Assembly: GCF_037902255.1 (NCBI RefSeq)
Contig: NZ_CP147990.1
Span: 840,001-872,000, forward strand
Length of the DNA stretch: 32,000 nt
Direction: 5' to 3'
From: Candidatus Electrothrix sp. GW3-4
GTDB lineage: Bacteria > Desulfobacterota > Desulfobulbia > Desulfobulbales > Desulfobulbaceae
Part shown: positions 1 to 32,000 of the stretch, piece by piece
How positions within the stretch are numbered: position 1 is the stretch's first letter
Layout: each line of letters begins with the position of its first letter
Made by a program: the position numbers and the translations under genes
The notes under the pieces: model-generated
The model's database searches: none
The model's input: only the letters and a program-made list of their open reading frames with translations
What the model was told of the DNA's origin: nothing

Positions 1-1
1 T

Positions 2-448
2 GAGCATGCTTTTTTACAGGAATTAGGCGCTGTTCATATATTGACAAGAAGGCAGGCCATTGGACGTGTTAGTGCAGCTATGCTCAGAGAACGCTGGGCT
101 GGCGTGGTTGATACTGTTGGCGGCGAGGTCTTGGCCGGTGCTGTTAAGGCCACCCAATACGGCGGTGTTGTGGCCTGTTGCGGCAATGTAGCCTCCGGGG
201 ATCTACCCCTGACGGTCTATCCCTTTATTTTGCGAGGGGTCTGTTTGATCGGTATTGATTCTGCCAGCTGTCCCATGGTGCGCCGGGAGGAGATCTGGCA
301 GCAGCTTGCCGATGGTTGGCGTTTGACCATGCTGGACGGATTGACCACCCGTATTTCTCTTGATCAGCTCGGTCAATATATTGAGGCTATGCTTGCCGGT
401 AAGACAACAGGTCGAATCGTGGTTGATCTGGGGGGAGCGGCAGGATGA
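2..448 (+). CDS. YhdH/YhfP (AcuI)-family NADPH-dependent oxidoreductase, C-terminal part (5' end outside window)
   Basis: Frame 2 is open from base 2 (EHAFLQELGAVHILTRRQ...), so the ATG at 41 is internal. The C-terminal MDR-superfamily pattern (WAGVVDTVGG, YGGVVACCGN, TVYPFILRGVCLIGIDS, GRIVVDL) matches the YhdH/YhfP subfamily from memory. The stop overlaps the next start (ATGA, 445-448). Confidence 0.75.
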   Translation, partial: EHAFLQELGAVHILTRRQAIGRVSAAMLRERWAGVVDTVGGEVLAGAVKATQYGGVVACCGNVASGDLPLTVYPFILRGVCLIGIDSASCPMVRREEIWQQLADGWRLTMLDGLTTRISLDQLGQYIEAMLAGKTTGRIVVDLGGAAG

Positions 449-1440
449 CAGTGGAACAGGCACAGGAAGTACTGACCGTGGAGGCCGAGGGCATTACCGC
501 TGTCCGGGATGCCTTAGGAGAGGAGTTTGTTCGGGCTGTGGATCTGATTATGGACTGCCCGAGCCGGCTGGTGATCAGTGGGATTGGCAAATCCGGCTTG
601 GTGGGCCAGAAAATTTCTGCTACCCTTAATTCAACCGGTACCCCGTCGTTTTTTCTCCATCCGGTGGAGGCTATGCATGGGGATTTGGGCATGGTCAGTG
701 CCACAGATATTGTCTTGGCGATCTCGTACTCTGGAGAAACATCTGAGCTGAATCTTTTGCTCGAAAGCCTGAAAAATCGTTCGGTGCAGATAATTGCCAT
801 GACTGGGAACGATAAATCCACTCTTGCCCGTTATGCTGCGGTTACTCTGAACGTTGCAGTGCCTCGGGAGGCCTGTCCGCTTGGTCTAGCTCCGACCACC
901 TCAACCACTGCTACCCTTGCCCTTGGAGATGCTTTAGCGGTTTCTTTGCTTCGGCGCAAGCGGTTTCGGGAAGAGGATTTTCGGCGCAATCATCCTGGAG
1001 GCAGCCTAGGAGAGCGACTCAAGGTCGCTGTGCAGGAGGTCATGCTCACTGGTGACAAGGTGCCGCAAATCAGAAAAGAAGCAACCCTGGAGCAGGCTGT
1101 TGCTGAACTGAACAAAAAGAATATCGGGGCAGTGCTGGTGGTAGAGGACTCGAATAAACTCTGTGGGATTCTTACCGACGGTGATCTGAGACGCCATTTG
1201 CTTGAGGAAAAATGGTTGGAGAAAGGGTCAGGAGCGGCTGAAAGCAGAAAGCACATAAGCGATGTGATGACCCGGCACCCGGTCACCATTTCTGGTGAAC
1301 TCATGGCAGCTGACGCCCTGAGTCTGATGCAGAGTAAGGATATCACCGTATTGGCAGTCGTTGGTGAGGAGAACAGCGTGCAGGGACTTCTTCATCTGCA
1401 CGACCTGTTGGGGAAAGGCGAGTTCCGTTTTCTGATTTGA
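445..1440 (+). CDS. kdsD: Arabinose-5-phosphate isomerase, KpsF/GutQ family (SIS + tandem CBS)
   Basis: 331-aa ORF. It has a SIS domain (VISGIGKSG loop, AISYSGET) followed by two CBS-like segments (IGAVLVVED..GILTDGDLRR; ITVLAVVGEE..VQGLLHLHDLL). It is translationally coupled to the upstream gene. Confidence 0.88.
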   Translation: MTVEQAQEVLTVEAEGITAVRDALGEEFVRAVDLIMDCPSRLVISGIGKSGLVGQKISATLNSTGTPSFFLHPVEAMHGDLGMVSATDIVLAISYSGETSELNLLLESLKNRSVQIIAMTGNDKSTLARYAAVTLNVAVPREACPLGLAPTTSTTATLALGDALAVSLLRRKRFREEDFRRNHPGGSLGERLKVAVQEVMLTGDKVPQIRKEATLEQAVAELNKKNIGAVLVVEDSNKLCGILTDGDLRRHLLEEKWLEKGSGAAESRKHISDVMTRHPVTISGELMAADALSLMQSKDITVLAVVGEENSVQGLLHLHDLLGKGEFRFLI

Positions 1441-1487
1441 TCGCGTAAGAGGCTTTTTTTCTAATCAACAAAAAAACGAGCGAAAAA

Positions 1488-1694
1488 ATGTGTCAGTTGA
1501 ATGTAGTGATGGAACAGGAGGGGAACCAGGAAACCCTTATGGAAGCAGTAACCGGTCTGGAGGTCACGGAGCAGGGAATTGTCCTGCGGACCTATTTTGA
1601 AGAGCCTATGACGGTCGGCAATGCCTTGATTAAGAGCATTGATTTTCTCGGAGGTTCTGTGGTACTGGTACCAGATGCCGACAGGAAAAACTGA
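1488..1694 (+). CDS. CooT-family small nickel-binding protein
   Basis: 68-aa ORF beginning MC; Cys2 is the Ni ligand in characterised CooT. It aligns by eye along its whole length with Rhodospirillum CooT (MCMAKVVL...RVTTLFDEE...ISLIE). The RBS is weak. Confidence 0.65.
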   Translation: MCQLNVVMEQEGNQETLMEAVTGLEVTEQGIVLRTYFEEPMTVGNALIKSIDFLGGSVVLVPDADRKN

Positions 1695-1763
1695 GCTTTT
1701 GTTGTGGATCCGTTAAGAAGTTGAGAAGAAAAGATACTTTAATAGGAGGCCGAGGAGGCTGCA

Positions 1764-2051
1764 ATGAACGATCTTGAGAAATTACGCGTAATGTTACCGC
1801 ACTGGATTGGTCATAACCAGGGGCATGGTGGAGAATTCGCGCAATGGGCGGAAAAAATAACAAGTGACTCTCCAGAGGTGGCCCAGCTGCTTCGTGATGC
1901 TGTCCAGTCTCTGCAAGAGGCCCAAAGCAGCCTTGAAGAGGCCCTGGAAAAGGCAGGCGGCCCTCTTGAGGAACCGGGTGGTCCGAGCGGTCACGGCACA
2001 CAGGGGCATGATCACAGTCATGAACACGGACATCATCACCAGCATTCATAG
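1764..2051 (+). CDS. Small helical protein with histidine-rich C-terminal tail (putative metal-binding)
   Basis: 95-aa ORF with GGAGG twice within 20 nt upstream of the ATG. The C-terminal tail GHGTQGHDHSHEHGHHHQHS has 9 His in its last 20 residues. It lies directly downstream of the CooT-like gene. Confidence 0.6.
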   Translation: MNDLEKLRVMLPHWIGHNQGHGGEFAQWAEKITSDSPEVAQLLRDAVQSLQEAQSSLEEALEKAGGPLEEPGGPSGHGTQGHDHSHEHGHHHQHS

Positions 2052-4451
2052 CTTTCCGTGATAAGGGCTCCACTTACCTGTTGATAAATTATATTGGTAG
2101 GTCAGCTCTAAGACGAGTCGAATGCCTTTGCGCTCTGTGCATCGTATGGTGTACAGCAGTCGGCCATTTTGGACCTTGATAAAATAGATCCTCGGGTTGC
2201 TCAGCAGGGCGTTGCGGGAAGAAGGAAATTCCTTTTTGAATATTCTCTCATAGTTCTTTTTCCACCATTCCTGATTGCTGCTTTTTGCCGCTGCAAGACT
2301 TTGTTCTTTAATTTTGGAGCGGACATACTGCTCCAGTTTTTTGAGATTGTTATCCTTGTCCACTTGAGAACTGTGGATGATGCCGAGTATTTTTTTGTAA
2401 TGTTTTAAGGAGACTTGTAGGTTGTTTTGATTCTCTGCCTCAACGGCTTTTCGGAGTTTAAGGCTGACGTTCAACATAACCACTGTTCGTCCTACCTTGA
2501 GAATGGCATCATTATATATTGCATTGAGATCCGAACGATTTTCTTCAAGCAGACGAAGGGCTCTCTGGTACTCGTTGATTGCGGCGACGAACTCACCTTC
2601 CTGGTAGGCTTGGCGAGCCACCTCAAGTTCTTGGTAAAGCCGCGAATAAGCGAGTGATGTTTTGATTTTTTCTTGTCTTTCCGGAAGGTTGATCTCTGGA
2701 TGCTTTCTGAGTTGTTCTTCAGCATCTTGTAAGCGTGCAACACATTCTCCCCAGAGATCGCCTGAGATAGGTTCTCCTTGTGTTCCAGAGGGATCGCTTT
2801 CTTTTTTTCTCAGGTCTTGACAGAAAGCAAAGGCGTCTCTGTACCTTTTTTCTGCATTTTCGCGTTCCCTGTTCCTCGCCTCTTGTCCAGCTTCTGCTTG
2901 GAATTCTTGTATTCTCTCTTGAATTATCTGGATTCGTTTGTCCAGTTCTGCCTTTGCTGTCTTGGCGTGGGGGTCTAAGGCCCTGGGTTGGGCTGTCTCA
3001 GTGAGTGAAAGTGCGTCTTGATACAAGGAAAGAGCCTTAGCGAATTTTTCTTTCTGAGCAGCATCAGCAGCTTCATTAATTTTTTTATCAACAGGCTCGA
3101 GTCGTTTGATGACCTGTGCCGGGAGAGAAATTCCCCTATATTCGACAGCACCAGCTTCTCCTTTCTTAAACTCAGGCGAGTTGAGGATATCGTAAATTTC
3201 CGCTTCCAGCTCCTTTTGGCCGAGACCGGGGAAGTGGGCCGACTTGAGATTGACCAGAAGCTTTTCGGCCTGGATTCGTTTTTGTTTGAATTGCTCCGGT
3301 GTGGTGCATGGCTGGTACTTGATTTCAATCCACCTGCGTTCTGCCTCTATCACCTTATCCATATCATGAGTGTATAGAAAGGTACCGCCGCCGACAGCTG
3401 CCAGGAGTACAAGCCCTATGAGGATCGGTTTGGTAGGGATCTCAATTGGAGGCTTGGTCGTCTTTCTTTCTCTCGGTTGTTTTTCTCTTGTTTTTTTAGT
3501 ATCTTTAGTGGTGTTTTTTTTCTTGTTTGCTGTTCTTTTTCCTTTGCTGGGCGCTGCGGATTTCTCTCCGTTCTCTGGCGTATCCGTATCCGGCAGAAGA
3601 AAGGTATCTAACATGGCCTGAGATTGCTGTAAACGTTGTCCAACATCGGACAGAGCTGGTGTGTCTATAGCAATTGCTCGTATTTCTTTAAAAATTTCAT
3701 AGGCTTCGGTGAATTTATCCTCGTTTTCCAACTCCTCCAGTTCTTGGAAGAGGTTGTCTCTTTTGGCAAGGGTGGAGGAAACGAGTTGTTCTAAGCGTTG
3801 CGCTTCTGGAGAAGACGAGGAGAGGGCTGTGAGGAGTTTTCCTGCGGTAACGATTTCGTTTTTGTCAATATGGTGCTGGATTTCCAGTAATTGTTCATCA
3901 ATATTCTCTTCCGGTACATCTATATCCAGGCTCAGGCCAAGATCGCTGTCTTCTTCTAGGGAGAGGTCGCTAACCTCAAAATCCGTATTACCTGTATCTC
4001 CTTGTTGGATTTCGTCCAAAGGAAACTCACTTGTATGTTCGCTATACCAATCCGCTGCTTCTTGATTGAATGGTTCCTCCAGGGTATATTTTTGGGCACA
4101 GATCATTTCTCCGATATGGAGAACAAGGTCTGCCAGCGAAGGGTTCTGTTGCCAGTACGAGGTAATGCGGACAGCATCTGGATCAATGTCAGGATGAAAA
4201 AGAGGGGTCAGTGGCTTGACCGTCGGTGGAAAGTGAGGATAACCGAACGGAAGATTAATACGGAGAAGATGGCGGTCAGCTTGGCCAATACTGCCGTCTG
4301 CTTGGCGTGTCAGGCCGTTGAGCTGGTACTCTACTTCATAGGTGGCAGGCGAGTCTCCTTCGGTTTGCGCCACACGTATTTGTGGGTACTGGGCCAGGAG
4401 TTGCTTGACTTCCTCGAAATCAAGCGCAAATTGGTCTGTTTCTGAGGCCAT
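2046..4451 (-). CDS. Single-pass membrane protein with N-terminal UBC/E2-like (UEV/RWD-type, no catalytic Cys) domain and long helical/TPR-like C-terminal region
   Basis: The long ORF runs 2046-4526. I prefer the ATG at 4451 (MASETDQF...), but 4526 is possible. The E2-fold signature LPFGYPHFPPTVKPLTPLFHPDIDPDAVRITSYWQQNPSLADLVLHIGEMI is present. It is followed by an acidic stretch, a K/T-rich basic stretch and a TM helix ILIGLVLLAAVGGGTFLY (about 3372-3428). The remaining ~430 aa are helical with TPR-like repeats (ALSLYQDALSL, AINEYQRALRLLE). Confidence 0.7.
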   Translation of the reverse strand: MASETDQFALDFEEVKQLLAQYPQIRVAQTEGDSPATYEVEYQLNGLTRQADGSIGQADRHLLRINLPFGYPHFPPTVKPLTPLFHPDIDPDAVRITSYWQQNPSLADLVLHIGEMICAQKYTLEEPFNQEAADWYSEHTSEFPLDEIQQGDTGNTDFEVSDLSLEEDSDLGLSLDIDVPEENIDEQLLEIQHHIDKNEIVTAGKLLTALSSSSPEAQRLEQLVSSTLAKRDNLFQELEELENEDKFTEAYEIFKEIRAIAIDTPALSDVGQRLQQSQAMLDTFLLPDTDTPENGEKSAAPSKGKRTANKKKNTTKDTKKTREKQPRERKTTKPPIEIPTKPILIGLVLLAAVGGGTFLYTHDMDKVIEAERRWIEIKYQPCTTPEQFKQKRIQAEKLLVNLKSAHFPGLGQKELEAEIYDILNSPEFKKGEAGAVEYRGISLPAQVIKRLEPVDKKINEAADAAQKEKFAKALSLYQDALSLTETAQPRALDPHAKTAKAELDKRIQIIQERIQEFQAEAGQEARNRERENAEKRYRDAFAFCQDLRKKESDPSGTQGEPISGDLWGECVARLQDAEEQLRKHPEINLPERQEKIKTSLAYSRLYQELEVARQAYQEGEFVAAINEYQRALRLLEENRSDLNAIYNDAILKVGRTVVMLNVSLKLRKAVEAENQNNLQVSLKHYKKILGIIHSSQVDKDNNLKKLEQYVRSKIKEQSLAAAKSSNQEWWKKNYERIFKKEFPSSRNALLSNPRIYFIKVQNGRLLYTIRCTERKGIRLVLELTYQYNLSTGKWSPYHGKL

Positions 4452-5006
4452 ATGTCCAAAGGAATGTGAAGTTGGGGTCGGGGTTATTACATACGAAACA
4501 GTATACGTCAGGTCTTGCCGGTGCAACGAACGGTGTGGTTTCTTCGTTATGCGGTACGAGAGACCCTGACTGTCCTGAGACCGGCAAAAGGTACAACCTT
4601 TTCTTGCAGAATGCGTACCAACTATTTTTTTGCAGAGTAATGCAAAAAGATATAAAAAATTATACGGTATTTTTTAGGTTCAAACAAGATCAATTCTTCT
4701 CCTTAATTATAAAAGGGTATTTGGTCATGCCGGGCAGGCTTTGTTGACCTGGAATCAGGCAGAGGTGCCGGAAACTTGTCATAAAACCTGACATGCGGCT
4801 GGTGAGTGAGTTGGGCAAAAGAGGGCACTGAATGTCGTAAAACGTCAGGAGGAGGGGGGAAAAGATGAAAGCAGAGCAACATTCTTGTCTGATAGCATGT
4901 TTCCGTGTACAATCTCTCTCTTTTTGTGGAACAGGAGATGACGCTGGTTGTTGGATGACAGTGAAGAACGCAAGACTACTTTATTCGGTGGAGTTTCTGA
5001 AAGAAC

Positions 5007-5624
5007 ATGGCGAAACATATTGAGATCAATCCCTATAACCCCCAGCCTCGTCTTATCGGTACTGTGCTTGATACGCTGCGAAAAGGGGGCGTTATCTGTT
5101 ATCCGACAGATACCATGTACGGTATTGGCTGTGACATCTTTAATCAAAAGGCGGTGAAACGGGTTCATCAGGTCAAAAAACGTCCAAAGCAGAAACCCTT
5201 TTCTTTTATGTGTTCTTCGTTGAAGAATATCAGCGAATATGCCCATGTGGGCAATACTGCCTACCGGCTGATGCGTAAACATCTGCCGGGACCCTATACG
5301 TTGGTCCTGCCCGGTTCCAAGCTGGTTCCGAAGATTATGCTGACCAAACAGAAAACCGTCGGTATCCGCGTGCCGGATTCGCCTATCTGCCTTGCTGTGA
5401 TTGAGGAGCTGGGGAACCCTCTCCTCAATACCAGTGCCTTACGGGATGATTATGATGAGCCTGTTATTGATGCCTTTGATGTTGAAAGGCTCTTTGGTCA
5501 TGAGGTGGATTTGATTATTGATGGGGGCGAGGTGTACCCTAACCCTTCAACAGTTATTTCTCTGCTTTCAGAACAGCCCGAGATCCTCCGTGAAGGTAAA
5601 GGCGATATTGCACCGTTTGTGTGA
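5007..5624 (+). CDS. yciO: YciO-type member of the YrdC/TsaC/Sua5 (threonylcarbamoyl-AMP synthase) family
   Basis: 205 aa. It aligns by eye along its length with E. coli YciO (INPYNPQPRLI.., GGVICYPTDTMYGIGCD, LPGPYTLVL, KTVGIRVP, PSTVISL..ILREGKGD). Confidence 0.82.
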   Translation: MAKHIEINPYNPQPRLIGTVLDTLRKGGVICYPTDTMYGIGCDIFNQKAVKRVHQVKKRPKQKPFSFMCSSLKNISEYAHVGNTAYRLMRKHLPGPYTLVLPGSKLVPKIMLTKQKTVGIRVPDSPICLAVIEELGNPLLNTSALRDDYDEPVIDAFDVERLFGHEVDLIIDGGEVYPNPSTVISLLSEQPEILREGKGDIAPFV

Positions 5625-5646
5625 GAAAAACAGAAGGAAGATCCGG

Positions 5647-7404
5647 TTAGAGATCCGCGCCTATGGTGAGATGAATGCGTAGGGGGTAATCGGCATCTGA
5701 GATTGCGCAGGCCACATCTAACCGTACCTGTCCAAAGGGGAGGTTCATTCGGATTCCGAGACCAGCACCTGCCTGCAGATCGGCATCAATATCGTCATAG
5801 GCGTTACCCAGATCATAGAAAGCAGCGGCACTCCAGGTGTCGGTAAGCTTGCGTTCTATTTCAATGCTGGATTCGGTCAGATATTGGCCACCAACGATTT
5901 TTCCTGAAGGGTCTTCTGGCCCCAATTCCTTATAGCCATAGCCACGCACTGAATGGTCCCCACCGGCGTAGAAACGAAGTGAGGGGGGGAGCTCATTAAT
6001 CGACTCCATCATGATTGCTCCGATTGATAACCTTCCAAGAAGACGCCAGTTTTTCCATGGTGTGAGGATGATTTTGGCATTGGCTCGTGCCTGAAGGAAA
6101 CTTGTGCTGGAAAGGAACACGGTATTCCCCCCTTTCAGGCTCGCGCCCAGGCGGAGCCCGTGTTCGGTTCTGACCCGATCTTTAGCCAGAATAAGAGTGA
6201 AGTAACCACTTGGAATCAAGAGGTTGGCAGAGCCACTGGTGATGCCGACCGTATAGTTTTCATGCAGGTATTCCAAGCCGACCCCGAACTGGTGCTTTGG
6301 TGCATTATGATTGACCGATCCGCTGATTGAAAGCTGTTTAACCCAGGTGTCATCCCAGGTCTCGTCAAAAAAAAGCGTGTCAAAATTTATAGAGTCGTAG
6401 CGGAGGTCAAAAACCGGGATCTCATAATCTGCATTGGCTCGGCTGCCGTTTTCGGCCAACTGAATATTAAATCCAGGCTTATGGCCGTGTCGGTTGATGA
6501 TACGGTTTTTCCAGCCGATGTTACCCCGGGCCCCGGTATCCGTTCCGTACCCGATGCCGAAGCTGTAACGGTTCTTTTTGCCTGGCTTGAGCTCGACCGC
6601 AACTGGAATATCCTGCTTTTCATTATCAGGCCCTGGATATTGGGGCTCTACCATGACCAGTTTGAAGTATCCAGTGGCATAAAGATCGGTCTGAAGCTGA
6701 TTCAGAGAACTCAAGGAGTAGACATCACCAGGCTTGTAGGGAAGGTAACGATCAAGCATCTCAGGTATGATGATATCCTGATCACTGGTGGTCTCTCCGA
6801 AAAAGAAGAGGGGGCCTGTGTCAAGGTTGAGCTCTATTGCAGCCCGCTGCTCTTTGCGACGGACGAGGACTTGGCTTGTGGTGAAGCCAGCCTTGATATA
6901 GCCAGTACGCAGGGCCGTCGCCAGGATATTCTTTTTTCCTTTTTCATACAGAATATCTCTGAGTCGGTCTCCTTTTTTGAGAGGGAACTTTTGACTGAGA
7001 TTCTGGAAGAGTTTTTCGTCCTTTCCCTCTCCTGTTATTTCTATATTAACGTGCTCGACCAGGACCGGTGGGCCGGGGAGAACCTCATAGACCGCATGCC
7101 AGCCAGTGTCGTCCTTTGTTAAGGATCCTCCATCCTTTACTTTAACAGAATAATATCCCAACGGTGCCAACGCCTTGGCAATTTGTTCAGGAGCAGCCTT
7201 GTGTAGCCTGCGAATATGTCGTAAGGTCAGCTCCGGGTTGTCTTGCTGAAGGGCTATTTTGATGCTGGCTATGATATTTTTCTGCTCTTCTCCGTCAACA
7301 CCGCGAACAACAACATCCAGTGGGATAGCCTGTACGCTAGGGGGAAGCATGATGAGCAGAAAGGTAAAGAGAGCTCGTATGGAGGTCTTGGAATGATACC
7401 TCAT
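5647..7404 (-). CDS. Omp85-family outer-membrane protein, TamA-like (POTRA + surface antigen beta-barrel)
   Basis: ORF 5647-7557. The start at 7404 (MRYHSKTSIRALFTFLLIMLPPSVQA) gives a signal peptide. The ~585-aa size, N-terminal POTRA-like repeats and C-terminal barrel with LRFYAGGDHSVRGYGY and terminal GIRMNLPFG...TIGADL fit TamA better than BamA. No tamB is adjacent. Confidence 0.82.
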   Translation of the reverse strand: MRYHSKTSIRALFTFLLIMLPPSVQAIPLDVVVRGVDGEEQKNIIASIKIALQQDNPELTLRHIRRLHKAAPEQIAKALAPLGYYSVKVKDGGSLTKDDTGWHAVYEVLPGPPVLVEHVNIEITGEGKDEKLFQNLSQKFPLKKGDRLRDILYEKGKKNILATALRTGYIKAGFTTSQVLVRRKEQRAAIELNLDTGPLFFFGETTSDQDIIIPEMLDRYLPYKPGDVYSLSSLNQLQTDLYATGYFKLVMVEPQYPGPDNEKQDIPVAVELKPGKKNRYSFGIGYGTDTGARGNIGWKNRIINRHGHKPGFNIQLAENGSRANADYEIPVFDLRYDSINFDTLFFDETWDDTWVKQLSISGSVNHNAPKHQFGVGLEYLHENYTVGITSGSANLLIPSGYFTLILAKDRVRTEHGLRLGASLKGGNTVFLSSTSFLQARANAKIILTPWKNWRLLGRLSIGAIMMESINELPPSLRFYAGGDHSVRGYGYKELGPEDPSGKIVGGQYLTESSIEIERKLTDTWSAAAFYDLGNAYDDIDADLQAGAGLGIRMNLPFGQVRLDVACAISDADYPLRIHLTIGADL

Positions 7405-8043
7405 GGAAAAATACTTTTTAGACAGAAATGAAAAAAAACGTTGAAAAACATAAGGGTTATGGTGGGTGGGGTCTGTTAGCGTATAGGGATTAAGGAGGTG
7501 CTTAATATCTCTATGAAATAACGACGTAAATATATCATCGCCTTTTTCGTTTGGCAAGGTATAAAATCTTTTGTTTGTTTTTTTCGGGGGATTGGCTTGC
7601 CTCTTTTATCTGAGAGTAACACGCTGAATTTTTGTGCGAACTCAATTTGCTGTTCAGGGGAAAGGGTTTTCTTTTCAGAAGCGCTATGTTGGGGGGGGGC
7701 CGCCTACCTGGTGTACGGAGGGAGAAACAAACATTTTGCAAAATATTTATGACAGTGTTTCAATAGGGGCAAGGACGGAGAAGGAAGAGACTACATTGTG
7801 TTGCTTTTGGAAGCGGGTATTTTGTGGTCTGTTATCTTAACAGAGTGCCTTTTTATTGGCTTACCTTTCTGCTGGGATCTGCTGCCCTGGTACGCACCCT
7901 TTCGCATCCACTTTGCTTTTATTTAAATAACGCCCATCCCTCCCCTCAGGGGAGGGGCAACAAAAGATGAAAGTTGATCGAACGAATCCAAGGAGTCGTC
8001 GATACTTTCATATAAACAATGTGTTGACAAGACGGGAGAGCTT

Positions 8044-9441
8044 GTGAAACAAAGCATAATTATCGTTATCGCCCTTTGTCTGCTGGCGGCCCCAGGTCAG
8101 ACAAGGGAAATGGCAAAGACAGGGCGCTATGATCTGGCTCAGATTGAGCTGCTGGATGTCGAAACGGCGCAACGGATAGCCCTGCAGGATAATCCAGGGC
8201 TTGGGGCTGCCCAGGCTCGTCTGGAACAGGCAAGGGCTGGCTTGCAACAGGCTGTTGCGGCTGATAAACCCCGTGTTGATGCCAATGCTTCAACCGGCCT
8301 TGGCCGCTACTCGGATACTAATTATGACTCGCTCATTCTCTCAGATTCATCTGCTGACCAAAACTACGAGGCTGGTTCCCTGGCCTTGCAGGCATCATGG
8401 CTCCTGTTTGATGGCTATGCCCGGAAATTTCAGCAGGAACAGGCGCGGTACGGGGTTCAGTCCTCTGATGAGAGTCGCAGAAACATCCAGCGCCTCTTGG
8501 TCTCTGCTGTTGCCGATGCCTTTTTTCATGCCCAGCTGGCCTTGGCCGCCATTGAGATAGCAACGGCTAATAAGGCGTTTTATGAACGACAATTGCAGGA
8601 TGCAGAGAGTCGTCTTGAGGTGGGCAGTGGCTCGCTAAGCGATGTGCTGAATATGAAGGTCCAGCTTAATTCGGCCCAAAACAGTCTGCTGATCAGTCAG
8701 CGGGATTATGAGGCGGCCCGCTATGCCTTGGCTGCTCTCTTGGGAATTGCCGATTCTGTCTTGCCGAAAACGATACAGCTGGCTGCGCTGGATAAGGATT
8801 GCGATATCTTTGCTGATAAGGGGCTGACCGATGGGGAGAAGCTGATTGCTGAGGCCTTGCAGGCACGCCCTGATCTTACGGCCTTGGCTATGCAGATCAA
8901 AGGCGCAGAATCCGCTATTGAGCAGGCCAAGGCTGGCAACTGGCCCACTGTACAGCTTGTTGGTCAGCTAGATGGTAGCACGACGGATGGCCTGGCACCG
9001 GGTGGTGAGGATTTGGGGGCATCATTAGGGGTGAACGTGAGTTGGAATCTCTATTCCGGCGGGGCTGTGGATGCTGCTGTCCTGGAGGCCCGTCAGGCCA
9101 AAAGAGAGGCTCGCTATGCCTATGCTGATCTGCGTAATAGTATCGCTGCTGAAGTGCAGCAGGATATCGTTCGGCTGGCAGCGGCCCGTGAACAGGTTCG
9201 CCTGCAACGCGAAACCGTGGAACTGGTTGAAGAGAACCGTAAGCTGGCAAAGAGTGAATATGAGGCAGGCTCGGCCTCTCTTGTTCGACTCAATGAGGCT
9301 CAGCGTGATCTAACCGCCACCTATGGTCAGCTGGCCCAGGCCCTTGTTTCCTATCAACAGGCCCGGCACCAGCTGCTGGCTGCTGTTGCGCGTAATCTGG
9401 AGCCCTTTTCTCTTGCTGATAAGTCGCAACCGGCAAAATAA
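8044..9441 (+). CDS. TolC-family outer-membrane efflux protein
   Basis: GTG start with GGGAGAG 5 nt upstream and signal peptide MKQSIIIVIALCLLAAPG. The two-repeat helical/OEP architecture has typical segments (LLFDGYARKF, YSGGAVDAAVLEARQAKREA, YEAGSASLVRLNEAQRDL). Confidence 0.85.
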   Translation: MKQSIIIVIALCLLAAPGQTREMAKTGRYDLAQIELLDVETAQRIALQDNPGLGAAQARLEQARAGLQQAVAADKPRVDANASTGLGRYSDTNYDSLILSDSSADQNYEAGSLALQASWLLFDGYARKFQQEQARYGVQSSDESRRNIQRLLVSAVADAFFHAQLALAAIEIATANKAFYERQLQDAESRLEVGSGSLSDVLNMKVQLNSAQNSLLISQRDYEAARYALAALLGIADSVLPKTIQLAALDKDCDIFADKGLTDGEKLIAEALQARPDLTALAMQIKGAESAIEQAKAGNWPTVQLVGQLDGSTTDGLAPGGEDLGASLGVNVSWNLYSGGAVDAAVLEARQAKREARYAYADLRNSIAAEVQQDIVRLAAAREQVRLQRETVELVEENRKLAKSEYEAGSASLVRLNEAQRDLTATYGQLAQALVSYQQARHQLLAAVARNLEPFSLADKSQPAK

Positions 9442-9503
9442 TAATTTTTTTGACAACGCCCCCTTTTTTCAACCTGTAATTCTTTTCTTTGAGAACCTGC
9501 TTG

Positions 9504-11855
9504 ATGAACCCTCTTGATCTTATCGGTAATACTCCTCTTGTCTCGTTGCAGAGAATGTGTCCTGCAGGCGCTGGAGAAATCTATGCGAAGCTGGAATGCA
9601 TGAATCCTGGTGGTTCGGTCAAAGACCGGCCAGCCTTGAACATGATTGAGGTGGGTGAGGAGAGTGGAGAACTGACACCAGATAAGATTATCCTGGAGGC
9701 CACCAGTGGCAATACCGGCATCGGCCTGGCTATGGTCTGTGCTGCCAAGGGATACCGTTGTCAGCTCATCATGCCGGAATCTGCCAGTATCGAACGACGA
9801 CAGATCATGCGGGCCTATGGGGCAGAGATTATCCTTACCCCGGCTGCCCGTTCCACAGACGGTGCTATTGAAAAGGCCTATGCCCTGGCCCGTGAATATC
9901 CTGACCGTTATTTTCTCACGGATCAATTTAATAATCCAGCCAACTGGCAGGCCCATTATCAGAGCACGGGCCCGGAGATCTGGGAGCAGACAGAGGGGAA
10001 AGTTACCGATATTATCACGACCTTGGGGACCTCAGGCACGGCTATGGGGCTCTCTCTCTGGTTTCGGGAACATCATCCCTCGGTGCGGGTCATAGCGGTG
10101 GAGCCCTACTTTGGTCATAAGATTCAGGGCTTGAAGAATATGAAAGAGTCCTATAAACCCGAGATTTTTGATAAGTATCTCCCCCATGAAGTTGTCAATG
10201 TCCAGGATGAGGACGCCTTTCGTACTGCCCGTTTGCTGGCTCGGCAAGAGGGGGTTTTTGTGGGGATGAGTTCCGGTGCTGCCATGTTTGCCGCGATGGA
10301 ACAGGCCGTGAAGGAGAAGGAGAGCTATGTGGTGGCTATCTTTCCAGACGGGGGGGAACGGTACCTGAGTACCCCGCTCTTTATTCGCAAGGAGAAACAG
10401 GAAGGCAAGGAGCGGCAACTCTGTCTGTACAATACCATCACTCGCAAGAAAGAAGCCTTTAAGCCGCTGCATGAGGGCAAGGTCACCTTTTATGCCTGCG
10501 GGCCTACCGCCTTTGAGGCACCTAACCTCTCTCATTGTCGCCGCTTGGTAGTTGCTGATCTGATGATCCGCTACCTTCAGTTCAAGGGCTTTGAGGTAGA
10601 ATCTATTATGAATTTTACCGACCTTGACGATAACACCATTGTCGGGGCAGAAAAGGCCGGTGAACCGCTGGCTGAATTTACGGATAAACATATCTCCCAG
10701 TTCCGTGAGGCGATCAATTTTCTCGGCATCAACGATTTCTCCGGTTATCCCAGGGCCTCGGAGCATGTTGGCGACATGATTGAAATCGCCCATGAGCTGA
10801 TCCACAAGGGCTTTGCCTATGAAAAACACGGATCAATCTATTTTGATATTTCCAAGTTCGGTAAATACGGGCAGCTCTCCGGGGTTGATCTGGGCAAGAT
10901 CCAGGTGGGACACACAGTGGACCTGGATGATTATGAAAAAGGGAATCCTCGAGATTTTACCTTACTGAAACGTTCTACTCTGGGTGAGTTGAAAAAAGGT
11001 GTTTTTTACGAGACAGACTGGGGTAATATCCGTCCGGGCTGGCATATTGAATGTACGGCCATGTCCACCCGGTATCTGGGCGAGACCATTGATATCCATA
11101 CCGGCGGGCAGGAACTGCTCTTTCCCCATCATGAAAATGAGAACGCTATTGCTGAGGCCCTGGCCGGAAAACCCCTGGCCAATTATTGGCTTCATTCAGG
11201 CTTGTTGCTCAAAGATGGCAAGAAAATGTCTGCGGAAGCAGGGAATGAGGTCACCCTCCAGGAGGCGATGGAGAAAGGGTATAGCGGGCGGGAAATCCGT
11301 TTTATGCTGCTTGGGGTCCATTACCGAAAATCCATGCATTTTACCTATAAAAAGCTCAATGCCATCCGCAAGGCCTTAAAGAGAATTGACGAGTTTACCC
11401 GAAAGCTGGGCTGCCTGCATCCAGGGCTCCCGCATCCGGTCATTGGCTCGTTGGTTGGGGAGCTGGAGAATCAAGTTACGAGTGCCTTAGATGATGACCT
11501 GAATATTTCCGGTGCAATTGGTGCGTTGTTTGATTTTATCAAAAAGGTCAATCCCATCCTCTACGCGGGCAGTCTGGATCTGGAGCAGAAAAATGAAATT
11601 TTTGCGCTCCTGCGAAAAATGAATCGGGTTTTCGGATTTCTCCGTTTAGAGCAATGTATCTTGGCCCCGGAAATCAACCGGCTGATTGAACAGCGGGAAG
11701 AGGCCCGTCGCCGTCGCGACTGGGCTGCTGCGGATATGGCCCGGACTGAGCTCCTGCAAAAGGGCATCATTGTCCATGATACGGCAAATGGGCCAGTTTG
11801 GGAGCAGGATGAGGCATGTAAGGTTTGTGAGAATGCCACTGGAAATGAACGTTGA
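9504..11855 (+). CDS. Fusion protein: PLP-dependent cysteine synthase (CysK/CysM-like, ~300 aa) + cysteinyl-tRNA synthetase-like domain (~480 aa)
   Basis: One uninterrupted frame. The track starts at TTG 9489; ATG 9504 is more likely. The N-terminal part has NPGGSVKDRPA (PLP lysine), TSGNTGIGLA and LGTSGTAMG. After the linker RKEKQEGKERQ the sequence is collinear with E. coli CysRS (LYNTITRKKEAFKP, ACGPT, GWHIECTAM, HTGGQELLFPHHENENA, RRRRDWAAADMAR..GIIVHDT). Confidence 0.85.
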   Translation: MNPLDLIGNTPLVSLQRMCPAGAGEIYAKLECMNPGGSVKDRPALNMIEVGEESGELTPDKIILEATSGNTGIGLAMVCAAKGYRCQLIMPESASIERRQIMRAYGAEIILTPAARSTDGAIEKAYALAREYPDRYFLTDQFNNPANWQAHYQSTGPEIWEQTEGKVTDIITTLGTSGTAMGLSLWFREHHPSVRVIAVEPYFGHKIQGLKNMKESYKPEIFDKYLPHEVVNVQDEDAFRTARLLARQEGVFVGMSSGAAMFAAMEQAVKEKESYVVAIFPDGGERYLSTPLFIRKEKQEGKERQLCLYNTITRKKEAFKPLHEGKVTFYACGPTAFEAPNLSHCRRLVVADLMIRYLQFKGFEVESIMNFTDLDDNTIVGAEKAGEPLAEFTDKHISQFREAINFLGINDFSGYPRASEHVGDMIEIAHELIHKGFAYEKHGSIYFDISKFGKYGQLSGVDLGKIQVGHTVDLDDYEKGNPRDFTLLKRSTLGELKKGVFYETDWGNIRPGWHIECTAMSTRYLGETIDIHTGGQELLFPHHENENAIAEALAGKPLANYWLHSGLLLKDGKKMSAEAGNEVTLQEAMEKGYSGREIRFMLLGVHYRKSMHFTYKKLNAIRKALKRIDEFTRKLGCLHPGLPHPVIGSLVGELENQVTSALDDDLNISGAIGALFDFIKKVNPILYAGSLDLEQKNEIFALLRKMNRVFGFLRLEQCILAPEINRLIEQREEARRRRDWAAADMARTELLQKGIIVHDTANGPVWEQDEACKVCENATGNER

Positions 11856-11918
11856 TTTATCTTTCGTTCCGCAGTATAATATTGCAGCTTTCTTGGAGAG
11901 CAGAATGATGAAGTATAT

Positions 11919-11995
11919 GCGCCAATAGCTCAGCTGGATAGAGCAACGGCCTTCTAAGCCGTAGGTCGCAGGTTCGAATCCTGCTTGGCGTACCA
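11919..11995 (+). tRNA. tRNA-Arg (anticodon UCU), encoded CCA
   Basis: Hand-folded cloverleaf. Acceptor GCGCCAA/TTGGCGT has a G1-U72 wobble. D arm GCTC-AGCTGGATA-GAGC; anticodon arm ACGGC-CTTCTAA-GCCGT with TCT at positions 34-36; T arm GCAGG-TTCGAAT-CCTGC. Discriminator is A, followed by CCA. Confidence 0.9.
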
Positions 11996-12012
11996 TATAT
12001 ATCAGGGAGTTA
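11945..12012 (+). repeat. attL: tRNA 3' half plus about 17 nt flank
   Basis: aacggccttctaagccgtaggtcgcaggttcgaatcctgcttggcgtacca is identical to 27470-27520. Similarity continues through tatatat..caggg[a/g]gtta. Confidence 0.85.
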
Positions 12013-12039
12013 AGCTGTACAGCTTGACTCCCTGTTTTT
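12003..12039 (+). terminator. Rho-independent terminator after tRNA-Arg (island-supplied)
   Basis: 14-bp stem cagggagttaagct / agcttgactccctg (one G-U pair), loop gtac, then TTTTT. Confidence 0.75.
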
Positions 12040-12262
12040 GTTTCCCCAGCACTATCCCCAGCAGATGAACGGATTTTCGGTTTATCTGTCCCAGCAGAGC
12101 AAAGCGCAAACCACCCGAAAATTTTTTTCGGGGTACTTTTCAGTTTTCTTTTTTCGGGAGAACAACAGCCGTGAAAAAGGCTACCTGTCGTTATGTGAGG
12201 GGCTGACTTTCAGGCAGGGAGAGGGGAAACACAGAAAGCGAGCTGATAGCGTGCGGATTGCG

Positions 12263-12766
12263 TCATTCTCCGTTCCGGGTTTCTTCCAGAACAAAGCGAA
12301 CGTCCAGGTTTTTCAGCATGGTGAAACAGTCGGTATAATCGACCTCAAATTCATGGCAGACATTGGGGATGAGGATTTTTCTCTTTGCCTGCGGGTTGTA
12401 TGCCTCATGGGTTACAACAATACATCCGTGGACTTTGGCAAAGGCTATCAGCCACGGGTCGGCCCCTGAAAGGAAATGTTCAGCTACGCGCTGACTGTGA
12501 TTCTCCACCGCATAGCTGGCAATTGATCTGAAGATTTCCTGAACAGTGGGTTCCGTCACCTCGGCAAAGAAATGAGAGCCTTTTATCTCTTCAGCCCAAT
12601 CTTTCAATTCATCGTTGCCGTTCTGAAGCTCTTCCAGAACAGGAGAAATAGAACCCACTGTCCCGACCCGAAAGACAAGCCAGTCCCAGAAACCGGGGCA
12701 GATAGAAAAATGGTAGTGAGCATTTTTGGCCTGAATAAATACGTTGCTGTCCAGACAGTAATCCAT
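12263..12766 (-). CDS. DUF4411-family (PIN-like) protein
   Basis: 167 aa, MDYCLDSNVFIQAKNAHY... The acidic-residue pattern and length are as I recall for DUF4411. The start lies 1 nt after the stop of the upstream ImmA/IrrE gene, which is the usual partner. Confidence 0.7.
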   Translation of the reverse strand: MDYCLDSNVFIQAKNAHYHFSICPGFWDWLVFRVGTVGSISPVLEELQNGNDELKDWAEEIKGSHFFAEVTEPTVQEIFRSIASYAVENHSQRVAEHFLSGADPWLIAFAKVHGCIVVTHEAYNPQAKRKILIPNVCHEFEVDYTDCFTMLKNLDVRFVLEETRNGE

Positions 12767-12767
12767 A

Positions 12768-13943
12768 TTATTTTCCTGTCAGAAAGTCCGCATATTGTTT
12801 CAGGCCAGCCGGTTTGACCCCCAGCAGAGAACCGGCATCCCGCAACAGCAGTCTTCCTTCAAGGGCCGCAGCCGCCACAGCTTGGGAAAACAGGTTGCCG
12901 TTTCTGAACTTGCGCATGGTGTCGGACTTGGGGCCGCCTGCACTTTCAGCTAATTTATTTTTCTTCTTTTGGTCATAGTGGACAGCCTGCCAATAAAAAT
13001 CCTGCAACGTATCATAGGGCAACACGTCCAGATCGTATCCACGCCGGGCAATAACCAACTGACTGACCCGGTACTGTTGAGCAAGCAGGGCAATATTGTC
13101 CTGTGCCGGAATCTCGCTGTTCCAATCAGTCAGAAATTGCGCTTCAGGAACCAGCACCTCCGCAGCCGTCCTGTTGCAGAAGGTTTCCACCTTCTTTCCA
13201 CGTTTGCCTTTTTTCTCTTTATTCAGCTGAGGGTTGGAAACTCCGCTCTGTCCGATCCAGAGATGAACCAGCTCATGGGCAAGGGTGAAGATTTGCGCGG
13301 ATTTGGCATCACGGGAATTGATAAAGATGAGCGGTGCCACCGGGTCGCTGAGGGCAAAGCCCCGGAACTCATCAACGGACAGCGGGCGGTGGGTGTTGTT
13401 GCCGACAATGGAATTGCGCATGACAAGGATACCGGCATCCTCGGCCTGTTCAATCAGGCAGGTGATGAACTGTTCCCAATTTCGGGCGGAACTGCGGACC
13501 TCATCCACAGACAGCACCTGCCGTATATCCGCTGCTACCACCCGGTAATCATCTGTTACGGAGTAGTTGCCGATAAAGGGCAGCGGCTGTACTCCCTCCT
13601 GCATACGGTATTCCCGGAACCAGTCCTGTTTCCGCAGAATATCGTTGTACAGATCAAGAAATTCAAGGCTGAAACCGGGCATGGTTCTGCTGCCAACAGT
13701 CCGCAGGTCGGGTATATCCGGTTCCTGTTTCGGCGGGGCAGGCAGAAAGAAGTACCCAAACGGCACATGGAATGCCTTGGCAAGGAGTTGCGCCTGTCGG
13801 AAGGTCGGTCTTTTTTGGCCTTCCTCCCAAGCAAGGAACTGCTCTGGACGCACCTTTACCTTATGCGCAGCAGCATCCGTGCTGAACTGCGCCCGTTTTC
13901 TTGCCCAACTGAGCACATGCGGGGTAATAAAGGCTTCAGGCAT
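12768..13943 (-). CDS. XRE-HTH + ImmA/IrrE-family zinc metallopeptidase
   Basis: 391 aa. It has an N-terminal HTH (RPTFRQAQLLAKAFHVPFGYFFL) and a central HEXXH motif (LAHELVHLWIG) in an ImmA/IrrE-like context. Confidence 0.8.
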   Translation of the reverse strand: MPEAFITPHVLSWARKRAQFSTDAAAHKVKVRPEQFLAWEEGQKRPTFRQAQLLAKAFHVPFGYFFLPAPPKQEPDIPDLRTVGSRTMPGFSLEFLDLYNDILRKQDWFREYRMQEGVQPLPFIGNYSVTDDYRVVAADIRQVLSVDEVRSSARNWEQFITCLIEQAEDAGILVMRNSIVGNNTHRPLSVDEFRGFALSDPVAPLIFINSRDAKSAQIFTLAHELVHLWIGQSGVSNPQLNKEKKGKRGKKVETFCNRTAAEVLVPEAQFLTDWNSEIPAQDNIALLAQQYRVSQLVIARRGYDLDVLPYDTLQDFYWQAVHYDQKKKNKLAESAGGPKSDTMRKFRNGNLFSQAVAAAALEGRLLLRDAGSLLGVKPAGLKQYADFLTGK

Positions 13944-14090
13944 GGTGTATCAACCTGTTCGTATTTTTTGCGGGTTTTGTCGTGTCACACAAATATACTA
14001 CCCGATTTTGCATGATATGGAAACGGGGTTCACTGTGAGGAAGGTATTCTTTTGCGCTGTGTTACAACGGATCATCCGGGCACCGGGTCG

Positions 14091-14258
14091 CTGAAGAAAC
14101 GCTTCAGCTCCACCTGTGCCTGTCCTCATGTATACAAAAAGCTGTTTTCCTATACACGGCAACCTGTTCATGTATAGAAAAACGCATTTTCTTTACATGT
14201 ACCGCATCCGAGCGGAACTGCCCAAGCTGTACAGTCAGGATTTATTGAACAATCTCTT
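14091..14258 (+). repeat. Copy of non-coding junction + start of Fic C-terminal fragment (partner 27667-27834)
   Basis: 168 nt align colinearly with 27667-27834 at roughly 85-90% identity by eye, including ...catgtatac..cctatacac..catgtatag.. and ..gcggaactgcccaagctgtacagtcaggattta.tgaacaa. Confidence 0.8.
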
Positions 14259-14279
14259 GCCCGAAGTATACTCCACACC

Positions 14280-14720
14280 GGGGCCAAGGCTGACCGCCCC
14301 GGCCTGACTGATGCCTTAAAATACGTCCGTGAAGGGGATTGCCTCGTTGTCTGGCGGCTGGATCGTTTGGGCCGCAGCCTGAAGCATCTGATTGAAGTTG
14401 TGGAAGGCTTAGAAGAGCAGGGAACAGGCTTTATCAGCCTTCAGGAAGGATTCGACACCACCACCAGCGGCGGCAGGCTGGTCTTTCAGATCTTCGGGGC
14501 CTTGGCTGAATTTGAAAGAAACCTGATCCGGGAAAGGACAAAAGCCGGGCTGGATGCGGCCAGGGCCAGAGGGAGGAAGGGCGGCAGAAAGGTGAAGCTG
14601 AAGCCTCAGCAGATTGCCGCCCTGAAAACTATGTATGAGAGTAAGGCGCATACTGTTGATGAGGTATGCGCTGTGTTTGGGATTAGTAAGCCGACTTTGT
14701 ATCGGTATTTGGAGATGTAG
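14280..14720 (+). pseudogene. Serine recombinase (Hin/resolvase family) remnant R1, lacking N-terminal catalytic-Ser region
   Basis: The in-frame translation GAKADRPGLTDALKYVREGDCLVVWRLDRLGRS...FGALAEFERNLIRERTKAGL...HTVDEVCAVFGISKPTLYRYLEM* matches residues ~60 to the end of small serine recombinases. The sequence upstream is the Fic fragment, so there is no N-terminus. Confidence 0.8.
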
Positions 14721-14723
14721 GGT

Positions 14724-15002
14724 TCACGCAACAGCCAGCCGGCACCCCAACGCCTTGACCACTTTGCTGACCGTAGAGAATCTCGGGTTACCTTCCCCGG
14801 CAAGGGCTTTATACAGGCTTTCACGGTTCAGCCCGGCCTTTTTGGCTACCTCGGTCATACCCTGTTTTTTGGCCAGATACCCCAAGGCGACAAGAAAAAC
14901 CTTGGGATCATCATCCATATAGGCGTTGTTCAGGTACTCGTTGACCTCTTCTCTTGTTTCCAGATAGTCGAACGGGTTGTAGGGTTTTGTTGTAAGTTTC
15001 AT
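14724..15002 (-). CDS. HigA-family antitoxin (addiction module antidote protein)
   Basis: 92 aa. FDYLETREEVNEYLNNAY.., GMTEVAKKAGLNRESLYKALAGEGNPRFSTV..KALG is the typical family pattern. It overlaps the upstream toxin gene by 4 nt. Confidence 0.8.
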   Translation of the reverse strand: MKLTTKPYNPFDYLETREEVNEYLNNAYMDDDPKVFLVALGYLAKKQGMTEVAKKAGLNRESLYKALAGEGNPRFSTVSKVVKALGCRLAVA

Positions 15003-15307
15003 GACTCTTCTTCCCCCAGTTGTTTGACCATGTTTTTTGCCTTTTTTATGTCCCTTTCCTGGGTCGATTTATTACCGCCGCAGAGCAGGAGGATAATCCG
15101 ACCGTCCTGGATCACGTAATACAGGCGATAACCCGGCCCGACAAAGATACGCATCTCGCTGATTTCGCCGCCGACCGACTTAACATCGCCGAAGTTGCCC
15201 AGCTTTGCCCGGTCGAGACGAGCGGCCACGGCGAGTACCGCTTTGCGGTCACGCAGTTTCTTCAGCCACTTGTCGAAAGCGGGCGTGGTTTCTATTTCGT
15301 AGATCAG
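14999..15307 (-). CDS. HigB/RelE-like addiction module killer protein (start codon uncertain or lost)
   Basis: Family homology extends upstream of the track's GTG (15229): ..LIYEIETTPAFDKWLKKLRDRKAVLAVAARLDRAKLGNFGDVKSVGGEISEMRI.VGPGYRLYY. Only CTG (15307) or ATC (15304) sit where the ATG is expected, and an in-frame stop lies at 15338-15340. Confidence 0.6.
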   Translation of the reverse strand: MIYEIETTPAFDKWLKKLRDRKAVLAVAARLDRAKLGNFGDVKSVGGEISEMRIFVGPGYRLYYVIQDGRIILLLCGGNKSTQERDIKKAKNMVKQLGEEES

Positions 15308-15383
15308 GGGTATTTGTAGCCTGTGAGCTACGGTTTGTCAAGGGGAAGGGAATGTTTGTTGATTGATCGGAGTGGGGCGGGTT

Positions 15384-15627
15384 GATCTTCGGGGCATTGG
15401 CTGAGTTTGAACGGAATCTGATCCGGGAGCGGACAAAGGCCGGGCTGGAAGCAGCCAGGGCCAGAGGGAGGAAAGGCGGCAGAAAGGTGAAACTGAAGCC
15501 TCAGCAAATCGCCGCCCTAAAAACTATGTATGAGAGTAAGGCGCACACTGTTGAGGAGGTATGCGCTGTGTTCGGGGTTAGTAAGCCGACATTATATAGC
15601 TATTTAAAAACTCAGAAAATTGAGTAA
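15384..15627 (+). pseudogene. Serine recombinase remnant R2 (C-terminal about 80 aa incl. HTH)
   Basis: IFGALAEFERNLIRERTKAGLEAARARGRKGGRKVKLKPQQIAALKTMYESKAHTVEEVCAVFGVSKPTLYSYLKTQKIE*. It aligns with R1 from 14497 on, at about one nt difference in ten. Confidence 0.8.
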
Positions 15628-15652
15628 AACTATACAAAATATAAGGCTTCTT

Positions 15653-16243
15653 TTATTCATTAGGACATTCATCCGAAGCCGCACTACATAACCCTGTTGT
15701 GCGGCTACAGAATTTATCATCCCAATTATAGCAAGCATCACTTCCATTTGGGCCAGCATCTTTCTTACAACATCTTCCATTAGAAAATTTAATACCATGT
15801 TCCTTTAGTATTAATTTCGCTGCTGCTATATCTTTCATCGTTATAACTTTTTCTTTTTTATCTTTTGTTGAAATTTTTATTTTTTCAGACGAATTAGATG
15901 GTTTCGGGATCTTCATTGCTATAGATAAAAGTTCCAGTGAATCTTTCAATTCACTATTACCTACAATCTTCTCGTCTTCATACCACCTACAATGTAGATG
16001 CCCTTCACATACTGTTTGATTCTTAATATCACTACATTTATTTGCCGTTCCATAACATCCATCAACTACACCGCTACTAGATGAAACATAGGTGCATCCA
16101 CTTTGTTTTATACATTGATCATAATTAGAAATATCTCTGCAAGACAAATTCCACCCCGCACATTCACCCGCAAAAACAAAAGATGGGGTTACAAAAAAAT
16201 AACACAGTATCATTCCAACTAAATATGTTTTTTTCATTTTCAT
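15653..16243 (-). CDS. Secreted cysteine-rich protein A (unknown function)
   Basis: 196-aa ORF in an AT-rich segment. AGGAG lies just upstream, and spacing favours ATG 16237. Signal peptide (MK)MKKTYLVGMILCYFFVTPSFVFA. The mature part has 14 Cys in two clusters separated by a K/S-rich linker. Confidence 0.65.
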   Translation of the reverse strand: MKMKKTYLVGMILCYFFVTPSFVFAGECAGWNLSCRDISNYDQCIKQSGCTYVSSSSGVVDGCYGTANKCSDIKNQTVCEGHLHCRWYEDEKIVGNSELKDSLELLSIAMKIPKPSNSSEKIKISTKDKKEKVITMKDIAAAKLILKEHGIKFSNGRCCKKDAGPNGSDACYNWDDKFCSRTTGLCSAASDECPNE

Positions 16244-16336
16244 CTCCTATTATTAATATAAAATTAATTACCGTTTGTCCTATACACAGATTACCCTTAT
16301 GGGGTAACAATAATGCAATGGTATTCGAAGCACATC

Positions 16337-16696
16337 CTATAAAGTTTTTCGGACGATTAATGGATAATCACTCGAAAAATCAGATATACCTCCGCATGAT
16401 GCACTTGGGGATGAATCGCAAGTAAAATTACAAGCTTCCCCTGTTAAAGAACAACATGCTGAAGCAGCCTCCCCAGTCTCATTATTTCTAATAATACAAA
16501 GTCTGTCTCCAGAACAGGATGGGTCTCCACTTGCACTAACATATGTGGTACATTTATCAATAAATGATGACTTAAAAGATACTGTTTTTTCTACCTTATC
16601 CGATTGTTTTTCTTTGTTTTGTGCCGCTGCTAAATGATTTGAAAGGAAAAAAGCAAAAACAAAACAAACCATTACTCTTGTAACATTTTTTTTCAT
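16337..16696 (-). CDS. Secreted cysteine-rich protein B (unknown function, paralogous motif to protein A)
   Basis: The start at 16696 is preceded by GGGAGGGG. Signal peptide MKKNVTRVMVCFVFAFFLSNHLAAA. The mature part has 8 Cys. It shares C-T-(T)-Y-V-S-[SA]-S-G and a CC doublet with protein A. Confidence 0.65.
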   Translation of the reverse strand: MKKNVTRVMVCFVFAFFLSNHLAAAQNKEKQSDKVEKTVSFKSSFIDKCTTYVSASGDPSCSGDRLCIIRNNETGEAASACCSLTGEACNFTCDSSPSASCGGISDFSSDYPLIVRKTL

Positions 16697-16854
16697 ATCC
16701 CCTCCCTTGTTTATTTTTTTACAATTCATTTTCTACACTAGGTCATAAGTATATCAGTAATTTTTTTTTGTCAACGTATTATAACTATTGATAATAATTA
16801 ACACTCCCATTTTAAAAGAAATAACGAAAAACAGAAATCGTTATTTCGTTCCCC

Positions 16855-16996
16855 CCTGATCCGGGAACGGACAAAGGCCGGGCTGGAAGCGGCCAGGGCC
16901 AGAGGGAGGAAGGGCGGCAGAAAGCTGAAGCTGAAACCTCAGCAAATTGCCGCCCTGAAAACCATGTACGAGAGCAAGGCGCATACTGTTGAGGAG
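16855..16996 (+). pseudogene. Serine recombinase remnant R3 (internal fragment)
   Basis: LIRERTKAGLEAARARGRKGGRKLKLKPQQIAALKTMYESKAHTVEE. It is truncated at both ends and finishes 6 nt before the hsdR stop codon. Confidence 0.8.
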
Positions 16997-17002
16997 TTCA
17001 GC

Positions 17003-20000
17003 TCACCCCGCAGCAGTCAACTCATCAGCGATTTTTTCCGCCTGTTGCAGCACGGTTTCCGTGGCCAGTTTCTGCATATCAGGCGGGTAGCCGTATTTTC
17101 GCAAGGTGCGCTTGACCAGTACCTTGAGCTTTGCCCGCACATCCTCTTTGATGGTCCAGTCAATAGAGGCATTAGCCCGGACCTTCTCGGTCAGCACCAC
17201 GGCCAGTTCCCGCAGTGTGTCTTTCTTCATCAGCTCAACCGCGCTTTCATTATTTGCCACTGCGGTATAGAAGGCATATTCAAAGTCGGTCAGGCCCATG
17301 TTCTCGGCTTCCTGATCCTTTGCTTTCATATCTCTGCCAATGTTTATCAGCTCTTCAATCACTTCAGCAGCAGTAATGATTTTATTATGATAGCGTTTAA
17401 TGGAGTCTTCAAGCATCTCCATCAGGCTGTTGCTCTGGACCAGGTTTTTTTTGGCCCGGGCCCGGATTTCATCGTTGAGCAGCTTTTTCAGGACTTCCAG
17501 GGCAATATTTTTATGTTCCATCTCCCGGATTTCCAGCAGGAATTCTTCGGAAAGAATGGAAATATCCGGTTTCTTTATTCCGGCTGCATCAAAAATATCT
17601 ATCATCTGATGGGAAACAAGGGCCTGGTCAATGACCTGCCGGATCACCGCTTCCCGTTCCTCATCGGTCCGGCCTTGGTCTGTAGCGGAAAACTTGGCCA
17701 GCCGGGCCTTGATGGCCTGGAAAAAGGCCACCTCATCCTTGCAATCCAGGGCCTGTTCATGGGGAACAGCAAGGGCAAAGGCCTTGGACAGGGCCGCGAC
17801 TTCATCCATGAATCGTTTTTTGCCGTTTTCCAGGTGCAGGATAAAATCTTCCGCTGCCAGGATCAGGGAAAGCTTTTGTGAGGTGTCAGCGGCAAAGTAT
17901 TCCTCATAGGCAAAGCCGTGCAGCATCTGGGAGACGATTTCCAGTTTCTCCAGGAGCAGAGCAACGGCCTGTTCCTGCTCAACTGCCGGATCCCCCTTGC
18001 CGCCGCTGTCCGCATAAAAGGACAGGGCCTTTTTCAGATCCGAGGCAATGCCCAGGTAATCCACCACCAGGCCGCCCGGTTTATCCCCATAGACCCTGTT
18101 CACCCGTGCAATGGCCTGCATCAGGTTATGGCCCTTCATGGGCTTATCAATGTACAGGGTATGGAGGCAGGGCGCATCAAAGCCGGTCAGCCACATATCC
18201 CGGACAATAACCAGCTGTAAGGGATCATCAGGATTGCGCATCCGTTCTGCCAAGGCCCGCCGTTGTTGCTTGGTGGTGTGGTGCCTGGCTATCTCCTCCC
18301 CGTCTGAAGAGGCTGCGGTCATCACCACCTTGATGGTTCCCTTTTTCAGGTCGTCATGGTGCCAGTCCGGTTGCAGGGCGATGATTTCCCGGTACAGATC
18401 CGCAGCGATCCTGCGGGACATGGCTACAATCATACCCTTGCCCTGAAAGACCTCCTGCCGCTGCCCGAAATGGCGGACAAGATCCTGAGCAACATTTTTC
18501 ACCCGTTCCCGGCTGCCGATCAGGGCTTCAAGCTGGGTCCATTTGGCCTTGGCTTTCTGGGTTTCAGAAAGGTCTTCCCGGTCCAGTTCATCATCCAGTT
18601 CCTGAACAAGCTCCCGGCCTTCTTCGCTCAGGGTGATCCTGGCCAGCCTGCTTTCATAGAGGATCGGGACCGTGCTGCCGTCCTCAATGGCCTGGGCAAT
18701 ATCATAGATGTCCACATACTCCCCGAAAACAGCCGGGGTGTTCACGTCGCTGCTTTCAATGGGGGTACCGGTAAAGCCCAGATAGGTGGCCTTGGGCAGG
18801 GCGTCCCGCATGTACTTGGCAAAGCCGTACACCGTCTTTTTGCCGATGATTTGCCCCTGTTCGTCCTTGTCATCAATGGTCTTGGCCTGAAAGCCGTATT
18901 GGGTCCGGTGAGCCTCATCAGCAATGACCACAATGTTTTCCCGGTCAGAAAGCTGCTCATAGACATTGCCCTGTTCCGGCTGAAACTTCTGGATCGTGGT
19001 AAAGACCACCCCGCCGGAGGCCACCTGCAACAGGGCTTTCAGGTGCTGCCGGTCTTTGGCCTGGACAGGTTCCTGGCGGATCAGCTGTTTTGCAGCGGCA
19101 AAGGTATCAAAGAGCTGGTCGTCTAGGTCGTTTCTGTCCGTGATAACCACCACCGTGGGATTGTGCAGGGCAAGGACAAGTTTTCCCGTGTAAAAGACCA
19201 TGCTCAACGATTTACCGCTGCCCTGGGTATGCCAGACCACCCCGCCCTTTCTGCTGCCGTTGCTTGCACTGGCTTTAATCGTACTTTCAACCGCTTTATT
19301 GACCGCATAATACTGATGATAAGCAGCCAGCTTTTTCACCGTTTGGATACTGGTTAACCCGGTTTTGGGGTCTTCACTCTTGGACTGCTCAAAGACGATG
19401 AAATGGCGGATCAAATCCAGCAGAGTTTTCCGGTTCAGCATGCCGGTAATCAGGGTTTCCAGCTGGCTGATTAAGGGAGAGGCCTCGGTTTTGCCGTCTG
19501 CGCTCTTCCAGGTCATAAAACGGCTCAAGCCTGCGGACAGGGAACCGGCCCGTGCTTCCAGGCCGTCAGAGATGATCAGGATTGCGTTATAGGTGAACAG
19601 GGAAGGGAGCGTTTTTTTATAGGTGCCGAGCTGACGAAAGGCAGATTCAATGGTGGCCTGTTCATCAGTGGGATTCTTCAATTCAACGACCACCAAGGGC
19701 AGACCGTTGACAAAAAGGACAAGATCCGGGCGTTTTTCTTTGTTCTTTTCTGTGGCTGTGAACTGGTTGACCACGAAAAATTCGTTATTTTCCGGCTTGT
19801 CAAAATCAACCAGCCAGATGATTTCGCCCCGGTCAATGCCCTCCTTGCGCACGGTCACCTTGACCCCTTCAGTCAGCAGGCTGTGAAATTCTTTGTTGTT
19901 GCTGATCAGGTCCGGGGAATGGATGCGCTCAACCTGGTTGAATGCGTCTTCTTGGGCGTTGTGGGGGATGTCCGGGTTCAGGCGGCTGATTGCTGAACGA

Positions 20001-20143
20001 AGGGTTGCCGCCAGCAGGTATTCATCAAAGCTGTTGCGGAGGGGAGTTTTACCGTTCGGGGCAATGTTCGGGCCGTAGAAGTATTGATAGCCCAGGGGCT
20101 GAAAGCGTTCTATGGCGAGCTGTTCTATTTCTTCTTCAGTCAT
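17003..20143 (-). CDS. hsdR: Type I restriction enzyme, R subunit
   Basis: 1046 aa with Walker A HTQGSGKS, DEAH box VIADEAHRTQ, helicase C motifs (FTGTP, QAIARVNR) and a typical HsdR N-terminal nuclease region. It overlaps hsdS by 8 nt. Confidence 0.95.
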   Translation of the reverse strand: MTEEEIEQLAIERFQPLGYQYFYGPNIAPNGKTPLRNSFDEYLLAATLRSAISRLNPDIPHNAQEDAFNQVERIHSPDLISNNKEFHSLLTEGVKVTVRKEGIDRGEIIWLVDFDKPENNEFFVVNQFTATEKNKEKRPDLVLFVNGLPLVVVELKNPTDEQATIESAFRQLGTYKKTLPSLFTYNAILIISDGLEARAGSLSAGLSRFMTWKSADGKTEASPLISQLETLITGMLNRKTLLDLIRHFIVFEQSKSEDPKTGLTSIQTVKKLAAYHQYYAVNKAVESTIKASASNGSRKGGVVWHTQGSGKSLSMVFYTGKLVLALHNPTVVVITDRNDLDDQLFDTFAAAKQLIRQEPVQAKDRQHLKALLQVASGGVVFTTIQKFQPEQGNVYEQLSDRENIVVIADEAHRTQYGFQAKTIDDKDEQGQIIGKKTVYGFAKYMRDALPKATYLGFTGTPIESSDVNTPAVFGEYVDIYDIAQAIEDGSTVPILYESRLARITLSEEGRELVQELDDELDREDLSETQKAKAKWTQLEALIGSRERVKNVAQDLVRHFGQRQEVFQGKGMIVAMSRRIAADLYREIIALQPDWHHDDLKKGTIKVVMTAASSDGEEIARHHTTKQQRRALAERMRNPDDPLQLVIVRDMWLTGFDAPCLHTLYIDKPMKGHNLMQAIARVNRVYGDKPGGLVVDYLGIASDLKKALSFYADSGGKGDPAVEQEQAVALLLEKLEIVSQMLHGFAYEEYFAADTSQKLSLILAAEDFILHLENGKKRFMDEVAALSKAFALAVPHEQALDCKDEVAFFQAIKARLAKFSATDQGRTDEEREAVIRQVIDQALVSHQMIDIFDAAGIKKPDISILSEEFLLEIREMEHKNIALEVLKKLLNDEIRARAKKNLVQSNSLMEMLEDSIKRYHNKIITAAEVIEELINIGRDMKAKDQEAENMGLTDFEYAFYTAVANNESAVELMKKDTLRELAVVLTEKVRANASIDWTIKEDVRAKLKVLVKRTLRKYGYPPDMQKLATETVLQQAEKIADELTAAG

Positions 20144-21242
20144 AGCGTACTCTTACCTCTCCGCTCATGAGTTTGGGAAGTAGGGTATTGCGGAGGTTTT
20201 CGAGGGTGCGGATTTGTGCGGCATTATTTAGAATCTTGAAAAAAATTGGAGAAATTTCTTTCTCAAAATTTATAATCTCTTTTTCTAACGGGACAGTTAC
20301 AGAGTGTTCTTTGAATGTTTTGGTCGTGATAGTGTCAAAAACACTGCCATATGCCGCGCTGATGAGTTGGTCCACAACATTTGCCACAAGCAGGTATGTA
20401 AAAAAATAACAGTCCTGATACTCGGGAATGATTCCGTAATTTGATTGGCTGAAAGCCATATTCTCCGCCAAAATAGCATATTTTCCAACAGTGCCTCTTG
20501 CGGAAATGATCGTGCTGAATTGAGGCAAAATTTTTGTTGAGCTGTTGTTTAACCCTTCAGTTGTTATTGTTTTTTCTGTCGATAAAACAATACTTTTGTG
20601 ATTAGGCGTTATATCTTTTGCTGAAAGCCAGCCTATATCACCATTCCAGTATTCATCAATAGACGTTTTCGGAGTCCCGCCGCCTATCAGCTTGATGCAG
20701 TCGTATAAGGATTTTTCCTCCCAATCATCCTCCGCCTCTTCAATAAACCACTGCCTGAACAGCGTTTCCGCCATTGCCTCAAGGGTTTTATTCTGGCGGT
20801 GGAGCAGGTCTATTTTGTCATCAAGACAGGATAGAGTCGAAGCTATGGCTTTTTGTTCGGGGAGCGAAGGAAGTAAAACATTTTCTTCATGAACATCATT
20901 TCGATTTATACCTGGAACCGCGCTTTTATCATTAAATTTTTCCCAATTTATCCCCTGAAGAAAATAATAAACAAAGAACTCGTTGTTATTTTTAAAATTT
21001 TCAACATACAATGTCGTATTAAGCGGCCAGTAGGCTTGCTGGGCTAAAAAAACTTTTCCTATTGTTCCATAGCGACCGGTTATAACACCAACACCTTCTA
21101 CTTTTGACTTATTGTGGAATCCTGAAATTCCCGATGATGAAAAAATTGGAATATCTCCATTCTTTCTTAGTCGTTTTGGTAAATCGTAACCACGTTTTAA
21201 GTTTAACACTTCCCCGAGCTTACATTCCTTCCACTCACCCAT
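20136..21242 (-). CDS. hsdS: Type I restriction enzyme, S (specificity) subunit
   Basis: Two target-recognition domains are separated by the conserved spacer [15 protein letters not shown], with a C-terminal [17 protein letters not shown]. The start [12 protein letters not shown] at 21242 overlaps the hsdM stop. Confidence 0.9.
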
Positions 21243-22779
21243 CAACAACCACCTTTGCCAACTTTTCAGCAATCACCCCATTCAACCGCTCTTCCTCCTG
21301 CAACTGCTCTGCAAACTCCGCCTGCAAGGCCGTAAAACGCTCCTTAAAATCAAAATCATCCTCTTCCGCAGCCAAACCTACGTATCGGCCCGGTGTGAGC
21401 ACATAGCCCAGTTCTGCCACCTCCTCGACCGCAGCGGATTTACAAAACCCTTTCACATCCTCATACCCGCCGTCCGTATTACGCCATCCATGATAGGTTT
21501 CCGTAATCATGCTTATATCCTCATCGGAAAACTCCTTGGTGCGCCGGTTGATCAGGTGGCCCATGTTGCGGGCATCAATGAACAGGATTTCATCCAGCCG
21601 GTTTCTGAATTTGCCGTTGGCCCTGTTTCGGCTGAGAAACCATAACGAGGCCGGGATCTGGGTATTGAGAAAGAGCTTAGGCGGAAGATTGACAATGCAG
21701 TCAACCAACCGGGCTTCCACCAGGGCCTTGCGTATCTCCCCTTCACCGGAGGTATTGGAGGTCAGTGCCCCCTTTGCCAGTACAAAACCGGCCTGTCCTG
21801 TGGGGTTGAGGTGATAGAGGAAGTGTTGAATCCAGGCATAGTTGGCATTGCCGCTGGGCGGTGTCCCGTACTTCCACCGTCCATCTTTGCGCAGCTGGTC
21901 CCCGCTCCAGTCGCTGTCATTAAAGGGCGGATTGGCGATCACATAATCAGCCTTCAGATCCTTATGGCCATCATTGAGAAACGAGCCCTCGTTGTTCCAC
22001 TGTACCTGAGAGCTTTCTATATGCCGGATAGCAAGGTTCATCTTGGCCAGCCGCCAGGTTGTCCGGTTGCTTTCCTGGCCGTAGATGGAAATATCATTGA
22101 TCCGGCCCTGATGCTCCACCACAAACTTTTCTGATTGGACAAACATGCCCCCGGATCCGCAACAGGGATCAAGCACCCGGCCCTTGTAGGGCTCCAGCAT
22201 TGCAACCAGCAGCTGCACCACCGAGCGGGGCGTATAGAACTGGCCCCCTTTTTTGCCTTCAGCAAGGGCGAATTCACCAAGAAAATATTCAAACACATGG
22301 CCCAGCACATCAGCGCTGCGGGCCTTGGCATCCCCTAAGGCAATATTGCCGATCAGATCAATCAGACCGCCCAGGGAGGCCGGGTCGAGCTGCTGCCGGG
22401 CATAGACCTTGGGCAGCACCCCCTTGAGGGAGGGATTTTCTTTTTCAATGGCATCCATTGCCGTGTCCACGTCCTTGCCGATCTCGGGCAGCTTGGCCCG
22501 CGAAAGGAGATGAGACCAGCGGGCCGTTTGCGGGACAAAGAAGACGTTTTCTGCTGCGTATTCATCCTTGTCTTCCGGGTCTGCTCCTTCATATTCCCCT
22601 TTCCCGGCAACAAGCTTGCTGTGCAGGTTTTCAAAGGAATCAGAAATATATTTCAAGAAGATCAGCCCTAACACAACGTGCTTATACTCTGCTGCATCAA
22701 TATTTTTGCGAAGCTTATCTGCGGCCTTAAAGAGCTGTTTTTCTATGGGTTCATCAGTCTTTTTTTTCTTTTTTGCCAT
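21235..22779 (-). CDS. hsdM: Type I restriction enzyme, M subunit (N6-adenine DNA methyltransferase)
   Basis: 514 aa with the HsdM N-terminal domain ([11 protein letters not shown]), an AdoMet motif ([11 protein letters not shown]) and the catalytic NPPF ([12 protein letters not shown]). Confidence 0.95.
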
Positions 22780-23033
22780 GTGGATATGGTTTCCCGGTTC
22801 TATGCTCTCCGGGAACGGTATTTTTATATGAATGTTTGTGGTATGGGAAAGTATCCTACGGTCTTAGCATAGCAGGAGGAAAGGTGCAATATGTTCAGCA
22901 GGAGAATTCTACAGAAGCTTTTTTTTGAGCTATAAAGTTTCCATAGTCTCCCAGCAGCTTTTCAGAGGCTCCTGGAAAAGTTTGAAAGAATCATACGGGT
23001 GTCTGAGCAGTGATAAACGATTCCAACATATTA

Positions 23034-23084
23034 CAAACCCACAGGGGGGTGGGTTTGCCCGTGGGTTTGCCTGTGGGTTTTCCC
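23034..23084. repeat. GTGGGTTT repeat array (1 inverted + 3 direct at 12-bp period)
   Basis: aaacccac (23035-23042), then gtgggtttgcc at 23049, 23061 and 23073 (the last reads gtgggttttcc). It lies 255-305 nt upstream of the hsdM ATG. Confidence 0.7.
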
Positions 23085-23252
23085 GTTTGACAAGGGATTA
23101 TACCTGACAACCAGGGTATATCAGGCGGGTGTTTCGCTGTCTCCGGCCAGCCGCTCCGCCTTGATCCTTTGCCATTTCCCCCAGCTCTCCGGGCTGCTGA
23201 CCGGGCGGGTTCAACTTGCCCCGGTCACCGGAAACAATCTCCCGTATTTCTT

Positions 23253-23528
23253 TCACACAACCTCAATACGAAGCGTTTTCCCGAACGCCTGCGCAAACTT
23301 CGCCAGCGTGGACAGCTTCACATCCTGTGCATGGTTTTCAATCCGGGAGACAGCGGTTTTCTTGGTATGCATCTTTTCCGCTACCTGCTCCTGTGTCATC
23401 CCGGCTTCTTCCCTTGCCGCTTTGAGCATGGCCCCTATTTTGAAGTCCTGATACCCGGCTTCATAGCCCTCTGCAAATTCAGGGTCACGGGCCTTGCGTT
23501 CCTTGATGTAGGTCTGTAATTTTTTCAT
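23253..23528 (-). CDS. XRE-family HTH antitoxin (HigA-like)
   Basis: 91 aa. HTH GMTQEQVAEKMHTKKTAVSRIEN. It overlaps the upstream toxin gene by 4 nt. Confidence 0.8.
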   Translation of the reverse strand: MKKLQTYIKERKARDPEFAEGYEAGYQDFKIGAMLKAAREEAGMTQEQVAEKMHTKKTAVSRIENHAQDVKLSTLAKFAQAFGKTLRIEVV

Positions 23529-23878
23529 TCCGTTTTCCTCCTGAAATAGTCCTTCTTTCTGGCCTCGGCTGTTTTTATATCCCGCTTCGGTGTCTTCTGC
23601 GTTTTCTTCTGAAACGCATGATCCAGAACAATGAGCTTCTGGCCGTCAAAGAAACCGAGCAGGCGGAAAATGTTATTGCCTGCGCCAACCCGCACTTCCC
23701 ATATATCATCTGTGCTGACAAGTTTCTTGAGATAGTTGGTCGGGACAGTGGGCAGCTCTTCAATCAGCTCCAGCACCCATGCCACTTTGCGGGCCTGCTG
23801 TCCTGTCAGTGAATCCAGAAACTCTTCAACAGGGCATTTTCCCGATGCGGTTTCGTACAATATGATTTCTCGTTTCAT
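23525..23878 (-). CDS. RelE/HigB-type toxin (phage Gp49-like family)
   Basis: The start at 23878 (MKREIILYETASGKCPVEEFLDSL...) is typical of the Gp49-like family (..IWEVRVGAGNNIFRLLGFFDGQKLIVLDHAFQKKTQKTP). The gene order is toxin first. Confidence 0.8.
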   Translation of the reverse strand: MKREIILYETASGKCPVEEFLDSLTGQQARKVAWVLELIEELPTVPTNYLKKLVSTDDIWEVRVGAGNNIFRLLGFFDGQKLIVLDHAFQKKTQKTPKRDIKTAEARKKDYFRRKTE

Positions 23879-24307
23879 GATTATAATGTTAACATGCTTG
23901 GTAACATTGGGCAAGGAATTATGAGAATAGAGAAGAAGCTTTCCCCTTTACTTGCTCTGCCCTGTCTGATCCTGAGTTTATCAAACCCAAAAAAGGCAAA
24001 AATGAACCAAAACAGCATTTCACCTCTTTTTCTCTCTCACATGTCTCTTTATCAGGAAGAACATGCACTGCAACAGGCGCAAAAAACCGCCTGTACATGG
24101 CTATACATGTAAACGCATACGTTTTCGTTGCCCTAAATCGGCTTTCTGTCCTTTTCTCCCGAACACAGCAAAACGCATTGACATTATATGATATATTCAT
24201 AATTCGCCTTATCAGAGATGGTTACGGAAACGTTGCCCTAAAACAGCCCTTATGGTTACGGTTTCGTATGAGTGTATGGGCAATGTTTCCGTATGCGAGA
24301 ATTATTT

Positions 24308-24757
24308 TCATGCTTTCACCGGCTGCTCTTTTTTCGCCTTTATGAAACCTCGCTGGCGGGTGTCCTTGATTCGCTTCTCAAAGACTTTTCCGGGTATCCA
24401 GATTTTCCATTGATCGGATAGTCCATAGATTGTCTTGTCCTGTTGATATGCTCCGCCCGGATGCTTCACCGTAATAAATCCCTTTGCCAACAGCTCATCA
24501 ATGGCCCTGGTCAATCGGGGCTGTGTTATGCCGTATTTCTTTTTGGCTTCAATGTAGGTGAAAGAAAGGCTGTTGCAGTTCGTACAGGTCTTTTTGCCGT
24601 CAACAGTATCGAAGTAGCGTTTGCCGAAAATAATTATCAATACTTGCGGTGCAGCTCCTTTCAGGGCAAGAAATGCTTTTGATTCGTACACCTCACGGTG
24701 AATATACGTTCCTGCTGCTTCCTTGCCTTTCCATTTCTTTTTCTTGTAACCGGCCAT
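24308..24757 (-). CDS. Island-encoded basic protein with probable winged-helix DNA-binding motif (function unknown)
   Basis: 149-aa ORF with Lys-rich termini. The segment YGITQPRLTRAIDELLAKGFITV looks like a wHTH recognition region. It lies next to an iteron-like repeat cluster. Confidence 0.55.
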   Translation of the reverse strand: MAGYKKKKWKGKEAAGTYIHREVYESKAFLALKGAAPQVLIIIFGKRYFDTVDGKKTCTNCNSLSFTYIEAKKKYGITQPRLTRAIDELLAKGFITVKHPGGAYQQDKTIYGLSDQWKIWIPGKVFEKRIKDTRQRGFIKAKKEQPVKA

Positions 24758-24778
24758 TATTGAACCTCTATTACCGGG

Positions 24779-24982
24779 TTACTGTGTCAGCCCCTCTTTC
24801 TTGGGAATGATTCGGTGACCTTCCATAAAGGAAACTACATCCTCCACCTTGTAGCGGATGGACGCGCCTATCTTGGAATAGGGAATGCCTTTGCACTTGC
24901 AGCGGTCATTCCGCAAGGTCTGCACTGCCCGCCCGGTCATCTCTGCCACGTCTTTTTCTGTAATCCATTTGGGTGCTGTCAT
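24779..24982 (-). CDS. AlpA/MerR-like HTH excisionase-family protein
   Basis: 67 aa. ITEKDVAEMTGRAVQTLRNDRCKCKGIPYSKIGASIRYKVEDVVSFME matches the HTH_17/excisionase pattern. It sits in an integrase-proximal position. Confidence 0.75.
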   Translation of the reverse strand: MTAPKWITEKDVAEMTGRAVQTLRNDRCKCKGIPYSKIGASIRYKVEDVVSFMEGHRIIPKKEGLTQ

Positions 24983-25264
24983 TGTTTCACCTTCTATTAA
25001 GTAGTGAGAAATTTACTATGAATGCTTTTCAGGAACCTGTCTGTCCCTCATTTCAATCTACTTATACTCATGCATAGATGAGAATACCGTTCCATTAATA
25101 AGGACGTAATAAATTACATAAATAAAATCAGTGCATTGATTTTATTTATGCCTTTGAAAAAGTGTGGTAGGGGTATTGAGAAAGTGAATTACCTAAAGTA
25201 CAGGCAGAAAAAAGAGAGGAAGATAGAAGAAGGAAGTAAAGAACGCTACGGAAGTTTCAAAAGG

Positions 25265-26125
25265 CTATAGTTTCTTGGAAGGTATCAAGCCTTTCCAGTA
25301 ATTTTCTGAGAAGCAGGAGCGTTCCGAATCAAGGTCGTCTCGGCTGGACCACCAATTTTTGACTTTTCGTAATTCTGCATAAAGAGACTTTCTTGCTGAA
25401 TCAACGCTGTTGTAGTCAAACTCTTGCTGCACAAATTCAAGAGATTCTTCCCGGCTCTTGCCTTCATTACGCACCAGCCGGACATATTTTTCATACGCCC
25501 CACGATGATCTCTGGATAGCCTGTTTCCCTTCTTTCCGCTACTTAGGCCCAATGCCTGCACCACCCGCGCATTCCTTTTGTGCGAGTCATCTTTATCTCT
25601 TTCTTTATAGGCTTCACGGGCAGCGGCAACCAACGATTCCAACTTTTTGTATTCTTTGATAAGATGTTTTTTAATATATTCGGCATCTCTAACATACTCT
25701 CGAATTTCTTTAGATAACTCTGGCGTAACTTCTCGAAAATTATAATTTTTCATCCAGGAAGGCCATTCTGTATCAAAAAATTCACATCCTGTGTCACCGA
25801 AAAATATTTCAAGCTCAGTTAGAATGCCTTTTGTTGGGTGCCTGTAGTCCGGCAGAAGATCAAGCATTTTTTTTTGTGCGACACGAAAACTGCTGCAATA
25901 TTTTATCGCATCTGCATCTGAAAGAAAGCAACCGCCTTCCTTCTTAATATCGTCACACCCCAATTCATCATTAAAAGGTAACAAGCATTCTTTACATTCT
26001 TTATCAATCCGCTGTTGCAAACCATCCTTTATCTGGCCTGTCAGATTCATGTATTCAAGAGTCGCCTTACCTAAAGAATCAGAGTGCTTTTTTGTAACCT
26101 CGAACGCGGCTTCTTTTTTGTCCAT
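25265..26125 (-). CDS. Hypothetical protein (286 aa), no recognisable family
   Basis: ORF 25265-26260. I prefer ATG 26125 (MDKKEAAFEV...), which avoids overlap with the integrase 3' end. The 5' half is more AT-rich than the 3' half. I recognise no motifs. Confidence 0.55.
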   Translation of the reverse strand: MDKKEAAFEVTKKHSDSLGKATLEYMNLTGQIKDGLQQRIDKECKECLLPFNDELGCDDIKKEGGCFLSDADAIKYCSSFRVAQKKMLDLLPDYRHPTKGILTELEIFFGDTGCEFFDTEWPSWMKNYNFREVTPELSKEIREYVRDAEYIKKHLIKEYKKLESLVAAAREAYKERDKDDSHKRNARVVQALGLSSGKKGNRLSRDHRGAYEKYVRLVRNEGKSREESLEFVQQEFDYNSVDSARKSLYAELRKVKNWWSSRDDLDSERSCFSENYWKGLIPSKKL

Positions 26126-26165
26126 ATAATCTATGATCCTTTCCTTTGTTCTTCGGGTAAACTTG

Positions 26166-27311
26166 TCACCCGACCGCCTCTTTCGGCTCCTCACCCTGCA
26201 TCGAAAGCGCATCCTCAAGAATCCCGCTGACCTCATTCGAGGCCCGTTGCATGGCCTCATCCCGGTGATGGGCGTACCGCTGTGTCATCTGCGGGCTTTT
26301 ATGGGTCATGAGCTTTTGCAGCGTGAACATATCCACCTTGCCGCTGTTGGCAAGCATGGTGGCGTACACATGCCGCAGCCCGTGCAATGGCCTGAAGTCG
26401 GCAGGGAGGCCAGCAGCTTCTTTAATGGCTCTCACGTCCTTGGAAATATCCTTACGCGGCCCGCCCCCTCTGGCCGGAAAAATATATTCGCTCTCCTGCT
26501 TAGGTACGGAGTGCAGCAACACCCTTGCGCTGTTGTTTAACGGTATTTTCTGACTCTTGCCGCCCTTGGGTTCCCGGATATGAATAAAGCCCCGCTCAAA
26601 GTCTATATCATCCCATTGCAGCTTGAACATTTCCCCCCGCCGCAGCCCGGTAAAAAGAACCAGCTTCATCATATTGGCGGCTGTGGTGCGGTGGGTGGTT
26701 TCGAGAACATCAAAGAGGCTCTGCAACTGCTCCGGGGTCAGGTCTTCAGTCTTGATGTTGTCAACGCGGGGAATGGTGATCTTGAAGGCAAGGGGAGCAA
26801 TCCAGCCCTGCCCGTATCCGAAATTGATTATCCGCTTGAGCAGTACCAGCACATGCTTGACGGTCTGCGGTGAATGCGTCTTTAAAAGGTTGATCCGTAC
26901 CCGGTCGGTATCCAGCTTGACAATCTCTTTCGGTTCCTTGTTGCCAAATGGCTTTTTTAAATGCGCTTCATATCTGCCGGAATCGGTACGGGTGGCTCTG
27001 TTCTTTGGTAACTGCGCCCGGTATGCTTCCCATAGTCTGTCGGTTGTCCAGCGGTGTTTAACGGCCTCTGCCGCTTTGCGTTCGTCCCGGTTGCTCTTAT
27101 GCTTTCCTTCGATCCGCTCCGCACGGATACCGGCAGCTCTGGCGGGGGTCATATCATCCTGATATTGACGACCTGCTTTTTCCTCAACCTGCTTTCCGTT
27201 CTTCCGGTAGAAAATATAATAGATTCTTTCTTTGCCGGTGCGCCCGACCGCCTCACCTTGAATGTAATAAACTCCGGGATATTTTGTTTTCACCCGTTTC
27301 TGACGTGGCAT
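26166..27311 (-). CDS. int: Tyrosine-type site-specific integrase
   Basis: 381 aa. The C-terminal catalytic region has RRGE, HGLRHVYATMLANSG (H-x-x-R) and THKSPQMTQRYAH (Tyr). It is adjacent to attR. Confidence 0.92.
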   Translation of the reverse strand: MPRQKRVKTKYPGVYYIQGEAVGRTGKERIYYIFYRKNGKQVEEKAGRQYQDDMTPARAAGIRAERIEGKHKSNRDERKAAEAVKHRWTTDRLWEAYRAQLPKNRATRTDSGRYEAHLKKPFGNKEPKEIVKLDTDRVRINLLKTHSPQTVKHVLVLLKRIINFGYGQGWIAPLAFKITIPRVDNIKTEDLTPEQLQSLFDVLETTHRTTAANMMKLVLFTGLRRGEMFKLQWDDIDFERGFIHIREPKGGKSQKIPLNNSARVLLHSVPKQESEYIFPARGGGPRKDISKDVRAIKEAAGLPADFRPLHGLRHVYATMLANSGKVDMFTLQKLMTHKSPQMTQRYAHHRDEAMQRASNEVSGILEDALSMQGEEPKEAVG

Positions 27312-27469
27312 TTCCTCTCCCTCTCTTGAAATATTGTCCCAGCGTATCCCCAGCAGATAGAATCAATTTAACAGTATTTGCGAGTAAGTCAAGGGAAAGA
27401 GGGATTGCTAAATTTCCTTTTGTTATGTATGTTTATGTAGAAAGCGGTAAAAGGAGGGAAAGAGGGTGA

Positions 27470-27539
27470 AACGGCCTTCTAAGCCGTAGGTCGCAGGTTC
27501 GAATCCTGCTTGGCGTACCATATATATATCAGGGGGTTA
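27470..27539 (+). repeat. attR: displaced tRNA-Arg 3' half (no 5' half) plus flank
   Basis: 27470-27520 is identical to 11945-11995. The preceding sequence (..ggagggaaagagggtga) has no acceptor or D arm. Confidence 0.85.
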
Positions 27540-27567
27540 GTGGATTTTCCGTTAACTCCCTTTTTTT
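27531..27567 (+). terminator. Probable original tRNA-Arg terminator
   Basis: Hairpin agggggtta(g) ... (g)ttaactccct followed by TTTTTTT. It differs from the hairpin at 12003-12039. Confidence 0.6.
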
Positions 27568-27666
27568 ATTCCCCACCGTATTCCCCGCCGTATTCCCCAC
27601 ACTTTGTCTCGTTTTCGTTTTTTTGTGGGGAGTAATGCCCGCCGAAAAACTTCCTTCAACAACACC

Positions 27667-28018
27667 CTGAAAAAACGCTTCCGGTATACCTGTGCCTCCC
27701 CTCATGTATACGAAAAGCTGTTTTCCTATACACGACAACCTGTTCATGTATAGAAAATGGCTTTTTCTATACAAGCACCGCATCCGGGCGGAACTGCCCA
27801 AGCTGTACAGTCAGGATTTACTGAACAACCTGTTCCGGCATCCGTACACCAAGATTGAATATCTTCAGAATGATTTGCGGGTTTCCCGGCTGACAGCAAG
27901 CAGGTATCTTGCTCAACTTACAGAGCGGGGTTTTCTGGAAAAGGCAAAGGTGGGGCGGTACAACTATTATATCAATCAGCCGTTGATGGATTTATTTGCA
28001 GATATACCGGAGTTGTGA
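27667..28018 (+). pseudogene. Fic-family protein remnant (C-terminal winged-helix part only) preceded by repeated junction sequence
   Basis: From about 27775 the translation reads RIRAELPKLYSQDLLNNLFRHPYTKIEYLQNDLRVSRLTASRYLAQLTERGFLEKAKVGRYNYYIN, as in the C-terminus of Fic/DOC proteins. No Fic core (HPFxxGNG) lies upstream. The first 168 nt repeat 14091-14258. Confidence 0.7.
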
Positions 28019-28181
28019 TTCGAGCAGCTTTTCAATGGATCATCCAAGCACCGGGCCGCTTAATTGAGGCCGTGAAGAAAGGAAAGGGTGGGGGGGTGCT
28101 TAGGGTAGCCGGGTGGCTTCTCCACATAATACTACTGTCTTGACAATGGGGTCCACTTTACTCCTTTAATTGAGAGCAGGC

Positions 28182-30782
28182 TTAAATCGCCCGTTTTTTC
28201 GCTTGATTGAGGACATCTCTCACCGTCTGAGCCAGGATTTTCCTTTCGACTGGTTTCATTAAAAATTTTTTGATTCCTAGCTCTTCAGCCTTCTCCTCTG
28301 AAATCACGGAGCTATAACCTGTGCACATGATAATGGGAATGTCCGGTCGGATGTGTAACATTTGCTTTGCCAGTTCTGAACCATCAAGATTGGGCATGGT
28401 TTGATCGGTGATGATAAGATCAAAACTCTCTGGAGCGGCTTGGAAGTCTTCCACGGTTTTTGCACTGTCACAATATACGGTGACCGTATAACCAAGTTTT
28501 TCCAAAGTTGCTTTATACATGCCCACTATGGCTTCTTCGTCATCGACAACTAAAATTCGTTCGTTGCCTTGAGGGAGGCCTGTTTGCTTTTCTCTTTCTC
28601 TCTCCACCGTTTTTTCTTCGATCGCCGGGAAGTAAATGTAAAAAGTGCTCCCCATGCTTGGCTTACTTTCAACCTTAACAAACCCACCGCTCCCTTGGAC
28701 GATGCCATGGACTAAGGCCAAGCCCATACCACTTCCTTTACCCACTTCTTTGGTGGTAAAATAGGGTTCAAAAACCCTTTTAACTGTTTTCTCATCCATG
28801 CCACAGCCTGTATCACCCACCTTGAGCTCAAGAAATGTTCCAGGAGCTATACCCACTTCGCCTATGACATCAGCTTTCGTCAAGACCACCTGGGATAACG
28901 ATACCGTCAGAACGCCTTTTTGATTCTCCATAGCATGGAGGGCATTGGTGCAAAGGTTGACCAGGATTTGGTGGATATTGGTTGGATTCCCTAAGATTTG
29001 CGCACAATCTGAATGAATGTTCTCCTCTATCATAATTGTTGTTGGCAATGACGCCCGCATAAGCTTGAGCCCCTCTTTAATAATGGAAGATACCTGTAAC
29101 GGGTGTTGTGTTTCTGGCCCCTTGCGGCTGAAGGTGAGAATCTGTCTCACGAGTTCCTTTGCACGGTTTCCAGCGTTGAGAACCTGATCAATGTAGTCCC
29201 AGGATTGACTATATTTAGGGATATTATCTTGTGCCATCTCAGCATAGCCAAGAATGGCAAAGAGAATGTTGTTGAAATCATGGGCAATGCCACCTGCAAG
29301 CGTTCCAATTGCCTCCATCTTATGGGCCTGGAACAGTTCATCCTCCATTCTCTTTTGTTCTGTTATATCCTGAGCAATGTGGACAATCTGGTTTATCTCT
29401 CCACTATCATTGAGGATGGGGGAACTTGTCACATTGAAAATTTTCCCAAGGTTCTCGTGAGTGATGATTGCACTATGCGTTGTTTTATCCTTAAAAGTTA
29501 ATAGTTGAGGGCAGTTTGAACATGGTATGCTGACATCCCGAAAAACCTCATAGCAATATTTACCCTTCAGGGCGCCGTCTTCAGCCTGAAAGGCATCATG
29601 AGCAGCCTTGTTGGCTCTGATAATGCGCAGATTTTTATCTTGAATAGTAACGAAATCGCTCATTGCATCAAATGTTTTTTCCCATTCTGACCGGGCGCTT
29701 CTCAATGCCTTTTCTGTCTTGGCGCGTTCTGCAATTTCGGATACAAGGTTTTTTGTTCTTTCTGTAACCTGACTTTCGAGCGAGTTTTGGGCATCAGCGA
29801 GTCGAAAAAGCATTGTTTTGAGGGATCTTGCAAGGATACCGACTTCACCAACTTCGTCAGTAACAATTTCAGCAGAAGGAATACCCGTTTGGGCAACCTG
29901 GTTGGCGATACGACTTAACGAAATGATCGGATCGGCAATTTTTTGTGCGATCCATCTGGAGATCAGGATGGTTGCTAAAAGAATGAACACGCCGCAGCCA
30001 AGATATATCAAAGTGACTTTTTTCAGAGGTGCCAGGGCAAGAGTAAGGGATTCTCCGTATTCAATGTTGAGTTGGAGCCCTTGTAATGCTTGAGGGAGGT
30101 TGAGCTGGTTATGAACAGAGTAAAAAGTATGTTCGCTTTTTACACCTACCTGGATGAGTGGATCAGCCCCCTGATGAAGGCTGAGGAAGGAGTGGGCAGG
30201 AGGAGCATGGTCTTTGCTCACGACTGTGGAAAATATTTTGGATAAAGAGATTTCCATAGCCAGGATCCCTTCAGCCATTCCGGTGGCTCCATAAAAAACC
30301 GGATACGCTAAGAGCAGATTGGTGCTTTCGTCATGTTTAATTATTTCAGCATAGGAACGTTCTTTGCTAATAGTCGTCGAGATAAGTTCTTTATAGGAAG
30401 GGTAATCTGTCCTTGATTGTTGATTAAAAGCTATGGTTTTTCCTTCGAAATCCAGAAGAGTAAGGTGGGCATGGGTTTCCAGAGGAGCTTTATATCCCTT
30501 GAGAAAAGGACCGATATAGAAGTCCCTGCCCACTGAGTCGATAAGGGCATTCACGACCAACAGGTTTTTTGACATACTTTCAATGTCATGATTGAGAGTG
30601 ACAAGAAAAGATTCAAGAGATACTTGATAAGAGTTGGTTTCTTGATGAATCTTCCTTGATGCCTGCTCAACAAGATTACTTTTGATGTACCAGAAGCTCG
30701 CTAGCCCAAAGGTGAATGAAAAAGCGAGGGTAATAATCGCAGTTGAGACAGTTATCTTTTGGGATAAGCTTTCTAGCCGCAT
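28182..30782 (-). CDS. Hybrid sensor histidine kinase/response regulator (periplasmic sensor, HAMP, PAS, HisKA, HATPase_c, REC)
   Basis: 866 aa. Two TM helices flank a ~230-aa periplasmic domain. PAS ([17 protein letters not shown]), H-box [12 protein letters not shown]-boxes (DTGCGM, GSGMGL) and a C-terminal receiver (ILVVDDE...[14 protein letters not shown]). Confidence 0.9.
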
Positions 30783-30789
30783 AGGTGAG

Positions 30790-31998
30790 TTACCTGATCC
30801 TCAAAATCGTTCCATCTTTTAACCTGAAACGTCCCATGAACAGATTCTCCGGCAAAAGTGCGGTGTGGTTTTCCTTGGTAAAAGGAGGATGGTAATATTT
30901 TATGAGTCCGTCGTATGCCTCAATGTCCTCCAGGGCTTTGCGGATTTCAGGTCTGTTCGTTGAGCCAGCCTTATTGATAGCCAGGGCCAAGATGTGGGTT
31001 GCGTCATAGGCATGGGCGATCCCCACCGGGGCAGGGATATCTTCCGGTCCTTTGATATTGAAGAGTCTTCCGGCAGTGGTATAAAATTTTTTCAGTTTTT
31101 CTGGCCGATCTTCGTCAAAAAAACTATAGGTTTGGACCACGGAAAAATCTATCTTGTCAATAGCCTCTCCCGTCATCTTGGTAAATTGGCCGCCACTCAC
31201 GCCCCAATGACTTACGACCGGCAAGCGCTGTTCCTTTGGTAGCGATGCTATCTCTTTGACCAAAATTGAACCTTCTGCTTCGTTAGCGACCAAGAGTATA
31301 GATTCAGCTCCCGACGCCCTGGCCGTTATATATTTATCCAACAAACTTTTGTCGCCCCAGTTATACCAGAGGGTGCTGGTGACAGAGGTTTCTGGGTGAG
31401 CCGCCAGATATTTCTGAATGGCCTTCTGATTACTGCGGCCCCAACCGGTAACCGGCAGAAGAACGCCAAGTTTGTTTAGCCCTTTCTTTCGGGCATAATC
31501 AATCATGGTTTTTATAGCCCAACTATCTTTTAAGGAAACCCGGAAACAGTAATTGGGGGCATAGTCATGGTCGGTGATGATATCTGCTGCTCCCCACACA
31601 TCCATTAAGATCATTTTTTTCTCATGAAGAATGTCAAGTTCTTCAATCATTACTGGGGAAAATTTACCACCGAATACGGCGACCAAATCCTCGATCTCCG
31701 AGAACTCTTTGATGTTTTTTATCCCCCTGGCAGGGACTGAACGGTTATCCTTGACAAGAAGCTCAAGGTTTCTGCCACCGAGAACGCCTCCAGCCCTGTT
31801 GATTTCATCAAGAGCCGTGAGGATACCGATCCTGATTGCTTCATCAGAGGTACTGGTTACATGCCCTTCCTCGGCATCGAAACCGATATAGACCGGTGAG
31901 GTATCTTGACTTTCGTTTGCTATGGCGCTGGCGCTCATCTTGAAGCTTATGAAGATAAGGAAAGGCAACAGTAAATAAACATGAGAGGATTTTTTCAT
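30790..31998 (-). CDS. Periplasmic substrate-binding protein, type 1 PBP (Leu/Ile/Val-binding-like)
   Basis: 402 aa with a signal peptide (MKKSSHVYLLLPFLIFISFKMSASA). Its length and pattern fit an LIV-BP-like fold (IGFDAE..., VVSHWG). Its stop lies 7 nt upstream of the kinase start. Confidence 0.75.
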   Translation of the reverse strand: MKKSSHVYLLLPFLIFISFKMSASAIANESQDTSPVYIGFDAEEGHVTSTSDEAIRIGILTALDEINRAGGVLGGRNLELLVKDNRSVPARGIKNIKEFSEIEDLVAVFGGKFSPVMIEELDILHEKKMILMDVWGAADIITDHDYAPNYCFRVSLKDSWAIKTMIDYARKKGLNKLGVLLPVTGWGRSNQKAIQKYLAAHPETSVTSTLWYNWGDKSLLDKYITARASGAESILLVANEAEGSILVKEIASLPKEQRLPVVSHWGVSGGQFTKMTGEAIDKIDFSVVQTYSFFDEDRPEKLKKFYTTAGRLFNIKGPEDIPAPVGIAHAYDATHILALAINKAGSTNRPEIRKALEDIEAYDGLIKYYHPPFTKENHTALLPENLFMGRFRLKDGTILRIR

Positions 31999-32000
31999 AA

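Follow-up and report, generated by a model that had tools for sequence, protein, structure and literature searches.

The window (the whole 32,000-nucleotide stretch of the Candidatus Electrothrix sp. GW3-4 genome that we analysed) carries a gene for a cysteine synthase joined in frame to a relative of cysteinyl-tRNA synthetase (CysRS). The gene lies at 9504..11855, on the plus strand like every feature described below, and encodes a CysM-like domain, a linker and a CysRS-like module in 783 amino acids plus a stop. The ORF listing also gives a TTG start at 9489; the ATG at 9504 agrees with the N-termini of the orthologues (MNxLxLIGNTPL). With Pfam, the 783-aa protein matches PALP at residues 5–282, tRNA-synt_1e at 319–620, DALR_2 at 658–713 and CysS_C at 720–761.

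The neighbours of the fusion in the window are TolC and a predicted tRNA-Arg(UCU) at 11919..11995, and there is no selB-like gene. In 23 Desulfobulbaceae/Desulfocapsaceae loci this tRNA likewise follows the fusion, mostly within ~130 nt, which makes it a synteny marker. No tRNA-Cys was found adjoining the fusion gene, and there was no conserved partner gene beyond CysM at the loci compared. One locus (L008) has a ThiF neighbour.

An earlier note on this DNA had described an in-frame fusion of a cysteine synthase to a CysRS with degenerate class I signatures, and every motif string that it quoted is where it was said to be (PLP Lys 40 in SVKDR, SGNTG at residue 68, ACGPT at 331, GWHIEC at 512 and FPHHENE at 540). 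The fusion is real: the reading frame is uninterrupted, with no stop or frameshift between the domains, and the orthologues have the same junction. The window ORF is a 100% match to protein cluster P0001 and has more than 120 full-length orthologues; more than 120 from Desulfobulbaceae are 70–89% identical and have altered motifs. Degenerate motifs alone would speak for a chimeric assembly, or for a decaying CysRS remnant attached to cysM. However, more than 120 protein clusters and 67 species genomes have the CysM/CysRS-like junction, which excludes an error of sequencing or assembly. Among orthologues dN is 0.12–0.21 in both halves and dS is saturated, giving an omega of at most ~0.09 in the CysRS-like part, equal to that of the CysM part, and the altered motifs are themselves conserved. 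Purifying selection on the fusion, altered motifs included, is strong, and the motif loss is fixed rather than decay. We rejected the artefact or pseudogene explanation as refuted by this conservation, and the chance that it is right is negligible.

Residues 1–293 (9504..10382) form a CysM-type PLP-dependent cysteine synthase domain of fold type II (PF00291, 3e-74). Its catalytic motifs are intact: K40 in SVKDR, the TSGNTG carboxylate loop and the GTSGT phosphate loop. Lys40, the PLP Schiff-base lysine (9621..9623), is kept in all 64 clade members that cover the site, and SGNTG is invariant in 120/120 orthologues. The domain scores 370 bits against the 344-bit cut-off of TIGR01136 (cysKM), which places it in the CysK/CysM subfamily, and we agree with the earlier note that a complete CysK/CysM domain with its PLP lysine and TSGNTG is present. 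It can be aligned to CysM from E. coli/Salmonella (2v03/2bhs) with no gap, the short CysM loop included. It shares that loop and all catalytic motifs with CysM (O-acetylserine or O-phosphoserine sulfhydrylase B), but it falls below the CysM equivalog cut-offs (359 against 394 bits for TIGR01138 and 338 against 413 for NF008735). It belongs instead to a subfamily of its own, with a conserved GHKIQGLKNMKE loop, that is always accompanied by a CysRS-like partner.

The linker, IRKEKQEGKERQ, is short and poorly conserved (residues 294–305, 12 residues, 10383..10418), with a mean conservation of 0.44 compared to 0.84–0.86 in the flanking domains. Some relatives are split into two genes, and there the end of the CysM gene and the start of the CysRS-like gene coincide with the linker position. 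Across the family, the tether between the PLP domain and the N-terminus of the Rossmann fold is 8–14 residues.

The CysRS-like module begins with a Rossmann catalytic fold with a CP insertion (residues 306–620, 10419..11363; PF01406, 5.7e-89), followed by a DALR_2 helical domain and a C-terminal CysS_C anticodon-binding domain (RRRRDWAAADMAR...; residues 621–783, 11364..11852; PF09190, 2e-09, and PF23493, 2.1e-08). This is the domain order of canonical CysRS, and the HMMER alignment to E. coli CysRS 1li5 and to 8qhp runs end to end over the module. The zinc/cysteine-thiolate pocket (E. coli C28, C209, H234 and E238, with W205) is present as Cys332 (10497..10499), C517 (11052..11054), H542 (11127..11129) and E546 (11139..11141), with W513. 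These zinc ligands are intact in 120/120 close orthologues, and the site is broken in 14 of 68 members of the wider clade (the 68 include the window). In the anticodon domain, the window protein retains R731, R735, D744, R747, G754, D759 and G763; R731, R735, D744, R747 and D759 are each kept in 60–64 of the 62–64 clade members that cover them. The motifs, Pfam and the 1li5/8qhp alignment thus all confirm that the zinc/cysteine-binding residues and the anticodon-binding C-terminus were kept.

The catalytic signatures were not. In the HMMER alignment NLSH pairs with HIGH (E. coli 37–40), NTIV with KIIK (73–76) and KMSAE with KMSKS (266–270), and no canonical HIGH or KMSKS is displaced elsewhere, so both signatures are degenerate as the earlier note had read them. 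The HIGH position reads N-L-S-H (residues 341–344, 10524..10535). The family consensus there is N-L-A-H: among 120 Desulfobulbaceae orthologues, Asn comes first (NxxH) in 112 and the fourth position is His in all 120. In canonical CysRS, for which we used 116 representatives, the first His is found in 100% and the Gly in 99%, and the commonest form is HIGN, not HIGH. The module therefore has one His and one Asn as HIGN enzymes do, in the opposite order, which counts against reading the site as lost.

The KMSKS position reads K-M-S-A-E (residues 574–578, 11223..11237). Its second Lys, found in 100% of canonical representatives, is kept in only 2/67 clade members, and it is absent from the 12 commonest variants, which account for 98/120 orthologues. 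Few stretches of the catalytic domain are as poorly conserved as this loop (~0.3–0.5 at residues 576–579, compared to a domain mean of 0.84). The KIIK position does read N-T-I-V (residues 377–380, 10632..10643), as had been claimed; within KIIK, canonical CysRS conserve the first K alone (91%). Of the lysines to which persulfide synthesis by E. coli CysRS has been linked (K73, K76, K266 and K269; PMC5660078), three are gone, and the earlier note's remark on persulfide synthase holds. Their counterparts are N377, V380, K574 and A577, and with 1/4 lysines kept we rejected a CARS-type persulfide synthase.

Of the positions with a conservation of 85% or more among canonical CysRS, the module keeps 77/92 and has changed 15/92. 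The further near-invariant core positions that changed are the GGG turn, which reads TGG here and TAS in most orthologues, and I549, T471, L488 and N377. Of these, I549 stands for E. coli Gln241 (just after HHENE), L488 for the Trp of DFxLWK and N377 for K73. Thr471 (10914..10916, mapped by alignment) stands where E. coli has R168, the arginine of the "GAR" motif in CP1, which is found in 91% of canonical CysRS and in 0/67 clade members. By the same mapping, Thr471 adjoins the CP1 element that reads the first acceptor base pair, of which Mukai et al. mutated four residues (PMC5389517). There is also an addition: Arg347 (10542..10544), just after the HIGH helix, is present in 67/67 clade members and 0/9 canonical loci, where canonical enzymes have T/A/S/P.

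One alternative is tRNA-dependent chemistry. The pseudo-CysRS would dock an aminoacyl-tRNA-Cys (e.g. O-phosphoseryl-, seryl- or Cys-) and the PLP domain would carry out beta-replacement on the tRNA-bound residue, giving Cys-tRNA-Cys or a persulfide without SepCysS. The anticodon residues are invariant while the adenylation motifs decay, the CP1 acceptor-stem motif is remodelled, and a beta-replacement PLP enzyme is tethered to the Rossmann N-terminus by only 8–14 residues, all of which would suit such an enzyme. However, the TSGNTG loop for the substrate alpha-carboxylate is invariant, and in CysK/CysM this loop implies a free amino-acid substrate and not an ester on A76. None of the loci showed SepRS or another mischarging enzyme in the neighbourhood of the gene, and the SepRS/SepCysS surveys in the literature do not mention Desulfobulbaceae. 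We consider this chemistry improbable. We would say the same of the broader version, in which the module docks tRNA-Cys and the PLP enzyme acts on it or is gated by it, either as an uncharged-tRNA sensor that switches a biosynthetic enzyme or by CysM conversion of tRNA-bound seryl/phosphoseryl to cysteinyl-tRNA-Cys without SepCysS.

The module lies in a deep clade apart from all 116 canonical representatives. With few exceptions the clade shares R347, T471, L/F/M488 and I/M/V/L549, and its CysM partner is constant, either fused or encoded immediately upstream with a 2–4 nt gap. A near-complete catalytic set is found in only 2/67 Thermodesulfobacteriota species. Across these 67 the motifs decay stepwise, from HLGN/KMSRS to forms that have neither of the His, neither of the Lys and have lost zinc ligands as well. 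The basal members (L043, L088 and P0121) read HLGN/KMSRS and look catalytically competent from their motifs. At the other end, the orthologues that Desulfocapsaceae carry at this tRNA-Arg(UCU)-flanked locus have NLSL/NMSSD and so lack both His and both Lys; in this order the orthologous gene is therefore under selection without a need for canonical adenylation chemistry. Fusions to a fully canonical CysRS have arisen independently in a Nanoarchaeota and a Minisyncoccales MAG.

Profile scores are of little help in judging activity. The window module scores 394 bits against the 340-bit cut-off of TIGR00435, and degenerate relatives also pass: one without any HIGH His or KMSKS Lys scores 390 bits and one without a zinc Cys scores 353. 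Since such members pass, the 394 bits are uninformative on activity.

A second, canonical cysS elsewhere in the genome would bear directly on function. A tblastn search of the 32 kb window and of the fetched loci (~10 kb flanks) matched only the fusion. None of the canonical CysRS matches from the searches with P0169 and P0226 could be tied to a fusion-bearing genome; the four that were looked up have WGS prefixes (JAOAHH, FWPV and FWWM) or ENA/JGI records that differ from those in the fusion list. The single canonical CysRS seed from Desulfobacterota among 30 named representatives, P0169, is from Syntrophales.

Our preferred explanation, which we would put at about an even chance, is that the CysRS-like module charges tRNA not at all or very poorly, that it binds cysteine and/or tRNA-Cys and thereby couples the cysteine synthase to cysteine status, and that a canonical cysS lies elsewhere. 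In this model, an active CysM-type cysteine synthase would be tethered covalently to a CysRS paralogue in which tRNA charging has been mostly or entirely abandoned. This paralogue still has the zinc-thiolate pocket for cysteine and the domain that binds the tRNA-Cys anticodon. The residues that serve the ATP transition state are lost (the first His of HIGH, the second Lys of KMSKS, the GGG turn and the Gln after HHENE), and the CP1 motif implicated in acceptor-stem reading is altered. With the pocket and anticodon domain kept, the ATP-stabilising residues lost and the CP1 motif altered, binding of cysteine and/or tRNA-Cys without efficient adenylation seems most likely. The module would then be a sensor or docking unit that links cysteine synthesis to cysteine or tRNA-Cys status, by the same logic as HisZ or the HisRS-like domain of GCN2, and housekeeping Cys-tRNA-Cys would be supplied by a separate canonical cysS outside the window.

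Several results argue for this model: the motif loss is fixed under a low omega, the PLP Lys is kept in 64/64 and the anticodon residues are kept while the catalytic set survives in 2/67, the CysM partner is constant in a deep separate clade, and HisZ is a documented precedent. Others argue against it. The four zinc ligands, W513, K574-M575 and 77/92 positions are kept, no second cysS was found in the window and ~10 kb flanks, NLSH is itself strongly conserved, and the basal HLGN/KMSRS members are apparently competent. In addition, some class I enzymes are active without the second Lys or the first His (eukaryotic TrpRS with KMSAS, TyrRS with KMSSS and bacterial TrpRS with TIGN).

These same points allow for a genuine bifunctional enzyme, in which CysM makes cysteine and a compensated CysRS, possibly the sole CysRS of Desulfobulbaceae, charges tRNA-Cys, with Asn341/His344 and Arg347 replacing the lost His and Lys. 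The kept zinc pocket, W513, K574-M575, anticodon domain and 77/92 positions all fit, as do the strong purifying selection and the absence of a second cysS from the window and the ~10 kb flanks of the loci. R347 is invariant and could compensate for the lost lysine. The gene stands alone in varied housekeeping contexts, as aaRS genes do, and the module passes TIGR00435, although that pass does not discriminate. The near-canonical clade members and the independent canonical fusions in DPANN/CPR show that the architecture is workable; with such canonical fusions in existence, a working bifunctional enzyme is viable. On the other hand, members of the family differ in the KMSKS loop, and Q549, W488, the GGG turn and the CP1 Arg have changed as well. 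Neither the His pair nor the Lys pair is left in the syntenic Desulfocapsaceae orthologues, and zinc ligands are missing from other members, which means that the lineage must have obtained Cys-tRNA in another way. We regard the bifunctional enzyme as a real rival, though less likely than our preferred explanation.

The earlier note had offered channelling of new cysteine to an altered but working synthetase, and a non-canonical ligase or sensor. Channelling is made less likely by the family-wide pattern: syntenic orthologues in the sister family have no HIGH His or KMSKS Lys and more distant members have lost zinc ligands, while the PLP and anticodon residues are kept. The sensor fits this pattern better, and its regulatory role is proposed by analogy. 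The ligase is not supported. Such an enzyme, like MshC, would use ATP to join fresh cysteine to a small-molecule acceptor and make a low-molecular-weight thiol; the cysteine pocket is kept and MshC is a known CysRS paralogue. However, the module scores only 193 against the 485 cut-off of TIGR03447, the chemistry needs adenylation although the ATP motifs are the very part that has gone, and neither a glycosyltransferase nor a deacetylase was seen among the neighbours. The fusion also has an anticodon domain. M. smegmatis MshC keeps HLGH/KMSKS and has no anticodon domain, which is the reverse of the fusion protein. We consider an MshC-like ligase largely refuted on its score, its lost ATP motifs and its anticodon domain, and very unlikely.

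Compared to canonical CysRS (EC 6.1.1.16; E. coli 1li5/1u0b), with which it shares ~37–40% identity, the module has the full domain order, the four zinc ligands, the W205 equivalent and FPHHENE. It differs in NLSH, KMSAE, K73 to N, GGG to TGG, the CP1 Arg to Thr, Gln241 to Ile, Leu for the DFxLWK Trp, the extra Arg347, the fused CysM and its separate deep clade. The HisRS-like domain of GCN2, a sensor of uncharged tRNA, is a pseudo-synthetase that kept tRNA binding, lost catalysis and is fused to an effector, as is proposed for the module. GCN2 is eukaryotic, with a kinase as effector and a broad tRNA specificity, whereas the fusion is bacterial and its effector would by analogy be a cysteine synthase; we know of no bacterial metabolic-enzyme equivalent. 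HisZ, a HisRS paralogue without adenylation activity, is the regulatory subunit of the ATP phosphoribosyltransferase HisG and so controls how its cognate amino acid is made (PMC9437257). The fusion module is likewise an aaRS paralogue with adenylation motifs lost and the amino-acid pocket kept, tied to the cognate biosynthetic enzyme; this is analogy and not homology. HisZ is class II and a separate subunit with no anticodon-binding role, while the fusion is class I and usually fused, and the anticodon-domain residues are its most constant part.

MshC and CysRS* are the two CysRS paralogues of a 2022 review (PMC9437257). CysRS* is a SelC*-specific CysRS of Desulfobacterales, without an anticodon domain and downstream of selC*/selB* (PMC5389517). 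Like the fusion it is divergent, derived from CysRS and changed in CP1, but CysRS* is catalytic, as is MshC, and lies by selB*/selC*, whereas the fusion has an anticodon domain, lacks the ATP motifs and is linked to CysM. We rejected CysRS* as the identity of the module because the anticodon domain is present, the neighbours are TolC and tRNA-Arg and there is no selB-like gene.

If our preferred reading is true, the module would be a third kind of CysRS paralogue, in a Thermodesulfobacteriota clade that includes the cable bacteria. It would be a pseudo-synthetase with a conserved anticodon domain and decaying catalytic signatures that is hard-wired to a cysteine synthase. This would make it the class I counterpart of HisZ for cysteine, and perhaps a protein with which bacteria sense tRNA charging and act on a metabolic enzyme. 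We found no description of a CysM-CysRS fusion in the literature. The family is large, apparently undescribed and found in sulfur-cycling bacteria, and databases label its members as ordinary cysS. Fusion proteins pass the TIGR00435 "equivalog" threshold even without zinc ligands and signature residues and so are automatically named cysteine--tRNA ligase, and misnamed fusions can bias metabolic reconstructions as well as counts of single-copy markers. The natural series from HLGN/KMSRS to complete loss is a test set for which class I signature residues are dispensable. Our PLSDB search did not find the fusion; a record with a 96% query match is an Acetoanaerobium noterae chromosome filed as a plasmid, and the match is to an ordinary cysK-cysE-cysS operon with canonical motifs.

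The fusion gene is a single plus-strand ORF that runs from 9489 (TTG) or 9504 (ATG) to 11855 with no stops or frameshifts, so the in-frame joining of two enzymes described in the earlier note stands. We took the ATG as the start because orthologue N-termini read MNxLxLIGNTPL. Pfam finds PALP (residues 5–282), tRNA-synt_1e (319–620), DALR_2 (658–713) and the CysS_C anticodon-binding domain (720–761), and the NCBIfam models for cysS (TIGR00435, 394 bits, cut-off 340) and cysKM (TIGR01136, 370 bits, cut-off 344) both match. The N-terminal domain looks as complete as the note had it: it aligns without gaps to E. coli/Salmonella CysM (2v03, 2bhs), short CysM-type loop included, and both the PLP lysine (K40) and the TSGNTG loop are present. 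The tether between it and the CysRS-like domain is very short.

Motifs were placed by aligning the protein with HMMER to CysRS enzymes of known structure (E. coli 1li5, and 8qhp). NLSH falls on HIGH (E. coli 37–40), NTIV on KIIK (73–76) and KMSAE on KMSKS (266–270). The zinc ligands C28, C209, H234 and E238 correspond to C332, C517, H542 and E546 of the fusion, E. coli W205 corresponds to W513, and the anticodon domain is intact by sequence. HIGH has lost its first histidine and KMSKS its second lysine; K73, the Gln that follows HHENE and the CP1 Arg are gone too, and the GGG turn has become TGG (TAS in most orthologues). Every string quoted in the earlier note was found where it had been placed, and its observation, with signatures altered and the zinc and anticodon-binding residues kept, is confirmed in full.

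Known relatives were tried as explanations and rejected. The note had suggested a non-canonical cysteine ligase; for one of the MshC kind, the MshC model gives the fusion 193 bits against a cut-off of 485. The CysRS* of Desulfobacterales has no anticodon domain (PMC5389517), and the fusion has one. A CARS-type persulfide synthase was dropped because only one of the lysines K73, K76, K266 and K269 (PMC5660078) is kept, which bears out the note's remark on these residues. A 2022 review of aaRS duplications gives MshC and CysRS* as the only CysRS paralogues (PMC9437257), and we found no description of a cysteine synthase–CysRS fusion in full-text literature searches.

In a collection of 5.8 billion proteins we found at least 120 full-length fusions with 69–89% identity. 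Their sources label them 'cysteine--tRNA ligase', and all named sources are Desulfobulbaceae (Ca. Electrothrix, Ca. Electronema, Desulfobulbus, Desulfolithobacter). In 120 orthologues the HIGH position is mostly N-[LIM]-[ASG]-H (first residue Asn in 112, His in 7, Asp in 1), KIIK reads NTIx, and KMSKS reads KM[SA]xx, with the fourth-position lysine absent from the 12 commonest variants listed (98 of the 120 sequences). CGPT does not vary, and GWHIEC and FPHHENE hardly do. Mean column conservation is 0.86 in the CysM part, 0.84 in the CysRS-like catalytic part and 0.44 in the linker; it is only about 0.3–0.5 at KMSKS-loop positions 576–579. Against nine orthologues, dN was 0.12–0.21 in both halves and dS was saturated, which caps omega at about 0.09. 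Judged from these comparisons, purifying selection evidently acts on the whole protein, and the conservation figures together with omega indicate that the altered HIGH is a new fixed state. Constraint on the KMSKS loop is relaxed. All of this points to a conserved gene and not an accident.

We next consider where this family lies among CysRS sequences. The CysRS part was used as a query against one representative per 50% cluster of 15 billion proteins and the best 150 were aligned. Of these best 150, 116 are canonical (H-x-G-H/N and KMSKS), and 92 positions reach at least 85% conservation among them. The Desulfobulbaceae family keeps 77 of the 92. Of the 15 that it changes, two belong to KMSKS and two are glycines of the DIHGGG turn; HIGH is altered at both of its variable signature positions; K73, the Gln that follows HHENE, the CP1 'GAR' Arg and the DFxLWK Trp are changed as well, and so are five others (canonical V336, V368, T419, W502 and G509). 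The CP1 Arg adjoins four residues to which Mukai et al. assign the reading of the first acceptor base pair (PMC5389517). Approximately 13–15 representatives have most of the substitutions, with T471, L/F/M488, usually I/M/V549, and an extra Arg347 in most.

In a simple neighbour-joining tree (MAFFT alignment, midpoint root) the divergent group, which we call clade X, is a single group on the opposite side of the root from all canonical sequences. It includes further fusions (P0121, P0130, and P0122, a truncated form of the 782-aa P0271) and also stand-alone CysRS-like proteins. The two stand-alone members that we examined each lie 2–4 nt downstream of a CysM-like gene of ~300 aa, a split form of the pair, and fusion or operon linkage to CysM holds throughout clade X. 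The CysM partners have in common a subfamily-specific loop, GHKIQGLKN(M/L)KE. In one split form (locus L008, 4209–7293) the CysM-like and CysRS-like genes are followed by a ThiF/MoeB-like E1 gene, an arrangement that recalls sulfur-carrier (CysO-thiocarboxylate) dependent cysteine synthesis; we did not see this neighbour at the other loci inspected.

Scanning one genome per GTDB species with the fusion gave 80 listed loci, with an ORF recovered in 76. Among these matches 67 of the 76 belong to clade X (44–83% identity), and those with a named lineage come from Desulfobulbaceae, Desulfocapsaceae (Desulforhopalus, Desulfofustis, Desulfopila), Desulfurivibrio, Dissulfuribacterales and Desulfobacterales (Desulfobacterium sp., Desulfatibacillum sp.). 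Most sequences in our comparisons are from MAGs. The synthetase signatures can be arranged as a graded series. Loci L043 and L088 and protein P0121 have HLGN and KMSRS, Desulfobulbaceae have NLAH and KMSxE, and Desulfocapsaceae at the same tRNA-Arg-flanked locus have NLSL and NMSSD, all with an intact zinc site. In several Desulfobacterales HIGH has become, for example, HLGE, QLSE or TLNE, KMSKS is replaced or deleted, and the zinc site is broken (WHIKS, WHLQT; C28 to D). Of the 67 listed members only 2 have a near-complete catalytic set. The zinc site is broken in 14 of the 67, and these 14 keep the anticodon-domain arginines and aspartates at 86–93%. Among the matches listed, the PLP lysine is present in 64/64 members covering the site, all with SGNTG, and the anticodon-domain residues are nearly constant (R731 62/62, R735 60/62, D744 62/63, R747 64/64, D759 62/63). 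Arg347 is found in 67/67 listed members vs 0/9 canonical loci. The constants of clade X are thus an active-looking CysM and a putative tRNA-anticodon-binding CysRS scaffold, and the adenylation machinery appears dispensable.

The reading that we favor, at about even odds, is that the CysRS-like module is a sensor or docking unit. The CysM domain would make cysteine from activated serine and reduced sulfur, and the module would bind cysteine and/or tRNA-Cys without efficient adenylation, tying cysteine synthesis to cysteine or tRNA-Cys status. HisZ is a precedent, as the proposed module would likewise be aaRS-derived and tied to its cognate biosynthetic enzyme, and the HisRS-like domain of GCN2 is a second. 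Histidine control of HisG runs through HisZ, a HisRS paralogue that has no adenylation activity (PMC9437257). We rate the family as a candidate aaRS-derived non-catalytic module attached to a cognate biosynthetic enzyme. That the PLP domain itself carries out a tRNA-dependent reaction seems very improbable to us, as its invariant alpha-carboxylate loop favors a free amino-acid substrate.

The main rival, which we hold to be rather unlikely, is a compensated synthetase that is still active. One His and one Asn also occur, in the opposite order, in the common canonical HIGN, Arg347 could stand in for the lost lysine, and some active class I enzymes do without these signature residues. A CysM-like domain has also been joined independently to a CysRS that is fully canonical (HIGN, KMSKS), in P0129 (Nanoarchaeota MAG, 768 aa) and L078 (Minisyncoccales MAG); in both the clade-diagnostic sites are R/Q, and the third site is W in P0129 and F in L078. 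The tree groups P0129 with the canonical sequences, which means that fusion either occurred at least twice or is older than the divergence of clade X. A canonical CysRS (HIGH/KMSKS) on a 167 kb ENA contig, P0168 (711 aa), has an unexplained N-terminal extension of ~216 residues and is 50% identical to the Syntrophales CysRS P0169.

Judged by their residues, members that lack zinc ligands, HIGH histidines or KMSKS lysines cannot serve as the cell's CysRS, so the cells that carry them must obtain Cys-tRNA in some other way. Desulfobulbaceae and the syntenic Desulfocapsaceae orthologues both have Asn at the first HIGH position and both lack the second lysine, so these changes probably arose before the two families separated, and it would be most parsimonious for a canonical cysS to have been alongside the fusion already in that ancestor. 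We think it likely that this genome has a canonical cysS elsewhere. There is no second cysS in the window or in the loci examined, and the canonical families P0169 and P0226 (Desulfobacterota) gave no match sharing a contig or assembly with a fusion. The P0226-family cysS usually lies in the order (PIN/TRAM)-ispD-ispF-cysS-uvrB (L092–L095, L097, L098, L100, L101), and ispD-ispF-cysS-uvrB can serve as an anchor for locating the housekeeping cysS in fusion-bearing genomes.

We tested the TIGR00435 'equivalog' cut-off of 340 on sequences from L024, L051 and L068: a Desulforhopalus module without both HIGH histidines and both KMSKS lysines scores 390 bits and a Desulfobacterales module without a zinc cysteine scores 353; the Desulfatibacillum form, the most degenerate tested, falls below at 237. 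Because degenerate modules exceed the cut-off, automatic annotation would name them cysteine--tRNA ligase, and marker-gene counts could register them as a duplicate.

Fusion neighbourhoods vary by genus and are housekeeping-like. In 23 Desulfobulbaceae and Desulfocapsaceae loci the gene is followed by a tRNA-Arg(UCU), mostly within about 130 nt, and this flank marks the orthologous locus throughout the order Desulfobulbales. In the window, a good sigma-70-like promoter match (TTGATT-17-TATAAT, 11852–11880) lies over the fusion stop codon just 5' of the tRNA, and a terminator-like hairpin (14-bp stem and T-run, 12003–12034) lies 3' of it; the tRNA may be its own transcription unit. A direct repeat of 58 bp without mismatches, made up of the last 51 nt of the tRNA plus 7 nt, is found at 11945–12002 and again at 27470–27527, just past a tyrosine integrase gene (26166–27311, minus strand). 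The repeats bound an island of ~15.5 kb (about 12003–27527) integrated at tRNA-Arg(UCU). It carries a type I R-M system (hsdR 17003–20143, hsdS 20136–21272, hsdM 21235–22779), a DUF4411 and IrrE/M78 pair, a resolvase fragment and a Gp49/HigB-like gene, and has a low-GC stretch at 16–17 kb. At 2046–4526 on the minus strand, an 826-aa ORF has a weak UQ_con (ubiquitin-conjugating, E2) match at residues 77–168 and no other Pfam match, and may encode a bacterial E2-like protein.

Follow-up and report, generated by a model that had tools for sequence, protein, structure and literature searches.

Resolvase genes and their sites are familiar module seams in plasmids and in Tn3/Tn21-type elements. In IS26 arrays and translocatable units, cargo stands between directly repeated copies of one element. 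In Tn3-family transposons, toxin-antitoxin (TA) pairs are reported to abut res site I, immediately upstream of the resolvase gene and in the opposite orientation, and to have been acquired several times independently (Lima-Mendez et al. 2020, PMC7157771). In this study, we analysed a window of 32,000 nucleotides (the whole stretch of DNA under consideration) from the cable bacterium Candidatus Electrothrix sp. GW3-4, in which three fragments of one small serine-recombinase gene, R1, R2 and R3, lie on the same strand inside a 15.6-kb integrase island at a tRNA-Arg gene. The remnants appear to mark the joints between plasmid-derived and other pieces of cargo, in what looks like ordinary mobile-element mosaicism and not a new cassette system. 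Part of the cargo of this island would then be plasmid-derived and would tie the uncultured Electrothrix to a little-described plasmid family of the Desulfobulbales. The remnants are located as follows.

14278-14720, + strand: R1, resolvase pseudogene running from residue ~36 through the gene's own stop codon; its 5' end is the junction of the cargo block with the island backbone
15382-15627, + strand: R2, remnant comprising residues ~106 to near the end, an 81-aa ORF (Pfam, tblastn, alignment)
16855-16996, + strand: R3, piece from inside the resolvase gene (residues ~117-163), truncated on both sides (alignments, tblastn)

A repeat search in 13000-18500 returned them as a three-copy direct-repeat family at 14489-14710, 15384-15605 (90%) and 16822-17043. 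For the third copy the identity is 68% when counted across the whole frame, but the real overlap is the narrower 16855-16996. Relative to a 185-aa full-length homologue, tblastn and a MAFFT alignment place R1 at residues 36-181 (14277-14714), R2 at residues 107-183 (15385-15615) and R3 at residues 114-167 (16844-17005). With Pfam, R1 covers only positions 44-145 of the Resolvase model (PF00239) and carries HTH_7 (PF02796, 1.7e-9), R2 covers only positions 116-145 together with HTH_7 (2.4e-8), and R3 ends in the alignment before the end of the HTH_7 domain. From these ranges all three are without the Ser nucleophile region and are pieces of small serine recombinases, not functional members of the family. 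The initial annotation, made from the letters of the window, had described same-strand copies of the 3' part of a Hin/resolvase-type gene, progressively shorter and lacking the N-terminus with the catalytic serine. Repeat search, alignment, tblastn and Pfam agree with this description, and the shortening is nested from R1 (443 nt) to R3 (142 nt). No intact serine recombinase was detected in the window by tblastn. Scans of the remnants for terminators, promoters and RNAs stayed at chance level, Rfam returning the tRNA alone. In GenBank, R1 carries the label 'recombinase family protein' (138 aa, P0291) despite its missing catalytic part, which is a matter of annotation. P0291 was also considered as a second genomic copy, for which no record was found; its sequence is that of R1 itself.

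R1 and R2 differ at 24 of 222 nt (89.2% identity), and 20 of these differences fall on third codon positions; four amino acids in 74 are changed and dN/dS is 0.045. Identity over 141 nt is 92.9% between R1 and R3 and 91.5% between R2 and R3, and there are no in-frame stops in R1, R2 or R3. The proposed nucleotide alignment with dN/dS thus gives copies about 10% apart, mostly at third positions; the estimate of one differing base in ten holds for R1 and R2, whereas the earlier count of three amino acid changes in about 70 does not. As had been concluded, the copies are alleles that diverged as functional genes under purifying selection and not the product of a recent triplication. The longest perfect match between remnants is 23-36 nt, for lengths of 142-443 nt and ~90% identity. 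The presence of repeats, and nothing further, would speak for an assembly artefact by collapse or mis-joining. Two independent Logan short-read contigs (L088, L089), both of which break within the repeats, reproduce the order R1 end, HigA, R2, Cys-rich pair and R3 start at 99.8-100% identity and cover the segment from HigA over R2 to the Cys-rich genes at 100%. The divergence of the copies is too high for mis-collapse, and the same architecture occurs in four unrelated metagenome samples, which makes an artefact scarcely conceivable.

Each remnant is followed by a distinct module on the opposite strand, namely HigBA, a Cys-rich pair and hsdRSM, as initially annotated.

14724-15002, - strand: higA antitoxin (PF21716, 7e-28)
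14999-15307, - strand: higB toxin, Gp49 family (PF05973)
15313-15341, - strand: higBA promoter-like TTGACA-17-TACAAA with a GTAGC/GCTAC inverted repeat (alignment)
15345-15383, no strand: junction spacer of 39 nt; GGAG 9 nt before the R2 TTG
15606-16854, - strand: low-GC (~32%) block with two Cys-rich ORFs, 15653-16243 and 16337-16729 (composition)
17003-22779, - strand: type I restriction-modification (R-M) operon, hsdR 17003-20143, hsdS 20136-21272, hsdM 21235-22779 (Pfam)
22890-23177, no strand: unassigned DNA closing the block on the right; 23049-23086 is a 12-nt tandem repeat

HigBA combines a Gp49/HigB-type toxin and an HTH antitoxin (PF05973, PF21716/HTH_3) in one operon. In the alignment with L091-L093, higB has CTG where the ATG start is usual, so that expression of the toxin is uncertain. 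The 90% cluster of higA is present in many Electrothrix genomes. Copies of the module as a whole (14722-15344), with 83-84% identity, stand in toxin-antitoxin arrays elsewhere in Electrothrix and have no resolvase nearby; similarity to these other genomes stops at 15344. The R-M operon shows N6_Mtase with HsdM_N, Methylase_S in two matched stretches, and in hsdR the domains HSDR_N, SWI2_SNF2 and T1RH-like_C, the last reaching model position 328/329. Its region (17016-22889) is 87% identical at the nucleotide level to a chromosomal operon of E. communis without resolvase, the recognition domain of hsdS excepted. The hsdR stop (17003-17005) lies 6 nt from R3, the distance given before. Both Cys-rich ORFs have hydrophobic N-termini and no Pfam match; a search of 5.8 billion proteins gave one partial homologue only, so that the Cys-rich protein is essentially an orphan and the search did not lead to a source of the low-GC block. 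No plasmid was found with HigBA or hsdRSM beside this resolvase, the known relatives being chromosomal and free of resolvase. The initial reading of remnant and following module as one unit therefore stands, as a native type of unit, for R2 and its low-GC pair, but not for HigBA and hsdRSM, whose relatives lack the resolvase, nor for R3, which is cut at both ends.

The remnants and their neighbours occupy the variable part of the following island.

11919-11995, + strand: tRNA-Arg(TCT), target of island integration (ARAGORN; Rfam tRNA, 74.7 bits)
11945-12002, + strand: left boundary, 58-bp direct repeat over the 3' part of the tRNA (k-mer comparison, offset 15525)
12263-13943, - strand: backbone pair DUF4411 (12263-12766) and ImmA/IrrE-HTH (12768-13943) (Pfam)
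14090-14277, + strand: backbone fragment homologous to 27666-27846, severed at 14277 by the incoming block (alignment)
14278-23177, no strand: 8.9-kb mosaic block replacing the ~4.7-kb cargo of sister islands (HepT/MNT, others) (blastn against L179)
23253-23914, - strand: backbone TA pair, Gp49 toxin 23525-23914 and HTH_3 antitoxin 23253-23528 (Pfam)
26166-27311, - strand: tyrosine integrase of the island (PF00589, E 2.5e-33; exact protein WYD85114)
27470-27527, + strand: right boundary, second copy of the 58-bp repeat (k-mer comparison)

With a tyrosine integrase, and with the 3' end of the tRNA directly repeated at either boundary, this element is a tRNA-integrated island; E. communis and Rat3 are likewise occupied at this tRNA-Arg locus. 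The likeness to tRNA islands and phage satellites extends to an AlpA-like HTH and to a conserved backbone with one variable interval, filled with HepT/MNT, type I R-M pieces or hsdRSM plus TA. Nucleotide identity with the sister islands is 91-96% for the DUF4411 and ImmA/IrrE-HTH pair and 96-97% for the Gp49/HTH_3 pair. The stretch 27666-27846, to which the severed backbone fragment is homologous, is the upstream region and start of an ORF with a Fic C-terminal domain; the longer copy, 27692-28018, matches SoFic-like_C at 8e-24. Blastn against the Rat3 island (L179) aligned 11915-14277 at 95.6% and 23178-27615 at 95.9%, and the Rat3 island is collinear with the window up to 14277 and different beyond. 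In the sister islands, too, the interval of varying cargo is bounded by 14277 and 23178 of the backbone. This variation had been expected for homologous islands, but resolvase remnants do not accompany it at the junctions: the three sister islands (Rat3 L179, E. communis L084/L086, L178) are all free of resolvase fragments, and cargo exchange is not tied to the fragments (one of four islands). Since the sisters match the backbone on either side, as far as 14277 and again beyond 23177, and lack the fragments, the block is one replacement, and the R1 break is the outer junction of this single 8.9-kb exchange.

The initial annotation had proposed a cassette-stacking hotspot at the island site, where newcomers recombine within the resident recombinase gene or replace its 5' part. 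Such serial accretion in situ, in the chromosome, would agree with three distinct alleles in direct orientation and nested shortening, and with the differing content, among islands, of the DNA that separates the ImmA gene from the Gp49/HTH pair. Still, neither fragment nor intermediate occurs in any of the three sister islands, R1 is broken at the very point that forms the outer junction of the block, relatives of HigBA and hsdRSM are unlinked to the resolvase, and the architecture R1-TA-R2-low-GC already exists on plasmid-like contigs. We consider accretion at this site unlikely and do not retain the hotspot.

The search for a full-length recombinase, which had been recommended, led to plasmid-like contigs. 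The homologues found there have 182-185 aa and comprise PF00239 and PF02796, as do small serine recombinases of the TnpR/ParA/TniR type. They are borne by a 5.1-kb Rep3 contig (L001) and by 21-26-kb contigs from four unrelated metagenome samples (L183-L186), the gene order of which matches the circular 36.7-kb plasmid of Desulfocapsa sulfexigens. The recombinase of this plasmid is the best match in the plasmid database (76%), and R1 is 94.3% identical in nucleotides to the full-length gene of L183. On L183-L186 the full resolvase is followed by an opposite-strand TA pair, a truncated copy and a low-GC gene pair, a stack that in L183 matches the R1-HigBA-R2-low-GC arrangement; there, the TA pair upstream of the remnant is RelE/HTH. 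On L001, a truncated copy comes after ParDE, immediately behind the parE stop, and a remnant of the rep gene is present too; the two remnants show fusion and deletion among related plasmids. In L002, L003 and L183, and likewise after R2, the 3' end of the gene abuts a block of ~30% GC with two opposite-strand genes. The downstream low-GC genes of L183, L002, L003 and L001 share no protein similarity with one another, so the polarity of insertion cannot be read from shared genes. In L183, L002 and L003 the full gene is preceded by a conserved region of ~130 nt with a 70-nt palindrome, which likely is the crossover (res-type) site of the native gene. A counterpart of this region is absent from the window, and resolvase-site half-sites are not enriched there (5 matches for 2.3 expected; 9 of 100 shuffles reach 5). 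Copies with a replaced or shortened N-terminus occur in other assemblies (P0122, P0081, P0127, P0317, P0322).

Close relatives were sampled through a few dozen contigs, while the large genome and metagenome scans gave at most 79% identity. For R1, the best match among GTDB representatives, which do not include the source genome, was 79% identical, and partial copies were rare (80 loci). Exact-pattern scans of metagenome and viral contigs for the conserved core of the gene gave zero matches. A metagenome scan with the 74-aa C-terminal part yielded only matches of at most 72% identity, of which 70 span the full-length gene; partial ones lie mostly at contig ends. In the plasmid database the resolvase and, weakly, HigBA found matches, but no plasmid carries the block, and by tblastx the complete island had nothing but the resolvase in common with any of the plasmid-like loci.

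Plasmid and transposon resolvases offer one of the closest likenesses, both in the full-length gene that follows a palindromic site and in the database labels of its matches (recombinase, tniR resolvase, transposon DNA-invertase). The present locus departs from their mosaics in that the breaks lie inside the coding sequence and not at the crossover site, transposase and terminal inverted repeats are lacking, and the fragments are chromosomal, within an integrase island. Among Tn3 hallmarks, no transposase domain was found in the scanned ORFs by Pfam, tnpA being absent, and the repeat search gave no inverted repeats bracketing the region. HigBA, on the opposite strand just upstream of R2, and RelE/HTH, upstream of the L183 remnant, recall in their position the TA pairs of the Tn3 family; here, however, the res site and the first ~105 codons are missing between TA promoter and resolvase, and a second, full-length copy stands on the other side of the TA pair. 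With IS26 arrays the locus shares its geometry, in which neighbouring direct repeats enclose a different cargo each time; a copy could in principle excise together with its cargo and insert again at another copy. The present copies are dead gene fragments, however, and any movement would rely on host homologous recombination.

We favour, with some confidence, an account by plasmid fusion and deletion, in which R1, R2 and R3 would be dead fragments of three resolvase/invertase-type alleles native to a plasmid family of the Desulfobulbales. The intact gene would have its native setting after the conserved palindromic site and before opposite-strand low-GC cargo. Replicons with different alleles would fuse in direct orientation, through a homologous crossover in the gene common to them or because the resolvase acts at its site, and the fused replicon would persist only once the second crossover site is deleted. 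As the site is located just upstream of the gene, the deletion would also remove the 5' end of the gene and would halt at the next selected function, e.g. a cargo promoter or stop codon. Repeated rounds would place, behind the full gene and its cargo, one 5'-truncated copy with cargo after another. Stability of fused replicons only after deletion of the upstream crossover site would be a testable reason why 3' ends are kept. L183-L186 already carry the stack, and their truncated copy starts at the R2 base; stacking therefore probably took place on plasmids. The segment 14278-16854 would have arrived as a ready-made plasmid fragment, and R3 and hsdRSM may have been joined through separate illegitimate events. 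The direct orientation of all three copies in the window is what fusion by recombination predicts; a fusion intermediate with two full copies and plasmid backbone between them was not found among the contigs. Of the accretion of recombinase-plus-cargo units that had been envisaged, the units and their stacking with 5' loss recur (L183-L186, L001, L002, L003), but a process in situ at this island is not supported.

The break points fit this account less well. The 5' boundary of R2 is the same base as that of the L183-L186 remnant, beside different TA modules, and such recurrence is not expected from random deletion ends; a shared start base requires common descent of the junction or selection. 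The DNA upstream of the R2 and L183 junctions aligned locally with a score of 16 against a shuffle mean of 12.6, which 187 of 2000 shuffles reach (p ~0.09), a similarity short of significance. Breaks at residues 106-120 were seen in four cases at the DNA level and in up to seven of ~13 overall, a count that includes protein-only copies whose starts were set by gene callers and whose true break points are uncertain. This clustering is left unaccounted for by a simple model of fusion and deletion. It is not general to the wider family, as two to three internal 5'-truncated copies in the metagenome scan break near residue 86.

The recurring R2/L183 boundary and the direct repeats with cargo between them could also suggest a dedicated integron- or shufflon-like system with a site inside the resolvase gene. 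Compact promoter-to-stop modules stacked in series are indeed reminiscent of integron arrays. Here, however, module orientation is mixed, an IntI-type integrase is not adjacent, and the island integrase lies 9 kb away. In 13000-18500 the repeat search found no attC-like repeats and no family of at least three copies other than the resolvase fragments, the rest being short two-copy matches. The 5' junctions of the window remnants lie at three different positions, their 3' junctions differ as well, and no shared flanking motif was found. Together with resolvase-free relatives of HigBA and hsdRSM and the lack of an intact serine recombinase in the window, this leaves a dedicated cassette mechanism unsupported and, in our view, very improbable. 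The initial annotation could not match the locus to a described mechanism; no new one is needed.

Compatible with fusion and deletion, the breaks might have been set by double-strand cuts at GATC in incoming plasmid DNA, e.g. through a restriction enzyme specific for GATC, with limited nibbling and illegitimate joining afterwards. The gene has four conserved GATC sites (nt 97, 190, 318 and 354), and the DNA-level breaks are at 107 (R1), 318 (R2, L183), 351 (R3) and 359 (L001), with P0081 near 184. The pattern was spotted post hoc in four to five events, R3 and P0081 retain 3-6 nt upstream of the site, unlike a simple GATC cut, and P0122 and P0127 misfit; we regard it as improbable.

R2-type copies could also be working genes instead of scars. 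R2 was annotated as an intact stand-alone HTH ORF, and ORF list and HTH_7 match confirm 81 aa from a TTG start at 15382; its homology to other alleles spans 15384-15605/15610, and the tail enters low-GC DNA. Such a gene could encode a small DNA-binding protein beside TA promoters that binds resolvase sites or regulates neighbours, a reading compatible with fusion and deletion for R1 and R3. The 5' base, a TTG start and a GGAG 8-9 nt before it are shared by two contexts that differ in their TA modules, the ORFs are intact (81 aa here, 97 aa in L183), R2 compared with the L183 remnant gives a dN/dS of 0.05, and the short copies P0127, P0317 and P0322 start within a few codons of the same point. 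But a promoter-like site is absent upstream of either copy, and R2 and the L183 remnant are not grouped together in the tree. The low dN/dS may be inherited from full-length alleles or refreshed by recombination with them, the half-sites in the window are not above chance, and the starts of protein-only examples are gene-caller choices. In the LYRYL of the HTH, elsewhere invariant, R2 has an R-to-S change, and P0322 has R-to-W and G-to-D, which also argues against function. A working gene is rather unlikely on this balance, and it is doubtful, from sequence comparison, that R2-type copies form a maintained protein of 81-97 aa (end of the long helix, arm, HTH) with a fixed TTG start between TA promoter and low-GC cargo. 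Should the start prove selected, a resolvase-derived DNA-binding protein would join the genes that travel with toxin-antitoxin modules. It could then occupy plasmid resolvase sites, e.g. hindering multimer resolution from a defence island, or alternatively the unit could enter any related resolvase gene by host recombination, boundary included. The full-length gene and the R2-type copy bracket the TA pair as direct repeats of ~230 bp.

A repeat finder detected a single family of three direct-repeat copies between 13000 and 18500, at 14489-14710, 15384-15605 (90% identical) and approximately 16855-16996. The limits of the corresponding gene fragments, R1, R2 and R3, were set by alignment and by tblastn with a full-length resolvase homologue of 185 aa.

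Same-strand resolvase gene fragments (tblastn and alignment)
14277-14714, R1, residues 36-181 of the 185-aa protein
15385-15615, R2, residues 107-183 of the 185-aa protein
16844-17005, R3, residues 114-167 of the 185-aa protein

Counted along the gene, the fragments start at positions 107 (R1), 318 (R2) and 351 (R3). At the 3' side, R1 runs to its natural stop and R2 ends about 10-15 nt before it, while R3 is also cut, about 50 nt before the stop. The Pfam resolvase catalytic domain begins only at model position 44 in R1 and 116 in R2, and both contain the resolvase HTH. The serine nucleophile is absent from all three fragments, and none of them has an in-frame stop. Of 222 bases compared between R1 and R2, 24 differ, 20 of these at third codon positions, with four amino-acid changes (dN 0.024, dS 0.53; other pairs similar). 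The excess of third-position differences and the low dN relative to dS bear out the initial annotation, which had regarded the fragments as separate alleles diverged while functional. Its description of three 5'-truncated recombinase remnants is likewise accurate. The structure is not an assembly artefact, since two independent short-read contigs, both ending inside the repeats, reproduce the order R1 end, HigA, R2, Cys-rich pair, R3 start. The GenBank entry for R1 (14278-14720), WYD86337, starts at CTG and is named a 'recombinase family protein' of 138 aa, even though the catalytic N-terminus is missing; this entry merits a pseudogene flag.

Candidatus Electrothrix sp. GW3-4 is a cable bacterium. 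The repeated tRNA 3' part and the tyrosine integrase listed below place R1-R3 inside a tRNA-integrated island.

Island landmarks
11919-11995, tRNA-Arg(TCT) gene
11945-12002 and 27470-27527, repeat of the tRNA 3' part, copies 15.5 kb apart
26166-27311, tyrosine integrase, adjoining the right repeat

Related islands occupy the same locus in E. communis, in E. rattekaaiensis Rat3 and on a metagenome contig. The window is collinear with the Rat3 island at 11915-14277 (95.6%) and 23178-27615 (95.9%) with no match in between, and a search for the resolvase in the sister islands gave no match in any of them. This collinearity on both flanks and the missing resolvase identify 14278-23177 as evidently a single 8.9-kb replacement of the usual cargo of about 4.7 kb (HepT/MNT and others). 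By the same comparison the whole stack of fragments and modules is shown to have reached the island as part of this one replacement, and the 5' break of R1 is, by its position, the outer junction of the block. The backbone sequence broken there partially duplicates a Fic C-terminal-domain ORF, also found beyond the island end. Serial accretion of recombinase-plus-cargo units at this site, as initially proposed, finds no intermediate among the sister islands, and we consider such stepwise growth in situ unlikely.

Full-length relatives of the resolvase (182-185 aa) are abundant. The closest by protein (94%) lies on L001, a contig of 5.1 kb that encodes a Rep3 initiator and ParDE, and the closest by DNA to R1 (94.3%) on L183-L186, contigs of 21-26 kb from four JGI samples. 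Their gene order is shared with a circular 36.7-kb plasmid of Desulfocapsa sulfexigens, the recombinase of which is the best plasmid-database match. These comparisons show R1-R3 to be, as judged by sequence, alleles of a plasmid resolvase. In L183 and in the contigs L002 and L003, the full-length gene is preceded by a conserved region of about 130 nt. It contains a palindrome of about 70 nt just upstream of the gene, after a terminator-like hairpin, with arms CGGTAAAGAAAC...GTTTCTTTACCG and inner arms AATAATCAAAG...TTTGATTATT.

Palindrome upstream of full-length resolvase genes
L183, 6773-6841
L002, about 1850-1915
L003, about 1280-1348

This region is a candidate crossover site of the resolvase. 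A counterpart was sought in the window and none was found; on this showing the window appears to have no crossover site left.

The stack itself is shown, at the level of gene order, to be present on plasmid-like contigs. In L183-L186 a full-length resolvase is followed after 25 nt by an HTH/RelE pair on the opposite strand, which has a strong promoter-like site, then by a second resolvase truncated at its 5' end (in L183 at 8605-8835, 92.5% identical to the full copy) and by a low-GC pair, an arrangement that matches R1, HigBA, R2 and the low-GC pair of the window. Moreover, DNA of about 30% GC extends for 1.2-1.5 kb 3' of the resolvase gene in L002, in L003, in L183 (after the truncated copy) and in the window (after R2), each time with two opposite-strand genes. 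Resolvase plus low-GC opposite-strand pair is the native type of unit, and R2 with the Cys-rich pair is an example of it. The window pair (15606-16854; 1.25 kb, 32% GC) encodes two Cys-rich ORFs of 196 and 130 aa with hydrophobic N-termini, for which only one homologue, a partial one, was found among 5.8 billion proteins. The pairs of L002, L003 and L183 are alike in kind and unrelated to it in sequence.

The proposal that each remnant forms a unit with its cargo therefore holds for R2 and not for HigBA and hsdRSM, whose relatives occur without a resolvase. HigBA (14722-15344, from just upstream of the -35 box to the stop codon) is 83-84% identical to copies that several Electrothrix chromosomes carry within toxin-antitoxin (TA) arrays, none of them near a resolvase. 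In other Electrothrix genomes (L090-L097) the same module sits in long arrays of varied pairs (PIN, ParE, HigB, BrnT, RelE), the neighbours varying between genomes. The higB start codon (15305-15307) is CTG here and ATG in four other Electrothrix copies, with promoter and higA intact; expression of the toxin may be silenced or its translation weak. E. communis has a chromosomal operon, again lacking a resolvase, to which hsdRSM is 87% identical; the match begins at 17016, 13 nt into the 3' end of hsdR, and stops 110 nt upstream of hsdM. Unlike the remaining operon, 20877-21224 within hsdS is not matched at the DNA level by the E. communis copy, a result consistent with a swapped recognition domain; that copy is interrupted by an integrase/IS91-type insertion. 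A motif common to the remnant junctions was sought and none was found, all junctions being different.

We propose that related replicons would fuse in direct orientation via the shared resolvase gene or its site. Resolution would ordinarily undo a fusion of this kind, which would be kept only if a deletion takes out one site; because this site would lie just upstream of the gene, the 5' end would be lost in the same deletion. Fusion followed by deletion would explain why the copies lie in direct orientation, have consistently lost their 5' ends and differ as alleles, and why the modules run compactly from promoter to stop. L001 contains another truncated resolvase directly after the parE stop, and the 3' end of its rep gene is present a second time as a diverged copy (87%; 1937-2076 versus 3751-3890); carrying both remnants, it therefore arose from two related small plasmids by fusion and deletion. 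We regard the fusion-and-deletion account of the window, including the arrival of 14278-16854 ready-made from an L183-like plasmid, as reasonably probable.

Resolvase copies with replaced or absent N-termini also occur in other assemblies (P0122, P0081, P0127, P0317 and P0322). The L183 remnant and R2 start at the identical base (GATCTTCGGGG), preceded in both by TT, so that a TTG start results, and GGAG lies 8-9 nt before it; their TA modules are different and the upstream DNA similarity is not significant. Four DNA-level cases have 5' limits clustered at residues 106-120, or up to 7 of about 13 when protein-only copies, whose true limits are uncertain, are counted. Neither the identical start nor the clustering fits random deletion. 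One reading is that the R2-type copy is a maintained small gene, with intact ORFs, a start codon with a ribosome-binding-like motif and a dN/dS of 0.05 between R2 and the L183 remnant. However, low dN/dS can come down from full-length alleles, a search for a promoter found none, the two copies separate in the tree and R2 has an R-to-S change within the invariant LYRYL motif. Cuts by a GATC-specific nuclease would also fit: the gene has four conserved GATC sites (positions 97, 190, 318 and 354; 14361, 14489 and 14525 in the window), and most breaks (107, ~184, 318, 351, 359) lie within a few bases of one, although the pattern was spotted post hoc in a small sample with some discordant cases.

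R1-R3 are pieces of small serine recombinase family members and not functional, catalytic part and crossover site both being absent. In Tn3-family transposons, as Lima-Mendez et al. (PMC7157771) describe, TA pairs lie upstream of tnpR and adjoin res site I. The divergent TA/resolvase geometry here resembles this, but transposase, inverted repeats and res site are absent. IS26 arrays, with cargo between repeated copies, are alike in geometry, as an analogy only. An integron was ruled out by the lack of attC-like repeats and IntI. The surrounding element is typical of tRNA-integrated islands, with one variable cargo interval. Instead of the new cassette-stacking mechanism initially suggested, the finding reads as a well-documented instance of mobile-element mosaicism in an uncultured lineage.

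Past the right island repeat, 27666-28018 holds a longer copy of the fragment preceding R1 (14090-14277): conserved DNA containing TCATGTATA(C/G)AAAA repeats leads into an ORF whose C-terminal domain is SoFic-like (8e-24). Together, the two copies suggest that a second element, now decayed, has left remnants in tandem with the island. Two 12-nt tandem repeats were noted, GTGGGTTTGCCC x3.2 at 23049-23086, about 90 nt left of the right block junction (23177/23178), and TATTCCCCACCG x2.8 at 27567-27600, 40 nt past the right island repeat (end 27527). Elsewhere in the window, one 788-aa ORF (9489-11855) combines cysteinyl-tRNA synthetase and a PLP-dependent (cysteine synthase-like) domain in a single fusion; E. 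communis and Rat3 have conserved it in a gene of 783 aa. Other Electrothrix genomes have conserved, at the corresponding position, the 826-aa protein of 2046-4526, which matches a ubiquitin-conjugating-enzyme (E2-like) domain (2e-7).

Follow-up and report, generated by a model that had tools for sequence, protein, structure and literature searches.

A compositionally foreign two-gene segment encoding putatively exported cysteine-rich proteins in a tRNA-Arg island of the cable bacterium Candidatus Electrothrix antwerpensis GW3-4

Heat-stable enterotoxin pre-pro-peptides and Sec-dependent class II bacteriocins are encoded by AT-rich genes on mobile DNA and combine a signal peptide, a charged spacer and a C-terminal cysteine cluster. 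Multi-peptide bacteriocin loci also cluster small cysteine-rich open reading frames (ORFs). The adjacent genes for chlamydial OmcA and OmcB encode exported, cysteine-rich Gram-negative envelope proteins that are thought to be structural through disulfides. We analyzed a 32,000-nt stretch (the window) from the genome of the cable bacterium Ca. Electrothrix antwerpensis GW3-4; an AT-rich segment within it carries two genes, A and B. The enterotoxin and bacteriocin type of layout is shared by protein B and the C-terminal unit of protein A, but neither matches a family of these peptides, both are far larger (19 and 10 kDa for A and B), and no immunity or export genes accompany them. OmcA/OmcB differ in that no homology was detected, A and B have no lipobox, and A and B are strain-specific rather than core. 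Like ORFan cargo of tRNA-integrated islands, A and B have foreign composition, belong to no family and lie on an integrase-bearing island with 58-bp tRNA-Arg repeats; unlike typical ORFan cargo, A splits into two recurrent, previously undescribed cysteine modules with few metagenomic relatives. We give roughly even chances to the reading that the segment is an acquired, strain-specific two-gene unit for exported, non-enzymatic, disulfide-stabilized binding or structural proteins. The AT-rich unit (B then A on the minus strand) would have been acquired horizontally and lodged between plasmid-type resolvase fragments in a decaying 15.5-kb tRNA-Arg island, as accessory cargo of one strain outside the core machinery of cable bacteria.

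The segment is compositionally foreign to its flanks. Its G+C content is 0.33 for positions 15628-16854 and 0.329 for the sharper 1.26-kb core, whose edges were placed by three-way alignment of resolvase fragments, versus 0.50 in the left flank and 0.48 in the right. GC3 is 0.22 in gene A and 0.19 in gene B, compared with ~0.6 in neighbouring genes. The windowed G+C and codon-usage check proposed in an earlier note on this DNA therefore bears out its estimate of about one-third against about half. A Logan short-read contig (L006) equals positions 14562-16918 at 100% identity, and the junctions are taken as real since both were recovered in two independent short-read assemblies; an assembly artefact as origin is ruled out by these independent contigs. 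The island (15.5 kb, with 58-bp att repeats and an integrase) occupies a tRNA-Arg site and carries a type I hsdRSM operon (17003-22779), a HigA/HigB-like pair (14724-15229), and DUF4411 and IrrE-like genes, in agreement with the mobile setting among restriction-modification (R-M) and toxin-antitoxin (TA) modules described earlier. Remnants nearby include the three pieces of the resolvase gene, C-terminal pieces of Fic and a HigB-like ORF that lacks a canonical start. The resolvase is of plasmid type, with an intact relative on a plasmid (83% identical). As for the view of the segment as a discrete cassette, composition supports it but the hallmarks of a mobile element are missing: its ends show no terminal inverted repeats, direct repeats, target duplications or attC-like site, and the one inverted repeat of note is found upstream of B, whereas an attC site would stand at the 3' end of an ORF. 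The three flanking resolvase fragments end at three different points, which favours illegitimate or homologous accretion over a site-specific cassette system. We rejected a site-specific cassette array formed via the resolvase 3' end (differing end points, no defined sites), as well as an integron or other discrete mobile cassette, which is at odds with the inconsistent recombination points and with the lack of attC, terminal repeats and duplications.

Table 1. Features in and around the AT-rich segment (coordinates within the window)
Feature	Coordinates	Strand	Details
Resolvase fragment R2 (left flank)	15384..15597	+	5'-truncated
Hairpin and U-run just downstream of gene A stop	15592..15637	-	-10.7 kcal/mol, z -2.0
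AT-rich foreign segment	15598..16861	.	33% G+C; sharp edges inside R2 and R3
Gene A	15653..16237	-	194 aa from SD-supported ATG; NCBI WGN25_03995, hypothetical protein
Protein A C-terminal unit	15656..15931	-	residues 105-196; helical region and 6-Cys cluster
Protein A N-terminal 8-Cys domain	15974..16168	-	residues 26-90 (196-aa numbering)
Shine-Dalgarno site of gene A	16243..16247	-	GGAGA, 6 nt upstream of ATG 16237
7-bp hairpin in B-A intergenic spacer	16290..16308	-	GUUACCC/GGGUAAU
Gene B	16337..16696	-	119 aa; NCBI WGN25_04000, hypothetical protein; singleton orphan
Shine-Dalgarno site of gene B	16701..16706	-	GGGAGG
Promoter-like hexamers upstream of B	16748..16783	-	TATAAT 16778-16783; TTGACA 16769-16774 and TATACT 16748-16753, 15-nt spacer
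Inverted repeat	16818..16847	-	10-bp arms, 10-nt loop; GAAATAACGA 16818-16827, TCGTTATTTC 16838-16847
Resolvase fragment R3 (right flank)	16862..16998	+	both ends truncated; abuts hsdR stop codon (17003)

The 1.26-kb segment holds no gene besides A and B. Gene A had been placed correctly on the minus strand but started at an upstream ATG (16243), which gives 196 aa; the Shine-Dalgarno (SD) spacing fits the second ATG, which we take as the start, as does NCBI. In simulated AT-rich sequence (Markov-1, n = 1000), an ORF of 196 aa occurred in 0/1000 and ORFs of 119 aa or longer in 11/1000. Since gene fragments litter the surrounding DNA, the unit could be silent hitch-hiking cargo, its genes intact only through recent arrival, unexpressed or useless in this host, and due to decay. 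We consider this rather unlikely: the ORFs, SD sites and signal peptides of both genes are intact in spite of stop-rich AT-rich DNA, a terminator-like hairpin is kept, and the cysteine pattern of A is complete relative to its family. It is in keeping, on the other side, with the position of the segment among resolvase, Fic and HigB-like remnants, a GC3 of ~0.2 far from host usage, promoter-like sites not above chance, and the lack of an orthologue in any other cable-bacterium genome.

Signal peptides were read by rule as a charged n-region, an h-region of 10-18 residues and small residues at -3/-1. Protein A starts with MKK, the core LVGMILCYFFVT (KD 2.34) and VFA/GE; protein B starts with MKKNVTR, the core VMVCFVFAFFLS (KD 2.75) and AAA/QN (the slash in VFA/GE and AAA/QN marks the presumed cut). 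Both thus have a Sec type I layout with a hydrophobic core of 12 aa (mean KD 2.3-2.75), and the same layout is present in 4/4 homologues of A (P0002, P0004, P0005 and P0006). The classic signal peptides and strong SD sites seen earlier on both ORFs held up, as Sec-like N-termini by this rule and as GGGAGG and GGAGA, respectively. A lipobox ([LVI][ASTVI][GAS]C ending the h-region) is absent from A and B, whose only signal-peptide cysteines stand in MILC/Y (A) and VMVC/F (B), with L or V at -1. A and B would be exported by Sec, cut by signal peptidase I at VFA/GE and AAA/QN, and fold in the periplasm through intramodule disulfides; the cysteine counts are even per module (4+4, 6 and 8). On the assumption that disulfides form in the periplasm of a sulfide-exposed member of the Desulfobulbaceae, A and B are probably disulfide-rich.

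Were the cysteines instead to stay reduced in this sulfidic anaerobe, A and B might be periplasmic thiolate proteins with a role in electron transfer or in binding Ni, Fe, Cu or Zn. Cysteine makes up 8-10% of the mature chains, and the periplasmic fibres that the host builds contain a sulfur-ligated nickel cofactor (PMC11247825; PMC8238962). Yet CxxC, CxxCH and His-rich metal motifs are absent from both proteins, the cysteines are spaced x5-x13 apart and even in number within each module, as suits disulfide scaffolds, and neither matches a metallochaperone or metallothionein family, which makes this role improbable. In searches that covered 5.8 billion clusters and 1.84 billion cluster representatives, the GW3-4 proteins themselves were the sole cable-bacterial sequences, and no orthologue appeared in other cable bacteria. 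This absence removes A and B from the candidates for the conserved nickel-sulfur fibre, and such a phyletic distribution rules them out as a conserved fibre or envelope component. A literature search found no paper connecting cable bacteria with cysteine-rich proteins.

Protein A consists of the signal peptide, tandem 4-Cys modules, a K/S-rich helical linker and a 6-Cys unit. Counting confirmed the 14 cysteines in two clusters joined by a K/S-rich linker that had been described: the mature chain (~18.8 kDa, net neutral with K+R 24 and D+E 24) has 8 at residues 28-85 and 6 at residues 158-193, and the 72-residue linker contains 14 K and 8 S. The N-terminal domain consists of two tandem copies of a duplicated 30-residue module, C-x-G-x4-C-x8-C-x5-C-x-[WY], and its halves match reciprocally (half-versus-half profile, E 4e-8 to 2e-4). 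Its only homologues among 1.84 billion cluster representatives are P0004, P0005 and P0006 (E 1.7e-5 to 4.3e-4), with composition-robust similarity (shuffle z 11-14); all 8 cysteines and G5, G24, G40 and W62 are invariant. A repeat protein, P0007 (E 4.8e-4), was rejected as a relative, as it shares only 14-18-residue TVCEG..WYE matches that we treated as local coincidence. We delimited the family by a signal peptide and, immediately behind it, C-x-G-x4-C-x(7-10)-C-x5-C-x-[WY] in two copies with all 8 cysteines, an arrangement found in A, P0004, P0005 and P0006. The domain directly follows the signal peptide in every carrier and its C-terminal partners vary: P0004 has 199 aa, P0005 is the domain alone and P0006 is a 762-aa repeat protein. 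The tandem 4-Cys N-terminal domain is a new family, defined in this analysis. The C-terminal unit (CC-x11-C-x7-C-x6-C-x6-C) matches a single homologue (E 5.9e-18), the secreted 132-aa protein P0002, in which the unit stands alone; P0002 keeps all 6 cysteines and the AGPNG.DACYNWDDKFCS stretch. In protein A, two units found separately elsewhere are fused into one chain. Both are very rare, uncurated, cysteine-rich extracellular modules, and one of them, a clean tandem 4-Cys repeat, would lend itself to registration as a domain family.

The AF2 model of the N-terminal domain (pLDDT 60-80) shows a strand-helix-strand arrangement twice; the models of whole A (mean pLDDT 57.5) and B (mean pLDDT 51.7) are weak, and Foldseek returned no significant fold match for either and no PDB match for the models. 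Plexin-semaphorin-integrin (PSI) modules and the C-terminal domain of trypanosome VSG resemble the N-terminal domain in being short and extracellular with C-x6-8-C-x5-C-x-W spacing. The best PDB sequence match of the domain profile outside noise was the VSG ILTat1.24 C-terminal domain 2jwg (AECNKITEEPKCSEEKICSWHKE), at a non-significant E of 0.38, and the Pfam PSI and VSG models were silent at E up to 10, so that the likeness offers a lead at the level of the motif only. The module is a portable head domain, placed right behind the signal peptide in secreted proteins that are unrelated in other respects, one of them the 762-aa repeat protein. With this placement, ligand or surface binding would fit better than catalysis or toxicity, a role read from the domain architecture of four proteins. 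A and B would be small proteins without enzymatic activity that are stabilized by disulfides and serve in binding or structure, in the envelope or outside the cell.

Protein B comprises a signal peptide (residues 1-25), a K/E-rich stretch and an 8-Cys region (residues 49-101); its 8 cysteines were confirmed for the mature chain (~10.3 kDa; K+R 10, D+E 12). No homologue of B was found in 5.8 billion clusters, 1.84 billion representatives or IMG/VR, so that the earlier expectation of homologues with a conserved cysteine pattern is borne out for A and fails for B. The proposal that A and B are paralogous was abandoned: BLASTP gave E = 3.7, the observed Smith-Waterman score was reached in 941/3000 shuffles (p ~0.3), and B scored -1.4 bits with the A-family profile and 1.9 bits, in a fragmentary alignment, with the half-module profile. 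The string CT(T)YVS[SA]SG cited in support does occur in both proteins, with differing codons, but the overall similarity does not exceed chance. By these comparisons A and B are not detectably related. Kinship of B with the cysteine-rich neighbours of A's relatives was likewise rejected (L002 upstream fragment, BLASTP E = 0.11; L004 ORF2, E = 7.6; shuffle p at least 0.1 for both).

Family searches agree with the earlier failure to recognise a family for A or B. Pfam-A gave nothing for either at E up to 10, and the sole NCBIfam match, on the signal peptide of B, scored 13.6 bits against a 35-bit cut-off; the homologues of A likewise lack a Pfam or NCBIfam family. PADLOC matched neither protein at E up to 1. 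PHROGs gave nothing for B and, for A, no better match than one (E = 0.03) to a family whose function is unknown; Rfam yielded sub-threshold noise only. No relatives were found by tblastn in phages (50,697 genomes) and plasmids, nor in IMG/VR, E. coli genomes, JGI metagenome contigs or GTDB genome contigs. With neither such matches and relatives nor immunity or export genes, the toxin, phage-exclusion and metal/redox suggestions received no positive evidence. A periplasmic phage-exclusion or defence accessory travelling with the adjacent R-M and TA modules is very improbable: the segment does sit between the HigBA-like pair and the type I R-M operon in an island with DUF4411 and IrrE-like genes, but such a neighbourhood is weak evidence within a mosaic of fragments, the homologues of A lie on contigs without defence genes, and the PADLOC, PHROGs, phage, IMG/VR and plasmid results above all speak against it.

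Small, exported, disulfide-rich products of foreign genes on a mobile island could also act as an antagonistic pair secreted against competitors or grazers, be it a Sec-dependent toxin of bacteriocin type or a toxin with a helper, and the relatives cluster with further small cysteine-rich ORFs. Class II/Sec-dependent bacteriocins are taken here as smaller than 10 kDa and usually cationic; an immunity gene stands next to theirs, often along with an ABC exporter. Neither A nor B is cationic, both exceed that mass (mature A is also net neutral), and the segment has no immunity, ABC-transporter or processing gene. Together with the lack of a double-glycine leader and of any toxin or bacteriocin family among Pfam and NCBIfam matches with E values as high as 10, and with the N-module also heading a 762-aa structural-looking protein, this makes an antagonistic pair unlikely. 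Genes for the N-terminal domain adjoin other small cysteine-rich ORFs on two unrelated metagenome contigs (L002/L003 and L004). We see a small chance that the 4-Cys module, the 6-Cys unit and B are parts of an undescribed multi-component class of disulfide-rich extracellular proteins of marine-sediment microbes, encoded by clustered, unrelated cysteine-rich genes as on these contigs and in the window, with a specific activity (for instance an interbacterial or anti-grazer effector set, or surface recognition) and captured here by horizontal transfer. Should A and B have an activity (toxin, inhibitor or adhesin), this recurrent clustering would gain interest; as matters stand the segment is of little importance and documents strain-specific foreign cargo in one of few closed cable-bacterium genomes.

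Promoter-like sites in the segment are not commoner than in shuffles, so the hexamers upstream of B are a consensus match only; the minus-strand TATAAT reported there exists, but not at 16775-16780 (Table 1). The inverted repeat upstream of B also exists, with arms of 10 bp rather than the 9 bp reported, and perfect repeats of at least 9 bp arise in 22% of simulated sequences. It folds at -12 kcal/mol (z -2.0) on the minus strand and -9.7 kcal/mol (z -3.6) on the plus strand. Followed by UUUUAAAA on the minus strand, it resembles a terminator and might stop the hsdMSR transcript, thereby keeping read-through out of gene B. The B-A spacer contains a 7-bp hairpin, and as a whole folds no better than shuffles (z -0.25). 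The hairpin and U-run just beyond gene A are likely its terminator, as predicted from folding; the complement of this hairpin encodes the aberrant final codons (KTQKIE and stop) of resolvase fragment R2.

A windowed composition profile revealed a G+C trough of 0.32–0.34 between ~15600 and ~16800, with flanks at 0.50–0.55. Exact values were 0.330 for 15628–16854 and 0.329 for a sharper core at 15598–16861, against 0.501 and 0.478 in the left and right parts of the window, confirming the earlier note's estimate of about one-third against about half. GC3 was 0.22 and 0.19 in genes A and B, the two minus-strand genes for cysteine-rich proteins in this AT-rich segment, and 0.57–0.65 in hsdR, hsdM, the integrase, higA and the cysK-cysS ORF. 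The sequence comes from Ca. Electrothrix antwerpensis GW3-4, a marine cable bacterium whose closed genome was obtained by Nanopore assembly with Illumina polishing (PMC11247825). Because this assembly had polishing problems, the junctions were checked against independent data. Logan short-read contigs (SRR28154589, SRR28154590) matched 14562–16918 (100%, 2357 bp) and 15343–16918 (99.8%) and spanned both edges; the AT-rich segment is real.

The 3' 58 nt of tRNA-Arg(TCT) are repeated perfectly and directly 15.5 kb away, which together with the adjoining integrase delimits a 15.5-kb integrative island containing the segment (see table). Its placement among restriction-modification and toxin-antitoxin modules in a mobile island therefore stood, given the hsdRSM operon, the HigA/HigB-like pair, the tRNA-Arg repeats and the integrase. 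Resolvase gene fragments (R1–R3) separate the HigBA-like pair, the AT-rich segment and the hsdRSM operon, and when aligned they begin and end at differing positions: R1 starts at about codon 60–76, R2 starts with IFGALAEF, and R3 spans only NLIRERTK...KAHTVEE, abutting the hsdR stop codon. The closest intact resolvase (183 aa, 83% identical) is encoded on the Desulfocapsa sulfexigens plasmid NC_020305.1. Terminal inverted repeats and target duplications were looked for at the segment ends and none was found, so we read the region as plasmid or island fragments accreted by homologous or illegitimate recombination and not as a site-specific cassette array; the same absence and the differing resolvase end points leave the term 'discrete cassette' unsupported. 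R2 takes its aberrant final residues from the complement of the hairpin after gene A, which shows that the resolvase lost its 3' end to foreign DNA.

Features of the AT-rich segment and the surrounding island (window coordinates)
Feature	Position	Strand	Remark
tRNA-Arg(TCT)	11919–11995		feature also given as 11919–12002
58-nt tRNA-Arg repeat	27470–27527		direct
Tyrosine integrase	26166–27311	minus	adjoins the 58-nt repeat
DUF4411 and IrrE-like genes	12263–13943	minus	island content; attL end
HigA/HigB-like pair			island content
AT-rich segment	15598–16861		island content
Type I hsdRSM operon			island content
Second Gp49-like gene			island content
Resolvase fragment R1	14310–14720	plus	direct copy, 3' region of one plasmid-type gene
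Resolvase fragment R2	15384–15627	plus	as R1; left flank of segment
Resolvase fragment R3	16862–16998	plus	as R1; right flank of segment
Fic-family C-terminal (SoFic-like_C) fragments	14116–14307 and 27692–28018	plus	89% DNA identity
Repeat D2 around Fic fragments	14091–14258 / 27667–27834		
Shine-Dalgarno GGGAGG, gene B	16701–16706	minus	ahead of ATG 16696
Shine-Dalgarno GGAGA, gene A	16243–16247	minus	adjoins first ATG (16243), 6 nt from second (16237)
Promoter-like TATAAT	16778–16783	minus	upstream of B; hexamer match
Promoter-like TTGACA-N15-TATACT	16748–16774	minus	upstream of B; hexamer match
Hairpin and U-run	15592–15637	minus	after gene A; −10.7 kcal/mol, z −2.0

The trough is filled by two tandem minus-strand ORFs, each 100% identical to an annotated protein of 'Candidatus Electrothrix sp. 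GW3-4' (A, WGN25_03995; B, WGN25_04000). In 1000 Markov-1 simulations of the AT-rich sequence, the longest ATG-initiated ORF averaged 60 aa and reached 196 aa in none and 119 aa in 11, so both ORFs exceed chance length. Since the spacing of GGAGA fits the second ATG of A, the shorter product of 194 aa, as in the NCBI annotation, is likelier; residue numbers here follow the 196-aa form. Both N-termini show a Sec signal peptide layout (MKK, then a 12-residue hydrophobic core, mean KD 2.3–2.75) with cleavage motifs VFA↓GE in A and AAA↓QN in B, and neither signal peptide has a lipobox. Mature A (171 aa, ~18.8 kDa, net neutral) carries eight Cys at residues 28–85 and six at 158–193; the 72-residue linker between the two clusters contains 14 Lys and 8 Ser. 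In mature B (94 aa, ~10.3 kDa) there are 8 Cys. ORFs, Shine-Dalgarno sites, signal peptides, the K/S-rich linker and both Cys counts thus agree with the earlier description. The 12-nt stretch GCAAAAACAAAA (plus strand), identical at 16170–16181 and 16653–16664, encodes FVFA in both signal peptides and is the only exact DNA repeat common to the two genes, probably a coincidence of T-rich hydrophobic codons.

The inverted repeat reported upstream of B exists at 16818–16847, but its arms are 10 bp (10-nt loop) and not 9 bp, and 9-bp inverted repeats appear in 22% of simulated sequences. It folds with −12 kcal/mol (z −2.0) on the minus strand, where it continues with UUUUAAAA, and −9.7 kcal/mol (z −3.6) on the plus strand. 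Placed 155 nt beyond the hsdR stop, on the strand from which hsdR is transcribed, it could plausibly end hsdMSR read-through before gene B. The TATAAT placed at ~16775–16780 is present, shifted to 16778–16783; promoter-like hexamers are no commoner in the segment than in shuffles.

Scanning 1.84 billion cluster representatives exhaustively with HMMER (E ≤ 0.001) returned six proteins: A itself, P0002, P0004, P0005, P0006 and the repeat protein P0007, the last discounted since its match covers only a 14–18-residue stretch. The N-domain of A follows the signal peptide directly in P0004 (199 aa), P0005 (118 aa) and P0006 (762 aa), whose C-terminal parts are mutually unrelated. The four aligned N-domains share ~30–36% overall identity, with every one of the 8 Cys, three Gly and one Trp invariant, and the similarity exceeds composition-preserving shuffles (z 11–14, 0/5000). 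The domain is a tandem duplication of C-x-G-x4-C-x(7-10)-C-x5-C-x-[WY]: a first-half profile recovered the second halves in 4/4 cases (E 4e-6 to 6e-5; reverse, 4e-8 to 2e-4), and AlphaFold2 predicted a strand-helix-strand unit twice (pLDDT 60–80). The C-terminal unit of A (residues 105–196, a helical region and the 6-Cys cluster) has one homologue, P0002, a 132-aa secreted protein made of this unit alone (46% identity over the aligned unit, 6/6 Cys and AGPNG.DACYNWDDKFCS kept). In A, then, two independent modules are fused, and the N-module behaves like a portable head domain, fronting secreted proteins that are otherwise unrelated. Two undescribed Cys-rich modules are thereby defined, a useful by-product.

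B had no homologue among 5.8 billion clusters and is a true singleton; its structure model (pLDDT 51.7) was unusable. The suggestion that A and B are paralogous is not demonstrable at the sequence level: BLASTP gave E = 3.7, 31% of composition-preserving shuffles matched the Smith-Waterman score, and B scored −1.4 bits with the N-domain family profile and 1.9 bits, in fragmentary alignments, with a 30-residue half-module profile. The CT(T)YVS[SA]SG string does occur in both, but not beyond chance and with differing codons. As the earlier note had sensed, neither protein fell into a recognisable family: Pfam and NCBIfam (E up to 10) gave only a sub-threshold match on the B signal peptide, PDB sequence searches nothing significant (most suggestive, the VSG C-terminal domain 2jwg, E = 0.38), and the homologues of A were likewise without family assignment.

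Cys-rich ORFs also neighbour N-domain genes elsewhere. On the P0004 contig (L002 3–254 / L003 1–246), from a cold seep at Site-F in the South China Sea (PMC9357000), the gene upstream is represented by an 83-residue C-terminal fragment with 9 Cys; on the P0005 contig (L004 739–951), the next ORF specifies a 70-aa product with a signal peptide, twin C-x3-C motifs and, in the mature part, 6 Cys. A small Cys-rich ORF thus stands beside the N-domain gene in 3/4 available contexts. Neither neighbour showed significant similarity to B, the C-terminal unit of A or the other; the partners are not detectably homologous, and the sample is tiny (n = 4). There is an outside chance that the A/B unit is part of a multi-component extracellular system of an undescribed kind.

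A foreign two-gene unit for exported-looking Cys-rich proteins, a rare-module fusion and a singleton, is well supported as a description; the functional proposal as a whole carries moderate-to-low confidence. A and B would be exported by Sec, cleaved by signal peptidase I and folded oxidatively, with intramodule disulfides proposed because the Cys count is even in every module; the products would have a binding or structural, non-enzymatic role in the envelope or outside the cell. Roles as an antagonistic toxin pair or as phage-exclusion factors, two of the effector types suggested in the earlier note, lack positive evidence: PADLOC gave no match, PHROGs only noise, and no relatives occurred in phage genomes, plasmids, IMG/VR, JGI metagenome contigs or GTDB genome contigs. 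Positive evidence is likewise lacking for thiolate metal binding, akin to the metal/redox protein of the note, and for silent cargo. The note's facts were thus largely correct after minor coordinate corrections, while its paralogy, cassette and effector readings were unsupported. A and B are ordinary horizontally acquired orphan cargo, of the secreted Cys-rich, genomic-island type. A part in the conductive nickel-sulfur fibres that cable bacteria build is rejected, as neither protein is encoded by any other cable bacterium among the clusters searched.

Elsewhere in the window, one Fic fragment adjoins R1 within the island and its second copy sits immediately beyond attR, a duplication that suggests a tandem or nested island history. 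The HigB/Gp49-like toxin ORF (14999–15229, minus) has an in-frame N-terminal extension to ~15340 (IPLIYEIETTPAFDKWLKKLRDRKA...) with no ATG, GTG or TTG start, and is perhaps a remnant lacking a start, or else initiates at a rare codon. At the attL end, a DUF4411 (PIN-like) gene is followed by an HTH and IrrE/Peptidase_M78 gene; two-gene modules of this kind have often been put forward as toxin-antitoxin or abortive-infection systems. Just upstream of tRNA-Arg, a single 788-aa ORF (9489–11855, plus) encodes an apparent CysK-CysS fusion: a cysteine-synthase-like, PLP-dependent domain (PALP) and an entire cysteinyl-tRNA synthetase with its catalytic, DALR and anticodon-binding domains. An 826-aa protein (2046–4526, minus) contains a ubiquitin-conjugating-enzyme-like (UQ_con) domain, scoring 30.9 bits against the Pfam cut-off of 27.
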